In this document: piece by piece, positions 1-64,000 of the stretch
Layout: each line of letters starts with the position of its first letter
How positions within the stretch are numbered: the stretch's first letter is position 1
Assembly (NCBI GenBank): GCA_021791335.1
Contig: JAJYWS010000061.1
Coordinates: forward strand, 22,924 to 86,923
Reading direction: 5' to 3'
DNA length: 64,000 nt
Source: Thermoplasmata archaeon
GTDB lineage: Archaea > Thermoplasmatota > Thermoplasmata > Lutacidiplasmatales > UBA184
Made by a program: the position numbers and the translations under genes
The notes under the pieces: model-generated
Seen by the model: the letters and a program-made list of their open reading frames with translations, nothing else
The model's database searches: none
Told to the model about the DNA's origin: nothing

Positions 1-436
1 GCCCGGCCGGGTCACCTTGTGGTCGCCGATCAGGAGGTGGCCGTGGACGATCCACTTGCGGGCCGCGATGGCGGTCGGGGCGAGCCCCTTGTGGAACGCG
101 ACGAAATCGAACCGGCGCTTGAGGAGATCCTCGGGGTTGAGGGCCAGCACATCGTCGAGGGTGGCCGTCGGGGCCTTGAAGAGCCCGAGGCGGGTCAGGC
201 GGCCCAGCAGCAGGTCGGTCTCCCGCTTGGCCTGCTCCTCGCCGGCCCGGAGGCGGGCCTGGAGGTCCCGGGCCTGGCGACGGAAACCCCGGAGGACCGA
301 CTGGGCCTTCCACAGCTCCCGCTTGTTCTTGAGGGCGTAGCGCTGGAGCAGCTTCCGCTCCTCGGCCATCCGGGTGGCCTCCCAGGGGTGTTTCGGGGTT
401 TCGTAGAGGCGCCGGAGAAAGCGGGGATCTCCCATA
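1..436 (-). CDS. rps4: 30S ribosomal protein uS4 (S4), 5' part; gene continues beyond window start
   Basis: Minus-strand translation from the ATG at 436..434 gives MGDPRFLRRLYETPKHPWEATRMAEERKLLQRYALKNKRELWKAQS.., the archaeal uS4 N-terminal signature. The frame is open to position 1, so it is absent from the complete-ORF track. It lies directly downstream of uS13, the conserved archaeal order. Confidence 0.8.
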
Positions 437-445
437 GGACTTGAA

Positions 446-1183
446 TCACTCCTTCTTGGCGGGGGGCGTCGCCGGGGCGGCCGCCGCCGGCTCGCTCTTG
501 CCCTTCGACTCGGCCTGGGCCTCCCGCGCGGTCTTCTTGATGACGCCGGCCGCCATGCCGGTCCGTCCGTTGGATCGGGTGCGCTGCCCGCGGACCTTCT
601 GTCCGCGTTCGTGCCGGACCCCGCGGTAGGAACGGATCATCCGCATCCAGTTGATGTCGTCCCGGCGGCTGGTCTCGAGGTCGGGACCGAAGAAGTGGAG
701 CGACTGGCCGGAGACCGTCTCCTTGGGGTGGTTGATCATCCACGCCGGAAGGCGGGTCGCGATCTGACCCAGGGAGGCTTCGATCCGCTCGACGGTGGGT
801 TCGGGCAGGTTCCCGATCATCTCCTTCGGGTCGACCTCGGCGAGGCGGCAGACCACCCCGGCGATGCGATGGCCGACGCCGCGGACCCGGGCGATCGCCA
901 GCGCCGTCGGGCGCCGGCCGTCCAGGTCGGTGTTGGAGACCCGGACGATGTAGCGGAAGTTCGGGTTATCCGGGACCGGCGCCGCCTTGGCCGATCCGCC
1001 CTTGCCCTTGCCCCCCTTCGTCTCCTTGCCGTCCTTCCCCTCCTTGGACTCCTTACCGTCCTTGCCCTTCGGCTCCTTGCCGGCCTTCGGGCTCTTCTCC
1101 TTCTTCGACGGCTTCGCCTCTTCGGTCGGCGCCGGCGGTGTCGGGGTCTTGGCGGGTTTGGTTTCGGGAGGTGCGGGACTCAT
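446..1183 (-). CDS. rps13: 30S ribosomal protein uS13 (S13) with long Lys/Glu/Pro-rich N-terminal extension and short basic C-terminal tail
   Basis: The core NFRYIVRVSNTDLDGRRPTALAIARVRGVG...GVRHERGQKVRGQRTRSNGRTG matches uS13. The first ~75 aa are low-complexity (KEPKGKDGKESKEGKDGKETKGGKGKGG). I found no alternative in-frame ATG/GTG/TTG between the ATG at 1183 and the conserved core. Confidence 0.8.
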   Translation of the reverse strand: MSPAPPETKPAKTPTPPAPTEEAKPSKKEKSPKAGKEPKGKDGKESKEGKDGKETKGGKGKGGSAKAAPVPDNPNFRYIVRVSNTDLDGRRPTALAIARVRGVGHRIAGVVCRLAEVDPKEMIGNLPEPTVERIEASLGQIATRLPAWMINHPKETVSGQSLHFFGPDLETSRRDDINWMRMIRSYRGVRHERGQKVRGQRTRSNGRTGMAAGVIKKTAREAQAESKGKSEPAAAAPATPPAKKE

Positions 1184-1366
1184 GGGGTACAGGGCGCCGT
1201 AGCGATCACCCTCCCGGCCGGAGTCGGGGGTGAGGGAACGGGCGCGGCGCCCGAGATGGCCTTCCCTTTTAAGCGCTTCGGGAGGGGTGACCGCCGAGAG
1301 ACCGGGTCGGGGTCGCCCTTCCGATTCGTCGGCAGTGGAATAAGGCCCCGTAGGTAGCTCAGGTCG

Positions 1367-2095
1367 ATGCCGAACTCCGGTCGGGTCTCGGTGATCCTAC
1401 CGACCTACAACGAACGGGCCGGTATCGCCTACCTCTACCCCCGCCTCGCCGAGGCCCTCTCGGGCGTCCCCTCGGAGCTCTGGGTGATCGATGATCAGAG
1501 TCCGGACGGGACGGCCGAGGTGGCCCGTTCCCTGGAAGGGAGCCTGCCGGTCCATGTGGTGGAGCGGACGGGGGTCCGGGGCCTGGCGACCGCGGTCCTG
1601 GAGGGGTTCCGGCGGGCGCCCGGGGAGTACCTCGCGGTGATGGACGCCGATGGTAGTCACCCGGCCGCGGTGCTGCCGGCGCTGCTCCGGGCCGTTCAGG
1701 AGGGACCGGCCGAGATGGCGATCGCGACCCGGGAGGCCTGGAGCGGAGACCGCCCCGGCCTGGCCCTCAGCCGCCGGGTCATCTCCTCCGGTGGCCGTTG
1801 GCTGGCCCGGCCGCTGACCCGGGTGCGCGACCCGATGTCCGGCTACTTTGTCGTCCGCCGGAGCCTGCTCGACCGGGCCCCCCTCGACCCGATCGGCTAC
1901 AAGATCGGCCTGGAGATCCTCGTGCGGTGCCGGCCCGACCCCGTCGCCGAGATTCCGTACCGATTCCTCCCCCGGATCGCCGGGCAGAGCAAGCTCGACC
2001 GCGGCGAGATCGGGCGGTATGTGAGGCATCTCCTGAGGCTCTACCGGGCCCGGTCGGTCGGACGGGCCGACCGGCAGGCCCGCACCACCCGGTAG
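1367..2095 (+). CDS. GT2-family glycosyltransferase, dolichyl-phosphate mannose/glucose synthase-like
   Basis: VILPTYNERAGI...WVIDDQSPDGT...AVMDADGSH motifs typical of Dpm1/AglD-like GT2 enzymes. Confidence 0.8.
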   Translation: MPNSGRVSVILPTYNERAGIAYLYPRLAEALSGVPSELWVIDDQSPDGTAEVARSLEGSLPVHVVERTGVRGLATAVLEGFRRAPGEYLAVMDADGSHPAAVLPALLRAVQEGPAEMAIATREAWSGDRPGLALSRRVISSGGRWLARPLTRVRDPMSGYFVVRRSLLDRAPLDPIGYKIGLEILVRCRPDPVAEIPYRFLPRIAGQSKLDRGEIGRYVRHLLRLYRARSVGRADRQARTTR

Positions 2096-2697
2096 CCCGA
2101 GTGCCGGGCCACGACGTCGACCGTCCCGGGAAACTCCTCCGTGAGTTTGTGCTGGTAGTAGAGGATCCCCTGGCTCCCCTGCCCGACGACCCAAAGTCGG
2201 CCGGTCTCGGTCAGGAACCGGGGGGCGTCGCGGAGCATCGCCAGGATCTGGGGACGTCCGATCCGGTACGGTGGGTTCGTGGCGATCACATCGAACCGCT
2301 CCCCGGGGACCGCCTCGAACATCGATCCCGCCCGGACCTCGGCGTTGGTGAGCCGGTTCTGGGCGAGGTTCTCCCGGGCGAGCCGGACCGCCCGCCGGTT
2401 CACATCGACCATCACGACCCGGCCCTGCGGCGCCGCCTTCGCCGCCGCGACGCCGACCGCGCCCCAGCCGCAGCCCAGATCGAGCACCCGGTCGGTCGGC
2501 CCCACTTCGAGGCTCTGGATCAGCAGGTCGGTCCCCGGGTCGAGCGCCCGGACGGCGAAGACCCCCCGGTCGACCGTGAAGGTCAGGATCTCGCCTCGGT
2601 AGAGGAACCGAAGCTGTCCCCGTTCGGAGGGGGAGCGGGGGCGGGCGGAATAGTAGTGGTCGACCGGAAGCCCCTCACCGTCCGGCCCTTCGGTCAC
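2044..2697 (-). CDS. Class I SAM-dependent methyltransferase, RsmC/RsmD-like small-domain type
   Basis: [19 protein letters not shown]-binding motif and NPPY catalytic motif. GTG start at 2697 overlaps the dnaJ stop (GTGA). The N-terminal 180 aa of track ORF 2041..3240 is discarded as read-through overlapping dnaJ. Confidence 0.7.
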
Positions 2698-3836
2698 GGT
2701 CGGGCCCCGAAGAGGGTGCCCCGGCGGCCGGTCGGCTTGCGGGCGGCGGTGCCGAGCGCCTCGGCGATGAGCTCCTTCTGCCGGCCGTTCAGGGACGGGA
2801 GATCGACGTGGAGGAGGACCATGAGGTCCCCCCGGCGGCTCGAGCGGAGATGCGGGAACCCCTCTCCCCGGAGCCGCAGGCGGCTCTCCGGCTGGCTCCC
2901 GGGCGGCACATGGACGACCGCTTCGCCGGTGAGGGTGCGGACCTTGACCTCGCCGCCCAGGAGGGCGGTCGCGAGCGGGACGGTGACCTCGGTGAGGGCG
3001 GTCGTGCCGTCCCGGGTGATCCCGGGGACCGGATCGAGCAGGACCTGGACATAGAGGTCGCCGGGGGGGCCGCCCCGGCTCCCCTCGGCGCCCTGACCGC
3101 CGAGCCGCAGGACGGCGCCGTTCTCGATCCCCGGGGGGATCTGGACCTCGATGTGCCGGGTGCTCCGCACCCGGCCGGTGCCCTTGCAGGTCGGACACGC
3201 CTCGATCACGCGCCGGCCGGTACCGTGGCAGCGCGGACACTCCGTGATGGTGATCATCTGGCCGAAGCCGCTCGACTGGAGCCGGCGGACCTGCCCCTGG
3301 CCCCCGCAGTCCCGGCAGGTCTCGAGCGCGGTCCCGTTGCGGGCGCCGTTGCCCCGGCAGTCCGCGCAGGGGTCGATCCGGGGGATCTCGAGCGTCGGGC
3401 TCGCCCCGGAGACCGCGGCCGCCATCGGGAGCCGGACCGAGACCTCGATGTCGCCCCCGCGGGCCCGGGCGCCCGGTGGCCGCCGCCCGAAGAGCGTACC
3501 GCCGCCGCCGAAGAACTGCTGGAAGAAGGGATTCGATCCGAGGAGATCCTCCAGATCGCCGGCGTGGCTGAAGTTGTTCCAGGAGAACCCGCCCGGACCG
3601 AACTCCGAGTCGACGGCGGCGAACCCCTCGGCATCGTACCGCCGCCGCTTTTCGGGGTCGGCCAGGACCTCGTAGGCCTCGGAGAGCTCCTTGAACCGTT
3701 CCTCCGCCGCCTTCGGGTTGGCGGCGTTGAGATCCGGGTGGTGGAGACGGGCGAGCTTCCGGTAGGCGCTCTTGATCTCGTCGGGAGACGCCGTTCGGGG
3801 GACCCCGAGCACTTCGTAGTAGTCCCGTTTCGCCAT
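2694..3836 (-). CDS. dnaJ: Molecular chaperone DnaJ
   Basis: J-domain [12 protein letters not shown]...HHPD, a G/F-rich linker and four CxxCxGxG zinc-finger repeats. The start is the ATG at 3836 (internal Met of track ORF 2694..4043). Confidence 0.9.
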
Positions 3837-3897
3837 CTGCGCCGCGGGCCGTCCGAATCGGCTCCGTCCGCCCGTAGGGCTGACGATATTTACGCTC

Positions 3898-4707
3898 TCA
3901 CCCGGGCGCGGGACCGGTGAGCTCGACGCGGCTCCCCGGCCGTGCGCCGGTCCGCCGGGCGGCCGACGCTTCGCGGGCCGAGATCTCGATCGTGCCGAAG
4001 CTCGAGGCGAGGCAGCCCAGCGCGCCGCGGCGAATCTCCGCATAGGCCGTCCGGCGTCGCACCGTCCGGACCGCTCCGCGGCCGAGCCTCAGGCGCAGCG
4101 GTCCGGCCGGGATCCACTCCGCCGGGAGGTTGGTGATGAGGTTCCCGAATCGATCGACCAGGAGGACCTCCCCCACCCAGCGCCCGGAGAATCGCTCCGG
4201 TACCGGGTCCTCCGACTCCATGAACCGTCCGGGCGTGGCCCACTCGGAAAACGGCCGTCCCTCCCAGGCCGCGATCGCGGCCGGCGCAAAGAGGTCGCGC
4301 CCGTCGAAGGTGGTGCCGCGCCGGGGGCCGGCCCGGAGCCTCCGCTCGTCGATCGTCCAGACCGCCCGGACACCGAGCCGGCGGGCGAGAGGCCGAAGGA
4401 GCCCGTTGTCGGGGCCGATCAGGACCGAGCCGTCGCGGCATTCGACCGCGATCGCCGCCCGATCGCTGCCGACACCGGGATCGACGATCGCGAGGTGGAT
4501 CGTGCCCGGCGGGAACCGCTCGGCCATCGCCGCGAGCCAGAGCGCCGACTCCCGGACCGCGTGGGGCGGGAGGTCGTGGGCCAGGTCGATGACCCTCCCC
4601 CACGGGAGGCTCCGGTAGAGCACCGCCTTCATCTGGGCGGCGTAGGCCCAGCCGATGTCGCTCGACAGGGTGACCGCCCGGGAGCGGAGGCTCCGACCCG
4701 GGGGCAT
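3898..4707 (-). CDS. SAM hydroxide adenosyltransferase family protein (DUF62; fluorinase/chlorinase/SAM-hydrolase family)
   Basis: N-terminal TLSSDIGxxYAA... and VIDLAHD...VDPGVGS...IGPDNG motifs characteristic of PF01887. Confidence 0.7.
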
Positions 4708-4726
4708 GGGGCTCCCCCCGACCCGT

Positions 4727-5056
4727 CTACGACTTCATGATCGCCACGAGGAAGATCCCCACGGCGATCAAGGCTCCGATGACGGCGGCGAGCAGGATCA
4801 GGAAGCTCTCCCAGAGGAGCTGGCTCAGCAGGTGGTACTGCAGGTGATAGTAGTATCCGCCCAAAAGTCCGATGATGAGGCCCACGACCAGGAGCGCCGC
4901 CCCGATGGCCCGGCTCTTGCCGCTGCCGAAATAGGCCGTGAAGGCTCCGGCGAGGATCAGGAACAGTCCCAAGATCAGGAGCAGGACGGTGATGAACTCC
5001 CACGCACCCACGTTGTTGCCGGCAAACGTACCCAACAGATCGAACACTCGTTCCAC
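4727..5056 (-). CDS. Small integral membrane protein (3 predicted TM helices)
   Basis: Three hydrophobic 20+ aa stretches with high GC3 codon bias; no recognisable domain. Confidence 0.5.
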   Translation of the reverse strand: MERVFDLLGTFAGNNVGAWEFITVLLLILGLFLILAGAFTAYFGSGKSRAIGAALLVVGLIIGLLGGYYYHLQYHLLSQLLWESFLILLAAVIGALIAVGIFLVAIMKS

Positions 5057-5061
5057 CCTTC

Positions 5062-5295
5062 CTAAAATTTGATCCCCGTGAGGGTCTTCGTATCGATGAC
5101 GCCGGCAATCGACCGGATCCGGTCGACGACGAGCTGGCCGAGGGCGTTAAAGTCCTCCGCCTCCACCTTGGCGATCAGGTCGTACTCCCCGAAGAGGGGG
5201 TGCAGCTCGACGATCCCCTTCACCCGGAGCAACTCCGTGTAGACTTCATGTTCCTTGGCGGGGGCGGTGCTGATGAGTACGAATCCGATCGCCAC
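5062..5295 (-). CDS. Stand-alone Lrp/AsnC-type RAM (ligand-binding) domain protein
   Basis: 77 aa with EVYTELLRVKGIVELHPLFGEYDLIAKVEAEDFNALGQLV, typical of the AsnC C-terminal RAM domain with no HTH. Confidence 0.7.
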   Translation of the reverse strand: MAIGFVLISTAPAKEHEVYTELLRVKGIVELHPLFGEYDLIAKVEAEDFNALGQLVVDRIRSIAGVIDTKTLTGIKF

Positions 5296-5453
5296 GAAGA
5301 TACCCCGTGTGGACGGGGAGGAGACACCGGCCCCCCTTTATAAGAGTTGTCCGCGACTCGCCCGGCCCCGCCGAGCGGTCGGCCCGCCCCCGGCCCTCCG
5401 GCCCGGGCCCGAGGCGAAGAGTACTTCGGGGGGTCCGGCCTCGGGGGACTCGG

Positions 5454-5783
5454 ATGCCGCTACTCTTGGAGACCACCGAGCTTTCCGACCCCGAGATCGA
5501 CCGGATGGGCGAAGAGCTGAGCCAGGAACTCGCCGAGCTCCTGCCGAGGATCGCCGATCCTCAGGTCGAGGTCACCGACCCGATGCGGCTCGCCACGCTG
5601 CGGTCGCTGCTCGAGGGGGCGCTTCGGTGGGTCCGTCCGGTCCCGCCGACCGCCTCCCGGTCGGACCGGATCGCGCGGGTCAACTTCTGTTACGATCTGG
5701 TGGTGCTGTCGATCGAGCTGTTGAAGGGTGCGACGTCGATGCCCAAGGTTCCCCGGCCCCGCTCGGCCCCCCCGCCCCCCTGA
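5454..5783 (+). CDS. Hypothetical acidic protein
   Basis: Internal ATG of track ORF 5307..5783 (MPLLLETTELSDPEIDRMGEEL..) with GC3-biased codons; no known domain. Confidence 0.35.
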   Translation: MPLLLETTELSDPEIDRMGEELSQELAELLPRIADPQVEVTDPMRLATLRSLLEGALRWVRPVPPTASRSDRIARVNFCYDLVVLSIELLKGATSMPKVPRPRSAPPPP

Positions 5784-5853
5784 GGCACGCTTCGCGAGTC
5801 GAGCCCGCCCCCTTTAAACCCCGGGTGCGTCGCCCGGTCCGATCCGACCAACC

Positions 5854-7257
5854 ATGGGGGCCCCGTTCACATCCGTGAGCACCTGGCCCCGCCGGCTCGT
5901 GGCCCGCCCTTGGCTCCTTGCCTTCGTCCCCATCAATGCGGCGACCGCCGGTTTCGGCGTCGTGCTCCCCCTGCTCATCCTGGGCCCGCTCCACGGCAGC
6001 TGGTCCGATGTGGCCCTCGCCGCCCTCGGATTCAACCTCGCCCTCATCGTCGCCTCGTTCATCTGGGGGCGGCTGTCCGACCGCTACCGGCGCCGCCGGG
6101 CCTTCCTGATCCTCAACTACGGGGGGTTCGCGGCCCTCTACCTCCTCCTCGCCCACCTGCCGAACCTTCCGCTCCTGTTCGGCGTTTATGCCCTGATCGG
6201 CCTTTTGGCTCCGGCCGGCACCAGTGCCTCCAACCTGCTGATCCTCGAGAAGTTCAGTGAGTCGGAGCGGCCGCGGGCGTACGCCTCCTTCCAGGAGATG
6301 AGCATCGTCGGCTCGGTGGTCGGGCTGCTCCTCGGGTTCTTCTGGACCCTCTCGAGCGACACCCTCCTCGCGCTCCTGACGGTCCTCGCCGGCCTCGCCG
6401 CCCTGAGCGCGGTCGCGGTGGCGTTGCTCGTCGCCGAGCCCGAACGGAAGCTCACCACCCTCCAGGTGGCGAAGCATCCCGAAAGCCTGCTTTCCCGCAG
6501 CCGGGCGCTCATCGGGTTCCGGGTGCCGGTGCCGTTCTTCCCCGTCCGGCCCCATCTCGGATCGGGACCGTTGCGCCGGTTCGTGGGGTGGGCCCGCCGG
6601 GAGATCCACCACGAGCTGCCCCTGATCTTCGGGGCCGGGTTCCTGTTCAACTTCGCCTCCAACCTCTTCAACATCTCCTACACCCCCTACCTCTACTCGG
6701 TGGGCCTCGGCTCCTCGTCGATCTTCCTCATCAACATCTCGAACAGCCTCGGCCAGGGCGCGGTCTTCCCGGCCAGCGGTCGGCTGAGCGAGCAGATGGG
6801 GCCGGATCGTCTCGTGCAGCGCGCGACCTACCTGCGGAGCCTCGGCTATCTTGCCGTCAGCATGCTGACCCTCGTCGCGATCGTCGCCGGGACCGCGGTC
6901 GGCCTCAACTTCGTCCTCTTCGGGGTGCTGGGGGTCGCGGTCGCCCTCTACACGACCGCGAGTTCCCTCATCCTGTTCCGGAGCGTGCAGGGGCGGGAGG
7001 CCGGGCAACTCTTGGGGCTCAACAGCGCCCTCGGGGGCCTCGCGGCCGTCCTGGGGGCGGCGGTCGCCGGAACCCTCTCGGTCTGGGGGAGCTACCGGCT
7101 CGTCTTCCTGGTCGCCGCCGGCTCGCTCCTGCTCTCGCTGCCGATCTGGACCGCGGCCTCGGTCGCCTTCCAGAAGCGGCGGGCTCCCCGGGAACCGCCC
7201 CGGCCGTCGGCCCCGACCCCCCGGGCCGACGCCCCGGGGACGGCGAAGACAGGTTAA
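5854..7257 (+). CDS. MFS transporter
   Basis: About 12 TM segments, the GRLSDRYGRRR loop motif and a typical MFS layout. Confidence 0.8.
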   Translation: MGAPFTSVSTWPRRLVARPWLLAFVPINAATAGFGVVLPLLILGPLHGSWSDVALAALGFNLALIVASFIWGRLSDRYRRRRAFLILNYGGFAALYLLLAHLPNLPLLFGVYALIGLLAPAGTSASNLLILEKFSESERPRAYASFQEMSIVGSVVGLLLGFFWTLSSDTLLALLTVLAGLAALSAVAVALLVAEPERKLTTLQVAKHPESLLSRSRALIGFRVPVPFFPVRPHLGSGPLRRFVGWARREIHHELPLIFGAGFLFNFASNLFNISYTPYLYSVGLGSSSIFLINISNSLGQGAVFPASGRLSEQMGPDRLVQRATYLRSLGYLAVSMLTLVAIVAGTAVGLNFVLFGVLGVAVALYTTASSLILFRSVQGREAGQLLGLNSALGGLAAVLGAAVAGTLSVWGSYRLVFLVAAGSLLLSLPIWTAASVAFQKRRAPREPPRPSAPTPRADAPGTAKTG

Positions 7258-7294
7258 GAGCCGCTGCGCCCTTCCCGAAGGGTAGGTTGAAGGT

Positions 7295-8425
7295 ATGCCG
7301 GAAACGGAAGTGGTCCAGCGGGGACTGGAAGATGTGGTCGCCCTCGAATCCCGAATCTGCTTCATCGACGGCCGGCAGGGCCGTCTGATCTACCGCGGCT
7401 ACGACATCCGGGAGCTCGCCGAGCACTCGTCGTTCGAGGAGGTCGCCTACCTGATGTGGTACGGCCGCCTTCCGACCCGGGCGCAGCTCGCCGAGCTCCA
7501 GAACCTTCTGGTCAGCCTGCGGGTCCTGCCGAAGCCGGTCGTCGAGCTGATTGAACGGATCCCGCCCGAGTCGAACCCGATGGAGGTCCTGCGGACCGTC
7601 GTCAGCGCGATGGCGCTCTCCGAGCCCGGGGAGACCAAGCCCGGGGCCAGCTCGATCAGCGGGGCGCTGCGGCTGACGGCCGCCCTTCCGACCATCCTGG
7701 GCCAGTTCCACCGCCGACGGGCCCATCTCCCGCCGCTCGCCCCCCGTCCGGACCTGAGCCACGCCGGCTACCTGCTCTATGCCCTCCTCAACCGGGAAGG
7801 CACCGAGCTGGAGGTCCGCGCCCTCGACGTCGCGCTCATCCTCCATGCCGACCATGAACTCAACGCCTCGACCTTCGCGGCCCGGATCACCGCGTCCACC
7901 CTGAGCGATCTCTACAGCGCGATCACGAGCGCCATCGGGACGCTCAAGGGGCCGCTGCACGGGGGCGCCAACGAGCAGGTGATGAAGCTGCTCGATGAGA
8001 TCGGCACCGTCGACCGGGTCGAAGCGATCACCCAGGCGAAGCTGGCGAAGCACGAGCGGATCATGGGCTTCGGCCATCGGGTCTACAAGGTCGAGGACCC
8101 CCGGGCGACCATCCTACGGCGCTGGTCCCACAAGGTCGGGGAGGCGAAGCAGGATCTCCACTACTACGACCTCTTGGTCCGGCTCCAGGAGGTGGTCCAC
8201 CGGGAGAAGAACCTCTACCCCAACGTCGATCTCTTCTCGGGGTCGATCTACACGCAGCTGGGGATCCCGCACGATCTCTTCACCCCGATCTTCGCGGTGA
8301 GCCGGATCACGGGCTGGACCGCGCATGTGCTCGAGGAGTACGACGACCTCCGGCTGATCCGGCCGAAGGCGCTCTACGTCGGCCCCACCGACCTCACGTA
8401 CACGGAGATCGGCACCCGGAGCTAA
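7295..8425 (+). CDS. gltA: Citrate synthase
   Basis: GYDIRELAE, GHRVYK..DPRA and HVLEEY motifs; ~375 aa, the archaeal/Gram-positive type. Confidence 0.9.
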   Translation: MPETEVVQRGLEDVVALESRICFIDGRQGRLIYRGYDIRELAEHSSFEEVAYLMWYGRLPTRAQLAELQNLLVSLRVLPKPVVELIERIPPESNPMEVLRTVVSAMALSEPGETKPGASSISGALRLTAALPTILGQFHRRRAHLPPLAPRPDLSHAGYLLYALLNREGTELEVRALDVALILHADHELNASTFAARITASTLSDLYSAITSAIGTLKGPLHGGANEQVMKLLDEIGTVDRVEAITQAKLAKHERIMGFGHRVYKVEDPRATILRRWSHKVGEAKQDLHYYDLLVRLQEVVHREKNLYPNVDLFSGSIYTQLGIPHDLFTPIFAVSRITGWTAHVLEEYDDLRLIRPKALYVGPTDLTYTEIGTRS

Positions 8426-8811
8426 CCGGGGCGTCGGCCGCGTCCGGGCCGGGCGAGGCTCATCAAGGGATACCTCAGGTCCGGCCGGTACTGGAGACGG
8501 GCCCCGACCCGGTGGACCCCGTCCGAGATCGTGAGGTCCACCCGGAGCATCTCGGGCGTAAGGTAGCGATAGGCGAACCGGCCGCGCCCCACCGGCCCGC
8601 CGCGCCGGACGTCAATCCGGACCCGGACCCGCTCGACGAAGGGCTGGAGGCCCACCGCCGCCTCGATCGCCCGGGCGAGCGCCGGGGCGGTCCGGGGGGC
8701 GACGGGGATGCCGAGGTACTGGTGGAAGATGCCGCCGAGCTTGATCCCGGCCTCGAAGCAGAGCTGCTCGATGGGCGTCGGGGGGTGGGTCGATTCCGGA
8801 GCGGGGTTCAT
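8422..8811 (-). CDS. Hypothetical protein co-transcribed with pssA/psd
   Basis: C-terminal in-frame segment of track ORF 8422..9555 (MNPAPESTHPPTPIEQLCFEAGIKLGGIFHQYLG...). The ATG at 8811 overlaps the pssA stop (ATGA). No domain assignment. Confidence 0.45.
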   Translation of the reverse strand: MNPAPESTHPPTPIEQLCFEAGIKLGGIFHQYLGIPVAPRTAPALARAIEAAVGLQPFVERVRVRIDVRRGGPVGRGRFAYRYLTPEMLRVDLTISDGVHRVGARLQYRPDLRYPLMSLARPGRGRRPG

Positions 8812-9566
8812 GGTGGGGTCGCGGCCCCCTCGGACCTCCGGGGCACGGTCCACGGGCCCATCACCAGGAAGGCGATAAGGCCGCCGCCGGCCACGAGGCT
8901 CGCCACCTCCGCGAATAGGTAGAGGCCGGTGCCGGCCGACGGGGCGAACTGCACGGGGATCAACGCCCCGACGAGGGCGACTCCCGCGACCACCAGCACC
9001 GGTCGGAGGGGATGGCCCCGCTTGACCTTCGGGAACGGCACCGGGACGACCATGAGGAGGGCGAGGATGAGGGCGCCGCCCAACAGGAGCGCCGGGCGTA
9101 CCCCCCAGAAGGCGGGGGTCCCCGCCCAGAGGATGAGGACCGAGAGCGTCAGCGCCGCCTGCGGGGTCGGGACCCCTAGGAAGTGCGGCCGCTCGAACGC
9201 CCAGCCGGTGAAGTAGATCAGGCGGGCCACCGCGGCCGTGAGGTAGAGGGCGCCCACGATCAGCGGGATCGGCCCGAGCGCCGCCCAGAGCGCTGCGTCG
9301 GCCGTGTGATCGGCGAGGAGGGCGAAGGGGGCGACCCCGAAGGTCAGGGCGTCCGCGATCGAATCGGCCACCCGTCCGAACCGGCTCGGCGGCTTCGGGC
9401 TGCGGCGGGAGAACCGACCGTCCAGCCCATCCAGGCCGACCCCGGCCGCCACCAGGACGAGCGCCCAGACCGGGTTGCCCGCCCAGACGTACAGGACGGC
9501 CGCGATCCCCAGCACGGCATTGCCGGTCGTCGCGAGGTTCGCCGCGAACCGCCACCGGTCGATCAT
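8808..9566 (-). CDS. pssA: CDP-alcohol phosphatidyltransferase, archaetidylserine synthase-like
   Basis: DGLDGRFSRR...GRVADSIADALTFG matches the CDP-OH phosphatidyltransferase motif, with 6-7 TM helices. Confidence 0.8.
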   Translation of the reverse strand: MIDRWRFAANLATTGNAVLGIAAVLYVWAGNPVWALVLVAAGVGLDGLDGRFSRRSPKPPSRFGRVADSIADALTFGVAPFALLADHTADAALWAALGPIPLIVGALYLTAAVARLIYFTGWAFERPHFLGVPTPQAALTLSVLILWAGTPAFWGVRPALLLGGALILALLMVVPVPFPKVKRGHPLRPVLVVAGVALVGALIPVQFAPSAGTGLYLFAEVASLVAGGGLIAFLVMGPWTVPRRSEGAATPP

Positions 9567-10195
9567 GCCCGGTCCCGGGCGATGGTGGTCACGCCGGCCC
9601 GGACCCGGTCGCCGACCCGGACCGCCGGGGTGTAGGCGTCCGCCGGCAGGCAGACGTCGACCCGCGACCCGAGGGCGATCATCCCGAGCCGGGCGCCCTT
9701 CTCGTACCGCTCCCCGGGCCGGACGAACGAGACCAGCCGCCGGGCGACCGCGCCGGTCATCTGGGTGACTTCCACCGACCCGTGCTCCCCGAGAAGTCGG
9801 TACGCCCGGCGGACGTTGTGCCGGGCCTCCTCACGGTAGGCCGGCCGGAACCCCGAGCCCGCGTCGCCGACCGCCTCGACCCGGGCCGCCAGGGGGAACC
9901 GGTTCACATGCACGTCGGTCACGTTCATGAAGACCGAGATCCGCCAGAGCTCCCCTTCGCGATCGACCGCCCGGATCCGCCCGTCGGCGGCCGAGACGAC
10001 CCCCTCGCCGGGCACCCGCTCGGGGTCGCGGAAGAAGATCGCGAGGCCGATCGCGACCAGGGCAAAGCCCGCCGAAAGCCCCCACAGGCCGTCGCGGACC
10101 GCGCCGAACGGGTACGCTCCGGCGCCGACCAGGGCCAACAGGAAGGCCAAGGCGGCGGTAAAGGCGATCGGCCGGCCCGCTCCCGGCGCGAACAC
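9563..10195 (-). CDS. psd: Archaetidylserine/phosphatidylserine decarboxylase-related proenzyme
   Basis: Psd-related ~210 aa with N-terminal TM and a GS(R) self-cleavage-region motif; overlaps the pssA start (ATGA). Confidence 0.7.
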   Translation of the reverse strand: MFAPGAGRPIAFTAALAFLLALVGAGAYPFGAVRDGLWGLSAGFALVAIGLAIFFRDPERVPGEGVVSAADGRIRAVDREGELWRISVFMNVTDVHVNRFPLAARVEAVGDAGSGFRPAYREEARHNVRRAYRLLGEHGSVEVTQMTGAVARRLVSFVRPGERYEKGARLGMIALGSRVDVCLPADAYTPAVRVGDRVRAGVTTIARDRA

Positions 10196-10201
10196 GGCCC
10201 G

Positions 10202-10513
10202 CTAGCTCGTCAGGACAATCTCGATATTGACGCCGTCGGGGACCTGGATCCGCATCACCTGACGGAGGGCCCGCTCGTCGGCCCCGATGTCGATGAGCCG
10301 CTTGTGGATCCGCATCTCCCAGTGGTCGATCGTGCTGGAGCCGCCGCCGTCCGGGCCCTTGCGGACCGCGACCTTGAGCCGCTTCGTCGGAAGGGGGATC
10401 GGCCCGCTGATGAAGACGCCGGTCTTCTGCGAGATCTCCCGGATCTGCTTGCAGATCGAGTCGACCTTGCCGGAGTCGGTGCCGGTGAGCGAGATGCGGG
10501 CCTTCTGAACCAT
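10202..10513 (-). CDS. rps10: 30S ribosomal protein uS10 (S10)
   Basis: [24 protein letters not shown]...KRLIDI matches uS10. Start is the internal ATG at 10513 of track ORF 10202..10702. Confidence 0.9.
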
Positions 10514-10556
10514 CGATGGCCTCTCCCCTAAATCGAGCTCCGGTCGGTCTCCGGTC

Positions 10557-11834
10557 CTATTCGCGCTTCTTGACGTCGACGACGACGCCGGCCGCGACCG
10601 TCTGGCCCATGTCCCGGATCGCAAACCGTCCGAGCTGGGGGAACTCTTTGTACTTCTCAAGCACCAACGGCCGGCGCGGGGTGATCTTGACGACCGCCGC
10701 ATCGCCGGTCTTGAGCGTCTGGGGGTTCTCCTCCGCGACCTGGCCGGTCTTGGGGTCCAGCCGCTTCAGCAGCTCGGTGAACTCGCAGGCCACCTGGGCG
10801 GTATGGCAGTGGAAGACGGGGGTGTACCCGGCCGTGATGACGCTCGGGTGGTTGAGCACCTGGATGTTGGCGGTGAAGCTCTCGACCACGGTCGGCGGGT
10901 TGGAGACCGGGCCCGCGACATCGCCGCGCCGGATGTCGTTCTTGTCGATCCCGCGCACGTTGAACCCGACGTTGTCGCCGGGGCCGGCCTCGGTGACCTG
11001 CTCGTGATGCATCTCGATCGACTTGACTTCGCCCGACTTCCCGCTGGGCAGGAAGATGATCTTGTCGCCGATCTTCATCATCCCCGTCTCGACCCGCCCG
11101 ACCGGGACGGTCCCGATACCGGTGATGGTGTAGACATCCTGCACGGGCAGCCGCAGCGGCTTCGTGGTGGGCTTCTCGGGGACCTTGAGGTTGTCGAGCG
11201 CCTGGAGGAGGGTGGGGCCCTTGTACCAGGGCGTGTTGGGGCTCGCCTTGTTGATGTTGTCGTCCTTGAACGCCGAGATCGGGACGAAGACCACCTGCTC
11301 GGCGACCTTGAATCCGACGTTCTTGAGCAGCTTGGTCAGCTCCTCGACGACCTCCTTGAACTTCGCCTCGGAGTACTTGACCTCCTGGCGGTCCATCTTG
11401 TTGATCGCGCAGATGAGCTGGGTGACCCCGAGCGTCCGGGAGAGGAAGATGTGCTCCCGGGTCTGCTCCTGGACCCCATCGGCCGCCGAACAGACCAGGA
11501 CGGCCGCATCGGCCTGGCTGGTCCCCGTGATCATGTTCTTGACGAAGTCGCGGTGGCCGGGCGCGTCGATGATGGTGAAGTAGTACTTCTGGGTGTCAAA
11601 GCGCCGGTGGGCGATGTCGATCGTGACGCCGCGCTCGCGCTCCTCCTTGAGGTCATCCATGACCCAGGCGAACTCGAACGTCGCCTTGCCCTTCGCCTCG
11701 GCTTCCGCCCGGAACTTGTCGATCTCTTCCTGGCGGATGTATCCGGTGTCCAAAAGAAGGCGACCGACGGTCGTCGACTTGCCGTGATCCACGTGGCCGA
11801 TGAAGACGATGTTAAGGTGGGGCTTCTGTGCCAT
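10557..11834 (-). CDS. tuf: Translation elongation factor aEF-1 alpha
   Basis: [29 protein letters not shown] and NKMD GTPase motifs; ~425 aa. Confidence 0.95.
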
Positions 11835-11856
11835 GCTGCCGGCTCCGGGCGCGCCC

Positions 11857-11870
11857 AAAAGGTCCCCCTA
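11857..11870 (-). promoter_or_regulatory. Putative TATA box (TAAATA on minus strand) for the tuf-rps10 operon
   Basis: The only AT-rich hexamer in the GC-rich spacer, ~25-30 nt upstream of the tuf ATG at 11834. Confidence 0.4.
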
Positions 11871-12028
11871 TTTAGGCGTTGTCCAACCGGACCGCACCGG
11901 GGACGGGCGCCGCTCGGAGGCGGAAGCGGTCGGATGGGCCCCGGCGACCGGGGCCCCGGCCGTTAGCTGATAAACCCTCTCCCTATGGGGGCCCCCTCCG
12001 ACGGGCCGCCCCCGCCGGGATCGGATCG

Positions 12029-12529
12029 ATGACCGCAACTCCCCCTGTCAACCTGCCCCCCCGAAGCGTCGCCTCCAGCCGGGCCACGATGGACCGGCTC
12101 ATCGTGCCGTCGGACGTCAATTTCCACGGGAACGCGTTCGGGGGCAAGATCCTCGCCGATGTCGACCAGGTCGCCTACATCACCGCCTCGCGGCACGCCA
12201 AGACCACGTGCGTCACGGCGTCGTTCGATCGGGCCGACTTCGTCGCCCCGGTCCACGTCGGGGACCTGGTGCGGTTCGAGGCCCGGATCAGCTGCGTCGG
12301 GCGGAGCTCGATGGAGGTCTGGGTCCAGGTCGATGCCGAGCCCGCGGAAGGCGGGGCGGCCCGCCGGGTCCTCGAGGCGTACGTCACGATGGTCGCCTTG
12401 GATACCGACAACCGGCCGGTCGCGGTCCCGCCGCTGGCCTTGGAGACCGAGGAGGAGCGGCGTCGGTACGCCGAGGGGCTGGAACGGATGGCCGCGCGGC
12501 GCCGAACGGCGAAGGAGGGCCGGCGATGA
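12029..12529 (+). CDS. Acyl-CoA thioesterase (hotdog fold)
   Basis: PSDVNFHGNAFGGKILADVDQVAYI...MEVWVQVD matches YciA/Acot-type hotdog thioesterases. Start is the internal ATG at 12029. Confidence 0.7.
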   Translation: MTATPPVNLPPRSVASSRATMDRLIVPSDVNFHGNAFGGKILADVDQVAYITASRHAKTTCVTASFDRADFVAPVHVGDLVRFEARISCVGRSSMEVWVQVDAEPAEGGAARRVLEAYVTMVALDTDNRPVAVPPLALETEEERRRYAEGLERMAARRRTAKEGRR

Positions 12530-12975
12530 TCTGCGAGATGTGCGGGGCCGATATGGACCGGGGGATCCGGATCCGGCTCGAGCGCTCGGTCCTTTCGGTC
12601 TGCCCGAAGTGCGCGAAGTTCGGCCAGCCGGTGGACCCCCCTCCTCCGGCGCCCCTGCGTCCGGGCGTCGCATCGGCCCCGCTGGGTCGGGGCCGCCCGA
12701 GCCTGTCGGGCCGCCGGCTCGCCGAACGGGATGTCTTCAACGAGATGCCGGAGCTCGAGCTCGCGGGGGACTGGGCCCGTCGGATCCGTGCCGCCCGGGA
12801 GGCGCTGGGCTGGACCCCCGAGGATCTCGGTCGGAAGCTCAACGAGAAGAAGTCGGTCGTCCTGAAGCTCGAATCGGGCGGGTTCCGGCCGCCGGACGCC
12901 CTCGTCGGCAAGCTCGAGCGGCTGCTCAAGGTCAGGCTGCGCGACGTCAGCGTCGAGCCGGCCGACGGGCCCTAA
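12526..12975 (+). CDS. mbf1: Archaeal multiprotein-bridging factor 1 (Zn-ribbon + HTH_XRE)
   Basis: N-terminal MICEMCGA...CPKCAKFG zinc ribbon and a C-terminal HTH (ARRIRAAREALGWTPEDLGRKLNEKKSVVLKLESG). The ATG overlaps the thioesterase stop (ATGA). Confidence 0.75.
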   Translation: MICEMCGADMDRGIRIRLERSVLSVCPKCAKFGQPVDPPPPAPLRPGVASAPLGRGRPSLSGRRLAERDVFNEMPELELAGDWARRIRAAREALGWTPEDLGRKLNEKKSVVLKLESGGFRPPDALVGKLERLLKVRLRDVSVEPADGP

Positions 12976-13960
12976 GCTTCGGCGCCCAGGCGCGGGCCGG
13001 CGAACTGCGGGGCAGGCGGTCGGGGGCGAGCAGCAGTTCGAGGATCGCCTTTTCGGCGTGCAACCGGTTCTCCGCTTCGTCCCAGGCGGCCGACCGGCTC
13101 CCGTCGAGCACGTCGTCGGTGATCTCCTGGCCCCGGTGGGCGGGCAGGTCGTGGAGGACGAACGCCGACGGCTTGGCCCGGGCGAGCAGCTCGGCATTGA
13201 TCTGGAAGCCGCGGAACGCCTTCTCCCGCTTGGCGGTCTCCGCCTCGTCGCCCATCGACACCCACACGTCGGTGTAGAGGGCGTCCGCGTCGGTGGCGGC
13301 GATCGCCGGGTCGTCCGTGAAGGTCAGCTCGGCGCCGTGGAGCCGGCCGTACTCCCGGGCAACGGCGACGATTTCGGGCAGGGGCCGATAGCTCTCCGGG
13401 GTCGCGCAGACGAGATCGAGGCCGACCAGGGCGGCCCCGAGCATGAGCGAGTGCAGGACATTGTTGCCGTCCCCGATCCAGGCGAGTCGACGACCCTTGA
13501 ACGATCCCTTCCAGCGTTCGGAGAGGGTCAGGAGATCGGCGATGATCTGGGTCGGGTGCTCCCGGTCGTCGAGGGCGTTGATCACCGGGACGGTCGAACT
13601 TCCGGCGAGTTCCAGGACGCTGTCGTGACGGAAGGCCCGGTAGACGATCGCGTCGACGTACCGGGAGAGCACCCGCGCCGTGTCCCCGATCGTCTCCCCG
13701 CGGCCGAGCTGCATCTCCTTGGGAGAGTAGTAGATCGCATCGCCCCCGAGGTCGTGGATGCCGACCTCGAAGGAGGTCCGGGTCCGGGTCGACGGCTTTT
13801 CGAAGATGAGGGCGATGTTCCGGCCGCTCAGGCTCGGGCGCAGCCGGGCCCGGCGACGCTGCGCCTTGAGCCGGGCGGCGTGGTCGATGAGCCGTCCCAG
13901 ATCCGAAGCCACATCCTGGATCGAGAGAAAGTGCCGGGCCGTGACCGTCCGCGGAGCCAC
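12947..13960 (-). CDS. argF: Ornithine carbamoyltransferase
   Basis: STRTRTSFE, HPTQ, DVWVSMG and HDLP (HCLP-like) motifs. Confidence 0.85.
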   Translation of the reverse strand: MAPRTVTARHFLSIQDVASDLGRLIDHAARLKAQRRRARLRPSLSGRNIALIFEKPSTRTRTSFEVGIHDLGGDAIYYSPKEMQLGRGETIGDTARVLSRYVDAIVYRAFRHDSVLELAGSSTVPVINALDDREHPTQIIADLLTLSERWKGSFKGRRLAWIGDGNNVLHSLMLGAALVGLDLVCATPESYRPLPEIVAVAREYGRLHGAELTFTDDPAIAATDADALYTDVWVSMGDEAETAKREKAFRGFQINAELLARAKPSAFVLHDLPAHRGQEITDDVLDGSRSAAWDEAENRLHAEKAILELLLAPDRLPRSSPARAWAPKLRARRPARR

Positions 13961-14219
13961 GACCGACGAACGATGGGTCGCTTATAGAGTTGCGGGCGTC
14001 GCCGGCCGGGGGAGGCGGCGACTCGGGCGGACTCCGCGCCCGGGGTTTCGGACGATGGCGGAACCGCCGGCCGGTTCGGACAAACCCTATGAAGCCGCCG
14101 CGCTTGGGGCGGCAGGTTCGATCATGCCGGCACGTTCCCGGACCCGGACGCCGCGCCGCCCTATCCGCCGAAAGACCGCCCGCCCGGCCGCCTCGGGGAA
14201 CCGGGGGCGGAAGGTGTAC

Positions 14220-15557
14220 ATGGTCACCGGCGGCCTCACGAAGTTCGCGAAGGCCCACCCGGCGATGGACTTCCGGCTCATGGTCCGACGGGCCTACGAC
14301 TACGCCCTCAAGGGGATCCCGAACCTGACCAAGGACCGGATCGACGGCACCCGGATCTCGTACTTCTCCGACCACTTCACCCGGCAGCTCAAGGCGGCGA
14401 GCATGGTCCAGGACTACCTGGGCATGAACCCCAAGGGGTCGGTCCGGATCGAATGGGGCGGCGCCACGGGCGGCGAGTGCTTCCAGGCCGGTTACGAGGC
14501 GGTCGCGAGCGGGCGCATGGACGTCTGCCTTGCGGCGGGGTTCGAGACGATGAGCCGGGTCGCGACGTGGAAGGGCAACGAGTTCATCGCCCTCGCCTCC
14601 GACACCAACTACGACTTTCCGCTCGGCGGCTTCTACACGGGCTACTACGCCCTCATGGTGATCCGGCACATCTACGAGTACATCCGTCGGACCAAGTTCG
14701 CCGGCATCACGGACGAGCGCGAGGCGCAGCGCCGCGCGATCGCCGAGGGCCAGCGGATCATGAGCAAGGTTTCGGTCAAGAACCATCTCAACGCGCTGCA
14801 CAACCCCTACGCCCAGTACCCGAAGCGGCTCACCGTCGAGGACGTCCTCCGGTCGGAGATGATCAGCTATCCGCTCACCCGCGAGCAGATCTGCACCATG
14901 AGCGACGGCGCGGCCGTCGCGATCTTCTGCGACGAGACCCGGGCCCGGGAATTCACCGACAAGCCGATCCGCGTCATCGGCGTCGGGACGGGAACCGACA
15001 CGATGCGGCTCGCCGACCGGCCGTTCGGCCGGGTCCCCTTGATGCCCCGGGAGAAGCCGTCCGATTACGCCGACCTCAAGTATCCGGGCGTCCACTCCTT
15101 CCGCGCGGGCCGGGCCGCCGGGATCGAAGCGTACCGGATGGCGGGGATCACCAACCCGAACCGGGAGCTCGATTTCATCGAGCTGCACGACGCCTACGCC
15201 TCGAGCGAGATCCAGACCTACGAAGACCTCGGGCTGTGCAAGTACGGCGAGGGGTACGACTTTGTGGAGCGGGGCGATCCGTTCCTCAAGAACGTCGACT
15301 ACGGGTTTCCGGTGCCGAACGCGGGGGCGATCCCGGTCAACCCGTCCGGGGGTCTCATCGCCTGCGGGCACCCGGTCGGGGCGACCGGGCTCATGCAGGG
15401 GGTCTTCGCCTTCTGGCAGCTCCAGGGGACGATCCGCAAGCACTTCGGGGACCGAGCGCTCCAGATCCCCAACGCCCGCCGGGGCGCGATCCACAGCCAC
15501 GCGGGAACCGGGTCGGCGGTGACGGTCTCGATCCTCGAACGGGGGTTCCGGCCGTGA
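14220..15557 (+). CDS. Thiolase (acetyl-CoA C-acetyltransferase, archaeal SCP-x-like type that partners with DUF35)
   Basis: Thiolase-fold protein with a Cys-His-Cys catalytic arrangement (GFETMS...CGHPVGATG). Start set at ATG 14220 (MVTGGLTKFAKAH); an upstream in-frame ATG exists. Confidence 0.8.
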   Translation: MVTGGLTKFAKAHPAMDFRLMVRRAYDYALKGIPNLTKDRIDGTRISYFSDHFTRQLKAASMVQDYLGMNPKGSVRIEWGGATGGECFQAGYEAVASGRMDVCLAAGFETMSRVATWKGNEFIALASDTNYDFPLGGFYTGYYALMVIRHIYEYIRRTKFAGITDEREAQRRAIAEGQRIMSKVSVKNHLNALHNPYAQYPKRLTVEDVLRSEMISYPLTREQICTMSDGAAVAIFCDETRAREFTDKPIRVIGVGTGTDTMRLADRPFGRVPLMPREKPSDYADLKYPGVHSFRAGRAAGIEAYRMAGITNPNRELDFIELHDAYASSEIQTYEDLGLCKYGEGYDFVERGDPFLKNVDYGFPVPNAGAIPVNPSGGLIACGHPVGATGLMQGVFAFWQLQGTIRKHFGDRALQIPNARRGAIHSHAGTGSAVTVSILERGFRP

Positions 15558-16090
15558 CCGCCCGTCCCCCCGTCTACGAGAAGTTCCGGGAGGTCCAGGA
15601 GGAGCTCGACCGCAGCGGGGCCGCGATCTTCCGCGACCACGACGGCGTCGAGAGCCTGGTGATCCGGAGCCCGTACTCGATCAACTACATCCACAGCTAC
15701 GCCGAGGATTCGGAGTTCTTCCTGGCGCTCGCCGACGGCAAGCTGCGCGGTTCGAAGTGCACCGCCAAGAAGTGCGGGTACGTCTATGCGACCCCCCGGG
15801 GCCACTGCATGGAATGCGGCGCGCCGACCCAGTGGGTGGACCTGCCGCTCAAGGGCCGGCTCCACTCCTGGACGACCTGCCACTTCGGCAGCGAGGCGTT
15901 CCTCAAGGAGACCCCGTACAACCTCGCGCTGGTCGAGTTCGACGGGGTGGGCAGCGTCCTGCTCGCCCGGCTCAAGGACTGCACCGAGTCGGAACTCTAC
16001 GTCGGCATGCCGGTCGAGGCCCGCTTCAGCCCGACCCCGAAGTACTCCATCACCGACGTCTGGTTCGTCCCGGCGCGGTCCGAGGCGTAA
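15554..16090 (+). CDS. DUF35 OB-fold/zinc-ribbon protein (thiolase/HMG-CoA synthase scaffold subunit)
   Basis: CTAKKCGYVYATPRGHCMECG zinc ribbon followed by an OB fold. GTG start overlaps the thiolase stop (GTGA). Confidence 0.8.
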   Translation: MTARPPVYEKFREVQEELDRSGAAIFRDHDGVESLVIRSPYSINYIHSYAEDSEFFLALADGKLRGSKCTAKKCGYVYATPRGHCMECGAPTQWVDLPLKGRLHSWTTCHFGSEAFLKETPYNLALVEFDGVGSVLLARLKDCTESELYVGMPVEARFSPTPKYSITDVWFVPARSEA

Positions 16091-16094
16091 CCGC

Positions 16095-16739
16095 GTGGGG
16101 GTCACCCCCCGGCGACCGGGATGGATCCGCCGGGTCTTCGGGGTCCCGACGAGCCGGTGGGCCGGCTGGTTCCTCGCCCGGTTCAACGGGCCGATGAACC
16201 GCCGCCTCGTCGCCCGGCTCCAGCTGGGGGGCGGCGAACGGGTCCTCGAGATCGGCCCGGGACCGGGGGTCGCCCTGGAGGCGATCGCCCGCCGGCTGCC
16301 GAACGGCCGCGTCACCGGACTGGATCCCTCGCCGGTGATGCGGTCGATGGCCGAGGCCCGGCTCCGCCGGAAATTCCCGCCCGAACGCTACCGGCTCGAA
16401 GCGGGGGAGGTGGGCGCGCTGCCCTTCCCGGACGCCTCATTCGATGCGATCTACTCGGCCAACAGCGTCCAGCTCTGGGCCCCGCTCGACGCGGCCCTTA
16501 GGGAGATCACCCGGGTCGCCGCCCCGGGCGCCCGGCTTGTGCTCGGCGCCCAGGAGGTGGCGATCCGGGGGGCCGGCCGCACCGTCCGCGAACTGTTCGA
16601 TCCTCTGGTCGGCGGGTTGTCCGGCCCGGCGTGGACGGTGGAGTCGGTGGGCCGCGGGGGGGTCGGTCGGTTCCACTACCGGTATGTGGAGGCCCGCCGC
16701 GCCGAGCGGGGGTCCGAGAGTGCCGCGGGCCGGGCTTGA
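16095..16739 (+). CDS. Class I SAM-dependent methyltransferase (Methyltransf_11-like)
   Basis: VLEIGPGPGVALEAIA SAM motif, DASFDAIYS and ARLVL. Start tentatively the GTG at 16095, just after the DUF35 stop. Confidence 0.6.
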   Translation: MGVTPRRPGWIRRVFGVPTSRWAGWFLARFNGPMNRRLVARLQLGGGERVLEIGPGPGVALEAIARRLPNGRVTGLDPSPVMRSMAEARLRRKFPPERYRLEAGEVGALPFPDASFDAIYSANSVQLWAPLDAALREITRVAAPGARLVLGAQEVAIRGAGRTVRELFDPLVGGLSGPAWTVESVGRGGVGRFHYRYVEARRAERGSESAAGRA

Positions 16740-16962
16740 ACCGGCGGCTTCAAGATCTTCAGTCTTGCACTCTCCCAAACTGAGTTACCGCGGCACAGGA
16801 TCGTCCTCCCCGACCGACGGAAGTATAAAGACGCTTTAGCCGGAGGGGCTCCCTGAACCGCCCCATGATCCGCCCACGAACGCCGGCGCGCGCGTTCGGT
16901 AGGCCCCCGGCCGCTCCGGCCTCCCCTGACGTTATCTACGGGTCCACGCCTCGGAAGGGGTC

Positions 16963-19464
16963 GTGCCGGGAACCCTGATCGTCACGGAGAAGTTCAACAC
17001 CGCCCTTAGGATCGCGGTCGTCCTCTCGGAGGGCCGGATGAAGCGGACCCGCATGGGCGGGACCCCGGTCTTCGAATTCGAGTGGCACGGCACCCCCGTC
17101 GCGGTGGTCGGACTGCGCGGCCACATCGTCGAGCTCGACTACCCCAAGGAGCTCGCCGAGTGGAGCTTCGAGACCCTGCCGACCCTCATCGAGACCCCCC
17201 CGTTCAAGCGGATCACCGAGGGGGGGATCGTCGACACCCTCCAGGGGATGGTCCGGCGCTACGACCGGGTCATCCTGGCGACCGACTTTGACCGGGAAGG
17301 GGAACTCATCGGGCTCGAGTGCCTCGAGCTGATCCAGAAGGTCCATCCGACGATCGAGGTCCAGCGGGCCCGCTACAGCGCGCTCACCCGGGAGGAGATC
17401 GAGCGGAGCTTCGCGAACCTCCAGACGCTCGACCGGGCGCTCGCCGAAGCCGCCGAGTCCCGCCAGGAGATCGATCTCGTCTGGGGGGCGGTCCTCACCC
17501 GATTCCTCTCGCTCACCGCGGGCCAGCGGGGCCGCGGCTTCCTCTCGGTCGGCCGGGTCCAGACCCCGACGCTCGCGTTGCTCGTCGAGCGGGACCGGGC
17601 GATCAAGCAGTTCGTCCCGACCCCCTACTGGCAGATCACCGCCGAGGCGACGCACGACGGCACGGCCTTCACGCTCCAGCACGAGCACGGCATCTGGGAG
17701 GACCGGGGCGAGGCCCAGACGGTCTATGCCCGGGTCGAGGGGGCGCCGCGGGCCACCGTCCGGGAGTTCCGGGAGGAGGAGACCCGCCGGCGCCCGCCGG
17801 TCCCGTTCTCGACGACCCTCTTCGTCGCCGAGGCGACCCGGCTGGGCCTCGGGGCCGCGGTGGTGATGCGGATCGCCGAGGACCTCTACACGCAGGGGCT
17901 CATCAGCTACCCTCGAACCGACAACACGGTCTATCCGCGGGGGCTCGGGCTCCGGTCGATGGTCGAGAAGTTTAGGGACGGGCCGTTTGGCGAGGCGGCC
18001 GAGCTGGTCCTGAAGCAGGAGTCGTTGCGGCCGACCCGGGGTCGGACCGAGACGACCGACCACCCCCCGATCTACCCGACCCAGGCCGTCGACCCGAAGA
18101 AGCTCAAGCCGGACCACGCGCGGCTCTATGAGCTCGTGGTCCGCCGGTTCCTGGCGACCCTCGGCCCCGACGCGATCGGCCAGAGCCGGACCGCGAAGCT
18201 GGACGTCCAGGGGGAGCCGTTTCTCGGGAAGGGCCAGCGCCTGATCGACCCCGGCTGGTATGCCCTCTACCCGTACTCCCGGGCCGAGGAGAGCCCGATG
18301 CCGGTGCTGACGGTCGGGAGCTCGGTCCAACTCGCCCACGTCGATCTGGTCGAGGAGCAGACCAAGCCCCCCCGACGCTACACCCAGGGGACGCTCATCC
18401 AGGAGATGGAGCGGCTCGGGCTCGGGACCAAGAGCACCCGGCACGACGTGCTCCAGAAGTTGTTCGACCGGCACTATGTGAGCGCCCGGGCCCTCGAGCC
18501 GACCGCGACCGGGATCGCGGTGACCGAGGCGCTGCAGGCCCACGCGCCGCTGGTGACCCGCCCCGAGATGACCCACCGGCTCGAGGACGACATGGAGCTG
18601 GTCGCCGAGTCGAAGAAGCCCAAGTCGGAGGTGCTGCGCGAATCGCGCGAGATGCTCGGGGAGGCCTATCAGCTGCTCGCCCAGAACCGGGACCGGGTCC
18701 GGGAGACGCTCACGGGGGCGCTCGACCAGCAGCATTTTGCCGGCCCGTGCGCGCTCTGCGGCGGGGCGCTCCGGATCGCCCGGAGCCCCCGGGGCGGCCG
18801 GTGGGTCCAGTGCGTCAACAACCCCGCGACCTGCACCGCGACCTACCCGCTTCCGCTCGCGGGCTTCATCGAACCGGCGCCCGAGTTCCTCTGCCGTCAG
18901 TGCCGGGTCCCGCGGGTCAAGATCACCTTCCGCGGGGTCCGGCCGGACCTCTACTGCATCAACCCCGAGTGCCCCGAGCACCAGAAGGCGTTCCGGCTCG
19001 GCCGCTGCCCGCAGTGCGGGCGGCCGCTCGAGATCCGCTACTCGTTCCAAGGGAAGCGGTTCGGCGGATGCTCGGGGTATCCGGAGTGCCGGACCACCTA
19101 CCCGCTGCCGCAGCGGGGCAAGCTCGAGATCGCGCCGGAGCCGTGCCCCGAATGCCGGGCGCCGGTCGTGACCGCCATCGAAGCCGGCCGGCCTCCGTGG
19201 ACGCTGTGCATCAACCCCGCCTGCCCGAGCCGGATCCGCGAGGGCGAGGCGAAGGCGGAGCGGGCCAAGGCCCGGGCCACCGCCCAGCGCCAGAAGGCCC
19301 GGACACGGTCGTCGAAGGGTTCCGCGACCGCCCGGCCGGCCCGGCGGAAGGCTCCCGCGAAGCCCGCCGGCGCGCCCGGGGTACCGGCGGCCCCGCGCCG
19401 TCGCCGCCGGGCCGAAACCGCCCCCGTGAGGGCCGCTGTTTCAGGATCTCCGCCCGTCGGTTAA
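16963..19464 (+). CDS. topA: DNA topoisomerase I (type IA) with C-terminal zinc ribbons and basic tail
   Basis: TOPRIM ATDFDREGE motif, active-site Tyr region, multiple C4 zinc ribbons (CALCGG..C..C) and a K/R/A-rich tail. GTG start. Confidence 0.9.
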   Translation: MPGTLIVTEKFNTALRIAVVLSEGRMKRTRMGGTPVFEFEWHGTPVAVVGLRGHIVELDYPKELAEWSFETLPTLIETPPFKRITEGGIVDTLQGMVRRYDRVILATDFDREGELIGLECLELIQKVHPTIEVQRARYSALTREEIERSFANLQTLDRALAEAAESRQEIDLVWGAVLTRFLSLTAGQRGRGFLSVGRVQTPTLALLVERDRAIKQFVPTPYWQITAEATHDGTAFTLQHEHGIWEDRGEAQTVYARVEGAPRATVREFREEETRRRPPVPFSTTLFVAEATRLGLGAAVVMRIAEDLYTQGLISYPRTDNTVYPRGLGLRSMVEKFRDGPFGEAAELVLKQESLRPTRGRTETTDHPPIYPTQAVDPKKLKPDHARLYELVVRRFLATLGPDAIGQSRTAKLDVQGEPFLGKGQRLIDPGWYALYPYSRAEESPMPVLTVGSSVQLAHVDLVEEQTKPPRRYTQGTLIQEMERLGLGTKSTRHDVLQKLFDRHYVSARALEPTATGIAVTEALQAHAPLVTRPEMTHRLEDDMELVAESKKPKSEVLRESREMLGEAYQLLAQNRDRVRETLTGALDQQHFAGPCALCGGALRIARSPRGGRWVQCVNNPATCTATYPLPLAGFIEPAPEFLCRQCRVPRVKITFRGVRPDLYCINPECPEHQKAFRLGRCPQCGRPLEIRYSFQGKRFGGCSGYPECRTTYPLPQRGKLEIAPEPCPECRAPVVTAIEAGRPPWTLCINPACPSRIREGEAKAERAKARATAQRQKARTRSSKGSATARPARRKAPAKPAGAPGVPAAPRRRRRAETAPVRAAVSGSPPVG

Positions 19465-19489
19465 ATACCCCGCCCCTGTTCTGCGACCG

Positions 19490-20212
19490 ATGGTGACCGA
19501 CCACCGCCTGGCGTCGATCGATTCCCGCACCTTCGCCGCCGGCCGCGATGCCAATCCGCTGGTGATTGTGCCGGTCGGCGCCCTGGAGGCCCACGGACCG
19601 CACCTGCCGCTCGGCGCCGATATCCTCCAAGCCGAGGCGACGGCCCAGGAGCTCGCGGCGAGGCTCGAGGCGTGGGTCGCCCCGACCCTCGCCTACGGCT
19701 CCTGCCCGGGAGCTCGGGAGTTTCCGGGCACCGTCTCGCTGAGCCTCGCGACGCTCGAGGCGCAGGCCCGGGGCGTCCTGTCGGAGTTCGCCCGGCAGGG
19801 GATCCGGCGGATCGTCGTGCTCTCGGGCCATGCCGAGCGGGGGCACATGGCCGCGCTGAGGGAAGCGGCGGCCGAGACGATGCGCAGCCACCCGGCGGCG
19901 CGCATCGCCGTGCTGTCCGACTACGACTTCGTCTACGAGCTCCGCGGGCTCGACGCCCCGCCGACCGACGGTCACGGGGGCCTGCTCGAGACCTCCCGGG
20001 TGATGGCGATCGCCCCCGCGACCGTGGGACCCGAGCGGCCGGTGGTCGCCTACCGGGCCAGCCGGTTTGTCCCCGGAGCCCCGACCCCCGAGGAGTGGCC
20101 GGAGAGCGTCATCGGCGATACCCGCGGGGCGTCCGCCGAACTCGGGGCCAAGATCCAGGCGCACGTCCTGGATCGCCTGGTGACCGAGATCCGCTCGATC
20201 CTGCCGGCCTAG
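19490..20212 (+). CDS. Creatininase-family amidohydrolase (ArfB-like)
   Basis: [18 protein letters not shown] metal-binding motif of the creatininase family. Confidence 0.75.
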
Positions 20213-20221
20213 GGGGCGTCC

Positions 20222-23062
20222 GTGGCCGAACCCAGCGAGACGATCCGGATCCGGGGCGCGCGCCAGCACAACCTCAAGAACGTCGACCTCGACCTGCCGC
20301 GGAACCGGCTCACCGTGATCACCGGGGTGAGCGGTTCGGGCAAGTCGTCGCTCGCCTTCGACACCCTCTACGCCGAGGGCCAGCGGCGCTACATCGAGAG
20401 CCTTTCCTCCTACGCCCGCCAGTTCCTGGGCCAGATGGACAAGCCCGAGGTCGACAGCATCGACGGGCTGTCGCCCGCGATCGCCATCGAGCAACGGGCG
20501 GGCAGCCGCAACCCCCGCTCGACCGTGGGGACCGTCACGGAGATCTACGACTACCTCCGACTGCTCTACGCCCGGATCGGGGTCGCCCACTGCCCGAACG
20601 ACGGCTCGGAGATCGCGCCGCAGTCGGTCGACCGGATCGTCGAATCGATCCGCCATCAGTGGTCGACCGAGCCGATCGACCTCCTGGCCCCGGTGGTCCG
20701 GGCGAAGAAGGGGGAGCACCGGGAGCTGCTCGACCGGCTCAAGGGCGAAGGGTACCGGCGCTACTTCATCGACGGCGTCGAGGTCCGATTCCCAGGGCGT
20801 GAGGTCCGGCTCGCCAAGAACAAGAGCCACACCGTCGAGGTCGTGGTGGACCGCATCGACGCGCCGGGCGAGGAGGCGGCCCGGCTCGCGGAGGCGGTCG
20901 AACTCGCCCGCCGGCTCGCCGATGGCCTCGTCGTGGTCCGCACGAGCGCCGGCGCCCGGACGACCTACTCGAGCCGCCGGGCCTGCCCCCAGTGCGGCTT
21001 CTCGATCGAGGAGCTGACCCCGAGGATGTTCAGCTTCAACAGCCCCTTCGGTGCCTGCCCGGAGTGCCTCGGCATCGGCGCGACCCTCCACGCCCAGGCC
21101 GACCGGGTGATCCCCGACCGGGAGAAGACGCTCGGCACGGCGATCGCCGTCTGGGGATTGACCCCGAGCCGGGCGTCCCTGCGCATGTTCGCCGAGCGGT
21201 ACGGCTACGATCTGCGCCGTCCGGTCCGGGAGCTCTCCGAGGCCGGATGGAAGGCGCTCCTCTACGGGGCCGACCGGGACCTCGGCGGTTCGCCCCACCG
21301 GGCCTCGCACTGGTGGCAGAGCGGCTGGCTCCGGGAGGGGCTCCTGGCGGCGGTCGAACGCCGGTGGAAGACCACGTCGAGCGAGAGCGCCAAGGAGTAC
21401 TACCTCGGCTTCATGGCGTTCATCCCCTGCCCGAAGTGCGGGGGCCGCCGACTCAAGCCCGAGAGCCTGGCGGTGACGGTCCTGGGCCATTCGATCGCCG
21501 AGGTGAGCGGCCTCACCGTCCAGGCCGCGGGCCGGCTCTTCGAGTCGCTCGCCCTCGGCCCCCGGGAGGAGCAGATTGTCGGCCAGGTCGTCCGGGAGAT
21601 CCGGGCGCGGCTGCGGTTCCTCGAGAACGTCGGGCTCACCTACCTCACCCTCGACCGGGGTTCGGGCACCCTCTCCGGCGGGGAGGCCGAGCGGATCGCG
21701 CTCGCGACCCAGATCGGGAGCGGGCTCGTCGGCGTGCTCTACATCCTCGACGAGCCGTCGATCGGGCTCCACGCCCGGGACCACGAGCGGCTCCTGGAGA
21801 CGTTGAAGGCGCTCCGCGACCTCGGCAACACCCTCCTGGTCGTCGAGCACGACGAGATGACCATGCGGGCCGCCGACTGGCTGGTCGACCTCGGCCCGGG
21901 CGCCGGCGCGCTCGGGGGCGAGCTGCTCTACGCCGGTCCGCCGGCCCGGATCGGCGAGGCCGCGCGGTCCCTCACGGGGGACTTCTTGAGCGGCCGCCGG
22001 TCGATCCCGGTGCCGTCCCCCCGGCGCGCGCCCGGCCAGCGTTGGCTCACGATCCACGGCGCCCGGGAGAACAACCTCAAGGGGGATGAGATCCGGATCC
22101 CCCTCGGGTTGCTGGTCGCCTTCTCGGGGGTCTCGGGGAGCGGGAAGTCGACGGTCCTCGAGGAGATCCTCTACAAGTCGCTCCGCCGCCACCTGGGCAC
22201 GGGCCGGGAGACCCCGGGCCGTCACGACTTCATCGACGGCATCGACCAGGTCGACCGGGTCCTGTTCATCGACCAGTCCCCGATCGGCCGGACCCCCCGG
22301 AGCAACCCCGCGACCTACACCGGCCTCATGACCCCGATCCGGGAGCTGTTCGCCGGTCTCCCCGAGGCGAAGGCCCGCGGATTCGGCCCCGGACGGTTCA
22401 GCTTCAACGTGGCCGAGGGTCGGTGCGAGGCGTGCGACGGCGACGGGCTGATCCGCTACGAGATGCACTTTCTGCCCGACGTCTACGTCGCCTGCGAGGA
22501 GTGCCACGGCCTCAGGTTCAACGCCGAGACCCTCGAGGTCCGCTTCAAGGGGAAGTCGATCGCCGACGTGCTCGCGATGACGGTCGACGAGGCGCTCGCC
22601 TTCTTCTCGAACCACCGGCGCATCGCCGCCCGGCTCCAGCTCCTGAGCGCGGTCGGCCTCGGCTACATCCAGCTGGGCCAGAGCGCCACCACGCTCTCGG
22701 GCGGCGAGGCGCAGCGGATCAAGATCGCCTTCGAACTCGCGAAGGTCCCGACCGGACGGACCCTCTACCTGCTCGACGAACCGACCACCGGGCTCCACTT
22801 CGCCGACGTGGAGCGCCTCCTTGAGGTCCTCTTCCGGTTGCGCGAGGCGGGCAACACGGTGATCGTCATCGAACACAACCTCGATGTCCTCAAGTCGGCC
22901 GACTGGGTGATCGACCTCGGGCCGGAGGGCGGGGATGCCGGCGGCCGGGTGGTGGCCGCCGGTCCGCCGGAGACGATCGCCCGGAGCCCGGGCTCCCACA
23001 CCGGCCGGTTCCTCGCCCCCCACGTGGCGGCGGGACCGACGCTCCGCGCCGCGCTCCGATGA
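20222..23062 (+). CDS. uvrA: Excinuclease ABC subunit A
   Basis: Two ABC ATPase modules (GVSGSGKSS twice), LSGGE signatures and zinc-finger insertions; 946 aa. Confidence 0.95.
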
Positions 23063-24783
23063 CCGAATCCCCCCGGCCGTCCCCGGAACTCCCCGGTTTC
23101 GTCCCGGCCAGCGAGATCGACGGGGCGGCCGGCCAGTACCGTCGGGGCCCCGACGCCCCCGGGGTCTACCTCTTCAAGAGCCGGGCGGGGGAGGTGGTCT
23201 ATGTCGGCAAGGCCCGCAGCCTGCGCCGCCGGGTGCTCGACCACCTGCGCGCGAAGATCGAGAAGGACGGGTCGATCCTGGCGCAGAGCGCGAGCGTCGA
23301 GTTCGTCCCGACCGGTTCGGAACGGGAGGCCCTGCTGCTCGAGGCGAGCCTGATCAAGCAGTACCAGCCCCCGTACAATGCGCTCCTCAAGGACGACCGC
23401 AGCTACCCGTACCTGTCGGTCAACCTGAAGGAACCGTTCCCGAGGCTCCTGTTGGTCCGACGGCCCCGCAAGGGGTCCGGGGCCCTCCTCTTCGGGCCGT
23501 ACACCGGCGCGCGGGAGGCCCGGCACCTCCAGCAGATGGTCGTCGATACCTTCCGCCTACGACGGTGCGTCCGGCTGCCGAAGACCGCCTGCCTCTACTA
23601 CCACCTCAAGGTCTGCAGCGCCCCGTGCATCGGCGCGATCGATGCGGCGGAGTACGGGAAGGAGCTGGGCTCGGCGGTCCGGGTCCTCCAGGGCCACGGG
23701 GAGGAGCTCCGGCCCACGCTCGAATCCCAGATGCGGTCGGCCGCCGACCGTCAGGAGTTCGAGCGGGCCGCCCATCTCCGCGATGCGCTCGCCGGCCTCG
23801 ACGCGCTCTCCGAACGCCAGCACGTGGTCGGGCCGGGCCGCGGCCGGGTCGACGTCCTGGCGCTCGCCTATCCGAACGACCCGTCGACCCTCCGGGTCGC
23901 CGTGGGTCGGCTGAGGGTCGAGGACGGCGAGGTCCGGGGGACCGACCCGCACCTGCTCTCGATCTCGGCGACCGATCCGCCGGATCCGACCGAGGTCTGG
24001 CGGCAGTTTTTGGGCCAGTTCTACGGCGACGGTTGGGACCTGCCGGCGCGGATCTACCTCGCCGGGGCGGTCCCCGAGGGGCTCGCCCCGGTCCTGGACG
24101 AACTCTTCGAGTCGCGGGGGATCCAGGTGCAGAGCCGCCCGACCGGCCGGTACGCCGCGCTGGGCCGGCTCGCGGAGCGGCTCGCCCGGGCGACGGTCGA
24201 CCAGGTCACGAGCGGACCGGCCCCCCGGGAGGTCCTCCTCGCCCTGATGAGCCTCCTCAAGCTCCCGACGATCCCGCAGCGGATCGAGGGGATCGACATC
24301 TCGATCCTCCAGGGGACCGACGCCGTGGGCTCCTTGGTGGTCTTCGACCACGGGCTCCCCCGCCGGTCGGAGTACCGGCGCTATCGGATCCGGTCGGTCC
24401 GGGGCACCGACGACTTCGCGAGCGTGGCCGAGGTGGTCGGCCGGCGCTTCCGACGCCAGCTGGCCGAAGCGGAGCCGCTCCCCGACCTGCTCCTGATCGA
24501 CGGGGGCGCCGGCCAGTTGGCGGCGGCGGAAGCCGCCCTGGCGGCGCTCGGGCTCGCCGACCGGATTCCCGCGATCGGGCTCGCGAAGCGGGAGGAGGAG
24601 GTCTACCTGCCGGACCGGAACCTCCCGCTCAAGCCGTCCCCCAACCTCCCGGCGATGCTGCTGCTGCGCGCGGTCCGCGACGAGGCGCACCGCTTTGCGG
24701 TGACCTACCACCGGACCCGACGGCGGATCCGGCTGCGGACCGAGATGGAGCGGGCGCTCGGCGACCGCCCGACCCCGCCCTAA
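23059..24783 (+). CDS. uvrC: Excinuclease ABC subunit C
   Basis: GIY-YIG N-terminal domain (GVYLFKS...VVYVGKA), UvrBC-interaction motif and an endonuclease/HhH C-terminus; overlaps the uvrA stop (ATGA). Confidence 0.9.
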   Translation: MTESPRPSPELPGFVPASEIDGAAGQYRRGPDAPGVYLFKSRAGEVVYVGKARSLRRRVLDHLRAKIEKDGSILAQSASVEFVPTGSEREALLLEASLIKQYQPPYNALLKDDRSYPYLSVNLKEPFPRLLLVRRPRKGSGALLFGPYTGAREARHLQQMVVDTFRLRRCVRLPKTACLYYHLKVCSAPCIGAIDAAEYGKELGSAVRVLQGHGEELRPTLESQMRSAADRQEFERAAHLRDALAGLDALSERQHVVGPGRGRVDVLALAYPNDPSTLRVAVGRLRVEDGEVRGTDPHLLSISATDPPDPTEVWRQFLGQFYGDGWDLPARIYLAGAVPEGLAPVLDELFESRGIQVQSRPTGRYAALGRLAERLARATVDQVTSGPAPREVLLALMSLLKLPTIPQRIEGIDISILQGTDAVGSLVVFDHGLPRRSEYRRYRIRSVRGTDDFASVAEVVGRRFRRQLAEAEPLPDLLLIDGGAGQLAAAEAALAALGLADRIPAIGLAKREEEVYLPDRNLPLKPSPNLPAMLLLRAVRDEAHRFAVTYHRTRRRIRLRTEMERALGDRPTPP

Positions 24784-25538
24784 CGGCCGTTGCGCGGCTT
24801 CTCGGGCGTGCCGATGAACGGCAGCCCCTGGACCCGGGCGGCGATCTCGGCGGGGGTGAGCCGGCGCAGGTCGGCCTCCGGTTCGAGGATCGCGACATCC
24901 AGCGATTCGGGCGGGAACGGGGTCGGGGAGCCCTCAGCGACGGCGCGGACGGCGAGCTTGAACGCCGCGTCCTCCGACAGCCCCGAGCCGATGTTCTCCT
25001 CGAGGAAATCCGCGGCCGCCCGACGGTTGCGGCCGATCGCGTAGGCTTTCCAGCCGATCGTGGCGCCGCTCGGATCGAGTTCGACCAGCCCCGGCGTGCC
25101 CCCCGAGAACCCTCCGATGAGGAGCGAGACCGCGAACGGGCGGGTCCCGCCGTACTGCGTGTACTGCTGGAGCAGCGTCCCGAGCGCGTTCGAGAGGAGG
25201 CCGTACGGCGCCCCTTCCCCGTAGGTGATCCGGTGGCGTTGCGCCTCGAGCCGCAGGAATTCGACGAGGACCCGGGAGTCGGCAATGAGGCCCGCGGTGA
25301 CGCAGGCAAGTCCCGTGTCGATCGCGAAGCTCTTCTCGATCGATCCCGCCTTGGCGAGGGGGCTCTGGGGCAGGTTGCGGTAGGCCACGAAGACGATGCC
25401 GCGATCGTAGGTGACCGCGACCGCCGTGCCGCCCATCTGGATCGCCTGCAGCGCGTACTCCACCTGGAACAGGCGCCCGTCCGGCGAGAATACGGTGCTG
25501 GCACGGTCGTACGCCATCTGCCCGGGTTGCATCTCCAT
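24780..25538 (-). CDS. psmA: Proteasome alpha subunit
   Basis: MEMQPGQMAYDRASTVFSPDGRLFQVEYA is the canonical archaeal alpha-subunit N-terminus. Confidence 0.9.
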   Translation of the reverse strand: MEMQPGQMAYDRASTVFSPDGRLFQVEYALQAIQMGGTAVAVTYDRGIVFVAYRNLPQSPLAKAGSIEKSFAIDTGLACVTAGLIADSRVLVEFLRLEAQRHRITYGEGAPYGLLSNALGTLLQQYTQYGGTRPFAVSLLIGGFSGGTPGLVELDPSGATIGWKAYAIGRNRRAAADFLEENIGSGLSEDAAFKLAVRAVAEGSPTPFPPESLDVAILEPEADLRRLTPAEIAARVQGLPFIGTPEKPRNGR

Positions 25539-25613
25539 CGTGAATCGGCCTCCGAAACCGCGGGGGGACACCGTGGGGGGGATTTGAGCAGTGCGCCCGC
25601 GCTTTCCTTGCCT

Positions 25614-25850
25614 TCACCGCCTCGGGCGGCGTCGGCGGGCCGGGGCATCGGCCCCGTCCGGGCTTCGGGGGCGAGGGGCCGCGGGCGGGGTGTACTCCTC
25701 ATCGCAGAGATGCCCTCCCCACGTGAGGTAGCGGTCGTCCCCCCGGCGGTGCTTGATCGAGCAGGGACCCCAACCGTTGTCCTCCCCCCCATACCACATC
25801 GGGCACTCCCGACAGCGGAGGGGCGGTCGGGCGGTGGCCCGGGCCGTCAT
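25614..25850 (-). CDS. Hypothetical small Cys-rich (putative zinc-binding) basic protein
   Basis: [53 protein letters not shown]... The ATG overlaps the folD stop (ATGA). Coding-like codon bias. Confidence 0.35.
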   Translation of the reverse strand: MTARATARPPLRCRECPMWYGGEDNGWGPCSIKHRRGDDRYLTWGGHLCDEEYTPPAAPRPRSPDGADAPARRRRPRR

Positions 25851-26731
25851 CCGGTCGCCTCCGCGAGGCGGTGACGTCGGGCGGCGAGCACATTCGAGAG
25901 CAGCATCGGCACGGTGACGGCTCCGACCCCGCCGGGGACCGGGGAGATCCCCTCGGCCCAACCGTCGAGATCGGCCGCGTCGGCATCGCCGACCGCCCGG
26001 TGCCGACCGGGCCGATCGGGGTCCGGTCGGCTGGTGAGGCCGACATCGACAATGAAGGCCCCCCGGGGGACATTGGATCGGTTGAGGAGGCCGGGGCGGC
26101 CGGCGCAACTGAAGATCACCCGACAGTCGGCGAGCGCCCGGGCGAGGGAGGGGGTCTGACTGTGGGTCACGGTGACGGTGGCATTCCCCCCGGCCCCTCG
26201 GCCGAGGAGCTGGAGAGCGAGGGGGATGCCGACCGACTCCGACCGGCCCACGACCGCCACGTGCTCACCGCGCACCGGGAGGTCATACTGGGCCGCGAGG
26301 GCGAGGGCCGCCCGGGCGACCGCGGGCACCTGACCGGGCGCCCCGACCGCGAGCCGGCCGAGGTTGGAGGTACCGACCCCGTCGACATCCTTCCAGGGGG
26401 AAAGCCCGTCCACCGCACGGCGGAAGCCGAGATTCGCCGGGAGGGGATGCTCGACCAGGACCGCATCGACCTCCGGGGCCCGGTCCAGCTCCCGCAAGAG
26501 ACCGCCCAGCTCTTCGGCGGTCGTGTCGGCCCCCAGGGCACGCTCCTGGAACCTTATCCCGACCTCCGCGCAGCGCCGGGCCTGCTGACGGAGGTAGAAG
26601 GCGAACGGGGTCGCCGCCGCCTGGTGGACGCTGACCAGGGTGGGCGGTGGACCGGTGAGGTCGCTGACCTCCCGACGCAGCTCCGCCTGGATCCGGAGCG
26701 CAAGCGGAGCCCCGTCCAACCGGGCGGTCAT
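25847..26731 (-). CDS. folD: Bifunctional methylenetetrahydrofolate dehydrogenase/cyclohydrolase
   Basis: Typical FolD layout with a Rossmann GRSESVG motif. Start is the internal ATG ([22 protein letters not shown]). Confidence 0.85.
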
Positions 26732-26832
26732 GGGCCGCGAGGAGTTCGGTGCGGTAGATAAGGGGCGCCGCCCCCGGGACGTCGCCGCCACCTGCCCCGG
26801 GCACCGGCGGGAGTCAACTGCGCTTCCGCTAA

Positions 26833-26842
26833 ATGATTTATA
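26833..26842 (+). promoter_or_regulatory. Putative TATA box (ATTTATAC) upstream of lonB
   Basis: The sole AT-rich element in the folD-lonB divergent spacer, ~35 nt upstream of the candidate GTG start at 26877. Confidence 0.35.
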
Positions 26843-26876
26843 CAGTGCCCCCCTTTCAACGGATGGGCGGGTCGGG

Positions 26877-28934
26877 GTGCCTTACCGCATCCTCCGATCG
26901 CTCCCTGGAGCACCTACGACAACCCCCGAGAATCCATCCCCGGCACCGCCGGAGGGCACGGGGGCGGACACGGAGCTCGACCGGTGGGCGCGCACCCTCC
27001 CCTTCACCACCACCGCCAATGTCGAGGTGCCGAACCGTTTGCTCGACCAGGTCATCGGCCAGGATGAGGCGGTCGAGGTCGCCAAGAAGGCCGCCACGCA
27101 GAAGCGGCACATGATCCTGATCGGCGAACCGGGGACGGGCAAGAGCATGCTCGCCCGCGCGATGGTCGATTTCCTCCCGAAGGAGCAGCTTCAGGACATC
27201 CTCGCGTATCCGAACATCGAGGACCCCAACGAGCCGAAGATCCGGGTGGTCCCGGCCGGCAAAGGCAAGGAGATCATCGCCGCCCAGAAGCTCGAGGCCG
27301 CGCAGCGCAAGGAGCAGCGGATGATCCTGCTGGTCGTCGCAGCGCTCGCCATCTTCGGGTTCACCCTCTACATCGTGATCGTCGACAAGGACCTTACGGC
27401 GATCCTGATCGGGCTCCTCATCATCTTCATCCTGTACGCCGTGGTCCGGTTCAGCAGCGGCCGGAATGACGGGGGCGCCACGGTCGCGAAACTCCTGGTC
27501 TCGCATACGCCCGATGAGCGGCCGCCGTTCATCGACGCGACGGGGGCCCACGCCGGCGCTCTCCTGGGGGACGTGAAGCACGACCCCTTCCAGTCGGGAG
27601 GGCTGGAGACTCCGCCCCACGAGCGGGTCGAGATCGGGGCGATCCACAAGGCCCATGGGGGGATCCTGTTCATCGACGAGATCAACCTCCTCAAGATCGA
27701 GAGCCAGCACTCGCTGTTGACCGCCCTCCAGGAGCGGAAGTTCCCCGTGGTCGGGCAGTCGGAGCGCAGCGCCGGGGCGATGGTCAAGACCGAACCGGTC
27801 CCGGCCGACTTCGTCCTCGTGGCGGCCGGCAACATCGACAGCGTGCAGACGATGCACCCCGCGCTCCGCTCCCGGATCCGCGGCTACGGCTACGAGCTGT
27901 TCGTCAAGACCACGATGCCCGACACCCCGGAGAACCGGCTCAAGCTGGTCCGGTTCGTCGCGCAGGAGGTGGTCAAGGACAAGAAGATCGCCCACTTCGA
28001 CATGTCGGCCGTTGTCGAGGTGATCCGGGAAGCCCAGCGGCGCAGCGGGCGCTCGGGGCAGCTGACCCTGAGGCTCCGGGAGCTCGGGGGCCTGGTCCGG
28101 GTCTCGGGGGACATCGCGAACACGCAGGGCGCGAACGTGGTCACCGCCGCGCACGTCGTCCAGGGCAAGCGGGCCAGCCGGTCGCTCGAGCAGCAGATCG
28201 CCGACCGGTACATCGAGCGGCGCAAGGAGTACCGCATGTTTGCGACCGAAGGCGCTGCGGTCGGTTCGGTCAACGGCCTGGCGGCCATCAACGCTCAGTC
28301 GGGGATGAGCGAATTCTCGGGCATCGTGCTCCCGATCGTCGCCGAGGTGACCCCGGCGCAGACCCGCAACGGCGGTGTGGTCGTGGCCACCGGGAAGCTC
28401 GGGGAGATCGCCAAGGAGGCGGTCCAGAACGTGAGCGCCCTCATCAAGAAGTATTCGGGAGAAGACATCTCGAGGTTCGATGTCCACATCCAGTTTGTCG
28501 GGACCTCCGACGGCGTGGAGGGCGACAGCGCTTCGGTCTCGATCGCCACCGCCGTCATCAGCGCCCTCGAAGGGGTGCCGGTCGACCAGTCGGTCGCGAT
28601 GACCGGGTCGCTCTCGGTCCGGGGGTCGGTCCTTCCGGTCGGCGGAGTGACCGCGAAGGTCGAGGCCGCGGCCGATTCGGGGCTCAAGCGGGTGCTGATC
28701 CCCGAGGATAACCTGGACGATTTGGTCCTGGAAGCCCGCTACAAGGGCAAGATCGAGGTCATTCCCGTGCGCACCCTTCGGGACGTCCTGAGCTACGCCC
28801 TCGTGGGGCAGGGACCCCAGAAGGAGTCGCTGCTCGGCCGTCTCGCCGAGATGGTCAAGGCGACGAACCGGACCACTGTCGACACGACCACGACCGGGCG
28901 GATCGCGCCGGTAGGACGGCCGACCGGTTCGTGA
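26877..28934 (+). CDS. lon: Archaeal membrane-anchored ATP-dependent Lon protease (LonB)
   Basis: Walker A GEPGTGKS, two inserted TM helices, Walker B ILFIDEI, and a C-terminal protease domain with the GDSAS catalytic-serine region. The start codon is uncertain: no in-frame ATG downstream of the folD start, so GTG 26877 is proposed. Confidence 0.85.
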
Positions 28935-29182
28935 GAGGCCACTCCCCCATTTCGGTCCATCGCTCGCCGGCCCGCGATCCGGCGCTCTCCGGGTGGCCCG
29001 GCGCGTCCGAGGGCGCCGAGCCGGACGGCGGATTCGTCAACCGGCCCTGCTATGCGTTCAACCACCGGATCCCCCCGAAGCTCGACGACCGGCGGTGCGA
29101 CCACTGCCGGCACTACCTGACGCCGCGCTGCCCTCACATCGAGGAGTTCCTCGACGAGGTCGACGACCCCACCTCGGAGTGA
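28931..29182 (+). CDS. Hypothetical small Cys/His-rich protein (putative zinc finger)
   Basis: PCYAFNH...[16 protein letters not shown] cluster of 4 Cys and 4 His. GTG overlaps the lonB stop (GTGA). GC3-biased codons. Confidence 0.4.
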
Positions 29183-29187
29183 GGGCG

Positions 29188-29721
29188 GTGCGGGGCCTTC
29201 TGGTCGGACGATTCCAGCCGTTTCACCTCGGTCACCTCGCCACCGTCCGGTGGATCCGGGAGCATCACGACGAACCGCTGCTCCTGGGGATCGGATCGGC
29301 CCAGGAGTCGTACACCTGGACGAACCCCTTCACGGCCGGGGAGCGGTTCGAGATGATCGACCGGACCCTGCGCGCGGAGGGGATCTCCCAGGTCCAGTGC
29401 GTGCCGTTGCCCGACATCCATCGGCACGCCCAGTGGGTCGCCTACGTCGAGTCGATGCTCCCGCCGTTCTCCCGGGTCTACACCAACAACCCGCTCACCC
29501 GGCTCCTCTTCGAGCGGGCGGGGCACCCGGTCGTCTCGGTCCCCTGGGCCGACCGGGAGCGGTGTGAGGGCGCGAAGCTCCGACGCCAGCTCGCGGGGAG
29601 CGGATCGACGGAATCGTTGCCCCTGCCCGGGGCCGTCGCGGCCTATCTCACGGAGATCGCCGGACCCGAGCGGCTCCGCCGGTTGCGTCCCGAGGAGGCG
29701 GACGGGAAGCCCCCATCATGA
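29188..29721 (+). CDS. nadM: Nicotinamide-nucleotide adenylyltransferase (archaeal NMNAT)
   Basis: GRFQPFHLGH (H/T-x-G-H) nucleotidyltransferase motif; ~177 aa; GTG start. Confidence 0.85.
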   Translation: MRGLLVGRFQPFHLGHLATVRWIREHHDEPLLLGIGSAQESYTWTNPFTAGERFEMIDRTLRAEGISQVQCVPLPDIHRHAQWVAYVESMLPPFSRVYTNNPLTRLLFERAGHPVVSVPWADRERCEGAKLRRQLAGSGSTESLPLPGAVAAYLTEIAGPERLRRLRPEEADGKPPS

Positions 29722-30947
29722 GCGATCCCGTGATCGAGCGGCCGCGGCCGCCCCGGTTCGATCCGTTGCCCGACTGGGTCGGGCCGGCGACGCGGCTCAT
29801 CCACGGGGCCCGTCGGCCCGACCGGAACGCGGGCGCGGTGGTGCCCCCGCTCTACACCTCCACCACCTACCGGTTTCCCCCCGAGTTCTCGCCGGCGGAG
29901 CCCCGCGATCCCCCCTACCTGTACGCCCGGGAGGGGCATCCTACGGCCGAACCCCCGGCCGAGATCATCCGCCAGCTCGAAGGGGCGGAAGCCGCCCGGC
30001 TGTTCGGCTCCGGGATGGGAGCCCTGGCGGCGACGTTCCAGAGCCTCGTGCGCCCGGGCGACGAGGTCGTCGCGTTCGCCGACATCTACGGCGGGACCCG
30101 CACCCTCCTCGCCCAGCTCGAGGGCGCCGTGGGGATCCGGGTCCGCTGGGTCCAGCCGGGGGAGACCCGCCGCCCCCGCGACGTGGTGGGCCCGGCGAGC
30201 CGGCTGGTTTTCCTCGAGACCCCGTCGAACCCCCTTCTGACGGTCCACGACATCGGGGCCTGGGCCTCGGAGGCCGACGCGGTGGGGGCGCTGCTGATCG
30301 TCGACAACACCTTTGCGACCCCCGTGAACCAACGGCCGCTCAAGTTCGGCGCCGACCTGGTGGTCCACAGCGCGACCAAGTATCTGGGGGGCCACTCCGA
30401 TCTGATGGCCGGGGCGGTCGTCGGGCCGCGACAGCTCGTCGATCGGATCGACGCGCACCACACCCTGGGCTCGGTCCCCGATCCGTGGTCGGCCTACCTG
30501 CTGAATCGCAGCCTGAAGACCCTCAGCCTCCGGGTGGCCCGGCAGAACGAGAATGCGCGGGCGGTGGCCCTCGCGCTCCGGGACCACCCGGCGGTCGAAC
30601 GGGTCTACTACCCGGGCTGGAACTCGGTCGAGGAGGAAGCGGTGGCCGACCGCCAGATGGCCGGGCGGGGAGGGATGGTCGCCTTCGACCTCCGGGGAGG
30701 ATCGATGGCCGTCCGAGAGTTCCTCCACCGGCTCCGGTTCGTCGAGGTGGCGTCCAGTCTCGGCGGCGTCGAGAGCCTGGTCAGCGTCCCCCGGGAAACC
30801 TCCCACCGCGGGCTGGACCCGGGCGAACGGCTCCGGCTCGGCATCGGCGACGGCCTCGTGCGGCTGAGCCTCGGGATCGAGGAGACGGCCGATCTGCTCC
30901 GCGACCTCCGCGAGGCCTTGGAGCCGCGAACGGACCACCGGGTCTGA
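29718..30947 (+). CDS. PLP-dependent Cys/Met-metabolism enzyme (cystathionine gamma-synthase/beta-lyase/methionine gamma-lyase family)
   Basis: SATKYLGGHSD PLP-lysine motif; ~400 aa; the ATG overlaps the nadM stop (ATGA). Confidence 0.85.
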   Translation: MSDPVIERPRPPRFDPLPDWVGPATRLIHGARRPDRNAGAVVPPLYTSTTYRFPPEFSPAEPRDPPYLYAREGHPTAEPPAEIIRQLEGAEAARLFGSGMGALAATFQSLVRPGDEVVAFADIYGGTRTLLAQLEGAVGIRVRWVQPGETRRPRDVVGPASRLVFLETPSNPLLTVHDIGAWASEADAVGALLIVDNTFATPVNQRPLKFGADLVVHSATKYLGGHSDLMAGAVVGPRQLVDRIDAHHTLGSVPDPWSAYLLNRSLKTLSLRVARQNENARAVALALRDHPAVERVYYPGWNSVEEEAVADRQMAGRGGMVAFDLRGGSMAVREFLHRLRFVEVASSLGGVESLVSVPRETSHRGLDPGERLRLGIGDGLVRLSLGIEETADLLRDLREALEPRTDHRV

Positions 30948-30968
30948 GGTCGAGCCGCCGCGGCCGGA

Positions 30969-31448
30969 CTAGAGCGTCGTCACGAGGGTCACCTGGAGGC
31001 TGCTGGTGACCGTCCAACGGCCGGAGGGGGCGCCGTTCGGGTGATCGACCAGGAAGTAATACACGCCCGTCGCCGGGACCGAATAGTGGAGGCTCACCGA
31101 GGCCGCGCCCAGCGATGACCAGAGCGACGTGGTGACCGACCCGGTCGTATTGAAGATCTGCATCTGGGCGGGGTTCAGGACATACGCATACAGCACCCCG
31201 GAGCTACTGAGGGTGTAGTTCCCCCAGTAGGTGCCTCCCGCCAGGATGTGGTAGCCATGGCTCTCGAAGTAGATCCCCGAGATGGTCCGGTTGAGGCCGG
31301 CCGGAAACATCGTCACGGTCGTCGTATGGGGGCCGCCGCCCGAGTCCAGCCCGCTTCCGCCCAGGCCGATCGCCAGGACGACGCCGACCAACACCAGGGC
31401 CACGACAACCAATCCAATGCCGGCCCAAACCAGCTTGCCGAGCGCCAC
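30969..31448 (-). CDS. Hypothetical secreted/membrane-anchored Ser/Thr-rich protein
   Basis: N-terminal hydrophobic anchor and a beta-rich Ser/Thr/Tyr domain with several N-x-S/T sequons (NRT, NYT, NTT). Confidence 0.5.
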   Translation of the reverse strand: MALGKLVWAGIGLVVVALVLVGVVLAIGLGGSGLDSGGGPHTTTVTMFPAGLNRTISGIYFESHGYHILAGGTYWGNYTLSSSGVLYAYVLNPAQMQIFNTTGSVTTSLWSSLGAASVSLHYSVPATGVYYFLVDHPNGAPSGRWTVTSSLQVTLVTTL

Positions 31449-31603
31449 GCCCCAAAACCCCGTCGAGGATACTTATGGCCTGCGGCGGGTTTCGACACCG
31501 GCCGGCGGCGACGCCGCCGGGGAGTGCCGGCCCGGACGAGGGCCCGTCCCGAGGGCTCATTGAGTGAAACTCTTACAAGGCGGGGGGATTCCCCCCGCGT
31601 ACC

Positions 31604-31676
31604 GCCGCTGTAGCTCAGCTGGCAGAGCAGCTGATTCGTAATCAGCAGGCCGAGGGTTCAAGTCCCTCCAGCGGCT
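31604..31676 (+). tRNA. tRNA-Thr (anticodon CGU)
   Basis: Cloverleaf read directly: acceptor GCCGCTG/CAGCGGC, D-arm GCTC..GAGC, anticodon stem GCTGA/TCAGC with loop TTCGTAA, T-arm GAGGG TTCAAGT CCCTC. Confidence 0.9.
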
Positions 31677-31783
31677 TCGGCATCTCCGAAGGGCATCGGG
31701 GGGAGTGGCCCGCCGATCGTTCCCATCGCCGCCCCCCGGCTGTGGCATAACTATTCAAGCTAGGACGGTCGTCCCTCGCCTCG

Positions 31784-32623
31784 ATGTCCGACCGAATCTC
31801 CAAACCCCGGCCCCCGGCGCTCTACCGGGCGGCCCGGGCGATCCGTTGGGTTTCGGCGATCCTCCTGGTCCTGGTCCTCATCTTCGCGGGCGTGGCGACG
31901 TACTCGGGGGTGAAGTTCGCCCAAGGGGTCCAGCAGGGCGCCTCCCAGCAGATCGGGGGATTCTCGAGCCAGTTCACCTCCCATCAGACCCTCGAACTCT
32001 CGGCCCATTACCCGATCAACAACTCCGGCCTTCTGCCGGTGAACGGCCTCTCGATCGCCCTCGCGGTCCGGAACTCCTTCGGCGTCCTCCTGACCCAAGG
32101 GTCGACCCGCGGGGTCCAGATCGGATCCGGGGCCAGCACGGCGATCCCGTTCTCGCTGGCGGTCTCGGTCTCCAACTCCTCCCCCGCGATCTCGCTCTTG
32201 GTGACCGACCAGAGCCTGTCGATCTTCATCTGGGCGAATGTCACCTACGCCTACCTGTTCCCGGTCCAGCTGAGCTTCCAACAGTCGTACAGCTGGGGGG
32301 CGCCCTTCCATGGGCTCGCGACCACCTTTGGCAACCCCTTCATCCTCCCCAACGGTACGGTGGGGGTCAACAGCACGCTGAGCTTCTCCGACCACCTCAA
32401 CATGACCCTCCAGGGAGCCCTCTCGCTCCATTTGGTCTCCTCGGGAGGTTCGACCTGCGGACTCCTCAGCTATCCGATGGATCTCCACCAGGGGGTCAAC
32501 TTCCAGTCGACCCAGACCGCCTACCTGACGCCCGGCTGTAACCCCCTGGGGGGCACGGTCCGGGGGGTCTTCACCGGCCCGGACTACTCCTTTGCCCTGC
32601 CCAACCAGGTGATCCCCCAATGA
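31784..32623 (+). CDS. Hypothetical extracellular Ser/Thr-rich protein with N-terminal membrane anchor
   Basis: One N-terminal TM helix and a long S/T/G/N-rich domain with many N-glycosylation sequons. TATA-like CATAACTATT ~25 nt upstream. Confidence 0.55.
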   Translation: MSDRISKPRPPALYRAARAIRWVSAILLVLVLIFAGVATYSGVKFAQGVQQGASQQIGGFSSQFTSHQTLELSAHYPINNSGLLPVNGLSIALAVRNSFGVLLTQGSTRGVQIGSGASTAIPFSLAVSVSNSSPAISLLVTDQSLSIFIWANVTYAYLFPVQLSFQQSYSWGAPFHGLATTFGNPFILPNGTVGVNSTLSFSDHLNMTLQGALSLHLVSSGGSTCGLLSYPMDLHQGVNFQSTQTAYLTPGCNPLGGTVRGVFTGPDYSFALPNQVIPQ

Positions 32624-33108
32624 CCGACGCTGCCGCGGCTCCCGGGAGCCCTGGCCGCGCCCAGATTCCCTCCGTGCCCCGCCGGATCGCCGCCGGGGCC
32701 GGGGTCGCCATCGGGGTGGCCGTGGGGAGCGGCTACATCCCGTACTATCTGCTCACCCATCTCAAACCGTCGTCGGTCGGCTTCGCCGTTGCGGCCACCC
32801 TCCCGTTGCTCCTCGGCATCGCCATCGGCCTGCTCGAGGGGGCGGCGACCGCCCTCAAACCGACCCGGCTGTACGGCCCACTCTCGATACTCTCCGGTCT
32901 CGTGGGGATTGGCTACCTCTACGTGATCTTCCAGAACTCGACGATCCATGTGGCCGTGTCGGCGGGCGGTCTGACGATCGGGTTCGGTCTTCTCATCCTC
33001 CTGCTGATCCTCATCACCGGCCTCTCCCTGATCGCGGGCGTGGTGACCACCGCCGAGGATCTGGCCCACCCGGGCGAGCGGCTGCCGTTCGACTATCCGG
33101 CCCGATAG
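32620..33108 (+). CDS. Hypothetical polytopic membrane protein (4 TM)
   Basis: Four hydrophobic helices; ATG overlaps the upstream stop (ATGA). Confidence 0.5.
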   Translation: MTDAAAAPGSPGRAQIPSVPRRIAAGAGVAIGVAVGSGYIPYYLLTHLKPSSVGFAVAATLPLLLGIAIGLLEGAATALKPTRLYGPLSILSGLVGIGYLYVIFQNSTIHVAVSAGGLTIGFGLLILLLILITGLSLIAGVVTTAEDLAHPGERLPFDYPAR

Positions 33109-33130
33109 GCGGCCGGGACCCCCGTTCCGG

Positions 33131-34498
33131 TCACCACTGGTCGGGCCCGTCCGTGACGTGGATCACCTGCTCGAAGCCGAGGGCTTCGAGCCGCCCGGCG
33201 GCGACGGCGGACCGCTCCCCCCGGGCACAGTGGACGTAGATCGGGACCTCTCGGGGAAGGTCGCGGAGGCTCCGGGCCCCCAGCTCCCCGAGGGGAACCG
33301 AACGGGCTCCGGGAAGGTGGAGTCGTGCAAACTCGCTCGGCTGTCGGACGTCCAGCACGGTCATCGGCTGCCCGAGGCTGAGCCGCCGCCGCAAATCGGG
33401 CATCCGGGCCCGTCGGGTCGTTCGGAGGGGGGCCCCGGACGCCGCGTACGCGGGCCAGCCGCCGGCCAGCTGGCCGAGGATGCGGTCGAACCCGATCCGC
33501 TGCAGGGCCCGGCTCCCCTCGACCTGGTCGGCTTCGGAGCCCCCCACCAAGATGAACCGGTCGGAGGCCCGGCAGGTCCATCCCACCCAGGCCGTGTAGG
33601 TCCCCTCCCGGCCGATGTAGAGGCTGCCGGGGATGTGGCCGGCGTCGAACTGCCGGTAGGTCCGAAGATCGAGGACCCGGACGCTCGGGCGGGTCGCGGC
33701 GCGCGCGACCTCCTGGGGCGAGAGCCGTGCCGGGGGTTCGGGCGGATCACCGAGCGGCGGTGGCCCGCGGCGGTTGCGCTCCCTCATCCCGAGATAGTAG
33801 CTCGGGAACGGGTCCGAGGTCAGGTACCGTTCGACAAATGCGACGAATGACGGGGCGCGGATGAGACGGTTCTGCCGTCGCTCACGGCCGACGGTCGAGG
33901 CGGCTTGGGTGGACGCCCCGACCCCGCAGAAGCTCCCCCCGGCATGGGTCGGGTGGACCGCCACGCTCGCCGGGAGCTCCCGGACGTACCGCCGGAGGGT
34001 GGTCCATTCGTCCCGGGCCAAGGGAAGGGTATGCCGGGGACCGAGAAGGTCCGGCCGCGCGGCCGAGCCCACCATGAGGCTGCCGCCCGAGAAGAGTCGG
34101 CGGGGCCGCCCGTGCTCGTCCAGGCAAAGGTAGCTCGTGTGCTCGGGGGTGTGGCCCGGGCTGGCCCGTCCGACCAGCCGGCCCGGGCCGAGGTCGAGCC
34201 GATCGCCATCCGAGAGGGCGCGATGGGGAAACGCGAGCCGGGAGCCCTTCGGGGCCCCGAGTTCGGCCCCCGACCGGCGGGCGAGTTCCCGCCCGCCGGA
34301 GAGGAAGTCGTTGTGGAGGTGGGTCTCGAGAACCCACCGGATCCGGGCGCCGCGCCCCCGGGCCTCGGCGACGTACCGGCCGATGTCCCGGACCGGATCG
34401 ATCACGCCGGCCTCCCGGCCGTAGCCCACCAGGTACGAAGCGTTCCCGAGATCGGGGTGGCGGAAGGTCTTGAGCCACAGCCCGTTCGAACCCCGCAT
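33131..34498 (-). CDS. MBL-fold hydrolase fused to tandem rhodanese domains (persulfide dioxygenase-sulfurtransferase type)
   Basis: HLHNDF (HxHxDH) metallo-beta-lactamase motif followed by two rhodanese-like domains with active-site Cys loops. Confidence 0.8.
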   Translation of the reverse strand: MRGSNGLWLKTFRHPDLGNASYLVGYGREAGVIDPVRDIGRYVAEARGRGARIRWVLETHLHNDFLSGGRELARRSGAELGAPKGSRLAFPHRALSDGDRLDLGPGRLVGRASPGHTPEHTSYLCLDEHGRPRRLFSGGSLMVGSAARPDLLGPRHTLPLARDEWTTLRRYVRELPASVAVHPTHAGGSFCGVGASTQAASTVGRERRQNRLIRAPSFVAFVERYLTSDPFPSYYLGMRERNRRGPPPLGDPPEPPARLSPQEVARAATRPSVRVLDLRTYRQFDAGHIPGSLYIGREGTYTAWVGWTCRASDRFILVGGSEADQVEGSRALQRIGFDRILGQLAGGWPAYAASGAPLRTTRRARMPDLRRRLSLGQPMTVLDVRQPSEFARLHLPGARSVPLGELGARSLRDLPREVPIYVHCARGERSAVAAGRLEALGFEQVIHVTDGPDQW

Positions 34499-34610
34499 TC
34501 CGTGAACCCACCGGGGATGCGAGGCGACCTACATAGGGTCCGCGTGGGGGCCCCGGTTGGCCCCGACGCCCGGGAAGGCTCAAAAGGGCCGGGCTTCGTC
34601 GGCGGGGGCG

Positions 34611-36086
34611 ATGGACTACAAGTGGAAGGCCTTCTCGGTCACCTCCCTCGGGTCGCTGATGGCGGCGGTGGACAGCACCGTCGTGCTGCTGGCACTGTTC
34701 CCCATCGCCTCGGATCTGCGGACCGACTTCATCACGGTCGTCTGGGTCGTCCTGGCCTACCTGTTGGTCAGCACGACCTTCGGCATCACCTTGGGCCGGC
34801 TCGGGGATCTCTTCGGCCGCAAACAGATGTACCTGGCGGGGTTCGGGATCTTCACGATCGGGTCCCTGTTCTCGGGGCTCGCTCCGACCGGGATCTCGCT
34901 CGTGGGGTTCCGGGCGATCCAGGGATTCGGCGCGGCGCTGTTGATGGCCAACTCCTTTGCCATCATCTCCGAGGCGTTCCCCGCCCGGGAGCGCGGGCGG
35001 GCCTTCGGGGGCACCGCGGTGGTCTGGGGGTTCGGGAGCATCCTCGGCATCATCCTCGGGGGCGTCATCATCGCGTTCACGACCTGGCGGCTCATCTTCC
35101 TGATCAACCTCCCGATCGGACTCATCGGTACCCTCTGGGGCTACTGGACGCTCCGCTCGACCGAGGTACGCCGCACCGGAGCCCCGCGGCCCTACTTCGA
35201 CCTGGTGGGCGGACTGCTCTTCACGGCGGCGATCACCCTGCTCCTTGTCGCCGTCAGCTGGGGGCTCCTCTACGGGTGGAGCCAGGCTGCAACGCTCGGG
35301 ATGCTGGTGGGGGCGGCGATCCTCTTCCCCGTCTTCGCCCGGTGGGAGACCCGGTATGCCCTGGACCCGGTGATCCATGCCGAGTTCTTCCGAAACCGGG
35401 CGTTCACCTACGGGGTGGCGACCGCGTTCCTCCAGATGCTCGCCCTCTTCAGTGTCAACTTCCTGCTCCTCTTCTACCTCGAGGGGATCGCCGGCCTGTC
35501 GGTCTTGACCGCCTCCTACCTGATCCTGCCGGTGGCGGTGGGCACCGCCGTGGTCGGCCCCTTCGGGGGCATCCTTTCCGACCGCATCGGCCCCCGGATC
35601 GTCGCGACCGTGGGGCTCCTCCTTCAGGCCGGGGCGTTGCTGTTCCTGACCCGCCTCACAACCTCGACCCCGCTGCTCGACCTCGCCCTGGTCGAGGCCG
35701 TCTACGGAGTCGGCGGGGGGCTCTTCTGGCCGGCGAACACGGCGTCGATCATGTCCGAAACTCCGCCCACGAAATATGGGGTCGGATCCGGCATCATGAA
35801 CACCTTCCGCCAGACGGGCATGGTGATGAGCTTCGCGCTCTCCCTGACCGCGATCACCCTCGCCGTCCCCGCCGGGATCGCCTACGCGCTGTTCGTCGGG
35901 ACCATCAGCGGCCGGCTCTCCCCCCAGGATGCGGCCAGCTACCTGTCCGGGCAGAGCCTGGCCTTCACGGTCTCCCTCGGGCTTCTGGGGGTGGCGATCG
36001 TGCTCTCCCTGTTGCGCCGGCCGGGCCGGCGGGAATCTCCCCCGGGGGTCCGGGGACCTGAACCCGCGGCCGAACCGATCGGGTAG
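34611..36086 (+). CDS. MFS transporter, DHA2 (EmrB/QacA)-like, 14 TM
   Basis: The MAAVDSTVV motif near TM1 and 14 hydrophobic segments. Start is the internal ATG MDYKWKAF. Confidence 0.8.
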   Translation: MDYKWKAFSVTSLGSLMAAVDSTVVLLALFPIASDLRTDFITVVWVVLAYLLVSTTFGITLGRLGDLFGRKQMYLAGFGIFTIGSLFSGLAPTGISLVGFRAIQGFGAALLMANSFAIISEAFPARERGRAFGGTAVVWGFGSILGIILGGVIIAFTTWRLIFLINLPIGLIGTLWGYWTLRSTEVRRTGAPRPYFDLVGGLLFTAAITLLLVAVSWGLLYGWSQAATLGMLVGAAILFPVFARWETRYALDPVIHAEFFRNRAFTYGVATAFLQMLALFSVNFLLLFYLEGIAGLSVLTASYLILPVAVGTAVVGPFGGILSDRIGPRIVATVGLLLQAGALLFLTRLTTSTPLLDLALVEAVYGVGGGLFWPANTASIMSETPPTKYGVGSGIMNTFRQTGMVMSFALSLTAITLAVPAGIAYALFVGTISGRLSPQDAASYLSGQSLAFTVSLGLLGVAIVLSLLRRPGRRESPPGVRGPEPAAEPIG

Positions 36087-36092
36087 CTCGGG

Positions 36093-36563
36093 TTAGGCGC
36101 CCGCTACCGTGATCTCGACGATCCGGACCGGGCTCTTCGGTCGATCGTGGCTGTCCCGGGGCACGTTGGCGATCTTCTCGACCACCTCCTGGCCGGTGCG
36201 GACGCGGCCGAAGATCGCGTGCTTCTGGTCGAGCCAGGGCGTCTTCGCCAAGGTGATGAAGAATTGGCTTCCCCCCGTGTTGGGGCCGGCGTTGGCCATC
36301 GAAACCACCCCCGGCCCATCGTGCCGCAGCTCGGGGTGGAATTCGTCCCGGATCTCGTAGCCGGGCCCGCCGGTCCCGTCGCCCTTCGGACAGCCGGTCT
36401 GCACCATGAACCCCGGGATGACCCGGTGGAAGGTGAGGCCGTTGTAGAATCCCTTGCGGACGAGGGTCAGAAAGTTCTCGGTGGTCTTGGGGGCGCGGTC
36501 CCGGTAGAGCTCAATCTTCACGTCGCCTTGGGTCGTCCGGATGGTGGCCAGCGGGTTCGCCAT
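36093..36563 (-). CDS. ppiB: Peptidyl-prolyl cis-trans isomerase, cyclophilin type
   Basis: FHRVIPGFMVQTG...GGSQFFI cyclophilin signature. Confidence 0.9.
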   Translation of the reverse strand: MANPLATIRTTQGDVKIELYRDRAPKTTENFLTLVRKGFYNGLTFHRVIPGFMVQTGCPKGDGTGGPGYEIRDEFHPELRHDGPGVVSMANAGPNTGGSQFFITLAKTPWLDQKHAIFGRVRTGQEVVEKIANVPRDSHDRPKSPVRIVEITVAGA

Positions 36564-36611
36564 GCGGCGGCCAACCCCACCGGCCCCTTAGCGATGGCGG
36601 CCGGGGGCGGC

Positions 36612-37034
36612 TCAGTGAAAGTGTCGGCGGACCGCGACCAGATAGAGCAGGATCAGGATCTCGATCACCGGGGTGGTCAGGTCGCCGTAGGCGCTGCTGC
36701 CCCCCTTGACGAACGAGTAGATGCCGCTCGCCGCCTCGATGAGGAGGATGATCACGGCGAGGATGAGGGCCCACTGCCGCTGATGCCAGAGGCCGACCGC
36801 GAGGACGAGGGTGATGATCCCGAGCAGGAAGAGGATCGCGAAGCCGAGTGAGGCGCTCAGGCCAAAGAACTGGAACCCGGACAGGCCGACGGGTACGATC
36901 ACCGAGCCGATGACCAGGACCAGGCCCACCAAGCCCACCAGCAGCAGGATCACACCGAGCAGGGCCATAATCACGGCCAGGATCGTCACTCCAAGGGGTC
37001 GGTTCGCTCGACTGGGGGGTACGGTCGTCGCCAT
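36612..37034 (-). CDS. Hypothetical membrane protein (4 TM)
   Basis: Strongly hydrophobic 140-aa ORF. Confidence 0.5.
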   Translation of the reverse strand: MATTVPPSRANRPLGVTILAVIMALLGVILLLVGLVGLVLVIGSVIVPVGLSGFQFFGLSASLGFAILFLLGIITLVLAVGLWHQRQWALILAVIILLIEAASGIYSFVKGGSSAYGDLTTPVIEILILLYLVAVRRHFH

Positions 37035-37156
37035 GGATCGCTTGATCGGTGAGTGGGCCTTCTACTTCATGAACCTATGGGTCCATCCGCCGGGAACTCC
37101 GGGCGCACCCGGGAATGCCTCGCGGGTCGCGGTGGGGGGTCGGAGGGTCGTGTGCG

Positions 37157-37615
37157 GTGACGGTCGTCGTTCACTTTGACGGTGCTTGCGAGCCGGCGAG
37201 GGGCGGGGGCGTGGCGGCGTACGGGTTCACCGTCGAGGGTGGAGGCCACGATCGGGAAGAGTGCGGGCTGGCCGCGCCCCCCCATGCCCCCGAAGCCACC
37301 AACAATGTGGCCGAGTATGTCGCCGCGATCCGGGCGCTCGAGTTCCTCGCCCGCTCGGGCTACTCGGGCCCCCTGGAAGTCCGGGGCGACAGCCAGCTCG
37401 TCATCCGGCAGGCGACCGGGAAATACGCGGTTCGGGCCGCGCACCTCAAGCCCCTGTACGAGAGGCTGATGGAGCTGAGCCAAGGATTCCAGGAGGTTCG
37501 GTTCCGCTGGGTGCCTCGGGAGGAGAACCAGCGGGCCGATGCGTTGTCCAAGCAGGGGCTCTTCGCTCGTCGCACGGCTTCGGCCCGTCGGTTCAACGAG
37601 CGGGAGTCACCGTGA
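37157..37615 (+). CDS. rnhA: Ribonuclease HI (type 1 RNase H)
   Basis: VHFDGAC...TNNVAEYVAAIRALE...GDSQLV...ENQRADALSK carry the DEDD catalytic residues. Start is the GTG at 37157. Confidence 0.75.
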   Translation: MTVVVHFDGACEPARGGGVAAYGFTVEGGGHDREECGLAAPPHAPEATNNVAEYVAAIRALEFLARSGYSGPLEVRGDSQLVIRQATGKYAVRAAHLKPLYERLMELSQGFQEVRFRWVPREENQRADALSKQGLFARRTASARRFNERESP

Positions 37616-38095
37616 TCGGGCCGGCTCGGCCTTCCGTGACCCCCGATGGTGCGTTGGTGGGCGCCGGTAGCCCCTTCGGCTCGATGGGCCGGGAGTTATG
37701 GCGCAGGGCGCATGGACGTACCGGCGAACGGAGCCCACAACCGCCCGACTTACGTGGGCGTTCTCGGCGGCGGTCCAACCCCGGCTCACGATGAGGCCGG
37801 GTCGGCTCGTGGTGCCGCGCCGACGCTGGCCGAAGCGTTGGGGCCGCCGGAGGCGTGGATGGCGGCGTCGCGCCGCCTCGCGCTCACCGTCTATGGGACC
37901 CGGAAGATGGGGCGAATCTGCGGGCGCAAGCCAGCGCAGCTGGCCCGACGAGCGACGAAACGTAGGACTTCCCTTCCCGAGATGATCTGCTCGACCCGCC
38001 CTCCGGGCCACGGCGATGCCCGGCCGGCGCCCACGACCCCGATGCCGAACCTCCTCACCCCACGGGAGTCGTCGGGGAACTCCCCGGGGGGAGAG

Positions 38096-38296
38096 CTAGT
38101 GCCAGCGGATGGTGTAGACGAAGTTTCGGCCCTCGGTGGCAGCCCGCACCCGGGCCGTATCGATCTCAATCGCGAAGGTCGCGGCCGCCTCGAGGCTGAG
38201 TCGGGGGTGCAGTCCCACGCCCTGGGGGGTCGCTTTACCGATCGAGACGAAACCGCGGGGGGGAGTGGGGGCTCCCGTCAGGGGGGTTACGGTCAT
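38096..38296 (-). CDS. Hypothetical small protein
   Basis: 66-aa ORF with coding-like bias, divergent from the M2 peptidase; no domain recognised. Confidence 0.3.
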   Translation of the reverse strand: MTVTPLTGAPTPPRGFVSIGKATPQGVGLHPRLSLEAAATFAIEIDTARVRAATEGRNFVYTIRWH

Positions 38297-38353
38297 GGGG
38301 CGGACGGAACTGGGCCTCCCGAAAGGGTAGCGGGGGCGGTCCTACTTAAACAA

Positions 38354-40168
38354 ATGTCCCCTCTGGAACTCCGAAGTTGGGCCGGCGGCCCGACGGCCAG
38401 CGGTAATAGGGAGAGTCGGCCTGCACGGACCATGCCAGCCACCGGTGGAAACGGGAGTCGTGGGAGTGAGGCGGCGGAGGGATTCCTGCGGGAGGCCGAG
38501 GCCCGGCTCCTCGATCTGTCGGTCGAGAGCCAGCGCGCCGAGTGGGTACACGCCACCTACCTGTCCCTGGACACCGCCGATCTGGCGGCTCGAGCCTTTG
38601 CCCGTCGGGTACGGGCGAGTGTCGAGATGGCCCGGAACTGGACTCGATTTGACTCCGCGGACCTGCCGGCCGACCTGCGCCGCAAGGGCCTCCTCCTGAG
38701 GCTCTCGCAGTCGCTGGTGGCGCCTTCCGGGCCGGGGGAGTCCGAAGAACTGGCGCATCGCGTGGCCGCGATGGAGGGGCGGTACGCCACCTTCCGGGTC
38801 GTCCTTCCCGGTCGGAAGGAGCCGACCGACCTCGAAGGGCTCTCCCGGATCCTGGCGGAGAGCGACGACCCCGCGCTGATGGAGGCGGCGTGGAACGGCT
38901 GGCACGAGGTCGGACGGCCGATGCGGGCCGACTTCCTCCGGTATGTGGACTTGGCCAACCGCGGGGCCCGGGAGCTCGGGTTCGCCGATACCGGGGAGAT
39001 GTGGCGGTCCCGCTACGATATGCCGCCCGACCAACTCACGGCCGAGGTCGAGCGGCTTTGGGAGCAGGTGGCCCCGCTCTACCGGGATCTCCACCGCTGG
39101 GTCCGGCAGCGGCTCATGGAGCGCTACCCCGAGCTCGTTTCGGACGGGGGCCCGATACCCGCCCACCTGCTCGGCAACATGTGGGCGCAGTCCTGGGAGT
39201 CGCTCAGCACCGGGATCACCCCGACCGGGATTTCGGGGGGGCCGGCGCTGACCGATGTCCTGCGGGCCCGCATCTCCGATCCCCGGGAGATGGTCCGCTA
39301 TGCGGAGCGGTTCTTCACGTCGATCGGCTTCGAACCGTTGCCCGCCAGCTTCTGGGAGCGCTCGATGTTTTCCCGTCCGAAAGACCGGGAGGTGGTCTGC
39401 CATGCCAGCGCCTGGGACCTGGACTTCGACCAGGATGTCCGCATCAAGATGTGCATCGAAACCACCGGGGAGGAGTTCCAGGTCATCCACCACGAACTCG
39501 GACACACCTACTATCAACTCGCCTGCCGACGGCAGCCGTTTCTCTTCCGGGACAGCGCCCACGACGGCTTCCATGAGGCGCTCGGGGATCTGATCGGGCT
39601 CAGCGTGACCCCGGCCTACCTCGCCCGGATCGGACTCGCCGGAGCCGATCCCGCCCCGGCCTCCCCCGTCGGGGGGCTGCTCCGGATCGCCCTCGACAAG
39701 GTACCGTTCCTTCCGTTCAGCGTGGCCGTCGATCGGTGGCGATGGGAGGTCTTCTCGGGCCGAGTCGGCCCCGACCAGCTCAACCGGAGATGGTGGGAGC
39801 TCCGCGAGGAGCTGCAGGGCATCGCCCCGCCCAGTCGCCGGGATCCCGACACCTTCGATGCGGGGGCGAAGTACCACATTCCGGCGAGCGTGCCGTACCT
39901 GCGCTACTTCCTCGCCTACATCCTCCAGTTCCAGATGCACCGCGCACTCGCCCGGGCCTCCGGGTGGGACGGGGCGCTCCACGAGTTCACGATCTACGGC
40001 AACCGCGAGGCCGGCGCCCGCCTCCGGACGATGATGGAGATGGGGCAGAGCCGTCCGTGGCCGGAGGCGCTGGAATCGGTCACCGGCGAACGCCGGATGG
40101 ATGCGAGCGGACTCCTCGAGTACTTCCGTCCGCTCCGCGACTGGCTGAACCGGGAGCAGCGCCGTTAG
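38354..40168 (+). CDS. Peptidase family M2 (angiotensin-converting-enzyme-like peptidyl-dipeptidase)
   Basis: VIHHELGHTYY (HEXXH) plus GFHEALGDLIGLSV closely match the ACE zinc-binding motifs HHEMGH...HEAIGD. The ~600-aa domain length is right. Start codon uncertain (ATG 38354 or 38432). Confidence 0.8.
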   Translation: MSPLELRSWAGGPTASGNRESRPARTMPATGGNGSRGSEAAEGFLREAEARLLDLSVESQRAEWVHATYLSLDTADLAARAFARRVRASVEMARNWTRFDSADLPADLRRKGLLLRLSQSLVAPSGPGESEELAHRVAAMEGRYATFRVVLPGRKEPTDLEGLSRILAESDDPALMEAAWNGWHEVGRPMRADFLRYVDLANRGARELGFADTGEMWRSRYDMPPDQLTAEVERLWEQVAPLYRDLHRWVRQRLMERYPELVSDGGPIPAHLLGNMWAQSWESLSTGITPTGISGGPALTDVLRARISDPREMVRYAERFFTSIGFEPLPASFWERSMFSRPKDREVVCHASAWDLDFDQDVRIKMCIETTGEEFQVIHHELGHTYYQLACRRQPFLFRDSAHDGFHEALGDLIGLSVTPAYLARIGLAGADPAPASPVGGLLRIALDKVPFLPFSVAVDRWRWEVFSGRVGPDQLNRRWWELREELQGIAPPSRRDPDTFDAGAKYHIPASVPYLRYFLAYILQFQMHRALARASGWDGALHEFTIYGNREAGARLRTMMEMGQSRPWPEALESVTGERRMDASGLLEYFRPLRDWLNREQRR

Positions 40169-40623
40169 CGCCCCACCGGGCCGGCGCGGGCGTCCGATCG
40201 GCCCGCCGCGTGGGTGGCCCCGGCCAGGATGAGGTCGAGCGCGACCAAGGCGGTCAGGAACCCGTACTGGACCGGCGCGAGGGAAGTGGAGAGAACGCCG
40301 GCCGCGAACAGGCTGCCGAGGCTGGCCATGCCGATGAGGACCCCCAAGGCGGCGGCCGCCCAGAGCGCCAACCGTGGCGCCGTGGCCCGGAGGGCCAAGG
40401 CCAGGACGAGCGAGACCAAGGCGAGCAGGAGCAGCAGGCCGGCCCCGACCACATGAATCCCGGCCACAACTCCTGAGGGGGTGAAGAGGCAGCCCGGGTA
40501 GGCGGTGCAGGCGGAGGCCGCGGGTCCTCCGGCGCCGACCACCCACCCGACGAGGACCGCCAGGACCGCGCTGACGATCGCGGTCGCCTCGAGCAGGCCG
40601 ATCCACCAACCCGGATGCCTCAC
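40165..40623 (-). CDS. Hypothetical membrane protein (4 TM)
   Basis: Four hydrophobic helices. Confidence 0.5.
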   Translation of the reverse strand: MRHPGWWIGLLEATAIVSAVLAVLVGWVVGAGGPAASACTAYPGCLFTPSGVVAGIHVVGAGLLLLLALVSLVLALALRATAPRLALWAAAALGVLIGMASLGSLFAAGVLSTSLAPVQYGFLTALVALDLILAGATHAAGRSDARAGPVGR

Positions 40624-40666
40624 CGCCCGGGAACCCCGCGCCCCGCCTTACGGTTGCCGTGCGTAC

Positions 40667-41815
40667 TCAACTCTCGGCGAGGGCTTCCCGGTAGACTGAG
40701 ACTACCTCGGGGATCCGCCGGGCCCAGTCGAACGCTGCGGCCCGGGGCCGACCGGCCGACCCCATCCGCCGCCGGAGGGCCGGATCGTCCGCCAGCCGTT
40801 CGATCGCCTCGGCCAAGGCCCCGGGATCCCCGGGCGGGACCCAAAGGGCCGACCCGCTCTCGCCGACCAGCTCGGGCATCCCTCCGACCCGGCTCGCGAT
40901 GATCGGGAGGCCGCGAGCCATCCCCTCGAGCAGCACCAGGCCGAACGGCTCGAAGCGGGAGGGCACCACGAGAATGTCGGCGTTTCGATACTCGGCGTCG
41001 AGCTCCGTCTCGGAACGGCGCCCGGTGATGGTGAGGCGGACCGAGGGGGAAAGGCGGGAACAACGATCGTCGAGCTCCGCGCGCGGAACCCAGATCTCCC
41101 CCACGATCCGCCACTCCAGGTCGGTCCGGCGGGCCAGCCGGCCGGCCGCCTCCAGGAGCACGTCGATCCCCTTCTGATCGAAGTCGACGCGACCGACGAA
41201 GAGGATCCGGAGTCGGGGGGTGGGGGGCCGGTCACCGGGGGTCGCCGGGGGGCACCGGGAGAGATCGATTCCGCCCGGAATGACCCGGAGCCGGTCGGCG
41301 GGCACCCCGATCCGGACCAGGAATCGCCGCTCCATCTCGGTCTCGGCGATGACCCGTCGCGCCGGCGCGAGGGTGCCCCAACGGACCAGGGCATCGAACC
41401 CGGCCCGCCCCCAATGGGGCCGGCCCGGGTCGGAGTGGGGGGTGACGACGAGCGGGAGCCTCCGAAGGGAGGCGGCGAGCGCTCCGGCCCATGTCGGGAA
41501 CTGGGCGAACCCGTGGGCGTGGATCAGGGCCCCGGGCTCGGTCCCGAGCCGGCGCAGCATCCCCGGCGAGACAATCCCGAGGTCGTTGGGCAACGGGAGG
41601 GCGAAGTACGGCCGGTGGCGGAAGACCGGATACCGGGTCGGGGGCGGGAGCTCGGCCGGTGAGAACCGGGCCCAGGGTCGGGGCGTCCTGAGATCGGTCG
41701 TGACCACGACCGATTCGATCCCTTCGTCCGGCAGCCGCTCGGCGAGCGCCTGCACGTGCCGGTCCACTCCGCCGATCGCCGGGGGAAACCGTTGGGCAGC
41801 GAGCAGGACCCGCAT
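40667..41815 (-). CDS. GT4-family glycosyltransferase
   Basis: C-terminal EPFGLVLLEGMA (E-x7-E) motif; start at the internal ATG MRVLLAAQRFPP. Confidence 0.8.
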   Translation of the reverse strand: MRVLLAAQRFPPAIGGVDRHVQALAERLPDEGIESVVVTTDLRTPRPWARFSPAELPPPTRYPVFRHRPYFALPLPNDLGIVSPGMLRRLGTEPGALIHAHGFAQFPTWAGALAASLRRLPLVVTPHSDPGRPHWGRAGFDALVRWGTLAPARRVIAETEMERRFLVRIGVPADRLRVIPGGIDLSRCPPATPGDRPPTPRLRILFVGRVDFDQKGIDVLLEAAGRLARRTDLEWRIVGEIWVPRAELDDRCSRLSPSVRLTITGRRSETELDAEYRNADILVVPSRFEPFGLVLLEGMARGLPIIASRVGGMPELVGESGSALWVPPGDPGALAEAIERLADDPALRRRMGSAGRPRAAAFDWARRIPEVVSVYREALAES

Positions 41816-41819
41816 CGTG

Positions 41820-43196
41820 TCAGCTTCCCGGCGCCGGTCCACGACGGGCCGCCCCGTTCTCCTCCGCCCGGAGGGCCATCCCCCGACGTCCCCGCGGAGA
41901 GCGGGCGACCTCCCACGCCAGCCAAAGGAGGACCGCGGTGAAGATGAGGCCCAGAACGATCAGCCCCACATTCCTCAGCGGGCCGAGGACCGGACTCCCG
42001 TTGGCCGAGTCGGCCAGGGTCAGGGCCGCGGGGGTGAGGGGCCCGAGGAGCTGCAGGAGGAGGTCCTGATTCACCAGGAGGTAGACGGTCGCCACGCCCG
42101 TGACCCAGGCGAGGTGGCGGCGGCGCTCCGGATGCCAGAGGACACAGTCGAGGAGGAGGAAGACCAGCAGGTAGATCACGATCTGCTCGTACACATCCTG
42201 CCGGGTCAGCATGTAGGCGATGAGGATGAGCAGCATCGCCTGAACCGTCGCTTCGGCGTTACGGACGGAGAACCGGCGGGCGGCCCAGATACCCACCCCA
42301 AGGACGACCGGGATCCAGAGGTAGGAGAACGCGGTGTAGAAGACCGTCGGCTCGAGGTAGGGGCTGAGGTAGGGCGACTCGAGCAAGGACGCATAGGTCA
42401 TCCCTCCCGAATTGCCGTGAACCTGCGCGTTGACCAGCCCCTCGAACCCGGGGAGGCTCCAGTGGAAGGCCAGGAAGAAGGCGGCCGTTCCGAGAATCGG
42501 GATCGCGCACGCGACCAGGACCAGGACCACCCCCTTCCCTCGGTCCCGGACGAGGTGGTACGGCAGGGCGATCAGGGGAAGAAACTTGAGGAAGATCGAG
42601 GTCCCCAGAAGCGACCCCGAGACCCAGGCGGCCTCCGCGAGCAGGGCGGCGATCCAGAACGCCGTCACGAGGGAGTCAAACTGGCCCCACATCGCCGCGA
42701 TGATGATCGGGTAGGGGAAGAGCATCCAGAAGGCGAGAATGCCCCGGGCCCGATCCTCACGACCGGACTCCCGGAGTACGAAGCGGTAGAGCAGGTAGCC
42801 CAGGAGGACGTCCCCCCACACCTCGGGCTGCTTCAACAGGAAGTACGCGAGCCATCGGCTCGACCACGGAAGCGCGAGGTAGCCGTGGTAGATCCCGACC
42901 AGGATCATGGTCCACAGCGGCAGGAATCCGACCGACGGCAACGCCACCGTGAGATAGGCAAAGCTCAGATGGGGCGCCGGCAGAAAGACCTGGTACGGTG
43001 TGACCCCGGGGCCGACCCAGTAGGCATTGCGGATCCAGACCTCGAAGTCGTACTGCTGCCCGGTCCAGAAGGAGAGCACTTCCCGGAGCGCGAGGCCGAG
43101 GAGAAGCCAGGCCGCCGGGTTCAGGCGCCTCAGGAGGCGGTTCCAGGGCCGCCGGGCGGCGATCGACGCTCCGGCCGGGGGCACGGACGAATTCAC
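41820..43196 (-). CDS. Polytopic membrane protein, probable GT-C-type glycosyltransferase
   Basis: About 12+ TM helices. GTG start at 43196 overlaps the upstream GT2 stop (GTGA). The N-terminal 74 aa of the track ORF are discarded. Confidence 0.55.
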   Translation of the reverse strand: MNSSVPPAGASIAARRPWNRLLRRLNPAAWLLLGLALREVLSFWTGQQYDFEVWIRNAYWVGPGVTPYQVFLPAPHLSFAYLTVALPSVGFLPLWTMILVGIYHGYLALPWSSRWLAYFLLKQPEVWGDVLLGYLLYRFVLRESGREDRARGILAFWMLFPYPIIIAAMWGQFDSLVTAFWIAALLAEAAWVSGSLLGTSIFLKFLPLIALPYHLVRDRGKGVVLVLVACAIPILGTAAFFLAFHWSLPGFEGLVNAQVHGNSGGMTYASLLESPYLSPYLEPTVFYTAFSYLWIPVVLGVGIWAARRFSVRNAEATVQAMLLILIAYMLTRQDVYEQIVIYLLVFLLLDCVLWHPERRRHLAWVTGVATVYLLVNQDLLLQLLGPLTPAALTLADSANGSPVLGPLRNVGLIVLGLIFTAVLLWLAWEVARSPRGRRGMALRAEENGAARRGPAPGS

Positions 43197-43969
43197 GCCT
43201 CCGCTTCCCCCGCTGAGCTCGAAAGCGTGCGACGGTCCCGAACTCTCCACCGGCCCGGGGCCAGGTAGCCGCGCAGGAGCTTGAGATCGAAGACCGGGGT
43301 GTAGAGGAGGTTGCGGAGCGAGCGGCTGTTGGCGTGGATCAGCAGGGGCACGAGGAGCGAGAAGGCGAGTTCCCGGGGGCTGCCCCCGGCCGCCGCCCGG
43401 ATCTGGGCCCCCTGCCACTCCGGCCAGTCCCGACCACGGTACGGACTGCGGTGGACCATGGCGTCTGGGAGGTAGGCCACCTTGCGATGGTCCCGGGCCA
43501 ACGCTCGGCGAAGATAGTAGGTCTCGGAGCCCTGGGCGACCTCCGGCAGGGCCACGGTCCGGCCCCAGGCGACCGGAAGCAGGGTGAGCCCGAGCGGGAG
43601 ACCGTAGGCGAACGGATGGTGGCAGGCGTTGCCCACGACGGCGCCGACTTGGGGCTCGGAGAGCCGTCGATGGGCTCGGGCATAGAAGTCGGGGAGGACG
43701 AGCTCGACGTCGCTATCGAGGAAGAGCAGTGTCGGGGTATCGGCCAGTTCGAAGGCCAGCCGGGTCGCGCGTCCGATGCCCGTCTCTTCGCTCCGGAGCT
43801 CGGCGCCGAACGACTCGGCGATCGCCCGGGTCGAGTCGGTGCTGTTCCGGTCGATCACCCAGAGGTGGTGGATCGGGAGCCACTGTCGGGCCGCCCGGAG
43901 GCAGGCCTCGAGGGTGCGGCCCGAATTGAAGGTCCGGACGGCCACGTCCACCGGCGGGAGTTCGGTCAC
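43193..43969 (-). CDS. GT2-family glycosyltransferase
   Basis: Rossmann-like GT-A N-terminus with DSD/DxD motifs (WVIDRNSTDST..., LFLDSDVE). Confidence 0.7.
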   Translation of the reverse strand: MTELPPVDVAVRTFNSGRTLEACLRAARQWLPIHHLWVIDRNSTDSTRAIAESFGAELRSEETGIGRATRLAFELADTPTLLFLDSDVELVLPDFYARAHRRLSEPQVGAVVGNACHHPFAYGLPLGLTLLPVAWGRTVALPEVAQGSETYYLRRALARDHRKVAYLPDAMVHRSPYRGRDWPEWQGAQIRAAAGGSPRELAFSLLVPLLIHANSRSLRNLLYTPVFDLKLLRGYLAPGRWRVRDRRTLSSSAGEAEA

Positions 43970-44087
43970 GTCACCGTCGCCTCGTCCCGGTGCTCGATGC
44001 GCTCGCCCGGGCCATCCTTCGCCCTCCGGCCCGGGTACCTCCCGAGAGTAGATATCGTGGCGTGGCCTAGAGCCGAGCGGATCCTCC

Positions 44088-44318
44088 GTGAAGCTCTATT
44101 CGGAACGGCTCTTCCTCAAGTGGCTCGTGAGCAACCATGGGATCTGCTTCGGCGTGGACCTGAAGCATCGATCCTACCTCCTGCTCGCCTCGAGCCGGGG
44201 CCTGATCTTTCAGCGCCGCCCCGTCGGGGACAAGGTGGTGGAAAACCTCGACTACGAAATCCCGGCGATCGTGGACGCCCTCCGGACCGAGTCGAGGCGC
44301 AGCCCGTCGGGCCGATGA
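44088..44318 (+). CDS. Hypothetical small protein translationally coupled to the downstream split-barrel/methyltransferase fusion
   Basis: 76 aa (VKLYSERLFLKWLVSNHGICFGVDLKHRSYLLLASSRGLIFQRRP...) with strong GC3 bias. The stop overlaps the downstream ATG (ATGA). A TATA-like TAGATAT lies ~30 nt upstream. Confidence 0.4.
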   Translation: MKLYSERLFLKWLVSNHGICFGVDLKHRSYLLLASSRGLIFQRRPVGDKVVENLDYEIPAIVDALRTESRRSPSGR

Positions 44319-45529
44319 GCCGTCCTTCCCCGGTCCCGGCGCGGGACTCGGATCCCGAGGTCGTGCTGCTGGCCACCCCCGGCGGGGTGGTTCCGCTCGC
44401 GTTCGTGGAGGAGGGACCGGTCCTCTACCTGGTCGCCACCGATCGGGCGGCGGGGTGGCCCACCGAGGTCTTGAGGGCCGGGCGGGCCGACTACCGGTGC
44501 CGCGGGGCGGCGGCATCGGCGATCCCCCGGCTCGTCACCGATGGCGGGGAGATCGCGGAGATCCTGGAGCGGTTCCGGGCCAAGTACGGAGAGCGGGCCG
44601 TGCAACGGTGGTTCGCCCGTCCGGGACGGGTGCTGGCCCTGACCCCGTCCAAGGACTCCCCTCCGGCCGATCCCGAGGGCCGGTACTACGGCTGGCTGGA
44701 GTCCGAGTTCGACCTGATCGCCTTCGACTACGATCGGCACATTCTCGGCAACCGCATGAACCGGCTGCTCCGGGACCGGTCGCTCGCCCAACTCCACCGG
44801 ATCTTCGAAGCCCGGTCCCCCATCCTGGAGATCGGTTGCGGGTCCGGGATGGAGACCCTCGAACTTCTCAAATCCGGTCACGAGGTCGTCGCGGTCGATA
44901 TCTCGGCGCGGATGCTCGAGGTGGTTCAGCGGAAGGCCCGAGAGGCCGGAGCCCAGGATCGGCTTCGGGTCCACCGGCTCCGCGCGCGCGACCTGGACCA
45001 ACTGGTTCCCGAATACGGATCGACGGCCTTCCAGGGAGGTTTTTCCACCTACGGGGCGCTCAACTGCGAGCCGGATCTGGCCCCGGTGGCCGCAGCTCTC
45101 GGTCGATTGCTCCCCGAAGGCGCTCCGTTCCTGGCCGGGGTCTACAACCGGTGGTGCGCCTTCGAGATCCTCGCGTATGCCCTGACCGGGCGGTTCGAGA
45201 GAGCCGCCGGACGCTGGCGGGATCCGGTTCGGGTCGGGTCGTCTCGGTTCTGCGTCGATGTCGTGGCGTTTTCGGCCCCGCAGATGCGAAGGCTCTTCGC
45301 GGAAGGGTTCCGGCTCGAGAGGACCGAGGGGGTTCCGGTGATGCTCCCGCCGTCCGATCTGGTGCGCTATGCCGAGATGTTCTCGACCCGGTTCGCTCGC
45401 CTGGAGCGGCTCGATCGCTGGGTCGGAACCCACGGGCCGGGCCGGTGGCTGGGGGATCATCTCCTGCTCACGTTCCGCCGCCGGGGCCCCCACGCCCCCG
45501 GGGGCGTGCCGGGAACCGCGGACGGATAA
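44315..45529 (+). CDS. Fusion protein: N-terminal split-barrel domain (DUF385/PNPOx-like) + class I SAM-dependent methyltransferase
   Basis: N-terminal VVLLATPGGVVPLAFVEEGPVLYLVAT...AEIL resembles deazaflavin-dependent nitroreductase/PNPOx-like barrels. C-terminal ILEIGCGSGMETLEL SAM motif. Confidence 0.7.
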   Translation: MSRPSPVPARDSDPEVVLLATPGGVVPLAFVEEGPVLYLVATDRAAGWPTEVLRAGRADYRCRGAAASAIPRLVTDGGEIAEILERFRAKYGERAVQRWFARPGRVLALTPSKDSPPADPEGRYYGWLESEFDLIAFDYDRHILGNRMNRLLRDRSLAQLHRIFEARSPILEIGCGSGMETLELLKSGHEVVAVDISARMLEVVQRKAREAGAQDRLRVHRLRARDLDQLVPEYGSTAFQGGFSTYGALNCEPDLAPVAAALGRLLPEGAPFLAGVYNRWCAFEILAYALTGRFERAAGRWRDPVRVGSSRFCVDVVAFSAPQMRRLFAEGFRLERTEGVPVMLPPSDLVRYAEMFSTRFARLERLDRWVGTHGPGRWLGDHLLLTFRRRGPHAPGGVPGTADG

Positions 45530-45570
45530 ATACCACCCCCGCGTGTCGATTCTTCGGACCGTTTTAGGGA

Positions 45571-46500
45571 ATGAATGCTCGGATGGGACCCCCGTCATGG
45601 ATGGGCCGGCTCCGCCTCGCCGTGGAGCTCGGCCAGGGCTCCTCCGGCGGAGTTCCGCTGAGGGACCTCACGGAACTGTTGCCCGACGACGCTCCGCGAT
45701 CCGAGGCCGAGGTCGGGGAGTGGATCCTGCACAACCTGCCCTCGACGGTGATCGCGAACGGCCGGGCCTACCCGACGAGCGTTGTCCCCGGAAGCGAGCG
45801 CCCCGACGCCGAGGCCCGGCCGGAGGGGTATCTCCAGCGGGCCCGCGAATTCTTTTCCCCCTGGATGCAGGATCCCCGGTCGGAGGTTCGGTGCGCGGCC
45901 GTGACCGGATCGGTCGCCTACGGGTCGGCGGTGGTCTCCGACGATCTCGATCTGCTGGTCTGTACGGCCCGGGGCGCAGTCTGGGTATTTTTGGCCCGGG
46001 CGTTCCTCGCGGTCCGCCGACGACCCCGCGCCGGGGCATCCGGGGAACCCTCCCGATGGTGCTTCAATTTCGTCACCGATGACCGTACGCTGGTCGAGGA
46101 GTATCTCCGCGCCCGGGGGCTCCTGTACGCCCGGGAAGCCCTGATGGCCCGGGTGGTCCTGGGCGAGGATTTTTACCGGGGGCTCCTGGGAGCGTGCCCG
46201 TGGATGGCCTCGGAGGCCCCCCGACTCTATCGCCGATGGGCCCGGGACGGCTTCCCGCCCCAACCCCGGTCGTACCCGGCGTCGTGGCCGACCCGGCTCA
46301 CCAACCTCGCCCTGTATCTCCTGCTCGCCCCGTACCTTCAGTTGGTGGGGTTACGGCGGAACCATCGGCTGCGGCGGGAGGGCCGGCCCGCCCAGGAGTT
46401 CCGGACTATCACCCGTCTCGGGCGCCTCTTCTACCAGAGCCGCCGGTTCGATGACCTCGAGCGGCGGTACCGAGAGGTGTCGGTCACGGAGGGTCGGTGA
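45571..46500 (+). CDS. Nucleotidyltransferase-fold (Pol-beta superfamily) protein
   Basis: AAVTGSVAYGSAVVSDDLDLLV is the GS...DxD nucleotidyltransferase motif; a later Asp (FNFVTDD) is present. Confidence 0.6.
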   Translation: MNARMGPPSWMGRLRLAVELGQGSSGGVPLRDLTELLPDDAPRSEAEVGEWILHNLPSTVIANGRAYPTSVVPGSERPDAEARPEGYLQRAREFFSPWMQDPRSEVRCAAVTGSVAYGSAVVSDDLDLLVCTARGAVWVFLARAFLAVRRRPRAGASGEPSRWCFNFVTDDRTLVEEYLRARGLLYAREALMARVVLGEDFYRGLLGACPWMASEAPRLYRRWARDGFPPQPRSYPASWPTRLTNLALYLLLAPYLQLVGLRRNHRLRREGRPAQEFRTITRLGRLFYQSRRFDDLERRYREVSVTEGR

Positions 46501-47546
46501 CCGGGGCCGACTCCACCGGCCGGCCGCTCCGGCTCGTCGCTGGGATCGCGGCCTACCGTGAGGGGGAGCGGCTCCGCTGGTCGCTCGATTCGTTGCGCGA
46601 TCAGGAGCTTCCCGAGGGCATCCTCTGGAAGGAGTTCCGGATCGCCGTACCGGCCGACGACCCCGGCACCCTCGCCGTCGCCCGAAAATGTGCGGCCGCG
46701 GATCCAAGGGTGCGTCTCCTCGTCGAGCCCCAGCGTCGCGGCAAGTCGGCCGCTCTGGCCGAGATTCTGAAGTACGACGGGACGGACTATTTCATCCTCC
46801 TGAACGGCGACGCCCGGGCCCATCCGGGCGCGGTGGCCGAACTCGTTCTCCAGGCCGAGACCCTCCCCGGACCGGCCCTCGCGATCATGGGTCGTCCGGT
46901 GCCCCGCCCGACCCACCCCGGCACCCTGCTCGCGGCGACGCTGGCCCTGCTCTGGAAGTTCCATCATCTCTACCACCGGGAACTCCTGGGGACTGACGAG
47001 ATGCCCCACCTCTCCGACGAGCTTCTGTTGATCCGTTCGGAGGGACGGCCCACGCTGCCCCCGGGGATCGTGAACGACGGAGCGTATCTGGCGGCCGAAC
47101 TCCGCCGGCTCGGAGGGACGCTGGCCTACGCCCCCTCGGCCCAGGTCGATATCGTCGTCCCGGAGCGGTGGCGGGATCTCTGGATCCAGCGACGCCGCAT
47201 CCACGCGGGGCATCGGCAGATCGGGGCGATGTTCGGCCACGCTCCGGGCAGCTTTGGGGACCGGGCGATCCGCCATCCGGTCTACGGCGCCGGGCGGATC
47301 GCCCGGGAACTGCTCCGGGCCGAGCGCGGTGTGCCGGCGGGGATGGCCCTGATCCTCACCGAGATCGGCGCGAACCTGGCGTCCCGGCTGGACGGCCCCG
47401 ACCCGGGCGCGAAATTCGTACGGTGGCGGCGGATCCAAGACCCGGCCCTCGAGAGTGAAGCCGCCGTCGACCGGCCCATCGACCCCCGGCCCCGGAGGGG
47501 GGCCGTGAAGGCCTCACTCGCCCCCGGCCCCGCGCACAAACCTTAA
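46497..47546 (+). CDS. GT2-like glycosyltransferase
   Basis: GT-A-like N-terminus (AYREGERL..SLDSL..., LLNGDA). GTG overlaps the upstream stop (GTGA). Confidence 0.65.
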   Translation: MTGADSTGRPLRLVAGIAAYREGERLRWSLDSLRDQELPEGILWKEFRIAVPADDPGTLAVARKCAAADPRVRLLVEPQRRGKSAALAEILKYDGTDYFILLNGDARAHPGAVAELVLQAETLPGPALAIMGRPVPRPTHPGTLLAATLALLWKFHHLYHRELLGTDEMPHLSDELLLIRSEGRPTLPPGIVNDGAYLAAELRRLGGTLAYAPSAQVDIVVPERWRDLWIQRRRIHAGHRQIGAMFGHAPGSFGDRAIRHPVYGAGRIARELLRAERGVPAGMALILTEIGANLASRLDGPDPGAKFVRWRRIQDPALESEAAVDRPIDPRPRRGAVKASLAPGPAHKP

Positions 47547-47605
47547 CCGGGGGGCCTGCTCCCCCCGGTCGGGTACCTTTGGTTCCTCCGCGACCGAGAA
47601 ATTGC

Positions 47606-48904
47606 ATGGTAGAGTCCGAGCCGACGATCCCGCCCGCCAAAGCCAAACCGTCCTCGTTCAACGATCTGCCGCTCCATCCCCATCTCCGGCGCGGCGTCGA
47701 GGAGCTCGGCTACCGGGAACCCACCCAGATCCAGCAGGAAGCGATCCCGGCGGCCGTCGGGGGTCGGGACATCATCGGAACGGCCCAGACCGGCACCGGC
47801 AAGACGGCCGCGTTCCTCCTGCCCATCCTCGAGCGGCTGATGACCGGCCCCCGGGGCCGGGTCCGGGCCTTGGTCCTCACCCCTACCCGCGAGCTGGCGC
47901 TCCAGGCGATGGAGTTTTTGCGGGTCCTCGGCCGGCACACCGGGGTGCGCTCCGCCGTCGTCTACGGCGGGGTCGGGATGGGCGACCAGGAACGGGCGCT
48001 GCGGGGCGGCGCGGAGATCATCGTGGCGACCCCCGGCCGCCTCCTCGACCACATGAGCCGCGGTTACGTGAACTTCAGCGGGCTCGAGGTCCTGGTCCTG
48101 GACGAGGCCGACCGGATGCTCGACATGGGATTCCTTCCGGATGTCCGAAGGGTCCTCTCCTCCCTTCCTCGCCGCCGCCAGACCCTTTTCTTCTCGGCCA
48201 CGATGCCGCCCGATGTGATCAAGCTCGCCCGCGACATCCTCGTGGATCCCAAGATGGTCCACATCCCCGCCACGACCGTCGCGGCGGTGGGCGTGACCCA
48301 CCTGGCGCTCCCGGTCCCGGCGCACCGCAAGGGCGACCTGCTCGAGGCCCTGCTGGCCGACAAGACCATGACCAGCGTGCTGGTCTTCGCGCGGACCAAG
48401 CATCGGGCCGACCGGATCGCCCGCAAACTCTCGGCGGCCCACTTCTCGGTCGATGTGATCCACGGCAACCGGAGCCAGAGCCAGCGGGTGCGCGCACTGG
48501 ACGGGTTCCGGGAGGGGCGGCACCGGATCCTGGTCGCCACCGACATCGCCGCCCGAGGGATCGATGTGGAAGGGGTCTCCCACGTGGTGAACTTCGATCT
48601 GCCGGACGGCCCGGAGACGTACATCCACCGGGTCGGCCGTACGGCGAGGGCCACCCGTCGTGGGGACGCCTACTCCCTGGTCGCGCCGGAGGAGGAGCGC
48701 GACTTCCGCCGGATTGAGTCGCACCTGGGCATCGAGATCCCCCGCAGCCGGCTGCCCGACTTCGATTACGACAAGGCCCCGGACCGGACGGCGGTTCCGG
48801 CCGACCGTCCCCGGTCGTTCCGCGGGGGCCCGCCCCCCCGGAGGGGCGGACGGGGCTTCGATCCCCGGGGCCGGAGTCGGCGGCCGGACCGACCGCGCCG
48901 CTAG
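47606..48904 (+). CDS. DEAD-box ATP-dependent RNA helicase with RG-rich C-terminal tail
   Basis: Q-motif, AQTGTGKT, DEAD, SAT and HRVGRTAR motifs. Confidence 0.9.
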   Translation: MVESEPTIPPAKAKPSSFNDLPLHPHLRRGVEELGYREPTQIQQEAIPAAVGGRDIIGTAQTGTGKTAAFLLPILERLMTGPRGRVRALVLTPTRELALQAMEFLRVLGRHTGVRSAVVYGGVGMGDQERALRGGAEIIVATPGRLLDHMSRGYVNFSGLEVLVLDEADRMLDMGFLPDVRRVLSSLPRRRQTLFFSATMPPDVIKLARDILVDPKMVHIPATTVAAVGVTHLALPVPAHRKGDLLEALLADKTMTSVLVFARTKHRADRIARKLSAAHFSVDVIHGNRSQSQRVRALDGFREGRHRILVATDIAARGIDVEGVSHVVNFDLPDGPETYIHRVGRTARATRRGDAYSLVAPEEERDFRRIESHLGIEIPRSRLPDFDYDKAPDRTAVPADRPRSFRGGPPPRRGGRGFDPRGRSRRPDRPRR

Positions 48905-48907
48905 GCG

Positions 48908-50524
48908 ATGCCGGACCGACCGGCCCCGGCTCCGTCGGCCCGCCCTCCCCTCCCCCGGGCTCACCGCCCCGGCGAGGCCCTGCTGGTCGTAGCCGCAGCC
49001 ACCTTCATGATGGTGCTCGACACGACGGTCGTCGTCGTGGCCCTTCCGGCCATCCAGCAGCAGTTTCGGCCGAGCTTCTACCGCCTCGAGTTGGTGCTGG
49101 TGGTCTATGTGGTCGCGCAGGGCGCCCTGCTGTTGCTCGCCGGATACCTGTGCGACCGGTTCGGGCGGAGGCTGGTCTTTGGTCTGGGAGTGGCGGGTCT
49201 CGGGCTCACCTCCCTCCTCTGCGGGCTGGCGCCGACGATCGATGCGCTGATCCTCGCCCGGCTGGCCGAGGGGGTGGCGTCGGCCTTCGCCTTCGGGGCC
49301 GGGCTCGCCCTCCTCAATGCCGAGACTCCGGCGCCGCGCCGACCCGCCGCCTTCGGCCTGTGGGCCGCCGTGCTCGGCGCGGGAGTCGCGGCCGGTCCGA
49401 TCGTCGGGGGCGTGGTCGTGACGCTCGCCGGGTGGCCTTGGATCTTCTTCATCAACGTTCCGATCGCCGGTGCGGTCGTGGGCCTGACCTTCACCCGGGT
49501 GGGTGAGTCCACCGGCGCGCCCCGGGCCGCCTGGGATCTTTCGGGCGCCGCCCTCTTCATCGGCGCGGCCGCGACCGCCCTGGTCGCCGCCGAGCAGGGT
49601 CCTTCCCAAGGCTGGGCCTCGCCCTGGGTCGTCGCGCTGCTGGCGGGATTCGTGGGCTGCGCCGTGGGGTTCCTCTGGAGGGAGCGGACCGCGGTCGCTC
49701 CGATGTTCGACCTGACCCTCTTCCGCCGGCGGGGGTTCCTGCTGGGCACGCTGGGGACCGTGGTGATCGCCCTCACCTACTGGTCCCTCTTCGTCTACCT
49801 CCCGCTCTACTTCCAGCGATACCTCGGCGCCTCACCCCTCGACGCGGGCGTCGCCCTCCTTCCGATCGCCCTGGCGTCGGTCCTGACCTCCCTGGGGGCC
49901 GGCCGAGCCGCCGTCCGCTGGGGCTCCGCACGGATCTTCCTCGTGGGGATGGGCCTCAGTGCCGTCGGAGGGAGCCTGCTCTACGGCGCCGCGGCGGGCT
50001 CCGGGGTATGGGCCTACCTTCCGGGCCTTGCTCTGGTCGGGGCCGGCGCGGGACTCTACCAACCCGAGATCAGCCGGGCCGCCTTGTCGGCCGCGCCGGA
50101 GGGGGAGGCGGGTGTCGCCTCGGCCATGAACTCCACGCTCCGAGCGCTGAGCGTCGCATTCGGCTGGGCGGGCGGGGCGGTGCTGTTCGGAGCCGCGGTC
50201 ACGAACGGATTCGTCGCCCGCATTGCCGGAGGGCCCATCGCGGCGACCGGGCTGACCTCCCGGTTGGTGGCCGCGATCATTCCGGGGGAGTTCGCGGCGG
50301 GGGCCGCCCTGCTCCCTCCGGCCTTGAGGGGGCTTTACTACCCGGTCGCCCGGGCGAGCTTCTACGACGGACTCCACGCGATCTTCGCGTTGGGAGTCGT
50401 CGCGGCCCTGGTCGGGATGATTTTAACCTGGTGGATCGGTCTCCGGGGTCCACGAAGCGACCCCCGAGCTCAGGCGGGGCCGGCGGTGGCCGACGGTCGC
50501 CGCGCCAAGGCGCCCCCCACCTGA
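48908..50524 (+). CDS. MFS transporter (DHA2-like, 14 TM)
   Basis: MMVLDTTVVVVALP motif and 14 hydrophobic segments. Confidence 0.8.
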   Translation: MPDRPAPAPSARPPLPRAHRPGEALLVVAAATFMMVLDTTVVVVALPAIQQQFRPSFYRLELVLVVYVVAQGALLLLAGYLCDRFGRRLVFGLGVAGLGLTSLLCGLAPTIDALILARLAEGVASAFAFGAGLALLNAETPAPRRPAAFGLWAAVLGAGVAAGPIVGGVVVTLAGWPWIFFINVPIAGAVVGLTFTRVGESTGAPRAAWDLSGAALFIGAAATALVAAEQGPSQGWASPWVVALLAGFVGCAVGFLWRERTAVAPMFDLTLFRRRGFLLGTLGTVVIALTYWSLFVYLPLYFQRYLGASPLDAGVALLPIALASVLTSLGAGRAAVRWGSARIFLVGMGLSAVGGSLLYGAAAGSGVWAYLPGLALVGAGAGLYQPEISRAALSAAPEGEAGVASAMNSTLRALSVAFGWAGGAVLFGAAVTNGFVARIAGGPIAATGLTSRLVAAIIPGEFAAGAALLPPALRGLYYPVARASFYDGLHAIFALGVVAALVGMILTWWIGLRGPRSDPRAQAGPAVADGRRAKAPPT

Positions 50525-50534
50525 GCCGGACCGA

Positions 50535-50606
50535 TGGACACGGGGGGATTTGAACCCCCGACCTCTGCTTTGCGAAAGCAGCGATCTTCCGCTGATCTAC
50601 GTGCCC
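50535..50606 (-). tRNA. tRNA-Ala (anticodon CGC)
   Basis: Minus-strand cloverleaf: acceptor GGGCACG/CGTGTCC with the G3:U70 Ala identity pair, anticodon loop TTCGCAA, T-arm GGGGG TTCAAAT CCCCC, discriminator A. Confidence 0.9.
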
Positions 50607-50632
50607 GCACGGCGCGGGAGCCGTGGAGCCCC

Positions 50633-51268
50633 TTAAGGGTTTTCCGGCGAGAGCAGCGCGCCGACCGGCCCGGACATCGTTCGGGGCGCCGGATCGGCCG
50701 GTGGGGCGACCGCCCGGTGCCGGTCGGTCCCGACGGCGGTCGTGGGCGCCGGGGGGTTCGGGGGGTGGCTACGTTCCCGTCCGTTGCCGGTCAGCGCCGA
50801 GCGCTCGATCGCGACCAGGGCCCGGCGCTCCGAGTCGTAGCGGAAGAGGCCCGCGTACCGCCCCCAATTGACGATGGTCTGGACCATCTCGTCCGACGGC
50901 GCGGAGGTCAACTCCAGGAGCTGCGTGTATTCCTCCTCGGGCAGACAGTGGTCGGGGGCGTTCTGGAGGGCGCGGAGGAGCGTGCGAAACAGCGTCGTCC
51001 GGGTCAGCAGGTCGCGGATCAGCGCCTTGCGCTCCGAGATCGATCCCGCCAGGAGCTGGCGGCCGACATCGGTGAGGGTCGCCCGGCCGTCGCTCACCTT
51101 GAGGAGGCCCAGCGCCTCGGCAAATTCGAGCGCCGGCAGGATCTCGTCCAGTTCGAGCTCAAGGTCGTCGGCGAGGAGCGCGACGTCGTCCGAGCCTTTG
51201 TGTTCCTGCAGGAGGACCAGCAGGCCCATCACCTGGCTTCGGGAGGCTTTTGGATAGATTGTAGGCAC
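50633..51268 (-). CDS. Stand-alone AAA-associated C-terminal domain protein (PF09821-like) linked to the NitT/TauT ABC transporter
   Basis: MGLLVLLQEHKGSDDVALLADDLELELDEILPALEFAEALGLL resembles the domain usually fused to nitrate/sulfonate ABC ATPases. Confidence 0.55.
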   Translation of the reverse strand: MPTIYPKASRSQVMGLLVLLQEHKGSDDVALLADDLELELDEILPALEFAEALGLLKVSDGRATLTDVGRQLLAGSISERKALIRDLLTRTTLFRTLLRALQNAPDHCLPEEEYTQLLELTSAPSDEMVQTIVNWGRYAGLFRYDSERRALVAIERSALTGNGRERSHPPNPPAPTTAVGTDRHRAVAPPADPAPRTMSGPVGALLSPENP

Positions 51269-51341
51269 GTTCGGTTCCAGGGGTTCCGGAGTGGAAAGGG
51301 GGGGTGGCCTCTTATAGGTTGCTTCGGCCCCGAACCTGGGG

Positions 51342-52118
51342 TCAGCCGCTACCGGGACGGGCCGATCCTTCGGTGATGAGGGAGTAGACCCGGTCCATGA
51401 GTTCGTAGACCTCCGGTGACTTCCGATCCCTCGGCCGGGCCAGCGGGATCGGTACGGTCTCCAGCACGTGGCTCGGCCGCCGGGAGAGCACCACGACCCG
51501 ATCGGCCATCAGGATCGCCTCCTCAATGTTGTGGGTCACCAGGAGCACCGACTCGGGCGGCAGGGCCGGGTCCCGCCAGAGCTGCAGAACCTCCTCCCGG
51601 AGGGCTTCCGCGGTCAACGGGTCCAGGGCGCTGAACGGCTCGTCCATCAGCAGCACCCCGGGTTCGACCGCCAGGGCCCGGGCGAGGCCCACCCGCTGGC
51701 GCATCCCCCCGGAGAGCTCCCGGGGATACGCTTCCTCGAAGCCGACGAGGCCGGTCACGGAGAGGTAGCGCTCGACCTGGGCCCGGATCCGCTCGGGGTC
51801 CCAGCGCAGGGCCTCCAAGCCGAAGGCGACGTTCTCCTGGACGGTCAGCCAGGGGAACAGCGCGAAGCTCTGGAAGACCATCGACATCTGGGGGCAGACC
51901 CCCCGGATCGGCGCCCCCCGGAATTCGAGATCCCCGGCGGTCGGGGTTTCGAGCCCGTGGATGAGGCGCAGGAGCGTCGACTTGCCGCAGCCGGACGGGC
52001 CGGTGATCGCCAGGAACTCCGAGTCCTGGACGTCGAAGGTGACGTCCCGCATGACCGTCACCGTCCCGTGGCGCGTCGGGAAGGCCTTGTCGACATGTTC
52101 GACTCGGATGATCGACAT
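51342..52118 (-). CDS. ABC transporter ATP-binding protein (NitT/TauT family)
   Basis: Walker A GPSGCGKST, LSGGMRQRV signature and Walker B LLMDEP. Confidence 0.9.
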   Translation of the reverse strand: MSIIRVEHVDKAFPTRHGTVTVMRDVTFDVQDSEFLAITGPSGCGKSTLLRLIHGLETPTAGDLEFRGAPIRGVCPQMSMVFQSFALFPWLTVQENVAFGLEALRWDPERIRAQVERYLSVTGLVGFEEAYPRELSGGMRQRVGLARALAVEPGVLLMDEPFSALDPLTAEALREEVLQLWRDPALPPESVLLVTHNIEEAILMADRVVVLSRRPSHVLETVPIPLARPRDRKSPEVYELMDRVYSLITEGSARPGSG

Positions 52119-52158
52119 ACGCCCCCGTTTCCCCTCCGCTCCGACGTCCCCGGGTCAG

Positions 52159-54036
52159 TCAGTCGTACCGATACTTCTGTACCGCCTTCCGGTACATCGG
52201 TTTCCATATGAGCTCGTTCAGCGCGATGACGGTGATCACCAAGGTGAACAAGGCGGCGGCCAGGAGCGGAAGCCCCCCCGCCTCCTGGGCCCCGAGGTCG
52301 ATCATCTGGCCGACGCCGAACAACTGGAAGGTCCGGGAGCCCACGCTCAGGTATTCGGCCACGATCAGCGTGTTCCACCCCCCGCCGAACGCCGTGATCG
52401 CCCCCGTCACGAACGCCGGGAAGATCGCGGGCAGCAGCACCCGGCGCAGGTGGAGCCATCGGCCGGCGCCGAACGACCGGGAGGCCTCCGCCAGATCGGG
52501 CGGCAGGCCCCGGATCCCGGAGAGGAGGTTGAAGAGCAGGTACCACATCATCCCGGTCATCAGCATCAGGATCGCCGCGCCCTCGCCCGTCAGGTAGGGG
52601 AGCAGCTCGAAGATGATCACCGGGAAGAGCGCCGTCGCGGGGAACGACGCGATCACCTCGACGATCGGCAGGCCGTAGCGGCTGGCCCGGGAGGAGACCC
52701 TCGCAAAGTAGATCGAGAGCGGCAGGGTGATCGCGAGCGAGATCAAAAAGGCCGCGACCACCCGGAGGACCGACGCGCCCATCGCGACCGGAAGCTCCAG
52801 GATCTGCTGGCGGACCGCCGGTAGGATCGGTGCCGTGAAGAGCTGGTAGACCGAGACGATGATCGCGATCAGCATGAGCCAGACCATCACCAGGATCGCC
52901 CCGAGGACGATGTACTTGACCGCTGCGGCCCGGAGCGAGCCTTCGCCGGAGCGCGTCGGCCGCCGACGCCGGGTGGTGAGGAGGGCCCAGGGGGCCCGGA
53001 CCCGGCTCGCGCCCGAACGCAGACCCCGGGAAACGAAGGAGGCCGCCCGCTGCAGGCGGGCCGAGCGGTACCGGTCCTCGGCGGTCGTGACCCCGTCGCT
53101 CGAAGGGGTCTGATCGTAGCGGAACTTCTCGGCCCATCGGCTCAACGGGCGCCAGAGGCCGAAGTCGAGGGCGGCAATCAGGGTGACCAGGAGGATCAGG
53201 CCGGCGAGGAAGGCGCTGCCGTCCTGGGCGGCCGCGGAGATCGACAGGAAGCTCCCGATGCCCGGCAGGGTGATGCCGGCGGAGGAGTTGGTGGAGAAGA
53301 TCTCGGCCTCGACCAGGAAGAACCACCCGGCGGTCCAGGAGAGGATGGAGTTGTAGACGAGCCGGTTGGCCGTCGCCGGAAAGACGACCCGACGCAGCCG
53401 CTGGACCCCGCTGATGCCGAACGCCTGGCTCGCCTCCCGGAGATCGTTCGGGATCGTCTTGAGGGATTCGTACACCCCGAAGACCATGTTCCAGGCCATG
53501 GAGGTGAAGATCAGAAAGACCGAGGCCAGGTTCGGCCCCAAGAAGCTGCCCGGGCCGGTGAGCCCGACAAAAAAGAGGATCGCGACCGGGAAGAAGCCGA
53601 GGATCGGAACCGACTGGAGGATGTCCAGCACCGGGATCATGACCCGCTCGGCCGGCCGGTGGACCGCGGCGTAGTAGCCGTAGGCAAGGGCGAATCCCAG
53701 GGAGGCCAGATAGGCGGCCAGCATCCGGCCGAACGAGTAGGACAGGTCGAGGCCCGCGGTCGGAAGCTGGGCGGTCAGCGCGGCGGCCGAACCGCCCCAG
53801 TGGACCAGGGTGGCCGGGATGACGACCGCCAGGATCGCCCCATAGATCACGGCCGACCGGCGGCCCGATCGGGTAGGTCCTCCTCCCGGGGATCGTTCAG
53901 CCGGGCCCGAACACGCGGGGTCCGGGTCGGTCGGTTGCGGGCGAACTGATCGAGTTACCACCCGCCCCACCCCACATGGTTTCGCCCCCCAGCCGGTACG
54001 CCTATTTGTGCCGCTCGGTGCCGCGACCTTCACCAT
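52159..54036 (-). CDS. ABC transporter permease, two fused NitT/TauT-type permease domains
   Basis: Two repeated six-TM modules, each with an EAA-like loop; start set at the internal ATG MVKVAAPSG (uncertain). Confidence 0.8.
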   Translation of the reverse strand: MVKVAAPSGTNRRTGWGAKPCGVGRVVTRSVRPQPTDPDPACSGPAERSPGGGPTRSGRRSAVIYGAILAVVIPATLVHWGGSAAALTAQLPTAGLDLSYSFGRMLAAYLASLGFALAYGYYAAVHRPAERVMIPVLDILQSVPILGFFPVAILFFVGLTGPGSFLGPNLASVFLIFTSMAWNMVFGVYESLKTIPNDLREASQAFGISGVQRLRRVVFPATANRLVYNSILSWTAGWFFLVEAEIFSTNSSAGITLPGIGSFLSISAAAQDGSAFLAGLILLVTLIAALDFGLWRPLSRWAEKFRYDQTPSSDGVTTAEDRYRSARLQRAASFVSRGLRSGASRVRAPWALLTTRRRRPTRSGEGSLRAAAVKYIVLGAILVMVWLMLIAIIVSVYQLFTAPILPAVRQQILELPVAMGASVLRVVAAFLISLAITLPLSIYFARVSSRASRYGLPIVEVIASFPATALFPVIIFELLPYLTGEGAAILMLMTGMMWYLLFNLLSGIRGLPPDLAEASRSFGAGRWLHLRRVLLPAIFPAFVTGAITAFGGGWNTLIVAEYLSVGSRTFQLFGVGQMIDLGAQEAGGLPLLAAALFTLVITVIALNELIWKPMYRKAVQKYRYD

Positions 54037-54229
54037 CACCCCGCTGGATTCCGGAAGGCCACCGGGCCCCGGACGCGGAGGGCGCCTCCGGGGGGGCCGA
54101 AACGACGCCCCGGCCCCCTCCCCGGCCCCTGGGCTGGTCCGCCGACGTCCGGGAAGAGCCCCGGTCACGGCCCCGGGCCGTGGTGCCGGGACAAACCGTT
54201 ATCTGTCCGCCTCGGCATCCGCCGGCCGT

Positions 54230-54336
54230 AGCCCCGTAGTGTAGTGGCCAATCATGCGAGACTCTGGATCTCGCGACGCAGGTTCGAACGCCGTGGAAGG
54301 ACCCGACTCCACGCGCCGAAACTCCTGCCGGGGCTA
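54230..54336 (+). tRNA. tRNA-Gln (anticodon CUG) interrupted by a 34-nt intron in the T-loop
   Basis: Acceptor AGCCCCG pairs perfectly with CGGGGCT (54329..54335), discriminator A. Anticodon stem CGAGA/TCTCG with loop CTCTGGA. T-stem GCAGG (54278..54282) pairs with CCTGC (54324..54328) only if ~34 nt (54289..54322) are removed; those 34 nt contain the hairpin CGTGGA..TCCACG. Confidence 0.7.
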
Positions 54337-54544
54337 CTCGGGAAGCAGGGATCACGAGCCTATGCGGGGGTGCTCCAGTTCGGCCAACCCGCTCGACCGT
54401 CGGACCGGTCGGGCCGGGCCACCGAGGCAGGGCTTAGGACCCTGTTGCCTAGGGCATTCGCCGGTTCAAAGGGACGGCCGGGATCTCCCGGCCGCCGGAA
54501 TCTCCGGCCCCCCGCACGGGCGCGTCGAGCGGAACGAGGCGCCG

Positions 54545-55440
54545 TGATCGACCGATCGGAGGAGTTCCTGCCTCCGGCCGCGATCGCCCGGCTGGAACCC
54601 GAGGAGGCGGACGCTCTCCTCGACCGGCTCGAGGCCCGGGTCCCCACCCATCCGACGCTCCTCCCCATCCCCTCGGCCGACGCACCGGCCCTGGTCTTCG
54701 GCGACACCCACGGGGACCTCCCGTCGGTCGAGGCGGTCCTCGAGGAGTGGCATCAGGGCCCGACGGACCAGATCCTGATCGGGCTCGGAGACTACGTCGA
54801 TCGCACTCCCCCGGACGTGCCGAACGGATCGGTCCTCAACGCGCTCTACCTCCTCCAATGGGCGGCCCGGTTTCCGGAACGCGTCATCCTGCTCACCGGT
54901 AACCACGAACTCGCGCGACAGATACCGGTGGTGCCGTCGGACCTTCCCGCGGAGATCGATGACCTATGGGGCCCCGGCATCGAGCGGCAGCTGAGGATCG
55001 CCCACCTGCTCGAGCGCGGCCCGCTCGCGGCCTACACCGAGAGCGGCGTTTTCCTCGCGCACGCCGGGTTTCCCCGGCGCCGCCCCCGGGGCGACTGGAC
55101 CAAGGCGTTCGACCGTCCGAGCGAGGAGACGGTGGCCGAGGTCGTCTGGGCCGATTGCGGCGCCTCCGAGAGCCGTCGGAGGGTCGTCCGGGCCTTCACG
55201 GAAGCGGACCTCGACCGCTTCCTCGCCGACTCTAGCCTGGTGGGACTCCTGCGGGGCCACGACCCGGACCTCACCGGCCGGCGGGTCTTCCACGACCGCT
55301 GCCTGACCCTCCACACGACCCGGTACTTCGCCGAGTATGGAGGGGTCCTGGCGGCCCGGGTCCCCTTGGGGGCCCGGCTGGCGTCGCTGGCCGACGTGGC
55401 GCTGGTCCCCCTGACTCCGGCCGCGCCGACTACGGAGTGA
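54545..55440 (+). CDS. PPP-family serine/threonine protein phosphatase (calcineurin-like metallophosphoesterase)
   Basis: GDTHGD, GDYVDRT and GNHE motifs. Start is the GTG at 54545; the upstream part of track ORF 54244..55440 overlaps tRNA-Gln and is rejected. Confidence 0.8.
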
Positions 55441-56011
55441 CCGGTCCCCCGAACAGGCGCTGCTCGGCGGCCCTAACCTCCGCCGGGGTGGCCGCCGCCC
55501 GGTAGGCCTCGAGGCGCTCCCGGTTCAGCGTCAGGAAGGTCGTCCCCCCCCGGAAGCCGTCGAGGATCCCCGACGCCCGGTCCGGCGCTCCGATCAGGAA
55601 GAGGGCCGCCGCGAACGCCTCGACCGTGTTGAGCTCGGCGAGCCGTCCGAAATGCTGGGGGTTCGCCGCCAGCAGCAGCGGGAGTCGCCGGCGCAGAAGC
55701 CGGGGCGTGGGCGGCCCGTCCCCATCCAGCGCCGCCGGGCGCCGGGCAAGCCGGTTCCAGGAACAGTCGACCACCACCACGCCCCCCGTCCGCGCGACCG
55801 CGTCGTCCTGCCGGGAGAGGGTCTCGGGCGCGTGGGGATCGAGGAGCAGCCGGCGGACCCGGTCCGATCCCGGGGTATAGCGGTGCACTTTCCGCCAGTC
55901 GAGCAGCCGCCGACCGGTGCACGCCTTCGCCCGGTCGTCGCCCCGGACGATCAGCCCGAGCCAGATCGCGGGCTCACCGGGGATCGGCCGCGTACTCTCG
56001 GAAGATCCCAT
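55430..56011 (-). CDS. tsr3: 16S rRNA aminocarboxypropyltransferase Tsr3 (DUF367)
   Basis: DDRAKACTGRRL near the N-terminus, VVVDCSWNRL and LLAANPQHFGR..LNTVEAFAAALFLIG match the Tsr3 family. Confidence 0.7.
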   Translation of the reverse strand: MGSSESTRPIPGEPAIWLGLIVRGDDRAKACTGRRLLDWRKVHRYTPGSDRVRRLLLDPHAPETLSRQDDAVARTGGVVVVDCSWNRLARRPAALDGDGPPTPRLLRRRLPLLLAANPQHFGRLAELNTVEAFAAALFLIGAPDRASGILDGFRGGTTFLTLNRERLEAYRAAATPAEVRAAEQRLFGGPVTP

Positions 56012-56939
56012 GCAGGGTCCGGGTGAGGGCGAGCGCTTCGGCGCGGGGACGCTGCCAGAGGTTGCGGCCGAAGATGATCCCCGTCGCCCCGGCGGCCATC
56101 GACATGCGCACCTTCTCGAGCAGCTTGTCGTCGGCCACCTTCTCCCCCCCGGAGACGAGGACGAGCGATCGGCCGGCGCTCTCCACGACCTTGCGGAAGG
56201 CGGCCTCCGGCGTCAGATCGAGGGAATTGTACGGCGGCGGGCTTTGCCGGTCGTGCTCGGAGCGGACGGGGTAGTTGACCTTCACCACATCGGCCCCTAG
56301 CTCGAGCGCGACGCGGGCCGCGTAGTCGACCGCATACAGGCTCTCCTTGCCGCCCCGCTGGGCGACCGCATCGCCTCGGGGGTACGCCCAGACCACCACG
56401 GGCATCCCGTACCGGTCGGCCTCCGAACGGATCTCCATGAACTGCTCGAAATCCCGGTCCTGGGCCGGCGAGCCGACATAGACGGTGTACCCCACCGCGT
56501 CGGCGCCCAGGCGGACCGCGTCCTCGACCGTGCCGGTGAGCGCGCTGAACGCCTCATGGTCCGGCGGGATCGACGTCTTCCCGTTGAGCTTCAGGAGCAG
56601 GGGGATCCGGCCCGCATACTCGGGGTAGTACTTCTCCGCGAGTCCGATATGGACGGCGATTGCGCTGAACCGTCCCTCGACCGCCAGTTCGAACTGGTAG
56701 GCCGGATCGAGCGCCTCCGGATTCACGAAGAAGTCGACGGGGCCGTGTTCGAGCCCCTGATCGATCGGCAGCACCAGCAACGTCCCTCCCCCCGGCCCGT
56801 GCTCGTACATCATGTGCGTCAGCCGGGCGCGCTTCCCCGGACTGAGTCCGAGGCGATCGAACGGAGGGCGCGGGAAGCGGGCGGGGGTCGACGGAGTCGT
56901 TCGGGTCGAAGCGCCCGGGGCTGGTGCAGGTGCGGTCAC
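55974..56939 (-). CDS. Class I aldolase of the DhnA/FbaB family (fructose-bisphosphate aldolase; ADH-synthase paralogues are similar)
   Basis: LLVLPIDQGLEHGP...LLLKLNGKT...VKVNYP TIM-barrel Schiff-base aldolase family. Confidence 0.75.
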   Translation of the reverse strand: MTAPAPAPGASTRTTPSTPARFPRPPFDRLGLSPGKRARLTHMMYEHGPGGGTLLVLPIDQGLEHGPVDFFVNPEALDPAYQFELAVEGRFSAIAVHIGLAEKYYPEYAGRIPLLLKLNGKTSIPPDHEAFSALTGTVEDAVRLGADAVGYTVYVGSPAQDRDFEQFMEIRSEADRYGMPVVVWAYPRGDAVAQRGGKESLYAVDYAARVALELGADVVKVNYPVRSEHDRQSPPPYNSLDLTPEAAFRKVVESAGRSLVLVSGGEKVADDKLLEKVRMSMAAGATGIIFGRNLWQRPRAEALALTRTLHGIFREYAADPR

Positions 56940-57054
56940 GGCATCCTCGGCGGGGGGTACGGACGCCCGGGGTAAAAGGGTTCGGCCGACCCCTCCACCT
57001 AAACAGGCTTAACCCCGGACCAATTCCAGTACCTTCCCCAGGGCCCGGCCCGAA

Positions 57055-57939
57055 ATGCGCTCCGAACTCCTCATCTATGCGACGATCGCCCTCGACCTGG
57101 CGCTGTTCGGGATCAACCTTCTGGTGGCAGGCTCGACCGGCAGCCGGGCGGTCCTCTCCCAGGCCGCCTACAGCCTGAGCGACCTGCTGGGCACCGCCTT
57201 TCTATTGGTCGGGGTCTACTCCTCAAGGCGACCCCCCGACGAGCGGCACCCCTTCGGGTTCGGCAAGGAACGGTTCTTCTGGGCCTTCGTCGCCACGCTG
57301 GTGGCGTTCACGCTCACCGGCTTCTTCTCCCTCGCCGTGGGGACCCTTCAGATCCTCTCCCCGGTCCGGGTCGTCGACGTCGCCCACGCGCTGCTCGTGG
57401 TCGCCGCCACGCTGCTCGCCAGTGTGGCCGGCCTTGCGGTCGCCTTCCGCGAGCTCCGGCGCTCCCGGGAGAGCTTCGGGGCCCTCTGGGAGTCCTCCCA
57501 GGTCGGGGTCAAGACGATCGTCTACCAGGATGTGGTGGCGCTGGTCGGGGCCGGGGTCGCCCTGGTCGGCCTGGTCGGGGTCTACCTCACCCGGCAATCG
57601 GCCTACGATGGCATCGCGGCCGCGGTCGTCGGCCTCCTCATGATCGCGACCGGCATCCTGCTCTCGGCGGAGAGCCGGGACCTGCTCACCGGTCGGGCCA
57701 TCCCTCCGGAGGTCGCCCGCTCGATCCTGATGGTCGCGCAACGGCACCCCAAGGTGCGGTCGGTGCGCGGGATCCAGTCGATGCTGCTCGGGCCGGACGA
57801 CACCCTGGTCGCGCTGCGGGTCAACTTCCAGGACGGGCTCACCACCGACCAGGTCGAGGTGGTGATCGACGAGCTCTCCTCCGACCTCAAGGCGTCCCAG
57901 CCGACGCTCCGCCATCTGGTCATCGAGCCGGAGTCGTAG
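57055..57939 (+). CDS. Cation diffusion facilitator family metal efflux transporter
   Basis: Six TM helices, the HxxxD-type motif in the TM2/TM5 region (SLSDLL) and a C-terminal cytoplasmic domain. Confidence 0.85.
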   Translation: MRSELLIYATIALDLALFGINLLVAGSTGSRAVLSQAAYSLSDLLGTAFLLVGVYSSRRPPDERHPFGFGKERFFWAFVATLVAFTLTGFFSLAVGTLQILSPVRVVDVAHALLVVAATLLASVAGLAVAFRELRRSRESFGALWESSQVGVKTIVYQDVVALVGAGVALVGLVGVYLTRQSAYDGIAAAVVGLLMIATGILLSAESRDLLTGRAIPPEVARSILMVAQRHPKVRSVRGIQSMLLGPDDTLVALRVNFQDGLTTDQVEVVIDELSSDLKASQPTLRHLVIEPES

Positions 57940-57953
57940 CAGCCGGCCCGAGG

Positions 57954-59183
57954 CTAATCCACCGCGACGGTCCGCCGCAGATCGAGGGTGCGGAGCGCGG
58001 TGAGCAGGGCCAGGCCGGCGGCGATGCTCCCAAAGAAGAGGTCGAGGCCGAGGTTCCCCAGCGCCCCGAAGAGACCGGTCGAGGCCGCCAGGCCGACAAT
58101 CATCCCCAGCGAGATGACGAGCGAGTAGACGGCCATCGTCGTCGCCCGGCTCAGCGACGCCGTCAGGTCGGCGAGGGCGGCCAGCGCCGCCGGCCCGTAG
58201 GCGAGGGCCGCGAGGACCGAGACTCCGAGGGCGCCCAGAATCCAGGGCTGCGCCCCCAAATTGGCGAGGAGCGCGGCGCAGATCATCGCGCCCACGAATC
58301 CGACCGTCCCGACGATCATGAGCCGCTGCTGGCCGAACCGGTCGGCGAGCCGCCCGAAGGTCGGCTGGGTGCCCACCAGCAGGAGCCCCCCGAGGCCGAT
58401 GGCGAGCGCCAGGTCGAGCGGGGGGATGCCGACCCCGGAGGCCGAGGTGCCGAGGAAGACGAACGCGGTTCCGATCAGCATGTAGATCACAAGCCAGGGC
58501 AATGTCACGAGCAGCACCTCCCGACGGACGATCGCCGGCAGGACCGTGGAGAAGACATAGGACCGATTGGGGGTCGCCCGCCATCCGCTCGGGACCCACC
58601 ACACCCCGAGGAGGATCCCGACCGCCAGCGCTCCGGCGCCCGCCAGGAACACCAGGGGGAGCTGGGCGTTGTCGAGCAGGCCGAGGCTGCCGAAGCCGAA
58701 GGCAAAGCCGCCGATCCAGCCGACCAGATTGACCGCGTCGAAACGGCCCATCTCGTAGCCGCGTTCGGGATGGACCGATCGGTCGGCGATGAGCGCGAGG
58801 CTCGAGGCGAGGATGGCCCCGCTTCCGATCCCGAAGGCGAAGTTGAGGCCGCCGAGCGCCCAGGGATCCCGGGTCAGCGCGGTCAGGGCGAGCAGGACCG
58901 CCGATCCGGCCATCCCCCCGAAGAGGACCGGGAACCGTCCGTAGCGGTCGGCGACCGCCCCCGACAGGAGGACGGTGGTGAACTCCCCCGTCGGCGCCAT
59001 CGCGCTCACCAACCCGACGACCCCGACCTGGGAGCCGTCGAGCCCGACCGAGCGGCCGAGGATGTAGGTCGCGAAGACCGCGACGGTGATCCCGAATCCG
59101 AACCGGACGAAGAACGTCGCGCTCAGGACGGCGGTCAGGGGATGTCGATCGTGGGCCGGAGCGGCCGGGTCGGGCGCCACCAT
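57954..59183 (-). CDS. MFS transporter (12 TM)
   Basis: Twelve hydrophobic segments, a GRLADRFGQQR-type loop. Confidence 0.8.
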   Translation of the reverse strand: MVAPDPAAPAHDRHPLTAVLSATFFVRFGFGITVAVFATYILGRSVGLDGSQVGVVGLVSAMAPTGEFTTVLLSGAVADRYGRFPVLFGGMAGSAVLLALTALTRDPWALGGLNFAFGIGSGAILASSLALIADRSVHPERGYEMGRFDAVNLVGWIGGFAFGFGSLGLLDNAQLPLVFLAGAGALAVGILLGVWWVPSGWRATPNRSYVFSTVLPAIVRREVLLVTLPWLVIYMLIGTAFVFLGTSASGVGIPPLDLALAIGLGGLLLVGTQPTFGRLADRFGQQRLMIVGTVGFVGAMICAALLANLGAQPWILGALGVSVLAALAYGPAALAALADLTASLSRATTMAVYSLVISLGMIVGLAASTGLFGALGNLGLDLFFGSIAAGLALLTALRTLDLRRTVAVD

Positions 59184-59195
59184 CCGAAGCCCCGG

Positions 59196-59585
59196 CTAGC
59201 CCGGGGGGCCCGGCCGTTCGATGAGCTCGATCCACACGTCGTCCGGGTCCAGGAGGAACGCGATCCGGCCCGAGCCGCCCGCGAGCCGATACGGCTCCTT
59301 CGCCACCCGGACCCCCGCCCGATGGGCGCGGGCGATCGTCTCGTCCAGGTCGGGGGTCTCGAAGGCCAGATGGTCGAGTTGGTCCCCGGGGACCAGCTCG
59401 GTCCGGTCGGCCCAGCAGGTCAGCTCGATCCGGGCGCCGGAGGCGGGGTCACGGACGAAGGCGATCTCCGCCCGGTTCTCCGGGATGGGCCGGCGGCGTT
59501 CGAACTCGAGACCCAAAAAGCCGGTGTAGAACTGGAGGCTCCGTTCGAGGTCCCGGACGGTGAGTGAGGTGTGGAGGAAGCGCAT
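59196..59585 (-). CDS. VOC-family protein (glyoxalase I/lactoylglutathione lyase-like)
   Basis: FLHTSLTVRDLERSLQFYTGFLGL...HLAF...ELIE pattern of glyoxalase/bleomycin-resistance folds. Confidence 0.7.
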   Translation of the reverse strand: MRFLHTSLTVRDLERSLQFYTGFLGLEFERRRPIPENRAEIAFVRDPASGARIELTCWADRTELVPGDQLDHLAFETPDLDETIARAHRAGVRVAKEPYRLAGGSGRIAFLLDPDDVWIELIERPGPPG

Positions 59586-59674
59586 CGTCCCGATCGGCGA
59601 AGGTCGGGGGGCTACCTAAGCTATCCGACCCGCCGTCGATCCCTCGACGGTCCGGGCGAAACCGGCCGCCGACG

Positions 59675-60250
59675 TCAGAGGGCTTTGAAGAGGTCGGACT
59701 GGGTCACGATGCCGCGGAGCGTCCCGCGCTCGGTGACCAGGACGGCCGGGACGTGCCGGAGGAGCGCCGCAGCGACCCGACTCGGCGTATCGGCGTCGAT
59801 CTGGGGGAACGGACCCTCGAGCACCTCCCCGACGGTGAGCCGGGACAGCCGGGACACCGACCGGGGATCCGCCAGGCAGCGGACGATCGTGCGATCGGTG
59901 AGCGAGCCGACGACCAGGCCCCCGGAGAGCACCGGGACCTGGCTGATGGAGTGTCGGCGCATCCGGCGGGCGGCCTCCACCAGCATGGTGGAGGGCTCCA
60001 CCTGGACGAGGGTCGGGGTCGCGAGGTGGCGGACCGGCACATCCCGCGGTTCCGCCTCGAGGTGTCGGTCGAGGGCTTCGAAGAGGGCGAGGGCCTTGCG
60101 GTAGGAGGGGTCGATCCGGCCCCGCTCGATCTTGGCGACCAGGGATTGGCTGACCCCCGCCCGGCGGGCGAGTTCGGTCTGGCTGAGGCCGGCCCTCAGC
60201 CGGCGCCGGCGGAGGTCCGTGAGGGAGGGGAGGTCGTTGGGCGGAGCCAT
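59675..60250 (-). CDS. Transcriptional regulator: HTH_XRE fused to a CBS-domain pair
   Basis: LRRRRLRAGLSQTELARRAGVSQSLVAKIERG HTH followed by two CBS motifs. Start set at ATG 60250, leaving the AT-rich element at 60263..60297 as shared divergent promoter space. Confidence 0.7.
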   Translation of the reverse strand: MAPPNDLPSLTDLRRRRLRAGLSQTELARRAGVSQSLVAKIERGRIDPSYRKALALFEALDRHLEAEPRDVPVRHLATPTLVQVEPSTMLVEAARRMRRHSISQVPVLSGGLVVGSLTDRTIVRCLADPRSVSRLSRLTVGEVLEGPFPQIDADTPSRVAAALLRHVPAVLVTERGTLRGIVTQSDLFKAL

Positions 60251-60345
60251 CGCTACCGGAGCGTTGAGTCCTATAGGAATATTTCGGTCAGTCTCCATTA
60301 TCTCCGCCGCCCGGTCGCTGGCTCGGTTCCGGAGGGAGAAGCCCG

Positions 60346-61719
60346 ATGACCATTGCACCGACCGAGCGCGCGACCGAACCAAACCGCGCCGTGGGGCCGA
60401 GCCGCGCGTCGACCGCCGATCGCGTGGAGTGCGCCGCCTGCGAGCCGAGTGCGAGCTGGGCCGTCGGACAGGTCTGTGAGGAGTGCGGCGGCCGCTCGGA
60501 GTGGCACCGGGGAGCCGCCTGCCCCCGCTGCCTCGGCCCGCTCGTGGTCGACTACCGACGCCCCGATGGGCCGGAGGCGCCGTTGCCCTCCACCTGGGCG
60601 GGCCGACCGGCGACGCTCTTCCGGTTCGCCGAGCTGTTGCCCCCCCTTCCTCGGCCGTACCGGGACCGGTTGGAGTTCCCCTTCTCCCCCCTCCGGCGCG
60701 CCCTGCGTCTCGGGGAGCAGCTGGGGCTGGATGAGCTCTGGATCAAGGACGACACGGTCCTCGCGTCCGGCTCGTTCAAGGACCGTCCTGCCGCCGTGGC
60801 GGTGGCGTGGGCCGCGGCCCACGGGCGGCCCTGGGTGGGCTGCGCGTCGACCGGCAACCTCGCCGCGGCCACCGCCCGGGCGGCCGCCCGTCTCGGGCTT
60901 CCGTGCATCGTCGTGGTCCCCTCCGGTCTTCCGCGCCCCAAGCTGCGCATCGTCCGGCATCTCGGGGCCCGCATCCTGGAGGTGAACGGAAGCTACGACG
61001 ATGCGAACCGTATCGCCCAGCTCACGGAGGAGACCCGAGGGGGCGGATTCGTCAACATCGGGTTGAGGCCGATCTATGCGGAAGGATCCAAGACGCTGCT
61101 GTTCGAGACCTGGGCCGACCTCTCCGGCCGGCTGCCCGACGCCGTGATCGTACCCCTCGGTTCCGGGGCGCTCCTCAGTGCCACCCAACGCGCCCAGGAG
61201 CAGCTCCGGAGCTGGGCCGGCGCACCCGACCCCCCGGCACGGCTGATCGGCACCCAGCCCGAAGGGTGTTCGCCGATCGTGGACGCCTTTGAGCGCGGTG
61301 ACGAGGAGATCCGACCGGTCGAGCGGTCGACGAGCATCGCCGAGAGCCTGGCGATCGGCCACCCGGCGTCCGGCCGGTCGGCCCTCCGGGCCATCCGCAC
61401 GACCGGGGGGCTGGCCGACCGGCCGCGGCGCGCGGAGGTGGTCCGCGGCGTCCGGGAACTCGCCCGTTGGGAGGGCGTCTACAGCGAACCCGCCGGGGGC
61501 AGCGTCGTGGCGACCCTCCGGCGACTTCGGGAACAGGGCGCCCTCCGGCGTTCGGACCGGGTCGTGCTGTACCTTACGGGCGCCGGGTGGAAAACCCCGA
61601 CGGCGGTCCGGCCGCTCGGAACCGAGAGTCGACCGGTGCGGGTCGATCTCCGGCGGCCGGAACTCGACTCATGGCCCTTGCCAACCGACGACTCCCCGAT
61701 GGGAGGTTCCGCATGGTGA
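60346..61719 (+). CDS. thrC: Threonine-synthase-family PLP enzyme with N-terminal Cys-rich zinc ribbon (ThrC or MetM-like)
   Basis: SFKDR PLP-lysine motif and a fold-type II layout. N-terminal C..C(x16)C..C(x11)C..C ribbon. GGAGGG RBS 9 nt upstream of the ATG. Confidence 0.85.
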   Translation: MTIAPTERATEPNRAVGPSRASTADRVECAACEPSASWAVGQVCEECGGRSEWHRGAACPRCLGPLVVDYRRPDGPEAPLPSTWAGRPATLFRFAELLPPLPRPYRDRLEFPFSPLRRALRLGEQLGLDELWIKDDTVLASGSFKDRPAAVAVAWAAAHGRPWVGCASTGNLAAATARAAARLGLPCIVVVPSGLPRPKLRIVRHLGARILEVNGSYDDANRIAQLTEETRGGGFVNIGLRPIYAEGSKTLLFETWADLSGRLPDAVIVPLGSGALLSATQRAQEQLRSWAGAPDPPARLIGTQPEGCSPIVDAFERGDEEIRPVERSTSIAESLAIGHPASGRSALRAIRTTGGLADRPRRAEVVRGVRELARWEGVYSEPAGGSVVATLRRLREQGALRRSDRVVLYLTGAGWKTPTAVRPLGTESRPVRVDLRRPELDSWPLPTDDSPMGGSAW

Positions 61720-61988
61720 CGATCCATCTGGGATCGGTCCTCCGGATCTGCGCCCCGCAGCTCGATCTGCGTCAGTTCGCGGAGTTCTCGGGCACCCTCC
61801 CGGAACTGCTGGAACGGTTGGCCTCGGCGGGAGGACCCGCCCTACGGGACCGGTTGCTCGAGGGGGGAAACCCCCGACGGTATCTGAACATCTTCGTGGA
61901 CGGGCGGGACGTCCGCTTCCTCCCGAGCCCGGTGCGGATCGGGCCGGGGACGGTCGTCGATCTGCTCCCGGCGGTGGCCGGCGGATGA
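61713..61988 (+). CDS. MoaD/ThiS-family ubiquitin-fold sulfur-carrier protein ending in Gly-Gly
   Basis: 91 aa, MVTIHLGSVLR...VDLLPAVAGG-stop: a beta-grasp protein with a C-terminal GG, overlapping the thrC-like stop. Confidence 0.65.
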   Translation: MVTIHLGSVLRICAPQLDLRQFAEFSGTLPELLERLASAGGPALRDRLLEGGNPRRYLNIFVDGRDVRFLPSPVRIGPGTVVDLLPAVAGG

Positions 61989-63133
61989 CCGGGCGAACTG
62001 CGCCCGCCGATTCGGTCCGATCCCCGGCCGAGGCGGGGGCGGCGGAACTTCCCCCTCACCGGCTGGTGCTGGTGGGGTTCGGGCGGGTCGCCCGGGCCCT
62101 GGCCCGCCGTCTGGTCGCCTCCGGCCGCCCCGACGGCAAGTCGGCTCGCTTCCGGGTGGTCGCGGTGTTCGACTCCCGGGGGTGCGTGGCCGACCCGCGG
62201 GGCGTGGCCCTCGACGAGCTCATCCGGCGGAAGGAACGGACCGGGCGGCTCGAGGGCCCGGGGGCGACGGTCTGGGATCTGGACACGGTCCTGCGCGATC
62301 TGGCCCCCCAGATCGTGGTCGAAACCACATGGTCGGAGCCCCGGCCCGGCGAGCCCGGCCGTCGCCATATCCTCTCCGCCCTGCTGGCCGGCGCGGATGT
62401 GGTCACCTCGAACAAGGGGCCCCTCGCCCGACACAGTGCCGAGGTCCTCGAGACGTCCCGGATGATGGGGCGGGAGCTTAGGTTCGGCACCACCGTCGGC
62501 GGCATCGTGCCGATCCTGGAGTCGATCCGCGGCCCCCTTCGGGCCTGCGGGGTGACCCGGATCGAGGGGGTCGTCAATGGGACCACCCAATTCGTGCTGG
62601 GGCGGCTCGCGGACGGGGTCTCTTGGGCCGAGGCGGTGGCCTCGGCCGTGCAGGAAGGGATCACCGAACCGGATCCCCGACATGACCTGGACGGGCACGA
62701 TGCGGCGATGAAGGCCGCCATCCTCCACAATGTCCTCTTTGCGCCCCCGCTCGACCCCCGCCGGGTCGCCCGCCGACCGGTCGATGCCTCGATCCAGGCC
62801 CGCGCCCACCGTCTCGGCGAACAGGGACGGCGCTTGGTGGTGCTGACCGAGGTCACGCCGGACGGTGCCCGTCTGCGGTGGGTGGAGGTCGACCGGGGGG
62901 ATCCCTGGGACCTCCCGTCGGCCACCAACCGGTTCGTGATCGAGACCGAGCGGGCCGGCACGCTGACCCTCACCGGGGCCGGCGCCGGACCGGAAGCCAC
63001 GGCCGCCGGCCTTCTGGCCGAGCTCGAGGAGGTCGCCGAAGCCCGGGAGCGGTATCGTCGGTCCACCACCCTAAGGACCGGAGCCACGACCCTTCCCCGG
63101 TCGGGCCGGGCCCTGGCGGAGGCCTTCCCCTGA
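61985..63133 (+). CDS. hom: Homoserine dehydrogenase
   Basis: NAD-binding LVLVGFGRVARAL and homoserine dehydrogenase catalytic-domain motifs (TSNKGPLA...). The ATG overlaps the upstream stop (ATGA). Confidence 0.85.
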   Translation: MTGRTAPADSVRSPAEAGAAELPPHRLVLVGFGRVARALARRLVASGRPDGKSARFRVVAVFDSRGCVADPRGVALDELIRRKERTGRLEGPGATVWDLDTVLRDLAPQIVVETTWSEPRPGEPGRRHILSALLAGADVVTSNKGPLARHSAEVLETSRMMGRELRFGTTVGGIVPILESIRGPLRACGVTRIEGVVNGTTQFVLGRLADGVSWAEAVASAVQEGITEPDPRHDLDGHDAAMKAAILHNVLFAPPLDPRRVARRPVDASIQARAHRLGEQGRRLVVLTEVTPDGARLRWVEVDRGDPWDLPSATNRFVIETERAGTLTLTGAGAGPEATAAGLLAELEEVAEARERYRRSTTLRTGATTLPRSGRALAEAFP

Positions 63134-63237
63134 CGCCGACCGCTCCGTCGCCCGAAACCCCCGTTCTCCCGCCTGTCCCGGACCTCTCCGCACTCCCGTG
63201 CGGAGAACCCTCGCGGGGATCGGCCGCGGCAGTCGAG

Positions 63238-64000
63238 GTACCGTACAGCATCGCCAATTTCGGTCCGGGGTTTGACCGGTTGGGGCTCTGTCTCAACGGG
63301 CCGCCCGAGTGGGCATCGTTCGCCCCGGGCGGACGGGGGCTCCGGATCACCGTGGTCGGGGATCCGCTTGTTCCCCGGGCTCCCCGACGCAACGTCGCCG
63401 CTGTGGCGTTCCGTTGGACGACGCGTCAGTTGGGAGCTCCTGAGGCGAACGGCGAGCTTACGCTGGTGAAACGGACCGCCGGCGGCAGCGGCCTCGGATC
63501 GAGCGGCGCCTCCGCCCTGGCGGGTGCCCTGCTCGGTGCCCGGCAGGCGGGCACGGACCTCGCGGATCGTCGGGCCCTGGAGACGGTGCTGCGGGGGGCC
63601 GCCGAAGGCGAACGGGCGGCCTCCGGGGCCGCCCACTACGACAACGTGGCCGCCAGCCTCTTCGGGGGACTCGCGCTGATCGAGTCCCTCGATCCGCTGC
63701 GGGTCCACCGGATCGATCCGGGATCCGGACTGCGGATCGCGGTGGCCACCCCGGCCGACCGGGTCGTCACCCGGACGGCCCGGCGGGCGATCCCGAGCCG
63801 GATCCCGCGGGAAGATGCGGTGACGAATCTCGGATGCCTGGGGGCGCTCCTCCTCGGCGCTGTGCAGCGCGATCCCCGGTCGGTCGGTCGGGCCCTCACC
63901 GATCGGATCGCCGAACCGTACCGGGCGTCCCTCGTCCCCGGCTACTTCGACGCTGTGGCGGCCGCCCGTGCGGAAGGAGCGTGGGGGGCCGCCCTGGCCG
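63238..64000 (+). CDS. thrB: Homoserine kinase (GHMP kinase), 3' truncated by window end; start codon not identified
   Basis: VPYSIANFGPGFDRLG N-terminus and the GHMP motif GGSGLGSSGA. No canonical in-frame ATG/GTG/TTG between the hom stop and the conserved N-terminus. Confidence 0.75.

Follow-up and report, generated by a model that had tools for sequence, protein, structure and literature searches.

Two overlapping genes in an uncultured Thermoplasmata archaeon can be envisioned as parts of a lineage-specific module within a conserved, much-rearranged cluster for surface glycoconjugates, in which a SAM-dependent methyltransferase (MT404) would methylate a sugar residue of a lipoglycan or lipid-linked glycan precursor and a small protein (small76) would act as an accessory. 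We regard this reading, which is built on sequence comparison and structural models, as about evenly balanced between right and wrong. The pair lies in a window of 64,000 nucleotides of contig JAJYWS010000061.1, the whole stretch of DNA that was analyzed, and all coordinates refer to it.

An overlapping gene pair of Thermoplasmata

The first gene, small76 (44088-44318, + strand), is an open reading frame of 76 amino acids with a GTG start and is also a public gene call; the second, MT404 (44315-45529, +), is an open reading frame of 404 amino acids for a predicted SAM methyltransferase with a split-barrel domain. They meet at ggccgATGAgcc (44315-44318, +), where the ATG of MT404, read directly from the sequence, overlaps the TGA stop codon of small76. 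Coordinates and public calls thus agree with the arrangement first noticed, a small reading frame ending in an ATGA overlap with a larger fusion gene: two records that carry an identical 404-aa protein (ENA ERZ27233557 k141_196189 and the Thermoplasmata MAG GCA_027377165.1, DAIFEJ010000058.1) have calls for both genes, again overlapping by 4 bp.

The small frame is evidently coding rather than random, because databases contain 136 homologues of it at 62-99% identity and its nucleotide entropy differs by codon position (0.76/0.44/1.35 over 52 loci, and 0.42/0.26/1.30 over the same number inside the invariant RRPVGDKVVENLDYEIP motif). The sequence-only reading had made its case depend on conservation of this frame in relatives, and these homologues supply it. 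The fusion that it proposed, of a split barrel with a class I SAM methyltransferase, recurs in at least 120 Thermoplasmata homologues, nearly all of them full length; all 120 among the matches listed are from Thermoplasmata. Each protein has many homologues, and for both they are found in Thermoplasmata only.

The methyltransferase domain

By sequence and model, MT404 is a class I SAM methyltransferase to which a split-barrel domain has been added. The catalytic domain (residues ~120-392; 44672-45490, +) is assigned from Pfam, alignment, AF2, and Foldseek. Pfam profiles that pass their cut-offs are Methyltransf_25 (45.8 bits vs 27), _11 (37 vs 21.2), _12 (34.7 vs 30), _31 (28.4 vs 27), and _23 (27.4 vs 27). 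Motif I reads LEIGCGSGMET, in which invariant G174, G176, and G178 provide GxGxG, and in the alignment an invariant acidic residue, D195, stands at the end of β2 within AVDIS. Three cysteines (C175, C281, and C313) are invariant and C251 is nearly so; the family also has invariant motifs of its own (YGALNCE, YNRWC, SRFCVD, LPPSDL, and GDH). The AF2 model (mean pLDDT 87.5, pTM 0.85) has a seven-stranded α/β fold with strands at 170, 191, 217, 241, 271, 332, and 382, and its pTM suggests a fixed packing of the two domains.

When the full model was compared with the PDB by Foldseek, the leading matches were 2avn (E 9.5e-15, target TM 0.83) and CmoM 8joz (E 1.6e-14), with the sugar O-methyltransferases RebM and AtmM and also GPP/FPP C-methyltransferases among the structural neighbors. 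Every NCBIfam equivalog cut-off is failed. The best solved relatives, CmoM, a tRNA carboxyl-methyltransferase, and TM1389, whose own function is not assigned, are a counterweight to the glycan reading.

It has to be considered whether MT404 is a CmoM-like RNA-modification enzyme with small76 as a Trm112-style small activator, a reading that we judge very unlikely. Of the solved relatives, CmoM ranks first by sequence (E 8.7e-11) and second by fold, the archaeal Trm112-partnered methyltransferase Hvo_0019 (6f5z) is a structural neighbor, and in the window a DEAD-box helicase gene comes after the cluster. Set against these are the limits of the sequence similarity (MT404 residues 132-234 only), a score of 28.2 vs 366 bits on the CmoM equivalog NF008264, and the failure of small76 to match Trm112 in Pfam or any Trm112 chain among its Foldseek matches. 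The helicase, moreover, is a neighbor in only 2 of 39 full loci (see "Gene order and co-occurrence across species"), and glycosylation genes prevail.

A quinone or isoprenoid-lipid substrate deserves similar scrutiny. MT404 would then be UbiE/MenG-like, the barrel would bind quinone in the manner of Ddn, and the glycosyltransferase neighbors would be unrelated. Ddn-type FDORs reduce menaquinone; the top Foldseek match is annotated "ubiquinone/menaquinone methyltransferase-related" and the GPP/FPP enzymes are matched too; Pfam Ubie_methyltran (PF01209) is passed at 21.6 vs 20.1 bits and TIGR01934 is matched at E 6.5e-8; and in one locus (L003) the small76/MT404 pair has a haem operon and a CrtC-lipocalin/polyprenyl-synthase fusion as neighbors, with no glycosyltransferase within range. 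However, the PF01209 match covers profile positions 13-99 of 233 only, the SAM-binding third, and the UbiE/MenG equivalogs are not reached (TIGR01934, 32.1 vs 158 bits; NF001244, 28.9 vs 216 bits). A polyprenyl synthase is a neighbor in 1 of 39 loci, against 28 to 31 for GT2_349 and hyp299, and no men or ubi genes were found among the mapped neighbors of the cluster. We judge a quinone enzyme unlikely.

The putative N-terminal split barrel

Profile links and the AF2 model place the N-terminal domain of MT404 (residues ~12-118; 44348-44668, +) with split barrels of the FDOR/DUF385/DUF2255 type. Its modeled elements (β16-21, β24-33, β36-40, α48-55, β58-62, β65-73, α77-91, α93-100, β106-111) follow the order βββ-α-ββ-αα-β, which is compatible with a split β-barrel; Foldseek with the full MT404 model returned methyltransferases only. 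In the window protein the domain has no Pfam match of its own and no NCBIfam match, and PF04075 gives none at E<=1 with the whole protein or at E<=10 with the domain. Among 36 family members, sub-threshold Pfam matches are to Pyridox_ox_2 (20), PNPOx_N (12), DUF2255 (7), and DUF385/F420H2_quin_red, PF04075 (4, best E 0.0087); the PDB profile match is 2fg9 at E 0.033.

What makes the link firm is a single bridging protein. P0257, a stand-alone protein retrieved by the N-domain profile at E 4.4e-8 from a database of 5.8e9 sequences, aligns with the domain by hhalign at 97.4% (E 1.5e-11, 79 columns); it passes Pfam for both DUF2255 (44.2 vs 29.8 bits) and PF04075 (32.1 vs 22 bits), and it matches Ddn 3r5r at E 0.0018. 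On this evidence the N-domain can be assigned to the FMN-binding split-barrel superfamily. The original description of it as DUF385/PNPOx-like is sound at the level of the superfamily but not for DUF385 itself, given the absence of a PF04075 match and the commoner Pyridox_ox_2 and PNPOx_N matches in members. Profile searches had been named beforehand as the check on a split barrel: Pfam is blank for this domain in the window protein, and the profile evidence through P0257 supports kinship with split barrels. When the literature was searched for a fusion of DUF385 with a methyltransferase, the sole match was an unrelated DUF3850 paper.

In Ddn, the F420-contacting residues are R54, T56, R60, Y65, K79, W88, N91, and Y133 (PMC3267046). 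When that contact list is carried over through two chained remote alignments (N-domain to P0257 to Ddn), W88 corresponds to invariant W37 and P63 to invariant P16, and the hairpin bearing R54, T56, and R60 is shortened. By the same remote alignment, the Y65 column holds G or A, the N91 column E, and the K79 column E or D, with R31, R33, and R36 as flanking residues. Several of the F420 contacts of Ddn are accordingly not conserved in this alignment. Neither a redox partner nor F420 genes turned up near MT404.

The small protein

small76 is soluble, with a pI of 9.9 and no TM segment or signal peptide. Its alignment has 37 invariant columns, among them H17, C20, and RRPVGDKVVENLDYEI, and its conservation exceeds that of the enzymes encoded around it. 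The family makes up 15 clusters at 50% identity among 1.84e9 proteins; direct scans gave no Pfam or NCBIfam match, and its profile finds nothing below E 0.2 among PDB sequences. In these searches small76 presents as an orphan family of Thermoplasmata only. One match in the representative search, P0253 (801 aa), is a low-complexity tandem repeat and was discarded.

The AF2 model, from a shallow alignment (Neff 1.6), predicts a five-strand β-meander followed by a C-terminal helix with a mean pLDDT of 81, four of the five models reaching only 58-68; Foldseek found no significant PDB neighbor for it (best E 0.28). A loose resemblance to PqqD/RRE peptide-binding proteins, suggested at first sight of the sequence, has not survived: none of 34 members matches PqqD (PF05402) at E<=10, NCBIfam gives none either, and no RRE occurs among the 50 Foldseek matches listed for the modeled meander and helix. 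Descent as a detached half-barrel of the MT404 N-domain was also considered and rejected (hhalign probability 0.1%, unrelated).

Could small76 itself be the substrate, methylated and/or glycosylated by its neighbors? Its extreme conservation, with K, R, D, and E among the invariant residues, and its constant proximity to modifying enzymes would fit. A substrate role is nevertheless highly improbable: small76 has no N-glycosylation sequon in addition to lacking a signal peptide and TM segment, its predicted structure is that of a folded β-protein and not of a leader-core peptide, and we know of no precedent.

Neighboring genes in the window

Glycosyltransferase genes flank the pair on both sides, GT4, GT87, and GT2 upstream on the minus strand and, downstream, an NTase-like gene and another GT2, with the helicase gene beyond the cluster. 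Nearest upstream and divergent from small76, across a spacer of 118 bp, is GT2s (43193-43969, -), a family-2 glycosyltransferase of 258 aa (Pfam Glycos_transf_2, 45.2 bits) with an invariant DSD motif (D85-S86-D87), for which a PDB sequence search gave no significant match. Identification of GT2s as AglJ, an arsenosugar/mftF-like glycosyltransferase, or GpgS was rejected, at NCBIfam scores of ~18-34 bits vs cut-offs of 182-325; those weak matches reflect the generic N-terminal GT-A region. Beyond GT2s on the same strand lie a GT87-like GT-C membrane glycosyltransferase (41820-43196, -; 458 aa, ~7 TM; Pfam GT87 25.3 bits vs 25), a GT4 glycosyltransferase (40667-41815, -; 382 aa, assigned from the Pfam families precomputed for its public call), and a called protein of 152 aa (40165-40623, -) with four TM segments in a hydropathy scan and no Pfam or NCBIfam match, for which a flippase-like role would be no more than guesswork.

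Downstream of MT404, hyp299 (45601-46500, +; 299 aa) is a gene call with a Pol-β nucleotidyltransferase-like motif, GS..A...DDxD, whose residues G103, S104, A106, D114, D115, and D117 are invariant; Pfam, NCBIfam, and PDB sequence searches gave nothing for it. It overlaps by 4 bp the second family-2 glycosyltransferase, GT2_349 (46497-47546, +; Glycos_transf_2, 50.4 bits). A TM scan found no TM segment in MT404, GT2s, small76, hyp299, or GT2_349, against 7-8 in the GT-C proteins, a distribution that fits a division of steps between the cytoplasmic and the outer face.

Gene order and co-occurrence across species

The neighborhood survey took in 72 species, with 50 loci for the position of small76 and 39 full species-level loci having at least 5 kb on both sides, and neighbors were mapped by tblastn with called reference proteins. 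Locus DNA is 70% GC, and under single-linkage clustering of ORFs long spurious frames merged families.

The placement between glycosyltransferase genes that had been noted from this contig was confirmed in the flanking GT4, GT87, and GT2s, and it recurs across species, so the glycosylation setting is no accident of one contig. The most constant neighbor of MT404 in the full loci is hyp299 (31 of 39), and GT2_349 (28), small76 (26), GT2s (21), and a second methyltransferase (18) are also found there; GT87 or DUF2079, a 4-TM protein, and a signal-anchored acidic protein recur in the cluster, and GT4 in some loci. The trio of small76, GT2s, and MT404 occurs as well in the cultured, wall-less Thermogymnomonas acidicola, whose small76 is WP_188680564.1. 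Gene order itself is shuffled over the 72 species, and proximity kept through so many rearrangements is better explained by a functional link than by inheritance of the order.

The position of small76 relative to MT404 varies: on the same strand it immediately precedes MT404 in 15 of the 50 loci and immediately follows it in 10, in 4 loci the two are adjacent but convergent, and in 21 they are apart; in some loci small76 is kilobases away or absent. About 7 of the 15 upstream-adjacent loci have an ATGA or GTGA overlap, the others gaps of 3-80 nt, and the overlapping loci span 40-86% MT404 identity. Conserved synteny, which the sequence-only reading had looked for, is accordingly found as recurrent proximity and not as fixed order. 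Its stronger claim, that tight coupling marks small76 as a stoichiometric partner of MT404, is only partly borne out: the overlap does recur, but small76 lies elsewhere in 35 of 50 loci and its association with GT2s is at least as tight. A start/stop overlap in one genome alone does not name a small protein's partner.

Indeed, small76 follows GT2s at least as faithfully as MT404. GT2s is the gene most faithful to small76, and the 39 full loci divide into 21 with both, none with GT2s alone, 6 with small76 alone, and 12 with neither (21 vs 0 for GT2s with and without small76; Fisher p = 5e-6, with phylogeny not corrected for). It may be, although we think it probably not the case, that small76 is chiefly a subunit of GT2s, in a two-component glycosyltransferase such as a polyprenyl-phosphate-hexose synthase with a soluble partner, and that the overlap with MT404 is a local accident of gene order. 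The immediate neighbor of small76 is GT2s in 32 of 50 loci and MT404 in 31; GT2s and small76 pair without MT404 in L079 and L087-L089; and in the deep-branching L064 and L066 GT2_276 and small76 are codirectional and abutting or overlapping, as they nearly are in L058-L060. An accident fits poorly, however, with the 6 full loci, and L003, L084, and L099 besides, where small76 stands next to MT404 and GT2s is missing, or with an overlap that recurs over so wide a range of MT404 identity. A subunit role with GT2s and the glycan-methylation module are compatible with each other. In about 12 of the 39 full loci MT404 has neither small76 nor GT2s within 10 kb, which indicates that it needs neither in cis.

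A candidate pathway

From the observed genes, domain architecture, lineage restriction, and neighborhood, we infer a substrate class, a role for the barrel, and a physical association. MT404 would be a cytoplasmic SAM-dependent methyltransferase whose catalytic domain packs against an N-terminal barrel of FDOR/DUF2255 type, and the most likely role of the barrel is in binding a ligand or substrate, or in oligomerization, rather than as a redox center. The soluble GT-A enzymes of the cluster, GT2s, GT2_349, and GT4, may build a lipid-linked glycan or lipoglycan precursor at the cytoplasmic face, where MT404 would methylate one of its sugars before GT-C enzymes (GT87 or DUF2079) complete it outside. 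As a soluble, highly conserved subunit, small76 could act with GT2s and/or MT404 as an adaptor, activator, or stabilizer.

A more specific version can be envisioned, in which small76, GT2s, and MT404 form one cytoplasmic complex for both the synthesis and the methylation of a sugar linked to dolichol or polyprenyl phosphate. The FDOR-type barrel would have shifted from binding deazaflavin to gripping the phospho-lipid carrier, and small76 would be an obligate adaptor of new fold; in this detailed form the proposal is improbable.

Methylation at the lipid-linked stage has been described for Halobacterium salinarum glycans, and we know of no enzyme assigned to it. Among the Thermoplasma acidophilum sugars named in the portions of two sources that bear on them, heptose and sulfofucose in the N-glycan and glucose and mannose in the lipoglycan, none is methylated (PMC11407970, PMC12448462), a point against the glycan reading.

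For the module proposed here, with MT404 acting on a lipid-linked glycan or lipoglycan, the wider interest lies in the cell surface. Some Thermoplasmata are acidophiles without a cell wall that are believed to owe their survival to lipoglycan and heavily glycosylated surface proteins. Our literature searches found no paper on how Thermoplasmata lipoglycan or surface glycoproteins are assembled, and the cluster offers a concrete candidate pathway for these glycoconjugates across the lineage. It also holds three uncharacterized parts: the ultra-conserved orphan small76, a methyltransferase that has borrowed an FDOR-type barrel, and the NTase-like hyp299. Since T. acidicola, which carries the trio, is in culture, such questions are open to experiment.

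Comparison with known systems

Trm112-methyltransferase pairs are a parallel in concept, in that a small protein (~60-130 aa) is encoded with, and activates, a class I methyltransferase, and the archaeal example 6f5z is a structural neighbor of the MT404 catalytic domain; small76 shares neither sequence nor fold similarity with Trm112, and its gene is often not next to MT404.

Agl N-glycosylation clusters of the Haloferax volcanii AglP type likewise bring soluble GT2s, a SAM methyltransferase, and membrane transferases together in one cluster (PMC11407970). The apparent division of steps between cytoplasmic and outer face is alike; no AglB was seen among the neighbors that the mapping covered here. 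To our knowledge, AglP lacks both a split barrel and a small partner.

FDOR-A/DUF385 proteins such as Ddn and DUF2255 proteins have the same order of secondary-structure elements as the MT404 N-domain and share with it the motifs VP..F and FRAKYG....(W/Y)Y and an invariant Trp that follows β3. The N-domain differs in its fusion to a methyltransferase; relative to Ddn, its β1-β2 hairpin, which in Ddn binds the F420 tail, is shortened and the K79 and N91 columns are acidic, although with Arg residues beside them (PMC3267046).

Closest to the catalytic domain are the TM1389, CmoM (SmtA), and RebM methyltransferases, which share with MT404 the seven-strand Rossmann-like fold, helical N-terminal lid, cap insertion, GxGxG motif I, and acidic residue after β2 (Foldseek E ~1e-14). 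These enzymes have no N-terminal split barrel, whereas MT404 is predicted to combine one with invariant motifs of its own.

Small76: a conserved, lineage-restricted protein

The gene for small76, the 76-aa orphan protein, is read as an ORF from a GTG start at 44088-44318 (+), and its end, with the TGA stop, overlaps by 4 bp (ggccgATGAgcc) the ATG start of the gene for MT404, the 404-aa split-barrel/methyltransferase protein (44315-45529, +). Public gene calls contain both genes and agree with this reading, so the overlapping ORFs described from sequence alone are correct as stated. The protein on Thermoplasmata MAG contigs (GCA_027377165.1; ENA ERZ27233557) is 100% identical to MT404, and the flanking genes there are also the same. 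The GC content of the small76 gene is 63.6%, against 70% for both the neighboring gene and the whole window.

Homologues of small76 number 136 at 62-99% identity, with named sources that are all Thermoplasmata or "Euryarchaeota" MAGs, and none of the 136 carries a Pfam domain. An alignment of 34 sequences shows no variation at 37 of the 76 positions, among them H17, C20, and the run RRPVGDKVVENLDYEI. Across 52 loci, the three codon positions have nucleotide entropies of 0.76/0.44/1.35, with free variation at third positions, invariant motif included, a pattern that marks purifying selection on the protein. Small76 is a genuine protein, and its conservation is exceptional. Searched with a profile, 1.84 billion representative proteins gave just 15 clusters, one of them repeat junk, so the family is restricted to the Thermoplasmata lineage; cultured Thermogymnomonas acidicola encodes one member.

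Small76 is soluble (pI 9.9, zero TM segments), and its sequence has no match in Pfam, NCBIfam, or the PDB. The best AF2 model, from a shallow alignment, has a mean pLDDT of 81 (the remaining four, 58-68) and predicts an antiparallel meander of five strands and, after it, a short and then a long helix, for which Foldseek finds no PDB match below E 0.28. The suggested likeness to PqqD/RRE proteins does not hold, since this modeled fold is not the winged helix of that family. Nor is the modeled fold that of Trm112; that MT404 is an RNA methyltransferase with small76 as a Trm112-like activator has a slim chance.

MT404: a class I methyltransferase behind a split barrel

Residues ~130-232 of MT404 score above cut-off for five Pfam methyltransferase models, motif I is GCGSG, and the acidic D195 is invariant in the alignment. 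The AF2 model (mean pLDDT 87.5, pTM 0.85) shows the seven strands of the class I fold and a helical lid, and the closest solved structures are TM1389, CmoM, MitM, RebM/AtmM, and prenyl-diphosphate C-methyltransferases. MT404 comes near no NCBIfam equivalog cut-off, so homology gives no substrate. The family is marked by invariant motifs of its own and by four conserved cysteines (C175, C251, C281, C313). C175, C281, and C313 are invariant and C251 nearly so; together with invariant H142, H189, and H382 they lie in or around the predicted active-site region, and small76 also has an invariant HGxC. A metal or thiol site is possible.

Pfam finds no match in residues 1-125 of the window's MT404, and scanning 36 family members singly yields sub-threshold matches to Pyridox_ox_2 (20), PNPOx_N (12), DUF2255 (7), and DUF385 (4), all within the split-barrel clan. 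The N-domain profile reaches a Nim-type barrel in the PDB (2fg9, E 0.033) and, among 5.8 billion proteins, P0257, a stand-alone 129-aa protein (E 4.4e-8; hhalign 97.4% over 79 columns), which exceeds Pfam cut-offs for DUF2255 and F420H2_quin_red and also matches Ddn structures. The P0257 match is the strongest link to split barrels; since the strand/helix order predicted by AF2 is also compatible, the proposed DUF385/PNPOx-like barrel is right at superfamily level. Chaining two alignments, in a remote comparison, onto published Ddn-F420 contacts (PMC3267046) shows Ddn W88 and P63 conserved, a shortened hairpin where Ddn grips the F420 tail, and the K79 and N91 columns acidic with arginines alongside. 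The barrel may or may not bind a flavin or deazaflavin, and we lean toward one that would lack a canonical F420 site.

A rearranged glycosylation cluster

Across loci, the recurrent cluster members are two soluble GT2 enzymes with DxD motifs, a GT4, a second methyltransferase (MT284 or MT316), GT-C membrane proteins (GT87-like or DUF2079), small 4-TM proteins, a signal-anchored acidic protein, an HTH regulator, and hyp299 (45601-46500, +), whose invariant GS..A...DDxD motif is Pol-β nucleotidyltransferase-like and which has no match in Pfam, NCBIfam, or the PDB. Hyp299 is the most constant neighbor of MT404, and its gene runs, stop over start, 4 bp into the next GT2. The 4-TM proteins, found beside glycosyltransferases (40165-40623, -, in the window; hyp170 at other loci, e.g., L065 1317-1829), have no family match and may be flippase-like components. 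Lipid-linked glycan assembly usually proceeds through cytoplasmic steps and then outer-face transfer, a layout that soluble enzymes together with multi-TM GT-C proteins fit.

This recurrent glycosyltransferase-rich membership means that the glycosylation setting first noticed in the window is conserved, though not everywhere: in L003, for example, the small76/MT404 pair is followed by a polyprenyl-synthase fusion and heme genes. A quinone or isoprenoid methyltransferase, for which that locus and the prenyl-diphosphate enzymes among the closest structures might speak, is unlikely beside the glycosyltransferase-rich majority. The L003 fusion (11301-13634) is a 777-aa CrtC-type lipocalin/polyprenyl synthetase directly downstream of the pair, with a heme biosynthesis operon next. 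Just upstream of the window's GT cluster, 38432-40168 (+) encodes a 578-aa Peptidase_M2 match (angiotensin-converting-enzyme family), unexpected for an archaeal genome. At gathering score, Rfam families in the window are confined to tRNA: Phe-GAA (16720-16794, -), Thr-CGT (31604-31676, +), and Ala-CGC (50535-50606, -).

Taking one genome per GTDB species gave 72 loci, all Thermoplasmata (38-81% identity), onto which 22 reference proteins were mapped by tblastn; cluster genes are kept together and their order is heavily rearranged. Among 50 loci holding both genes, small76 is on MT404's strand and next to it in 25, directly upstream in 15 of these and directly downstream in 10 (spacers 52-109 nt); it is adjoining and convergent in 4, and parted by other genes in 21. 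About 7 of the 15 upstream arrangements have an ATGA or GTGA overlap. Where at least 5 kb was available on each side (39 loci), MT404 neighbors were hyp299 (31), GT2_349, a second family-2 glycosyltransferase at 46497-47546 (+) in the window (28), small76 (26), and GT2s, the 258-aa soluble family-2 enzyme at 43193-43969 (-) (21). Small76 and GT2s occur together in 21 of these loci, GT2s alone in none, small76 alone in 6, and neither in 12 (Fisher's test, p = 5e-6, with species as non-independent samples). The same picture comes from loci anchored on small76 itself, namely three look-ups plus 32 metagenome contigs.

GT2s and small76 occur without MT404 (L079, L087-L089), as do MT404 and small76 without GT2s (L084, L099); the T. 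acidicola order is MT389, GT2_259, small68. These shuffled orders and mixed co-occurrence make the overlap in the window one among several arrangements of a three-way association. Of the coupled pair initially proposed, small76 as a conserved functional neighbor stands, and translational coupling to the methyltransferase is not the general pattern; that small76 is a substrate is highly improbable. GT2s is at least as good a partner candidate as MT404. That small76 serves GT2 only, which overlaps in part with our main reading, is a tenable minority view, favored by loci without MT404 and disfavored by those without GT2s. The T. acidicola trio lies ~2.5-6 kb from genes for sulfite reductase, ATP sulfurylase, PAPS reductase, and a ComA (phosphosulfolactate synthase) homologue (BMNY01000001.1, 1-3601), which may bear on the sulfosugar of Thermoplasma N-glycans or be coincidence.

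Proposed function and relation to known systems

Most likely, we infer, MT404 acts on the cytoplasmic side, methylating a sugar of a lipid-linked glycan or lipoglycan precursor; its barrel, firmly packed on the catalytic domain in the AF2 model, would supply ligand binding or oligomerization, and small76 would serve GT2s and/or MT404 as a soluble accessory subunit. The small76/MT404/GT2s module is well defined, testable, and uncharacterized, and implies no surprising mechanism. We found no paper on the barrel-methyltransferase architecture or on small76.

[quoted passage not shown] The portions of PMC11407970 and PMC12448462 drawn on here name no methylated sugar in Thermoplasma glycans, which counts against sugar methylation or would fit a transient modification. 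Set beside known systems, the enzyme class of MT404 is ordinary; the union of an FDOR-type barrel with a class I methyltransferase and the orphan small76 are lineage-specific.

Follow-up and report, generated by a model that had tools for sequence, protein, structure and literature searches.

Positions 54230-54336 of the DNA analyzed here, a stretch of 64,000 nucleotides to which we refer as the window, hold a tRNA-Gln(CUG) gene that is interrupted in its T-loop. The gene is confirmed as real: the recurrence of the identical interrupted tRNA-Gln in 23 species-level Thermoplasmata genomes of Lutacidiplasmatales/TMEG type (among the matches listed), as well as on at least 120 contigs in a collection of 241 million metagenome records, goes far beyond chance. 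Judging from its sequence features, we consider it very probable that this is a functional Thermoplasmatota gene with a 34-nt bulge-helix-bulge (BHB) intron at position 59/60 of the T-loop, whose transcript would be cleaved and ligated to give the mature tRNA. The gene is followed by a second interrupted tRNA gene, for tRNA-Leu(UAG), and by a gene for a calcineurin-like phosphoesterase (Metallophos), and the features of the locus are collected in Table 1.

Table 1. Features of the interrupted tRNA locus, in coordinates of the window
Feature	Positions	Strand	Remarks
Putative promoter: BRE/TATA-like box, AT-rich AAACCGTTATCTG	54193-54205	+	TTATC at -31..-27 from the tRNA-Gln 5' end
tRNA-Gln(CUG) precursor	54230-54336	+	107 nt; 34-nt intron in T-loop
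tRNA-Gln exon 1	54230-54288	+	Acceptor 5' strand, D-arm, anticodon arm, variable loop, T-stem 5' strand, T-loop nt 54-59
tRNA-Gln intron (predicted)	54289-54322	+	34 nt, BHB class, T-loop 59/60
tRNA-Gln exon 2	54323-54336	+	T-loop nt 60 (T54323), CCTGC, CGGGGCT, discriminator A
Spacer between tRNA-Gln and tRNA-Leu	54337-54363	+	27 nt
tRNA-Leu(UAG) precursor	54364-54516	+	153 nt; two introns; 27 nt downstream of tRNA-Gln
tRNA-Leu exon 1	54364-54387	+	
tRNA-Leu intron A (predicted)	54388-54422	+	35 nt, D-loop 21/22
tRNA-Leu exon 2	54423-54470	+	Anticodon 54435-54437
tRNA-Leu intron B (predicted)	54471-54502	+	32 nt, T-loop 59/60
tRNA-Leu exon 3	54503-54516	+	
Open frame	54254-54547	+	97 codons; opens with the ATG at nt 25-27 of tRNA-Gln and spans both tRNA genes
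Calcineurin-like phosphoesterase (Metallophos)	54544-55440	+	298 aa, GTG start

Anatomy of the tRNA-Gln(CUG) Gene

The acceptor stem of the tRNA-Gln pairs AGCCCCG (54230-36) with CGGGGCT (54329-35) and is followed by the discriminator A54336, and the anticodon arm consists of the stem CGAGA/TCTCG and the loop CTCTGGA, with the anticodon CTG at 54264-66. The T-stem, formed by GCAGG (54278-82) and CCTGC (54324-28), encloses 41 nt versus the usual 7, and the CCA end is not encoded in the gene. Upon removal of 54289-54322, ARAGORN calls a 73-nt tRNA-Gln(ctg) in which every stem is perfect, just as the initial annotation had claimed when it proposed a tRNA-Gln(CUG) with a 34-nt noncanonical T-loop intron, the features of which all lie where it had placed them. 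The spliced molecule has an A1-U72 pair, which is typical of archaeal tRNA-Gln, its T-loop reads TTCGAAT, and the predicted exon-exon junction is GGTTCGAA↓TCCTGCC (here and below, the arrow marks the splice site). The position of the intron had been left at either 59/60 or 60/61; the former stands and the latter falls, since 59/60 is the sole possible 34-nt deletion that fits the bulge-helix-bulge geometry.

The unspliced locus gives no ARAGORN call, with or without -i, and no Rfam match, even to a partial tRNA, at E<=1. This agrees with the earlier prediction that the gene would be missed without an intron model, and it also disqualifies ARAGORN, which had been suggested as a means of checking the gene, as a detector of its unspliced form.

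Bulge-Helix-Bulge Motif of the Gln Intron

The predicted intron resolves into i1 (C54289), a hairpin h' (54290-54316), the tetranucleotide CGAA (54317-54320), and AC (54321-54322). The hairpin comprises GC and CGTGGA (54292-97) on one side and TCCACG (54308-13) and GC on the other, with C54314 being bulged, whereas CGAA pairs with T54-G57 of the T-loop (54283-54286) to form helix H (TTCG/CGAA), and the T-stem itself (GCAGG/CCTGC, 5 bp) serves as helix h. The two bulges, AA↓C and AC↓T, comprise 3 nt each and lie on opposite strands, with the predicted splice falling after the second nucleotide of each, and the junctions together form a strict hBHBh' motif, namely a 3-nt bulge, a 4-bp helix, and a 3-nt bulge (3-4-3). 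Both the CGTGGA...TCCACG hairpin and the BHB-like substrate that had been proposed from the sequence are thus present, the latter in its strict form.

Folding of the pre-tRNA, which had been suggested as a check of the motif, returned it by two routes. The unconstrained minimum free energy (MFE) structure of the 107-nt precursor recovers the acceptor stem, the anticodon stem, the T-stem, the UUCG/CGAA helix, the bulges, and the intron hairpin, with the strict 3-4-3 form lying only 1.2 kcal/mol above the MFE, and RNAalifold yields the same hBHBh' arrangement from 24 Gln orthologues. The fold of the whole precursor is not exceptional when compared with shuffled sequences (z = -1.48), and the intron hairpins, folded one sequence at a time, have a mean of 9 bp and a z of about -1.6. 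The proximal 3 bp of h' are nearly invariant among the Gln introns. Farther out, the arms are G/C-rich and register-ambiguous and their compensatory covariation is weak: the paired fraction is 0.65 as observed, 0.62 when the partners are shuffled, and 0.71 after a shift of the register by -1. Since the motif core does not vary, it provides no evidence of covariation. A self-splicing intron was also considered and rejected, as a group I or group II ribozyme core extends over hundreds of nucleotides, whereas the insert has 34 and matches no Rfam family at E<=1.

Distribution and Conservation of the Gln Intron

Two scans bear on the distribution of the interrupted gene. The first, of genomes, used a pattern that required GGTTCGAA, CGAA, and CC, so the conservation of these columns in the genome set is by construction; it matched at least 119 loci, most of which were rejected as bacterial tRNA-Gln genes that are followed by CGAANNNCC merely by chance. 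The second, of the metagenome records, selected by exon sequence alone and is unbiased for intron content. Among 24 species (the 23 listed matches and the window), identity amounts to 99.6% in the exons and 48% in the intron interior (48-53% over all comparisons made), exon 1 is invariant except for one A/G position, and the intron measures 34 nt throughout. The same length is found in 94 of the 95 distinct metagenome introns, all 95 of which have the strict 3-4-3 motif and G-C as the first pair of h'. In these 95 introns the 4 nt opposite U54-G57 read CGGA, CGAA, CGGG, TGGA, or CGAG, so that the intron strand of helix H differs solely by A↔G or C↔U changes that preserve pairing, and positions G61 and C87 of the precursor likewise show only pairing-compatible changes. 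An intron-less tRNA-Gln gene had no exact match in the 241 million metagenome records, and the intron appears to be fixed in this Thermoplasmatota order.

These data also bear on the reading of the locus as a decaying or insertion-disrupted tRNA pseudogene, which would retain the 34 nt and whose function would be served by a tRNA-Gln(CUG) gene elsewhere. Although such a reading would agree with the failure of standard detectors to see a tRNA here, the exons hardly vary within a clade of the rank of an order, in which the flanking genes are only ~70% identical at the nucleotide level, all 95 insert variants keep the strict motif, exact matches in the metagenome collection are to interrupted copies only, and a conserved promoter-like box stands upstream of the gene (see below). 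We consider a pseudogene highly improbable, and the gene with a spliced intron is the reading adopted in what follows.

As a separate observation, the site of the Gln intron is also used in tRNA-Gln genes of DPANN and Methanosarcinales.

A Second Interrupted Gene, tRNA-Leu(UAG)

The tRNA-Leu gene follows tRNA-Gln in each of the 23 genome loci (among the matches listed) and in 114 of the 115 evaluable metagenome contigs. ARAGORN makes a clean call here, of an 86-nt class II tRNA-Leu(tag), only after the deletion of both inserts. The predicted exon-exon junction of intron B is GGTTCAAA↓TCCGGCC. Intron A is missing from 3 of the 114 pooled loci, and two species that lack it (loci L043 and L082) read GGCCAA↓CGAGG, which is exactly the predicted junction; they provide a natural control for the proposed splice site. 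Helix H of the D-loop intron is paired at 4 of 4 positions in 22/22 loci, and that of the T-loop intron at 3 of 4, where A57 faces a conserved G in 23/24 loci. The strict motif is found in two of the three introns of the locus, with the third having one conserved G·A in helix H. A custom scan produced six further candidates for tRNA genes with T-loop inserts, all of which were rejected as chance occurrences because none yields a tRNA on splicing. The initial annotation does not mention the tRNA-Leu gene.

Both interrupted tRNAs are essential, and the host order is widespread in soil and peat. Since tRNA-Gln(CUG) and tRNA-Leu(UAG) are invisible to ARAGORN and Rfam, inferences on the completeness of metagenome-assembled genomes (MAGs) and on codon usage need intron-aware detection. 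The locus also forms a comparative set for the persistence of noncanonical introns in a euryarchaeote-grade lineage: its three introns, one of which is polymorphic for presence and absence, occur in more than 100 variants of sequence.

Putative Promoter, Proposed Processing, and Splicing Endonuclease

A box of consensus gcAACGTTTATCAac stands at equal distance from the tRNA-Gln gene in 23/23 orthologous loci (among the matches listed), with its surroundings diverging, and we interpret 54193-54205 as a putative archaeal promoter of the tRNA-Gln/tRNA-Leu unit. The spacer between the two genes contains no promoter-like box, and they are probably co-transcribed from the conserved TATA-like box. 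A scan for sigma-70 promoters and intrinsic terminators, which is not made for archaea, gave no match. The final two bases of the spacer and G1 of tRNA-Leu spell ATG, and the codon at this 5' edge is GTG, ATG, or TTG in 105 of 107 loci.

In the precursor, the T-stem (h, 5 bp) would stack on the 4-bp helix H, formed by U54-U55-C56-G57 with the CGAA of the intron, and the 3-nt bulges AA↓C and AC↓U would flank H on opposite strands, with h' stacking on its other side. Following the established archaeal pathway, EndA would cut each bulge behind its second nucleotide, the exons would be joined by a ligase of RtcB type to give the T-loop UUCGAAU, and RNase P, RNase Z, and the CCA-adding enzyme would complete the tRNA.

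The endonuclease was sought by tblastn with M. jannaschii EndA, the sequence of which was validated against PDB 1A79, and no hit was obtained in the window or in the 1.86 Mb of loci searched. The expectation of the initial annotation that the intron would inform on the type of splicing endonuclease did not hold, since a strict hBHBh' motif is accepted by every archaeal EndA architecture (PMC3239211), and the Gln intron thus gives no indication of the type. An alpha'2-type endonuclease is listed for the cultured relatives, Thermoplasmatales (PMC5829648). Two of the three introns have strict motifs, in agreement with an endonuclease of narrow specificity, and the conserved G·A in the third poses a testable substrate question.

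Open Frames across the Locus

A 398-aa open reading frame, 54244-55440, overlaps the tRNA-Gln gene and ends with the phosphoesterase. That this could be a genuine, N-terminally extended phosphoesterase, with the tRNA-like features being coincidental, is a reading to which we assign a negligible probability: the frame is indeed open from 54244 in the window, but the Metallophos Pfam domain begins only at residue 149, and on four contigs of this species gene callers let the protein, of 298 aa, start at 54544. Across orthologous loci, the Metallophos frame stands in random phase to tRNA-Leu (37/33/29), and in 70/99 of them stops that lie inside tRNA-Leu or downstream of it close the upstream extension, so the extension was rejected as a conserved frame. 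ORF 54244-55440 is the Metallophos frame read too far upstream, with its first 100 codons being spurious. The initial annotation had dismissed the entire ORF as an artefact, which is right for these 100 codons and wrong for the last 298, which are a real Metallophos gene.

A different frame, 54254-54547, starts inside tRNA-Gln, and its TGA (54545-54547) overlaps the GTG start of the Metallophos gene. When reading begins at base 1 of tRNA-Gln, no single frame stays open over the full length, owing to a TAG in the D-arm of this tRNA. The locus may perform double duty, with the unprocessed transcript also being translated from AUG 54254 to the stop at 54545-47. Selection would then act on the frame and not on the peptide, a frame of ~91 codons would be kept across the Thermoplasmatota order by introns and a spacer that change length in threes, and the purpose might be, e.g., translational coupling or the protection of transcription into the downstream gene. 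This would complement the explanation by BHB introns and does not exclude it. We regard it as a tentative possibility that lies somewhat on the improbable side.

Both the lengths and the stops speak for it. Among 114 loci, all indels but one are multiples of 3, with spacers of 18/24/27/30/33/36 nt and tRNA-Leu introns of 0/24/27/30/33 nt in the D-loop and 32/35/38 nt in the T-loop; the exception is the 35-nt D-loop intron of the species of the window, in which the frame is compensated and the stop lies at +28. In 106/109 loci, and in 24/24 genomes at species level, the frame that opens with the ATG comes to its end 0-33 nt past tRNA-Leu, and a stop within 33 nt after tRNA-Leu is found in this frame in 105/107 loci, as opposed to 13 and 5 in the other two. 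The variable segments contain 1 stop in this frame versus 39 and 14 in the others, and when they are shuffled only 46 +/- 5 of 107 loci stay open, compared with 106 observed. The terminating stop occurs in 24 different position/codon states and is therefore not simply inherited; these counts nevertheless overstate independence, as the loci are phylogenetically related. Counted from the predicted Metallophos start, the stop sits between -1 nt (overlapping as ATGA) and +25 nt, the gap between tRNA-Leu and Metallophos is without an AT-rich box and looks too short for a separate promoter, and termination-reinitiation coupling is documented in archaea (PMC6728339).

The composition of the frame, however, is not that of a protein gene. 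GC by codon position is flat, at 0.77/0.69/0.78 versus about 0.7/0.5/0.89 in the real genes of the window, the entropy of substitutions does not rise at third positions, and the synonymous to nonsynonymous ratio of 12:24 is about neutral. Gene callers leave the frame uncalled on four contigs of the species, and it has no Pfam match and one weak predicted homologue in 5.8 billion clusters. Ribosomes would also need to initiate inside very stable tRNA structure and to traverse it, and in most loci the distance from stop to start is 11-25 nt, whereas termination-reinitiation is reported to need overlaps or very short distances (PMC10666635). What is kept at 54254-54547 is an open frame with frame-preserving indels, with no sign of a conserved protein. 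A weaker version, which is speculative, would take the invariant 34-nt length of the Gln intron as a constraint beyond the BHB motif.

Comparison with Known Systems

BHB introns outside the anticodon loop, including at position 59/60, are documented in other archaea (PMC4090602; PMC3239211). The pre-tRNA-Cys(GCA) and pre-tRNA-Pro(GGG) of ARMAN-2 (Ca. Micrarchaeum) have protein-spliced introns of the BHB class at the same 59/60 site, and its tRNA-Pro contains more than one intron, as does tRNA-Leu here; the lineage and the tRNAs are different, however, and the intron of the ARMAN-2 tRNA-Cys has a length of 13 nt and a relaxed hBH motif, which requires a broad-specificity epsilon2 endonuclease, whereas the Gln intron is 34 nt and strictly hBHBh' (PMC3239211). 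The tRNA-Gln(UUG) of Haloferax volcanii, likewise a euryarchaeote-grade host, has an intron of similar size (31 nt) with a nearly perfect hBHBh' motif, but at the canonical 37/38 position, where helix h is the anticodon stem, in contrast to the T-loop here (PMC2584109). All tRNA introns of H. volcanii lie at 37/38 (PMC2584109), and no noncanonical introns are listed for 30 genomes of Halobacteriales (PMC8450103, Table S7). A haloarchaeal host, to which the high GC content had seemed to point, was considered and rejected, the relatives of the locus being Thermoplasmata.

Thermoproteales and Thaumarchaeota, among others, have, as here, multi-intron tRNA genes with insertions in the D- and T-arms that are invisible to ordinary finders; their endonucleases are reported to be of the broad-specificity (alpha-beta)2 type and many of their motifs to be relaxed (PMC8450103; PMC4090602), whereas the Thermoplasmatota locus is mostly strict. 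The nearest published relatives with such introns are Methanomassiliicoccales, with 6 noncanonical introns in 3 genomes, including one gene with two, and Thermoplasmatales, with 1 in 5 genomes, the table giving counts and not tRNAs or positions (PMC8450103, Table S7). In view of these counts, the kind of intron is not new for the wider Thermoplasmata. The paper on Lutacidiplasmatales genomes does not mention tRNA introns (PMC9287336).

For the frame over the tRNA genes, the systems to be compared are of another kind, such as the translationally coupled gene pairs of archaea that overlap by ATGA or TGATG (PMC6728339). If the double-duty reading were true, a conserved translatable frame over tRNA genes would tie the expression of tRNAs to that of mRNAs in a way not described before. 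The tufB operon of E. coli is a tRNA-mRNA co-transcript. Coupled pairs and co-transcripts of the tufB type resemble the proposed arrangement in that a stop abuts or overlaps the next start or that tRNA genes lie directly upstream of a protein gene and leave no room for a promoter of its own, but the upstream cistron of the known coupled pairs is an ordinary protein gene, whereas the frame described here runs over two tRNA genes together with their introns.

An intron in the T-loop of tRNA-Gln(CUG)

Read from the sequence, the tRNA-like stretch at 54230-54336 has a T-loop of 41 nt where 7 are usual, and it is passed over by standard predictors: ARAGORN, whether or not its option for anticodon-loop introns was set, called three other tRNAs in the window and none at this locus, where Rfam likewise gave no match, even at E<=1. 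Without the 34-nt insert, the locus is recognised by ARAGORN as a perfect 73-nt tRNA-Gln(ctg). The initial annotation had proposed as much, and its coordinates, intron length and CGTGGA/TCCACG hairpin are all correct, as are its claims that splicing restores tRNA-Gln(CUG) and that the gene is missed without an intron model.

The unconstrained minimum free energy (MFE) fold of the 107-nt precursor retains the acceptor, anticodon and T-stems and places a bulge-helix-bulge (BHB) motif at the junctions, the outcome of the folding check that had been suggested earlier. In this fold the T-loop UUCG (54283-86) forms a 4-bp helix with the intron CGAA (54317-20), AA(C) and ACU are left unpaired on opposite strands, and the intron hairpin is directly stacked on the helix; the textbook 3-4-3 fold, the strict motif that the junctions form, lies 1.2 kcal/mol above the MFE. 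If each bulge is cut behind its second nucleotide, the exons join as UUCGAA|U, which puts the intron at 59/60, so that of the two positions first offered, 59/60 stands and 60/61 does not. As the whole precursor reaches only z = -1.48 against shuffles, the case cannot rest on thermodynamics alone.

Features of the tRNA-Gln/tRNA-Leu locus and of related loci (L numbers denote genome loci from the pattern scan)
Feature	Position	Strand	Details
AT-rich BRE/TATA-like box	54193-54205	+	TTATC at -31 to -27 of tRNA-Gln
tRNA-Gln(CUG)	54230-54336	+	
Acceptor stem		+	AGCCCCG / CGGGGCT, discriminator A54336
D-arm		+	GTGT-AGTGGCCAA-TCAT
Anticodon arm		+	CGAGA-CTCTGGA-TCTCG, anticodon CTG 54264-66
T-stem		+	GCAGG / CCTGC
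tRNA-Gln intron	54289-54322	+	34 nt, T-loop (59/60)
tRNA-Leu(UAG), two inserts	54364-54516	+	missed by ARAGORN and Rfam unspliced
tRNA-Leu intron A	54388-54422	+	35 nt, D-loop / D-stem boundary (21/22)
tRNA-Leu intron B	54471-54502	+	32 nt, T-loop (59/60)
Open frame	54254-54547	+	TGA overlaps Metallophos GTG start
ABC-transporter permease gene	upstream of tRNA-Gln	-	
Metallophos phosphoesterase gene	GTG 54544, downstream of tRNA-Leu	+	298 aa per gene callers
Tsr3, DeoC-family aldolase	beyond Metallophos gene	-	
Intron-A-less tRNA-Leu	just downstream of L043:782-888 and L082:5091-5197 regions		
tRNA-Gln of other lineages	L015:3675-3777, L031:6164-6267, L026:5166-5288, L119:7624-7725, L067:686-797		inserts 29-50 nt

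Conservation of the intron among relatives

Species-representative genomes were scanned with a sequence pattern. Of the at least 119 loci that matched, most were bacterial false positives; at least 23 Thermoplasmata MAGs have this tRNA-Gln gene, interrupted by 34 nt at the identical site. Among them are Ca. Lutacidiplasma silvani AcS3-62 and UBA184, both of the Lutacidiplasmatales/TMEG order (PMC9287336). The flanks of the 23 loci share ~70% nucleotide identity with the window, with gene order kept; assembly GCA_027377055.1 represents the window species itself (99.7% identity), in which the precursor is unchanged on four contigs from different samples. Over the 24 sequences, the window included, identity is 99.6% in the exons against 48% in the intron interior, and the RNAalifold consensus is hBHBh', that is, T-stem (h), central 4-bp helix (H) and intron hairpin (h') around the two bulges.

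Because the pattern had itself demanded GGTTCGAA, CGAA and CC, the test was rerun on metagenomes with exon sequence only and yielded 95 distinct introns from at least 120 contigs. Exactly 34 nt were found in 94 of these, and all 95 begin h' with a G-C pair and form the strict BHB motif. The bases opposite U54-G57 are CGGA (47), CGAA (41), CGGG (5), TGGA (1) and CGAG (1), variants that differ solely by changes preserving Watson-Crick or G.U pairing, and this metagenome collection contained no match to the uninterrupted gene. For the distal intron hairpin, evidence of compensatory covariation was unconvincing, because the G/C-rich arms pair in two registers. We consider the locus very probably a functional, BHB-intron-containing tRNA-Gln gene. 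The original observation is confirmed and its interpretation supported; new here are an adjoining two-intron tRNA-Leu, conservation across the order backed by a natural intron-less control, and a reading-frame signature spanning the whole locus.

A second hidden gene, tRNA-Leu(UAG)

Some 27-36 nt downstream of tRNA-Gln, all orthologous loci share the block GCGGGGGTGCTCC, which in the window turned out to be the tRNA-Leu(UAG) gene with its two inserts; tRNA-Leu follows tRNA-Gln in 114 of the 115 metagenome contigs of sufficient length. It takes the deletion of both introns for ARAGORN to report a clean 86-nt class-II tRNA-Leu(tag). At the D-loop intron, helix H is a perfect 4 bp (GGCC/GGCY) with 3-nt bulges in 22/22 loci. 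At the T-loop intron, UUCA lies opposite GGRR (window 54465-54468 with 54497-54500), which yields 3 bp, and the G opposite A57 is kept in 23 of 24 species (U in one), so the motif is slightly relaxed and not strictly canonical. In two species, those of loci L043 and L082, the D-loop intron is missing and the sequence runs GGCCAA|CGAGG, the exact predicted exon junction; these alleles are a natural control for the intron model. The intron is absent from 3 of 114 pooled loci, a presence/absence polymorphism useful for dating its gain or loss.

Transcription and the neighbouring protein gene

The AT-rich box ~27-37 nt upstream of tRNA-Gln is conserved in all orthologous loci, and nothing comparable was found in the spacer before tRNA-Leu, so the two tRNAs are likely co-transcribed. 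The gap of ~17-45 nt before the Metallophos (calcineurin-like phosphoesterase) start likewise holds no such box, which suggests that both tRNAs, and possibly the protein gene too, share a single transcript. The phase of Metallophos relative to tRNA-Leu is random in orthologues (37/33/29) and the upstream extension of its frame is closed by stops in 70 of 99 loci; with the start at 54544, ORF 54244-55440 is thus a real gene overread by ~100 codons. A single 398-aa gene from 54244 was rejected, its 54244-54543 part being a typical high-GC artefact over both tRNA genes; the initial annotation, which had dismissed the entire ORF, was right about this part and wrong about the remaining 298-aa gene.

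An open frame over both tRNA genes

Segment lengths were tabulated over 114 distinct loci. The spacer measures 18, 24, 27, 30, 33 or 36 nt, the Leu D-loop intron 0, 24, 27, 30 or 33 nt (35 solely in the window species) and the Leu T-loop intron 32, 35 or 38 nt, so that, with few exceptions, indels come in multiples of three. The tRNA-Gln intron, unlike these variable neighbours, is 34 nt in all 114 full Gln-Leu loci, and in the wider sample 94 of 95 distinct introns keep this length despite ~50% sequence identity; we know of no requirement for fixed length in BHB introns.

Followed onward from window 54254, where nt 25-27 of tRNA-Gln read ATG, the genomic frame runs open through both genes to a stop 0-33 nt past tRNA-Leu in 106 of 109 loci and in 24/24 species genomes, with a median of 91 codons; the 8-nt frame shift of the window D-intron is offset by a stop at +28. 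In this frame the variable segments hold 1 stop, compared with 39 and 14 in the two alternative frames; 105 of 107 loci have a stop at most 33 nt past tRNA-Leu, compared with 13 and 5; and shuffling the variable segments leaves 46 +/- 5 of 107 loci open versus 106 observed. The terminal stop occupies 24 different position/codon states, its place beside the Metallophos start kept and its sequence variable. The last two spacer bases and G1 of tRNA-Leu spell GTG, ATG or TTG, in register with the conserved frame, in 105 of 107 loci (window 54362-54364); a preference of RNase P, or pairing with A73, could explain the U at -1 equally well.

Several results speak against a protein-coding gene. No selection is seen by codon position or on amino acids, with flat GC over codon positions (0.77/0.69/0.78 versus ~0.7/0.5/0.89 in real genes) and flat substitution entropy (syn:nonsyn 12:24); gene callers omit this ORF, and homologues are near-absent (one similar predicted protein in 5.8 billion clusters and no Pfam match). 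The most economical reading, which we put forward tentatively, is that selection may keep the frame translatable up to the Metallophos start, although the loci behind the frame counts are phylogenetically non-independent and many stop-to-start gaps, at 11-25 nt, are long for termination-reinitiation. Such a frame could serve translational coupling (for archaea see PMC6728339) or shield read-through transcription.

Comparison with known introns

The initial annotation also held that the intron informs on the splicing endonuclease. The alpha4 and alpha2 enzymes need the strict 3-4-3 motif and the (alpha-beta)2 and epsilon2 enzymes take relaxed motifs also (PMC3239211); a strict motif suits every type, so this intron does not reveal which is present. 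A probe for the endonuclease gene EndA, validated against PDB 1A79, found no match in the window or the collected related loci.

tRNA-Gln(CUG) genes with inserts at 59/60 were seen too in Micrarchaeota, Aenigmatarchaeota, Woesearchaeota and one Methanosarcinales MAG, in a scan whose pattern fixed part of the motif; they could descend from one ancient intron or mark a site of recurrent insertion. The tRNAscan-SE 2.0 census credits 144 euryarchaeal genomes with 25 non-canonical introns, among them 6 in 3 Methanomassiliicoccales, 1 in 5 Thermoplasmatales and 0 in 30 Halobacteriales genomes (PMC8450103 Table S7), and the Lutacidiplasmatales genome paper ran tRNAscan-SE and does not discuss introns (PMC9287336). 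BHB introns outside 37/38, 59/60 among them, are already established (PMC4090602), and the present intron therefore adds to a documented kind: whereas that of H. volcanii tRNA-Gln is canonical, at 37/38 (PMC2584109), tRNA-Cys and tRNA-Pro of ARMAN-2 are interrupted at the same 59/60 site (PMC3239211).

Follow-up and report, generated by a model that had tools for sequence, protein, structure and literature searches.

At the end of the window, as we call the whole 64 kb stretch of Thermoplasmata archaeon DNA analysed here, a gene whose product is publicly named 'threonine synthase [Thermoplasmata archaeon]' lies directly upstream of one publicly annotated as 'molybdopterin converting factor small subunit', and the two are followed by hom and thrB. 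Does this operon make threonine or, as the first-pass annotation proposed, does its ThrC-like enzyme make homocysteine with a thiocarboxylated protein as sulfur donor? Homocysteine formation from O-phosphohomoserine by a ThrC-like enzyme and a carrier was reportedly first shown in Streptomyces in 2024, with the Streptomyces albulus pair MetM/MetO (Hasebe et al. 2024, Appl Environ Microbiol 90:e01247-24). We consider it probable that the operon encodes a MetM/MetO-type route from aspartate semialdehyde to homocysteine, as a branch of methionine biosynthesis. As such, it is an archaeal representative of a known system that has so far gone unannotated, and not a new kind of system.

All five genes were found where the first-pass annotation had placed them, four within 60346–64000 and the regulatory gene divergently upstream. 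The gene for the 457 aa MetM-like enzyme (60346–61719, forward strand) is followed on the same strand by those for the 91 aa MetO/CysO-like predicted sulfur carrier (61713–61988), the 382 aa homoserine dehydrogenase Hom (61985–63133; Pfam Homoserine_dh, 1.7e-35, and NAD_binding_3; NCBIfam PRK06270, 5e-67) and the homoserine kinase ThrB (63130–64000; NCBIfam PRK01212, 6e-57; Pfam GHMP_kinases_N). The last is cut off by the window end and is complete in the near-identical contig L001. From these ordinary family assignments, Hom would convert aspartate semialdehyde to homoserine and ThrB would convert homoserine to O-phosphohomoserine. The divergent gene (59675–60250, reverse strand) encodes a 191 aa regulator with an N-terminal HTH_3 domain (2.6e-14) and two C-terminal CBS domains (Pfam CBS, 6e-18). 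The same five genes are arranged alike in relatives with only 46–62% protein identity to the window, so the arrangement reflects more than chance.

The enzyme stop codon and the carrier ATG share a 7 nt overlap, ATGGTGA, which is also present in L005, L096 and L097 and is consistent with the translational coupling proposed earlier. Of the two ATGA overlaps reported in the first-pass annotation, the one between the carrier gene and hom is a true start/stop overlap, but hom and thrB meet at CTGA. Between the hom stop codon and the conserved VPYSIANFGPGFD motif of thrB the reading frame has no ATG, GTG or TTG, and the GTG chosen by gene callers as the thrB start in L001 is GTA in the window. As there is no such codon before the catalytic core, thrB probably starts at the CTG at 63130, overlapping the hom stop codon, though this start is uncertain.

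The enzyme belongs to the Pfam PALP family (2e-65), with the PLP lysine K145 in an SFKDR motif (residues 143–147), and its best PDB matches are threonine synthases (1e-37 to 5e-42). It barely passes the NCBIfam thrC model TIGR00260 (169.7 bits, cutoff 167.1), and it falls below the cutoff of PRK08197 (215 versus 303) and far below those of all other ThrC models. Cysteine-synthase models are absent from the best 25 NCBIfam matches listed. Identification of the enzyme as a CysM was rejected, as it is of the ThrC type and 457 aa long while cysteine-synthase-type enzymes are approximately 300–320 aa; true CysM genes, separate from this family, are found in L007–L010 and in Nitrospira loci. The N-terminus includes three CxxC pairs (C29/32, C44/47 and C59/62). 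Thus, the six cysteines of the ribbon described in the first-pass annotation are present, but conservation throughout the family extends only to the last four (C44, C47, C59 and C62), which make up a 4-Cys zinc ribbon, while the C29/C32 pair is limited to the closest relatives and is lineage-specific. Canonical threonine synthases (6cgq and 1uim) share the fold, the SFKDR motif and presumably the substrate O-phosphohomoserine with the enzyme, to which they are approximately 33–35% identical, but have neither a zinc ribbon nor a carrier partner.

In a neighbour-joining (distance) tree of 110 sequences with 100 bootstraps, the window enzyme fell in a moderately supported clade (70/100) comprising 102 zinc-ribbon proteins and, within it, in a Thermoplasmata long-form subclade (94/100). 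Outside this ThiS-linked clade were ThrC from Bacillus subtilis (6cgq) and Thermus thermophilus (1uim), the ThrC of a Brevibacillus hom-thrC-thrB unit and the second ThrC of the Thermodesulfovibrio locus L088. The enzyme therefore stands apart from canonical ThrC, as the first-pass annotation required. The same clade takes in actinobacterial loci in which a riboswitch precedes metM-like and metO-like genes (Nonomuraea, L091; Nocardioides/Marmoricola, L081–L085). Kinship to S. albulus MetM is thus suggested by proxy, via a clade shared with homologues linked to SAM riboswitches.

Six residues, L172, R241, Y244, S248, C308 and S334, all present in the window enzyme, show little or no variation among the 102 clade members. 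The peptide patterns with which the 80 genome loci were collected had partly predetermined four of the positions; C308, S334 and 19 database proteins are independent of those patterns. The corresponding residues are T, N, R, Q, A and A in four of five reference threonine synthases, all four bacterial, and A, N, Q, K, S and A in the haloarchaeal one, so the enzyme differs from these ThrC sequences at all six positions. In motif terms, STGNT of canonical ThrC has become STGNL, NPxRxEGQK has become RPxYxEGSK and GNAGN has become GSGAL, and the clade-invariant Cys308 is an addition. T88, S155, R160 and N188 of T. thermophilus ThrC (numbering checked against the sequence), which we take to be phosphate-pocket residues, align with L172, a glycine, Y244 and S273 of the window enzyme. 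Omi and colleagues reportedly showed in 2003 that T88, R160 and N188 hold the substrate phosphate, and Murakawa and colleagues are said to have found in 2011 that this phosphate steers water addition in ThrC. On this assignment, the phosphate-pocket residues are replaced throughout the clade.

The carrier matches Pfam ThiS (PF02597; 24.1 bits, cutoff 22.5) and ends in PAVAGG followed immediately by TGA, making the Gly-Gly truly terminal. P86, A87, V88, A89, G90 and G91 do not vary among 37 homologues, and PDB sequence matches to 1v8c (1.3e-9) and CysO (3dwg_C, 1.2e-4) are aligned through the terminal GG. In its AF2 model (mean pLDDT 93, pTM 0.84) the carrier is a beta-grasp protein, as had been claimed. 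The top Foldseek matches of the model are CysO, MoaD and SAMP proteins: 3dwg_C, the CysO of the CysM–CysO complex, is the best, alongside 1v8c, 4n6e_B and SAMP1 (probability 1.00 each). The bacterial sequence relatives of the carrier sit in Mec-CysO-CysM loci. NCBIfam scores for SAMP1 (22.7, cutoff 60) and archaeal MoaD (20.3, cutoff 49.5) are far too low for either assignment.

Enzyme and carrier are partners well beyond this genome. A ThiS-like open reading frame lies directly downstream of the clade enzyme in 67 of the 80 genome loci (40/42 archaeal and 27/38 bacterial). Of the 42 archaeal loci, 37 encode an E1 next to the pair or in fusion; in 31 it shares an open reading frame with the carrier. 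The order in Nitrospira loci is CysM-E1-enzyme-ThiS-E1-JAMM. In the archaeal relative L005, the divergent regulator and enzyme-ThiS-hom-thrB are followed by genes for aspartate kinase, a rhodanese/lactamase, metE(N) and metE(C), and thrB also follows the pair in the window, L095, L096 and L097. Another archaeal locus, L098, has the order ThiF-enzyme-ThiS-NifS-like-sulfite reductase-PAPS reductase. Of 23 bacterial loci tested, 14, among them those of Nonomuraea and Nocardioides, have the SAM riboswitch RF00162 immediately upstream of the gene for the enzyme. A SAM riboswitch is likewise reported for S. albulus metM, while a Microcystis homologue has none (PMC12172450). An Rfam search of the window returned only tRNAs and no SAM riboswitch, as expected for an archaeon. 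These riboswitches on bacterial members, metE in L005 and the sulfur genes in L098 point to a role in methionine biosynthesis. The archaeal carrier-dependent methionine route envisaged in the first-pass annotation is thus supported by context, but the pair is already widespread in archaeal genomes, and the window is by no means its only archaeal example. No E1, JAMM protease, methionine synthase or second ThrC was found in 74 kb, made up of the window and 10 kb downstream. The window also includes a gene for a Cys/Met-metabolism PLP enzyme (29568–30944), which could provide an alternative homocysteine route.

The separate clade, the replaced ThrC residues, the ThiS pairing and the methionine-linked neighbours all favour the MetM/MetO-type reading, and the enzyme is most likely an O-phosphohomoserine-dependent homocysteine synthase, a prediction from sequence, with the carrier as sulfur donor. 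The carrier would be adenylated at its terminal Gly-Gly by an E1 of the ThiF/MoeB/UbaA type encoded elsewhere, and then converted to a C-terminal thiocarboxylate. As it ends exactly in Gly-Gly, it should not need JAMM/Mec trimming before activation. The enzyme would eliminate phosphate from O-phosphohomoserine on PLP, and the thiocarboxylate would attack C-gamma to yield homocysteine, possibly via a carrier–homocysteine adduct, in place of the water addition at C-beta in threonine synthase. This homocysteine-forming step is modelled on the GapMind 2026 summary of the work on MetM/MetO from S. albulus. A methionine synthase encoded elsewhere would finish the pathway. A literature search for biochemical or genetic work on archaeal clade members found none.

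The S. albulus system, as described in citing papers, likewise has a ThrC-homologous PLP enzyme directly upstream of a ThiS/MoaD-type carrier, with O-phosphohomoserine as the implied substrate, and both enzymes are usually annotated as threonine synthase. The window system differs in its archaeal host, the inclusion of hom and thrB in the operon, the extra N-terminal CxxC pair, a divergent HTH-CBS regulator and operator-like element in place of a SAM riboswitch, and the lack of a nearby E1 (MoeZ in Streptomyces). The window enzyme clusters with actinobacterial metM-like genes controlled by SAM riboswitches. The window carrier ends exactly in GG, whereas some actinobacterial homologues end in GGC (L084). 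In the CysM/CysO/Mec/MoeZ system of Mycobacterium tuberculosis (3dwg), a thiocarboxylated beta-grasp carrier, the best structural match of the window carrier, also feeds a fold-type-II PLP enzyme that acts on an O-phospho amino acid. However, that CysM is cysteine-synthase-type, approximately 320 aa, and uses O-phosphoserine, whereas the window enzyme is ThrC-type and has a zinc ribbon, and no JAMM gene adjoins the window pair. Krishnamoorthy and Begley reportedly traced homocysteine sulfur to a protein thiocarboxylate in the HcyS/HcyF/HcyD/MetY system of Wolinella succinogenes as well. That system employs an O-acetylhomoserine sulfhydrylase (Cys_Met_Meta_PP, fold type I) acting on O-acetylhomoserine, and is not known to involve a ThrC-fold enzyme or O-phosphohomoserine.

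The enzyme might instead be bifunctional, serving as the sole threonine synthase and also making homocysteine with the thiocarboxylated carrier, in a combined threonine/methionine operon. The resemblance to a classical hom-thrC-thrB unit, the marginal pass of TIGR00260 and the lack of a second ThrC in the 74 kb examined would fit, as would a Microcystis homologue, 51.6% identical to MetM, that was reported to act in vitro both as a threonine synthase and as a threonine deaminase (PMC12172450). However, 74 kb is a small fraction of the genome, the phosphate-positioning residues of ThrC are replaced throughout the clade, and Thermodesulfovibrio (L088) has a clade member next to a canonical ThrC, which argues for separate functions. 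We regard a dual role as unlikely.

Production of a different thiol amino acid, such as cysteine from O-phosphoserine by the logic of CysM/CysO, would suit a carrier whose closest characterised relatives are CysO proteins, and a pair that in L098 lies among sulfate-assimilation genes. The ThrC-type enzyme, the consistent linkage to thrB, hom and metE, and the separate CysM adjoining the pair in Nitrospira loci make this very unlikely. The least probable reading is the one in the public labels, an ordinary threonine synthase beside a MoaD/ThiS gene that serves molybdopterin, tRNA thiolation or SAMP-type modification. Although the carrier has weak NCBIfam matches to SAMP1 and archaeal MoaD, and a published survey read a Thaumarchaeal MoaD-MoeB fusion as molybdenum-cofactor biosynthesis (PMC11237513), those matches are far below cutoff and no moaE or other molybdenum-cofactor genes are nearby. 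Also against it are the adjacency of the pair in phyla of both archaea and bacteria, where the two reading frames often overlap, the riboswitches on bacterial members and the phylogenetic separation of the enzyme from characterised ThrC.

Control of the putative MetM/MetO-type operon probably lies with the divergent regulator. Gene callers give the same 191 aa product in the near-identical contigs L001–L004, and orthologues are likewise encoded divergently at this place in L005 (62% identity), L096 and L097; PDB matches of the CBS pair are to generic CBS proteins only. In a four-way alignment of the divergent intergenic region (95 bp in the window) from the window, L005, L096 and L097, the AT-rich element GTCCTATAGGAATATTTCG (60268–60286), which includes the palindrome TCCTATAGGA (60269–60278), is nearly invariant while the flanking intergenic DNA is unconserved, making it a candidate operator and TATA region. 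A second element, ATTAT/CTTAT (60297–60301, forward strand), with invariant TTAT columns, lies approximately 45 nt upstream of the enzyme ATG and may be part of its promoter. The regulator may bind TCCTATAGGA, overlapping the divergent promoters, in place of the SAM riboswitch of bacterial homologues. That it senses SAM, SAH or methionine is a tentative and rather doubtful proposal, as is the related one that MetM/MetO is the main archaeal route to homocysteine. If true, the HTH-CBS protein would give archaeal methionine biosynthesis its first defined transcriptional regulator with a CBS ligand switch, and Thaumarchaeota, Bathyarchaeota and many Thermoplasmata, groups whose carrier is often fused to an E1 of its own, would make homocysteine mainly by the as yet unrecognised MetM/MetO route.

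We found the cluster of interest at the end of the window, which has a G+C content of 70% overall and includes the archaeal genes for aEF-1alpha, proteasome alpha and LonB; TFB and aIF-2/eIF5B are encoded in the extension downstream. Public metagenomes and the MAG GCA_027376775.1 contain near-identical contigs (44 differences in 12 288 bp). Domain matches identify the product of the leftmost gene (59675-60250, reverse strand) as a 191 aa regulator with HTH_3 and a CBS pair. The remaining genes are on the forward strand and encode a 457 aa PALP enzyme (60346-61719) with SFKDR at residues 143-147 and three N-terminal CxxC pairs, a 91 aa ThiS-family protein that ends in AVAGG-stop (61713-61988), homoserine dehydrogenase (hom; 61985-63133) and homoserine kinase (thrB; about 63130-64000), which is cut by the window end. 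Publicly, the two proteins preceding hom are named 'threonine synthase [Thermoplasmata archaeon]' and 'MoaD/ThiS family protein [Thermoplasmata archaeon]'. Their genes overlap by 7 nt (ATGGTGA). The first-pass annotation had placed ATGA overlaps at both junctions that follow, and one is present between the carrier gene and hom, whereas the hom/thrB junction reads CTGA. As there is no in-frame ATG, GTG or TTG ahead of the kinase core (63130-63240), and the window has GTA where the thrB start is called at GTG in L001, a 99.6% identical contig, thrB probably starts at CTG 63130, overlapping the hom stop codon. The lack of a canonical start implies either this upstream CTG or reinitiation. The thrB gene of L005, a Thermoplasmata-like relative, uses a TTG that lies 11 nt ahead of the hom stop and is followed by a similar proline-rich N-terminal extension.

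The closest solved relatives of the 457 aa enzyme are true threonine synthases (ThrCs) from B. subtilis, T. thermophilus, A. aeolicus and M. tuberculosis (approximately 33-35% identity), and the enzyme is barely above the TIGR00260 (thrC) cutoff, so similarity alone cannot decide its identity. It was therefore placed in an alignment of 110 sequences that included 19 database homologues, family-profile matches from 80 genome loci, the Nonomuraea protein, two structurally characterised ThrCs, ThrC from a Brevibacillus hom-thrC-thrB operon, a haloarchaeal ThrC, the second ThrC of the Thermodesulfovibrio locus L088, and CysM as the outgroup. In the neighbour-joining (NJ) tree, the enzyme fell within a clade of 102 zinc-ribbon proteins that was monophyletic in 70 of 100 bootstraps, with the bacterial canonical ThrCs outside it, and within a Thermoplasmata long-form subclade recovered in 94 of 100. 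A four-Cys N-terminal ribbon (C44, C47, C59 and C62) is family-wide, and only the closest relatives share the additional C29/C32 pair.

This clade, here called MetM-like, carries its own active-site signature, although the genome loci were fished with two peptide patterns (GCASTGNLA and RP[YFI]Y[ATV]EGSK) that partly pre-selected four of the signature positions, and the pattern-independent evidence comes from C308, S334 and the 19 database proteins. STGN-L replaces the STGN-T of ThrC, RP(Y/F)Y.EGSK replaces NP.R.EGQK, GSG(A/S)(L/M) replaces GNAGN, Q..GC.P with an invariant Cys308 replaces G(A/S)A, and SLAIG replaces AIRIG. Among the residues replaced are T88, R160 and N188 of T. thermophilus ThrC (the numbering agrees with the sequence), which we take to be those that bind the substrate phosphate. 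The phosphate bound by ThrC residues reportedly steers the addition of water. Both the phylogeny and the active-site residues therefore set the enzyme apart from characterised ThrC, as the first-pass annotation had anticipated.

On the basis of the separate clade and motifs, we rejected canonical ThrC as the identity of the enzyme. A single enzyme serving as both ThrC and MetM would fit the finding that no second ThrC is encoded in the window and the next 10 kb, but with the ThrC signature replaced throughout the clade we regard this as unlikely. Regex and relaxed tblastn searches for an E1, a JAMM protease and a second ThrC covered the window and L001; none of these, and no methionine synthase, was found in the window and the next 10 kb. 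A weak PALP-like match at 13037-13582 proved to be an aspartate/ornithine carbamoyltransferase. Cysteate synthase was rejected on score (TIGR03844, 57 bits against a cutoff of 325), CysM/CysO because the enzyme type there differs, and HcyS/MetY of Wolinella because both fold and substrate differ.

The 91 aa protein exceeds the Pfam ThiS threshold and aligned through its terminal GG with 1v8c (1.3e-9), M. tuberculosis CysO (3dwg_C) and CysO, the partner of BexX (4n6e_B). Its AF2 model is a confident beta-grasp (mean pLDDT 93) for which the best Foldseek match is CysO in the CysM-CysO complex. Together with the AVAGG-stop end, this bears out the earlier description of a beta-grasp protein with a terminal GG. 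P86-G91 (PAVAGG) is invariant among 37 homologues, and the two actinobacterial relatives checked for context are both in JAMM(Mec)-CysO-CysM loci. SAMP1 and MoaD were rejected, as the scores are far below the cutoffs, and we conclude that the small protein is a CysO/MetO-type carrier. As it ends exactly in GG, JAMM trimming should be unnecessary; relatives that end in GGC, GGCAGP, GGAGF or GGGHD would need it.

A ThiS-like ORF lies directly downstream of the enzyme gene in 67 of the 80 genome loci (40/42 archaeal and 27/38 bacterial). At the two archaeal loci lacking one, L011 and L034, the sequence ends at or shortly after the match. A ThiF/MoeB-like E1 adjoins in 37/42 archaeal loci. Carrier and E1 share one ORF in 31 of the 42, joined as ...AVAGG-S..., and the GG is thus internal. 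Such single ORFs were found in Thaumarchaeota (L014-L056; for example, L019 11119-12534), Hadesarchaea (L037) and Actinomycetota (L089). A published survey reads the thaumarchaeal MoaD-MoeB fusion as part of molybdenum-cofactor biosynthesis (PMC11237513). Its constant place next to the MetM-like gene is more suggestive of a role in methionine biosynthesis.

Immediately 5' of the enzyme gene, 14 of the 23 bacterial loci tested (Actinomycetota, Acidobacteria and Kiritimatiellae) carry a SAM riboswitch. In Nonomuraea the order is riboswitch, enzyme, 91 aa GG carrier, and S. albulus metM is reported to have a SAM riboswitch and an adjoining metO (PMC12172450). Nitrospira loci have the order CysM-E1-enzyme-ThiS-E1-JAMM. 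Two further Thermoplasmata-like relatives, L096 and L097, share the regulator/enzyme-ThiS-hom-thrB layout of the window, and L005 adds to it aspartate kinase, a rhodanese/metallo-beta-lactamase protein and a split metE. The orders in L095 and L098 are enzyme-ThiS-thrB and ThiF-enzyme-ThiS-NifS-like-sulfite reductase-PAPS reductase, respectively. The association of enzyme with carrier is ancient and has ties to sulfur and methionine, and these contexts point to O-phosphohomoserine as the substrate and methionine as the end product. The carrier-thiocarboxylate route to homocysteine and methionine proposed in the first-pass annotation is thus supported by the clade, the conserved ThiS/E1 pairing, the SAM riboswitches and the thrB and metE contexts.

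In such a route, Hom and ThrB would supply O-phosphohomoserine, an E1 encoded elsewhere would adenylate and thiocarboxylate the carrier, and the ThrC-like enzyme would form homocysteine by gamma-replacement with the carrier thiocarboxylate. The gene identities and their conserved linkage are observed; for the chemistry, we infer from the Streptomyces work as outlined in GapMind 2026. GapMind already includes the MetM/MetO pathway, the Streptomyces description of which dates from 2024. From sequence comparison, the system is most reasonably an archaeal member of the MetM/MetO family and a putative orthologue of the characterised protein. In contrast to Streptomyces MetM/MetO, which is under riboswitch control, the window operon has a protein regulator, includes hom and thrB, encodes a ready-made carrier with no need of processing and an enzyme with an extra CxxC pair, and has no E1 nearby. 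In a tblastn search of a plasmid collection, the matches were confined to Nonomuraea, the chromosome of which had been filed as a plasmid, and none was a Streptomyces MetM-type sequence. Among the at least 120 matches listed for Nonomuraea MetO, all that were named are Streptosporangiales.

In the 95 bp divergent intergenic region, GTCCTATAGGAATATTTCG, with the palindrome TCCTATAGGA inside it, is located at 60268-60286, and a second element, ATTAT, at 60297-60301. Both are kept in four lineages in which the proteins are only about 50-60% identical and the surrounding DNA is unconserved. The first lies 18-35 nt upstream of the regulator ATG, the distance at which a TATA box is expected in leaderless archaeal mRNA, and is plausibly a candidate operator and promoter for both genes. 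A PDB sequence search with the CBS pair of the regulator returned only generic CBS proteins (MJ0100, E = 0.0065). By analogy with the bacterial riboswitch, SAM, the ligand suggested in the first-pass annotation, is a reasonable putative one. No SAM riboswitch or other Rfam element besides tRNAs was found in the window.

The comparative data show that the enzyme-carrier pair is common in archaea. The routine labels of such genes are threonine synthase and molybdopterin-synthase small subunit, and, judged from their motifs and relatives, the public annotation of this pair is wrong. To our knowledge, homocysteine synthesis across non-methanogen archaea is poorly documented, and no experimental work on, or explicit description of, an archaeal MetM was found in the literature searched. 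Recognition of the pair as MetM/MetO-type corrects the annotation and fills a gap in the methionine pathway of this Thermoplasmata lineage and, from the comparative data, of most ammonia-oxidising archaea sampled. The operon reveals no chemistry of a new kind. Regulator, enzyme, carrier, hom and thrB form a compact unit of five genes that is directly testable in vitro or by complementation.

Elsewhere in the window, a Cys/Met-metabolism PLP enzyme (29568-30944, forward strand; PF01053, 387 bits) resembles models of cystathionine gamma-synthase, cystathionine gamma-lyase and methionine gamma-lyase, passing no NCBIfam cutoff, and may act in reverse transsulfuration or offer a second way to homocysteine. 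The gene at 33134-34528 (reverse strand) encodes a metallo-beta-lactamase protein in which two rhodanese stretches were matched; this protein is 35-38% identical to the L005 met-operon protein encoded between aspartate kinase and metE, and is a candidate sulfur-transfer helper for carrier loading. A Peptidase_M2 (angiotensin-converting-enzyme family) protein is encoded at 37640-40165 (forward strand) with a very strong Pfam score (639 bits), in an archaeal genome.

Nearly all long-form Thermoplasmata MetM-like proteins end in Trp (...W-stop; window junction 61711-61719, L005, L096 and L097) because of the conserved ATGGTGA overlap with the carrier start codon; this is sequence conservation constrained by gene overlap. 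Just past the HTH-CBS regulator, L096 encodes another GG protein of the ThiS family (89 aa; 6951-7220, reverse strand), which is divergent and absent from the window. In L088 (139-3056), genes for a MetM-like protein, a ThiS protein and a canonical ThrC stand in tandem, with aspartate kinase after them; the locus naturally sets the two enzyme types next to each other for comparison. The L095 cluster encodes a 413 aa short-form MetM-like protein, whose close homologues are publicly named Thermoplasmata archaeon, and lies approximately 7 kb from genes for AMO and AmoC family subunits (copper membrane monooxygenase; 16216-17242). A third kind of zinc-ribbon ThrC-like gene was found on haloarchaeal megaplasmids (L093 2228-4209 in a Halorussus plasmid, and hit H2 in Halomicrococcus). 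Its product is approximately 34% identical to the window enzyme, has the motifs SHGNM and GQK, and is placed by the tree in neither the MetM-like clade nor the bacterial ThrC group; the gene has an aldolase/citrate-lyase family partner and no ThiS.
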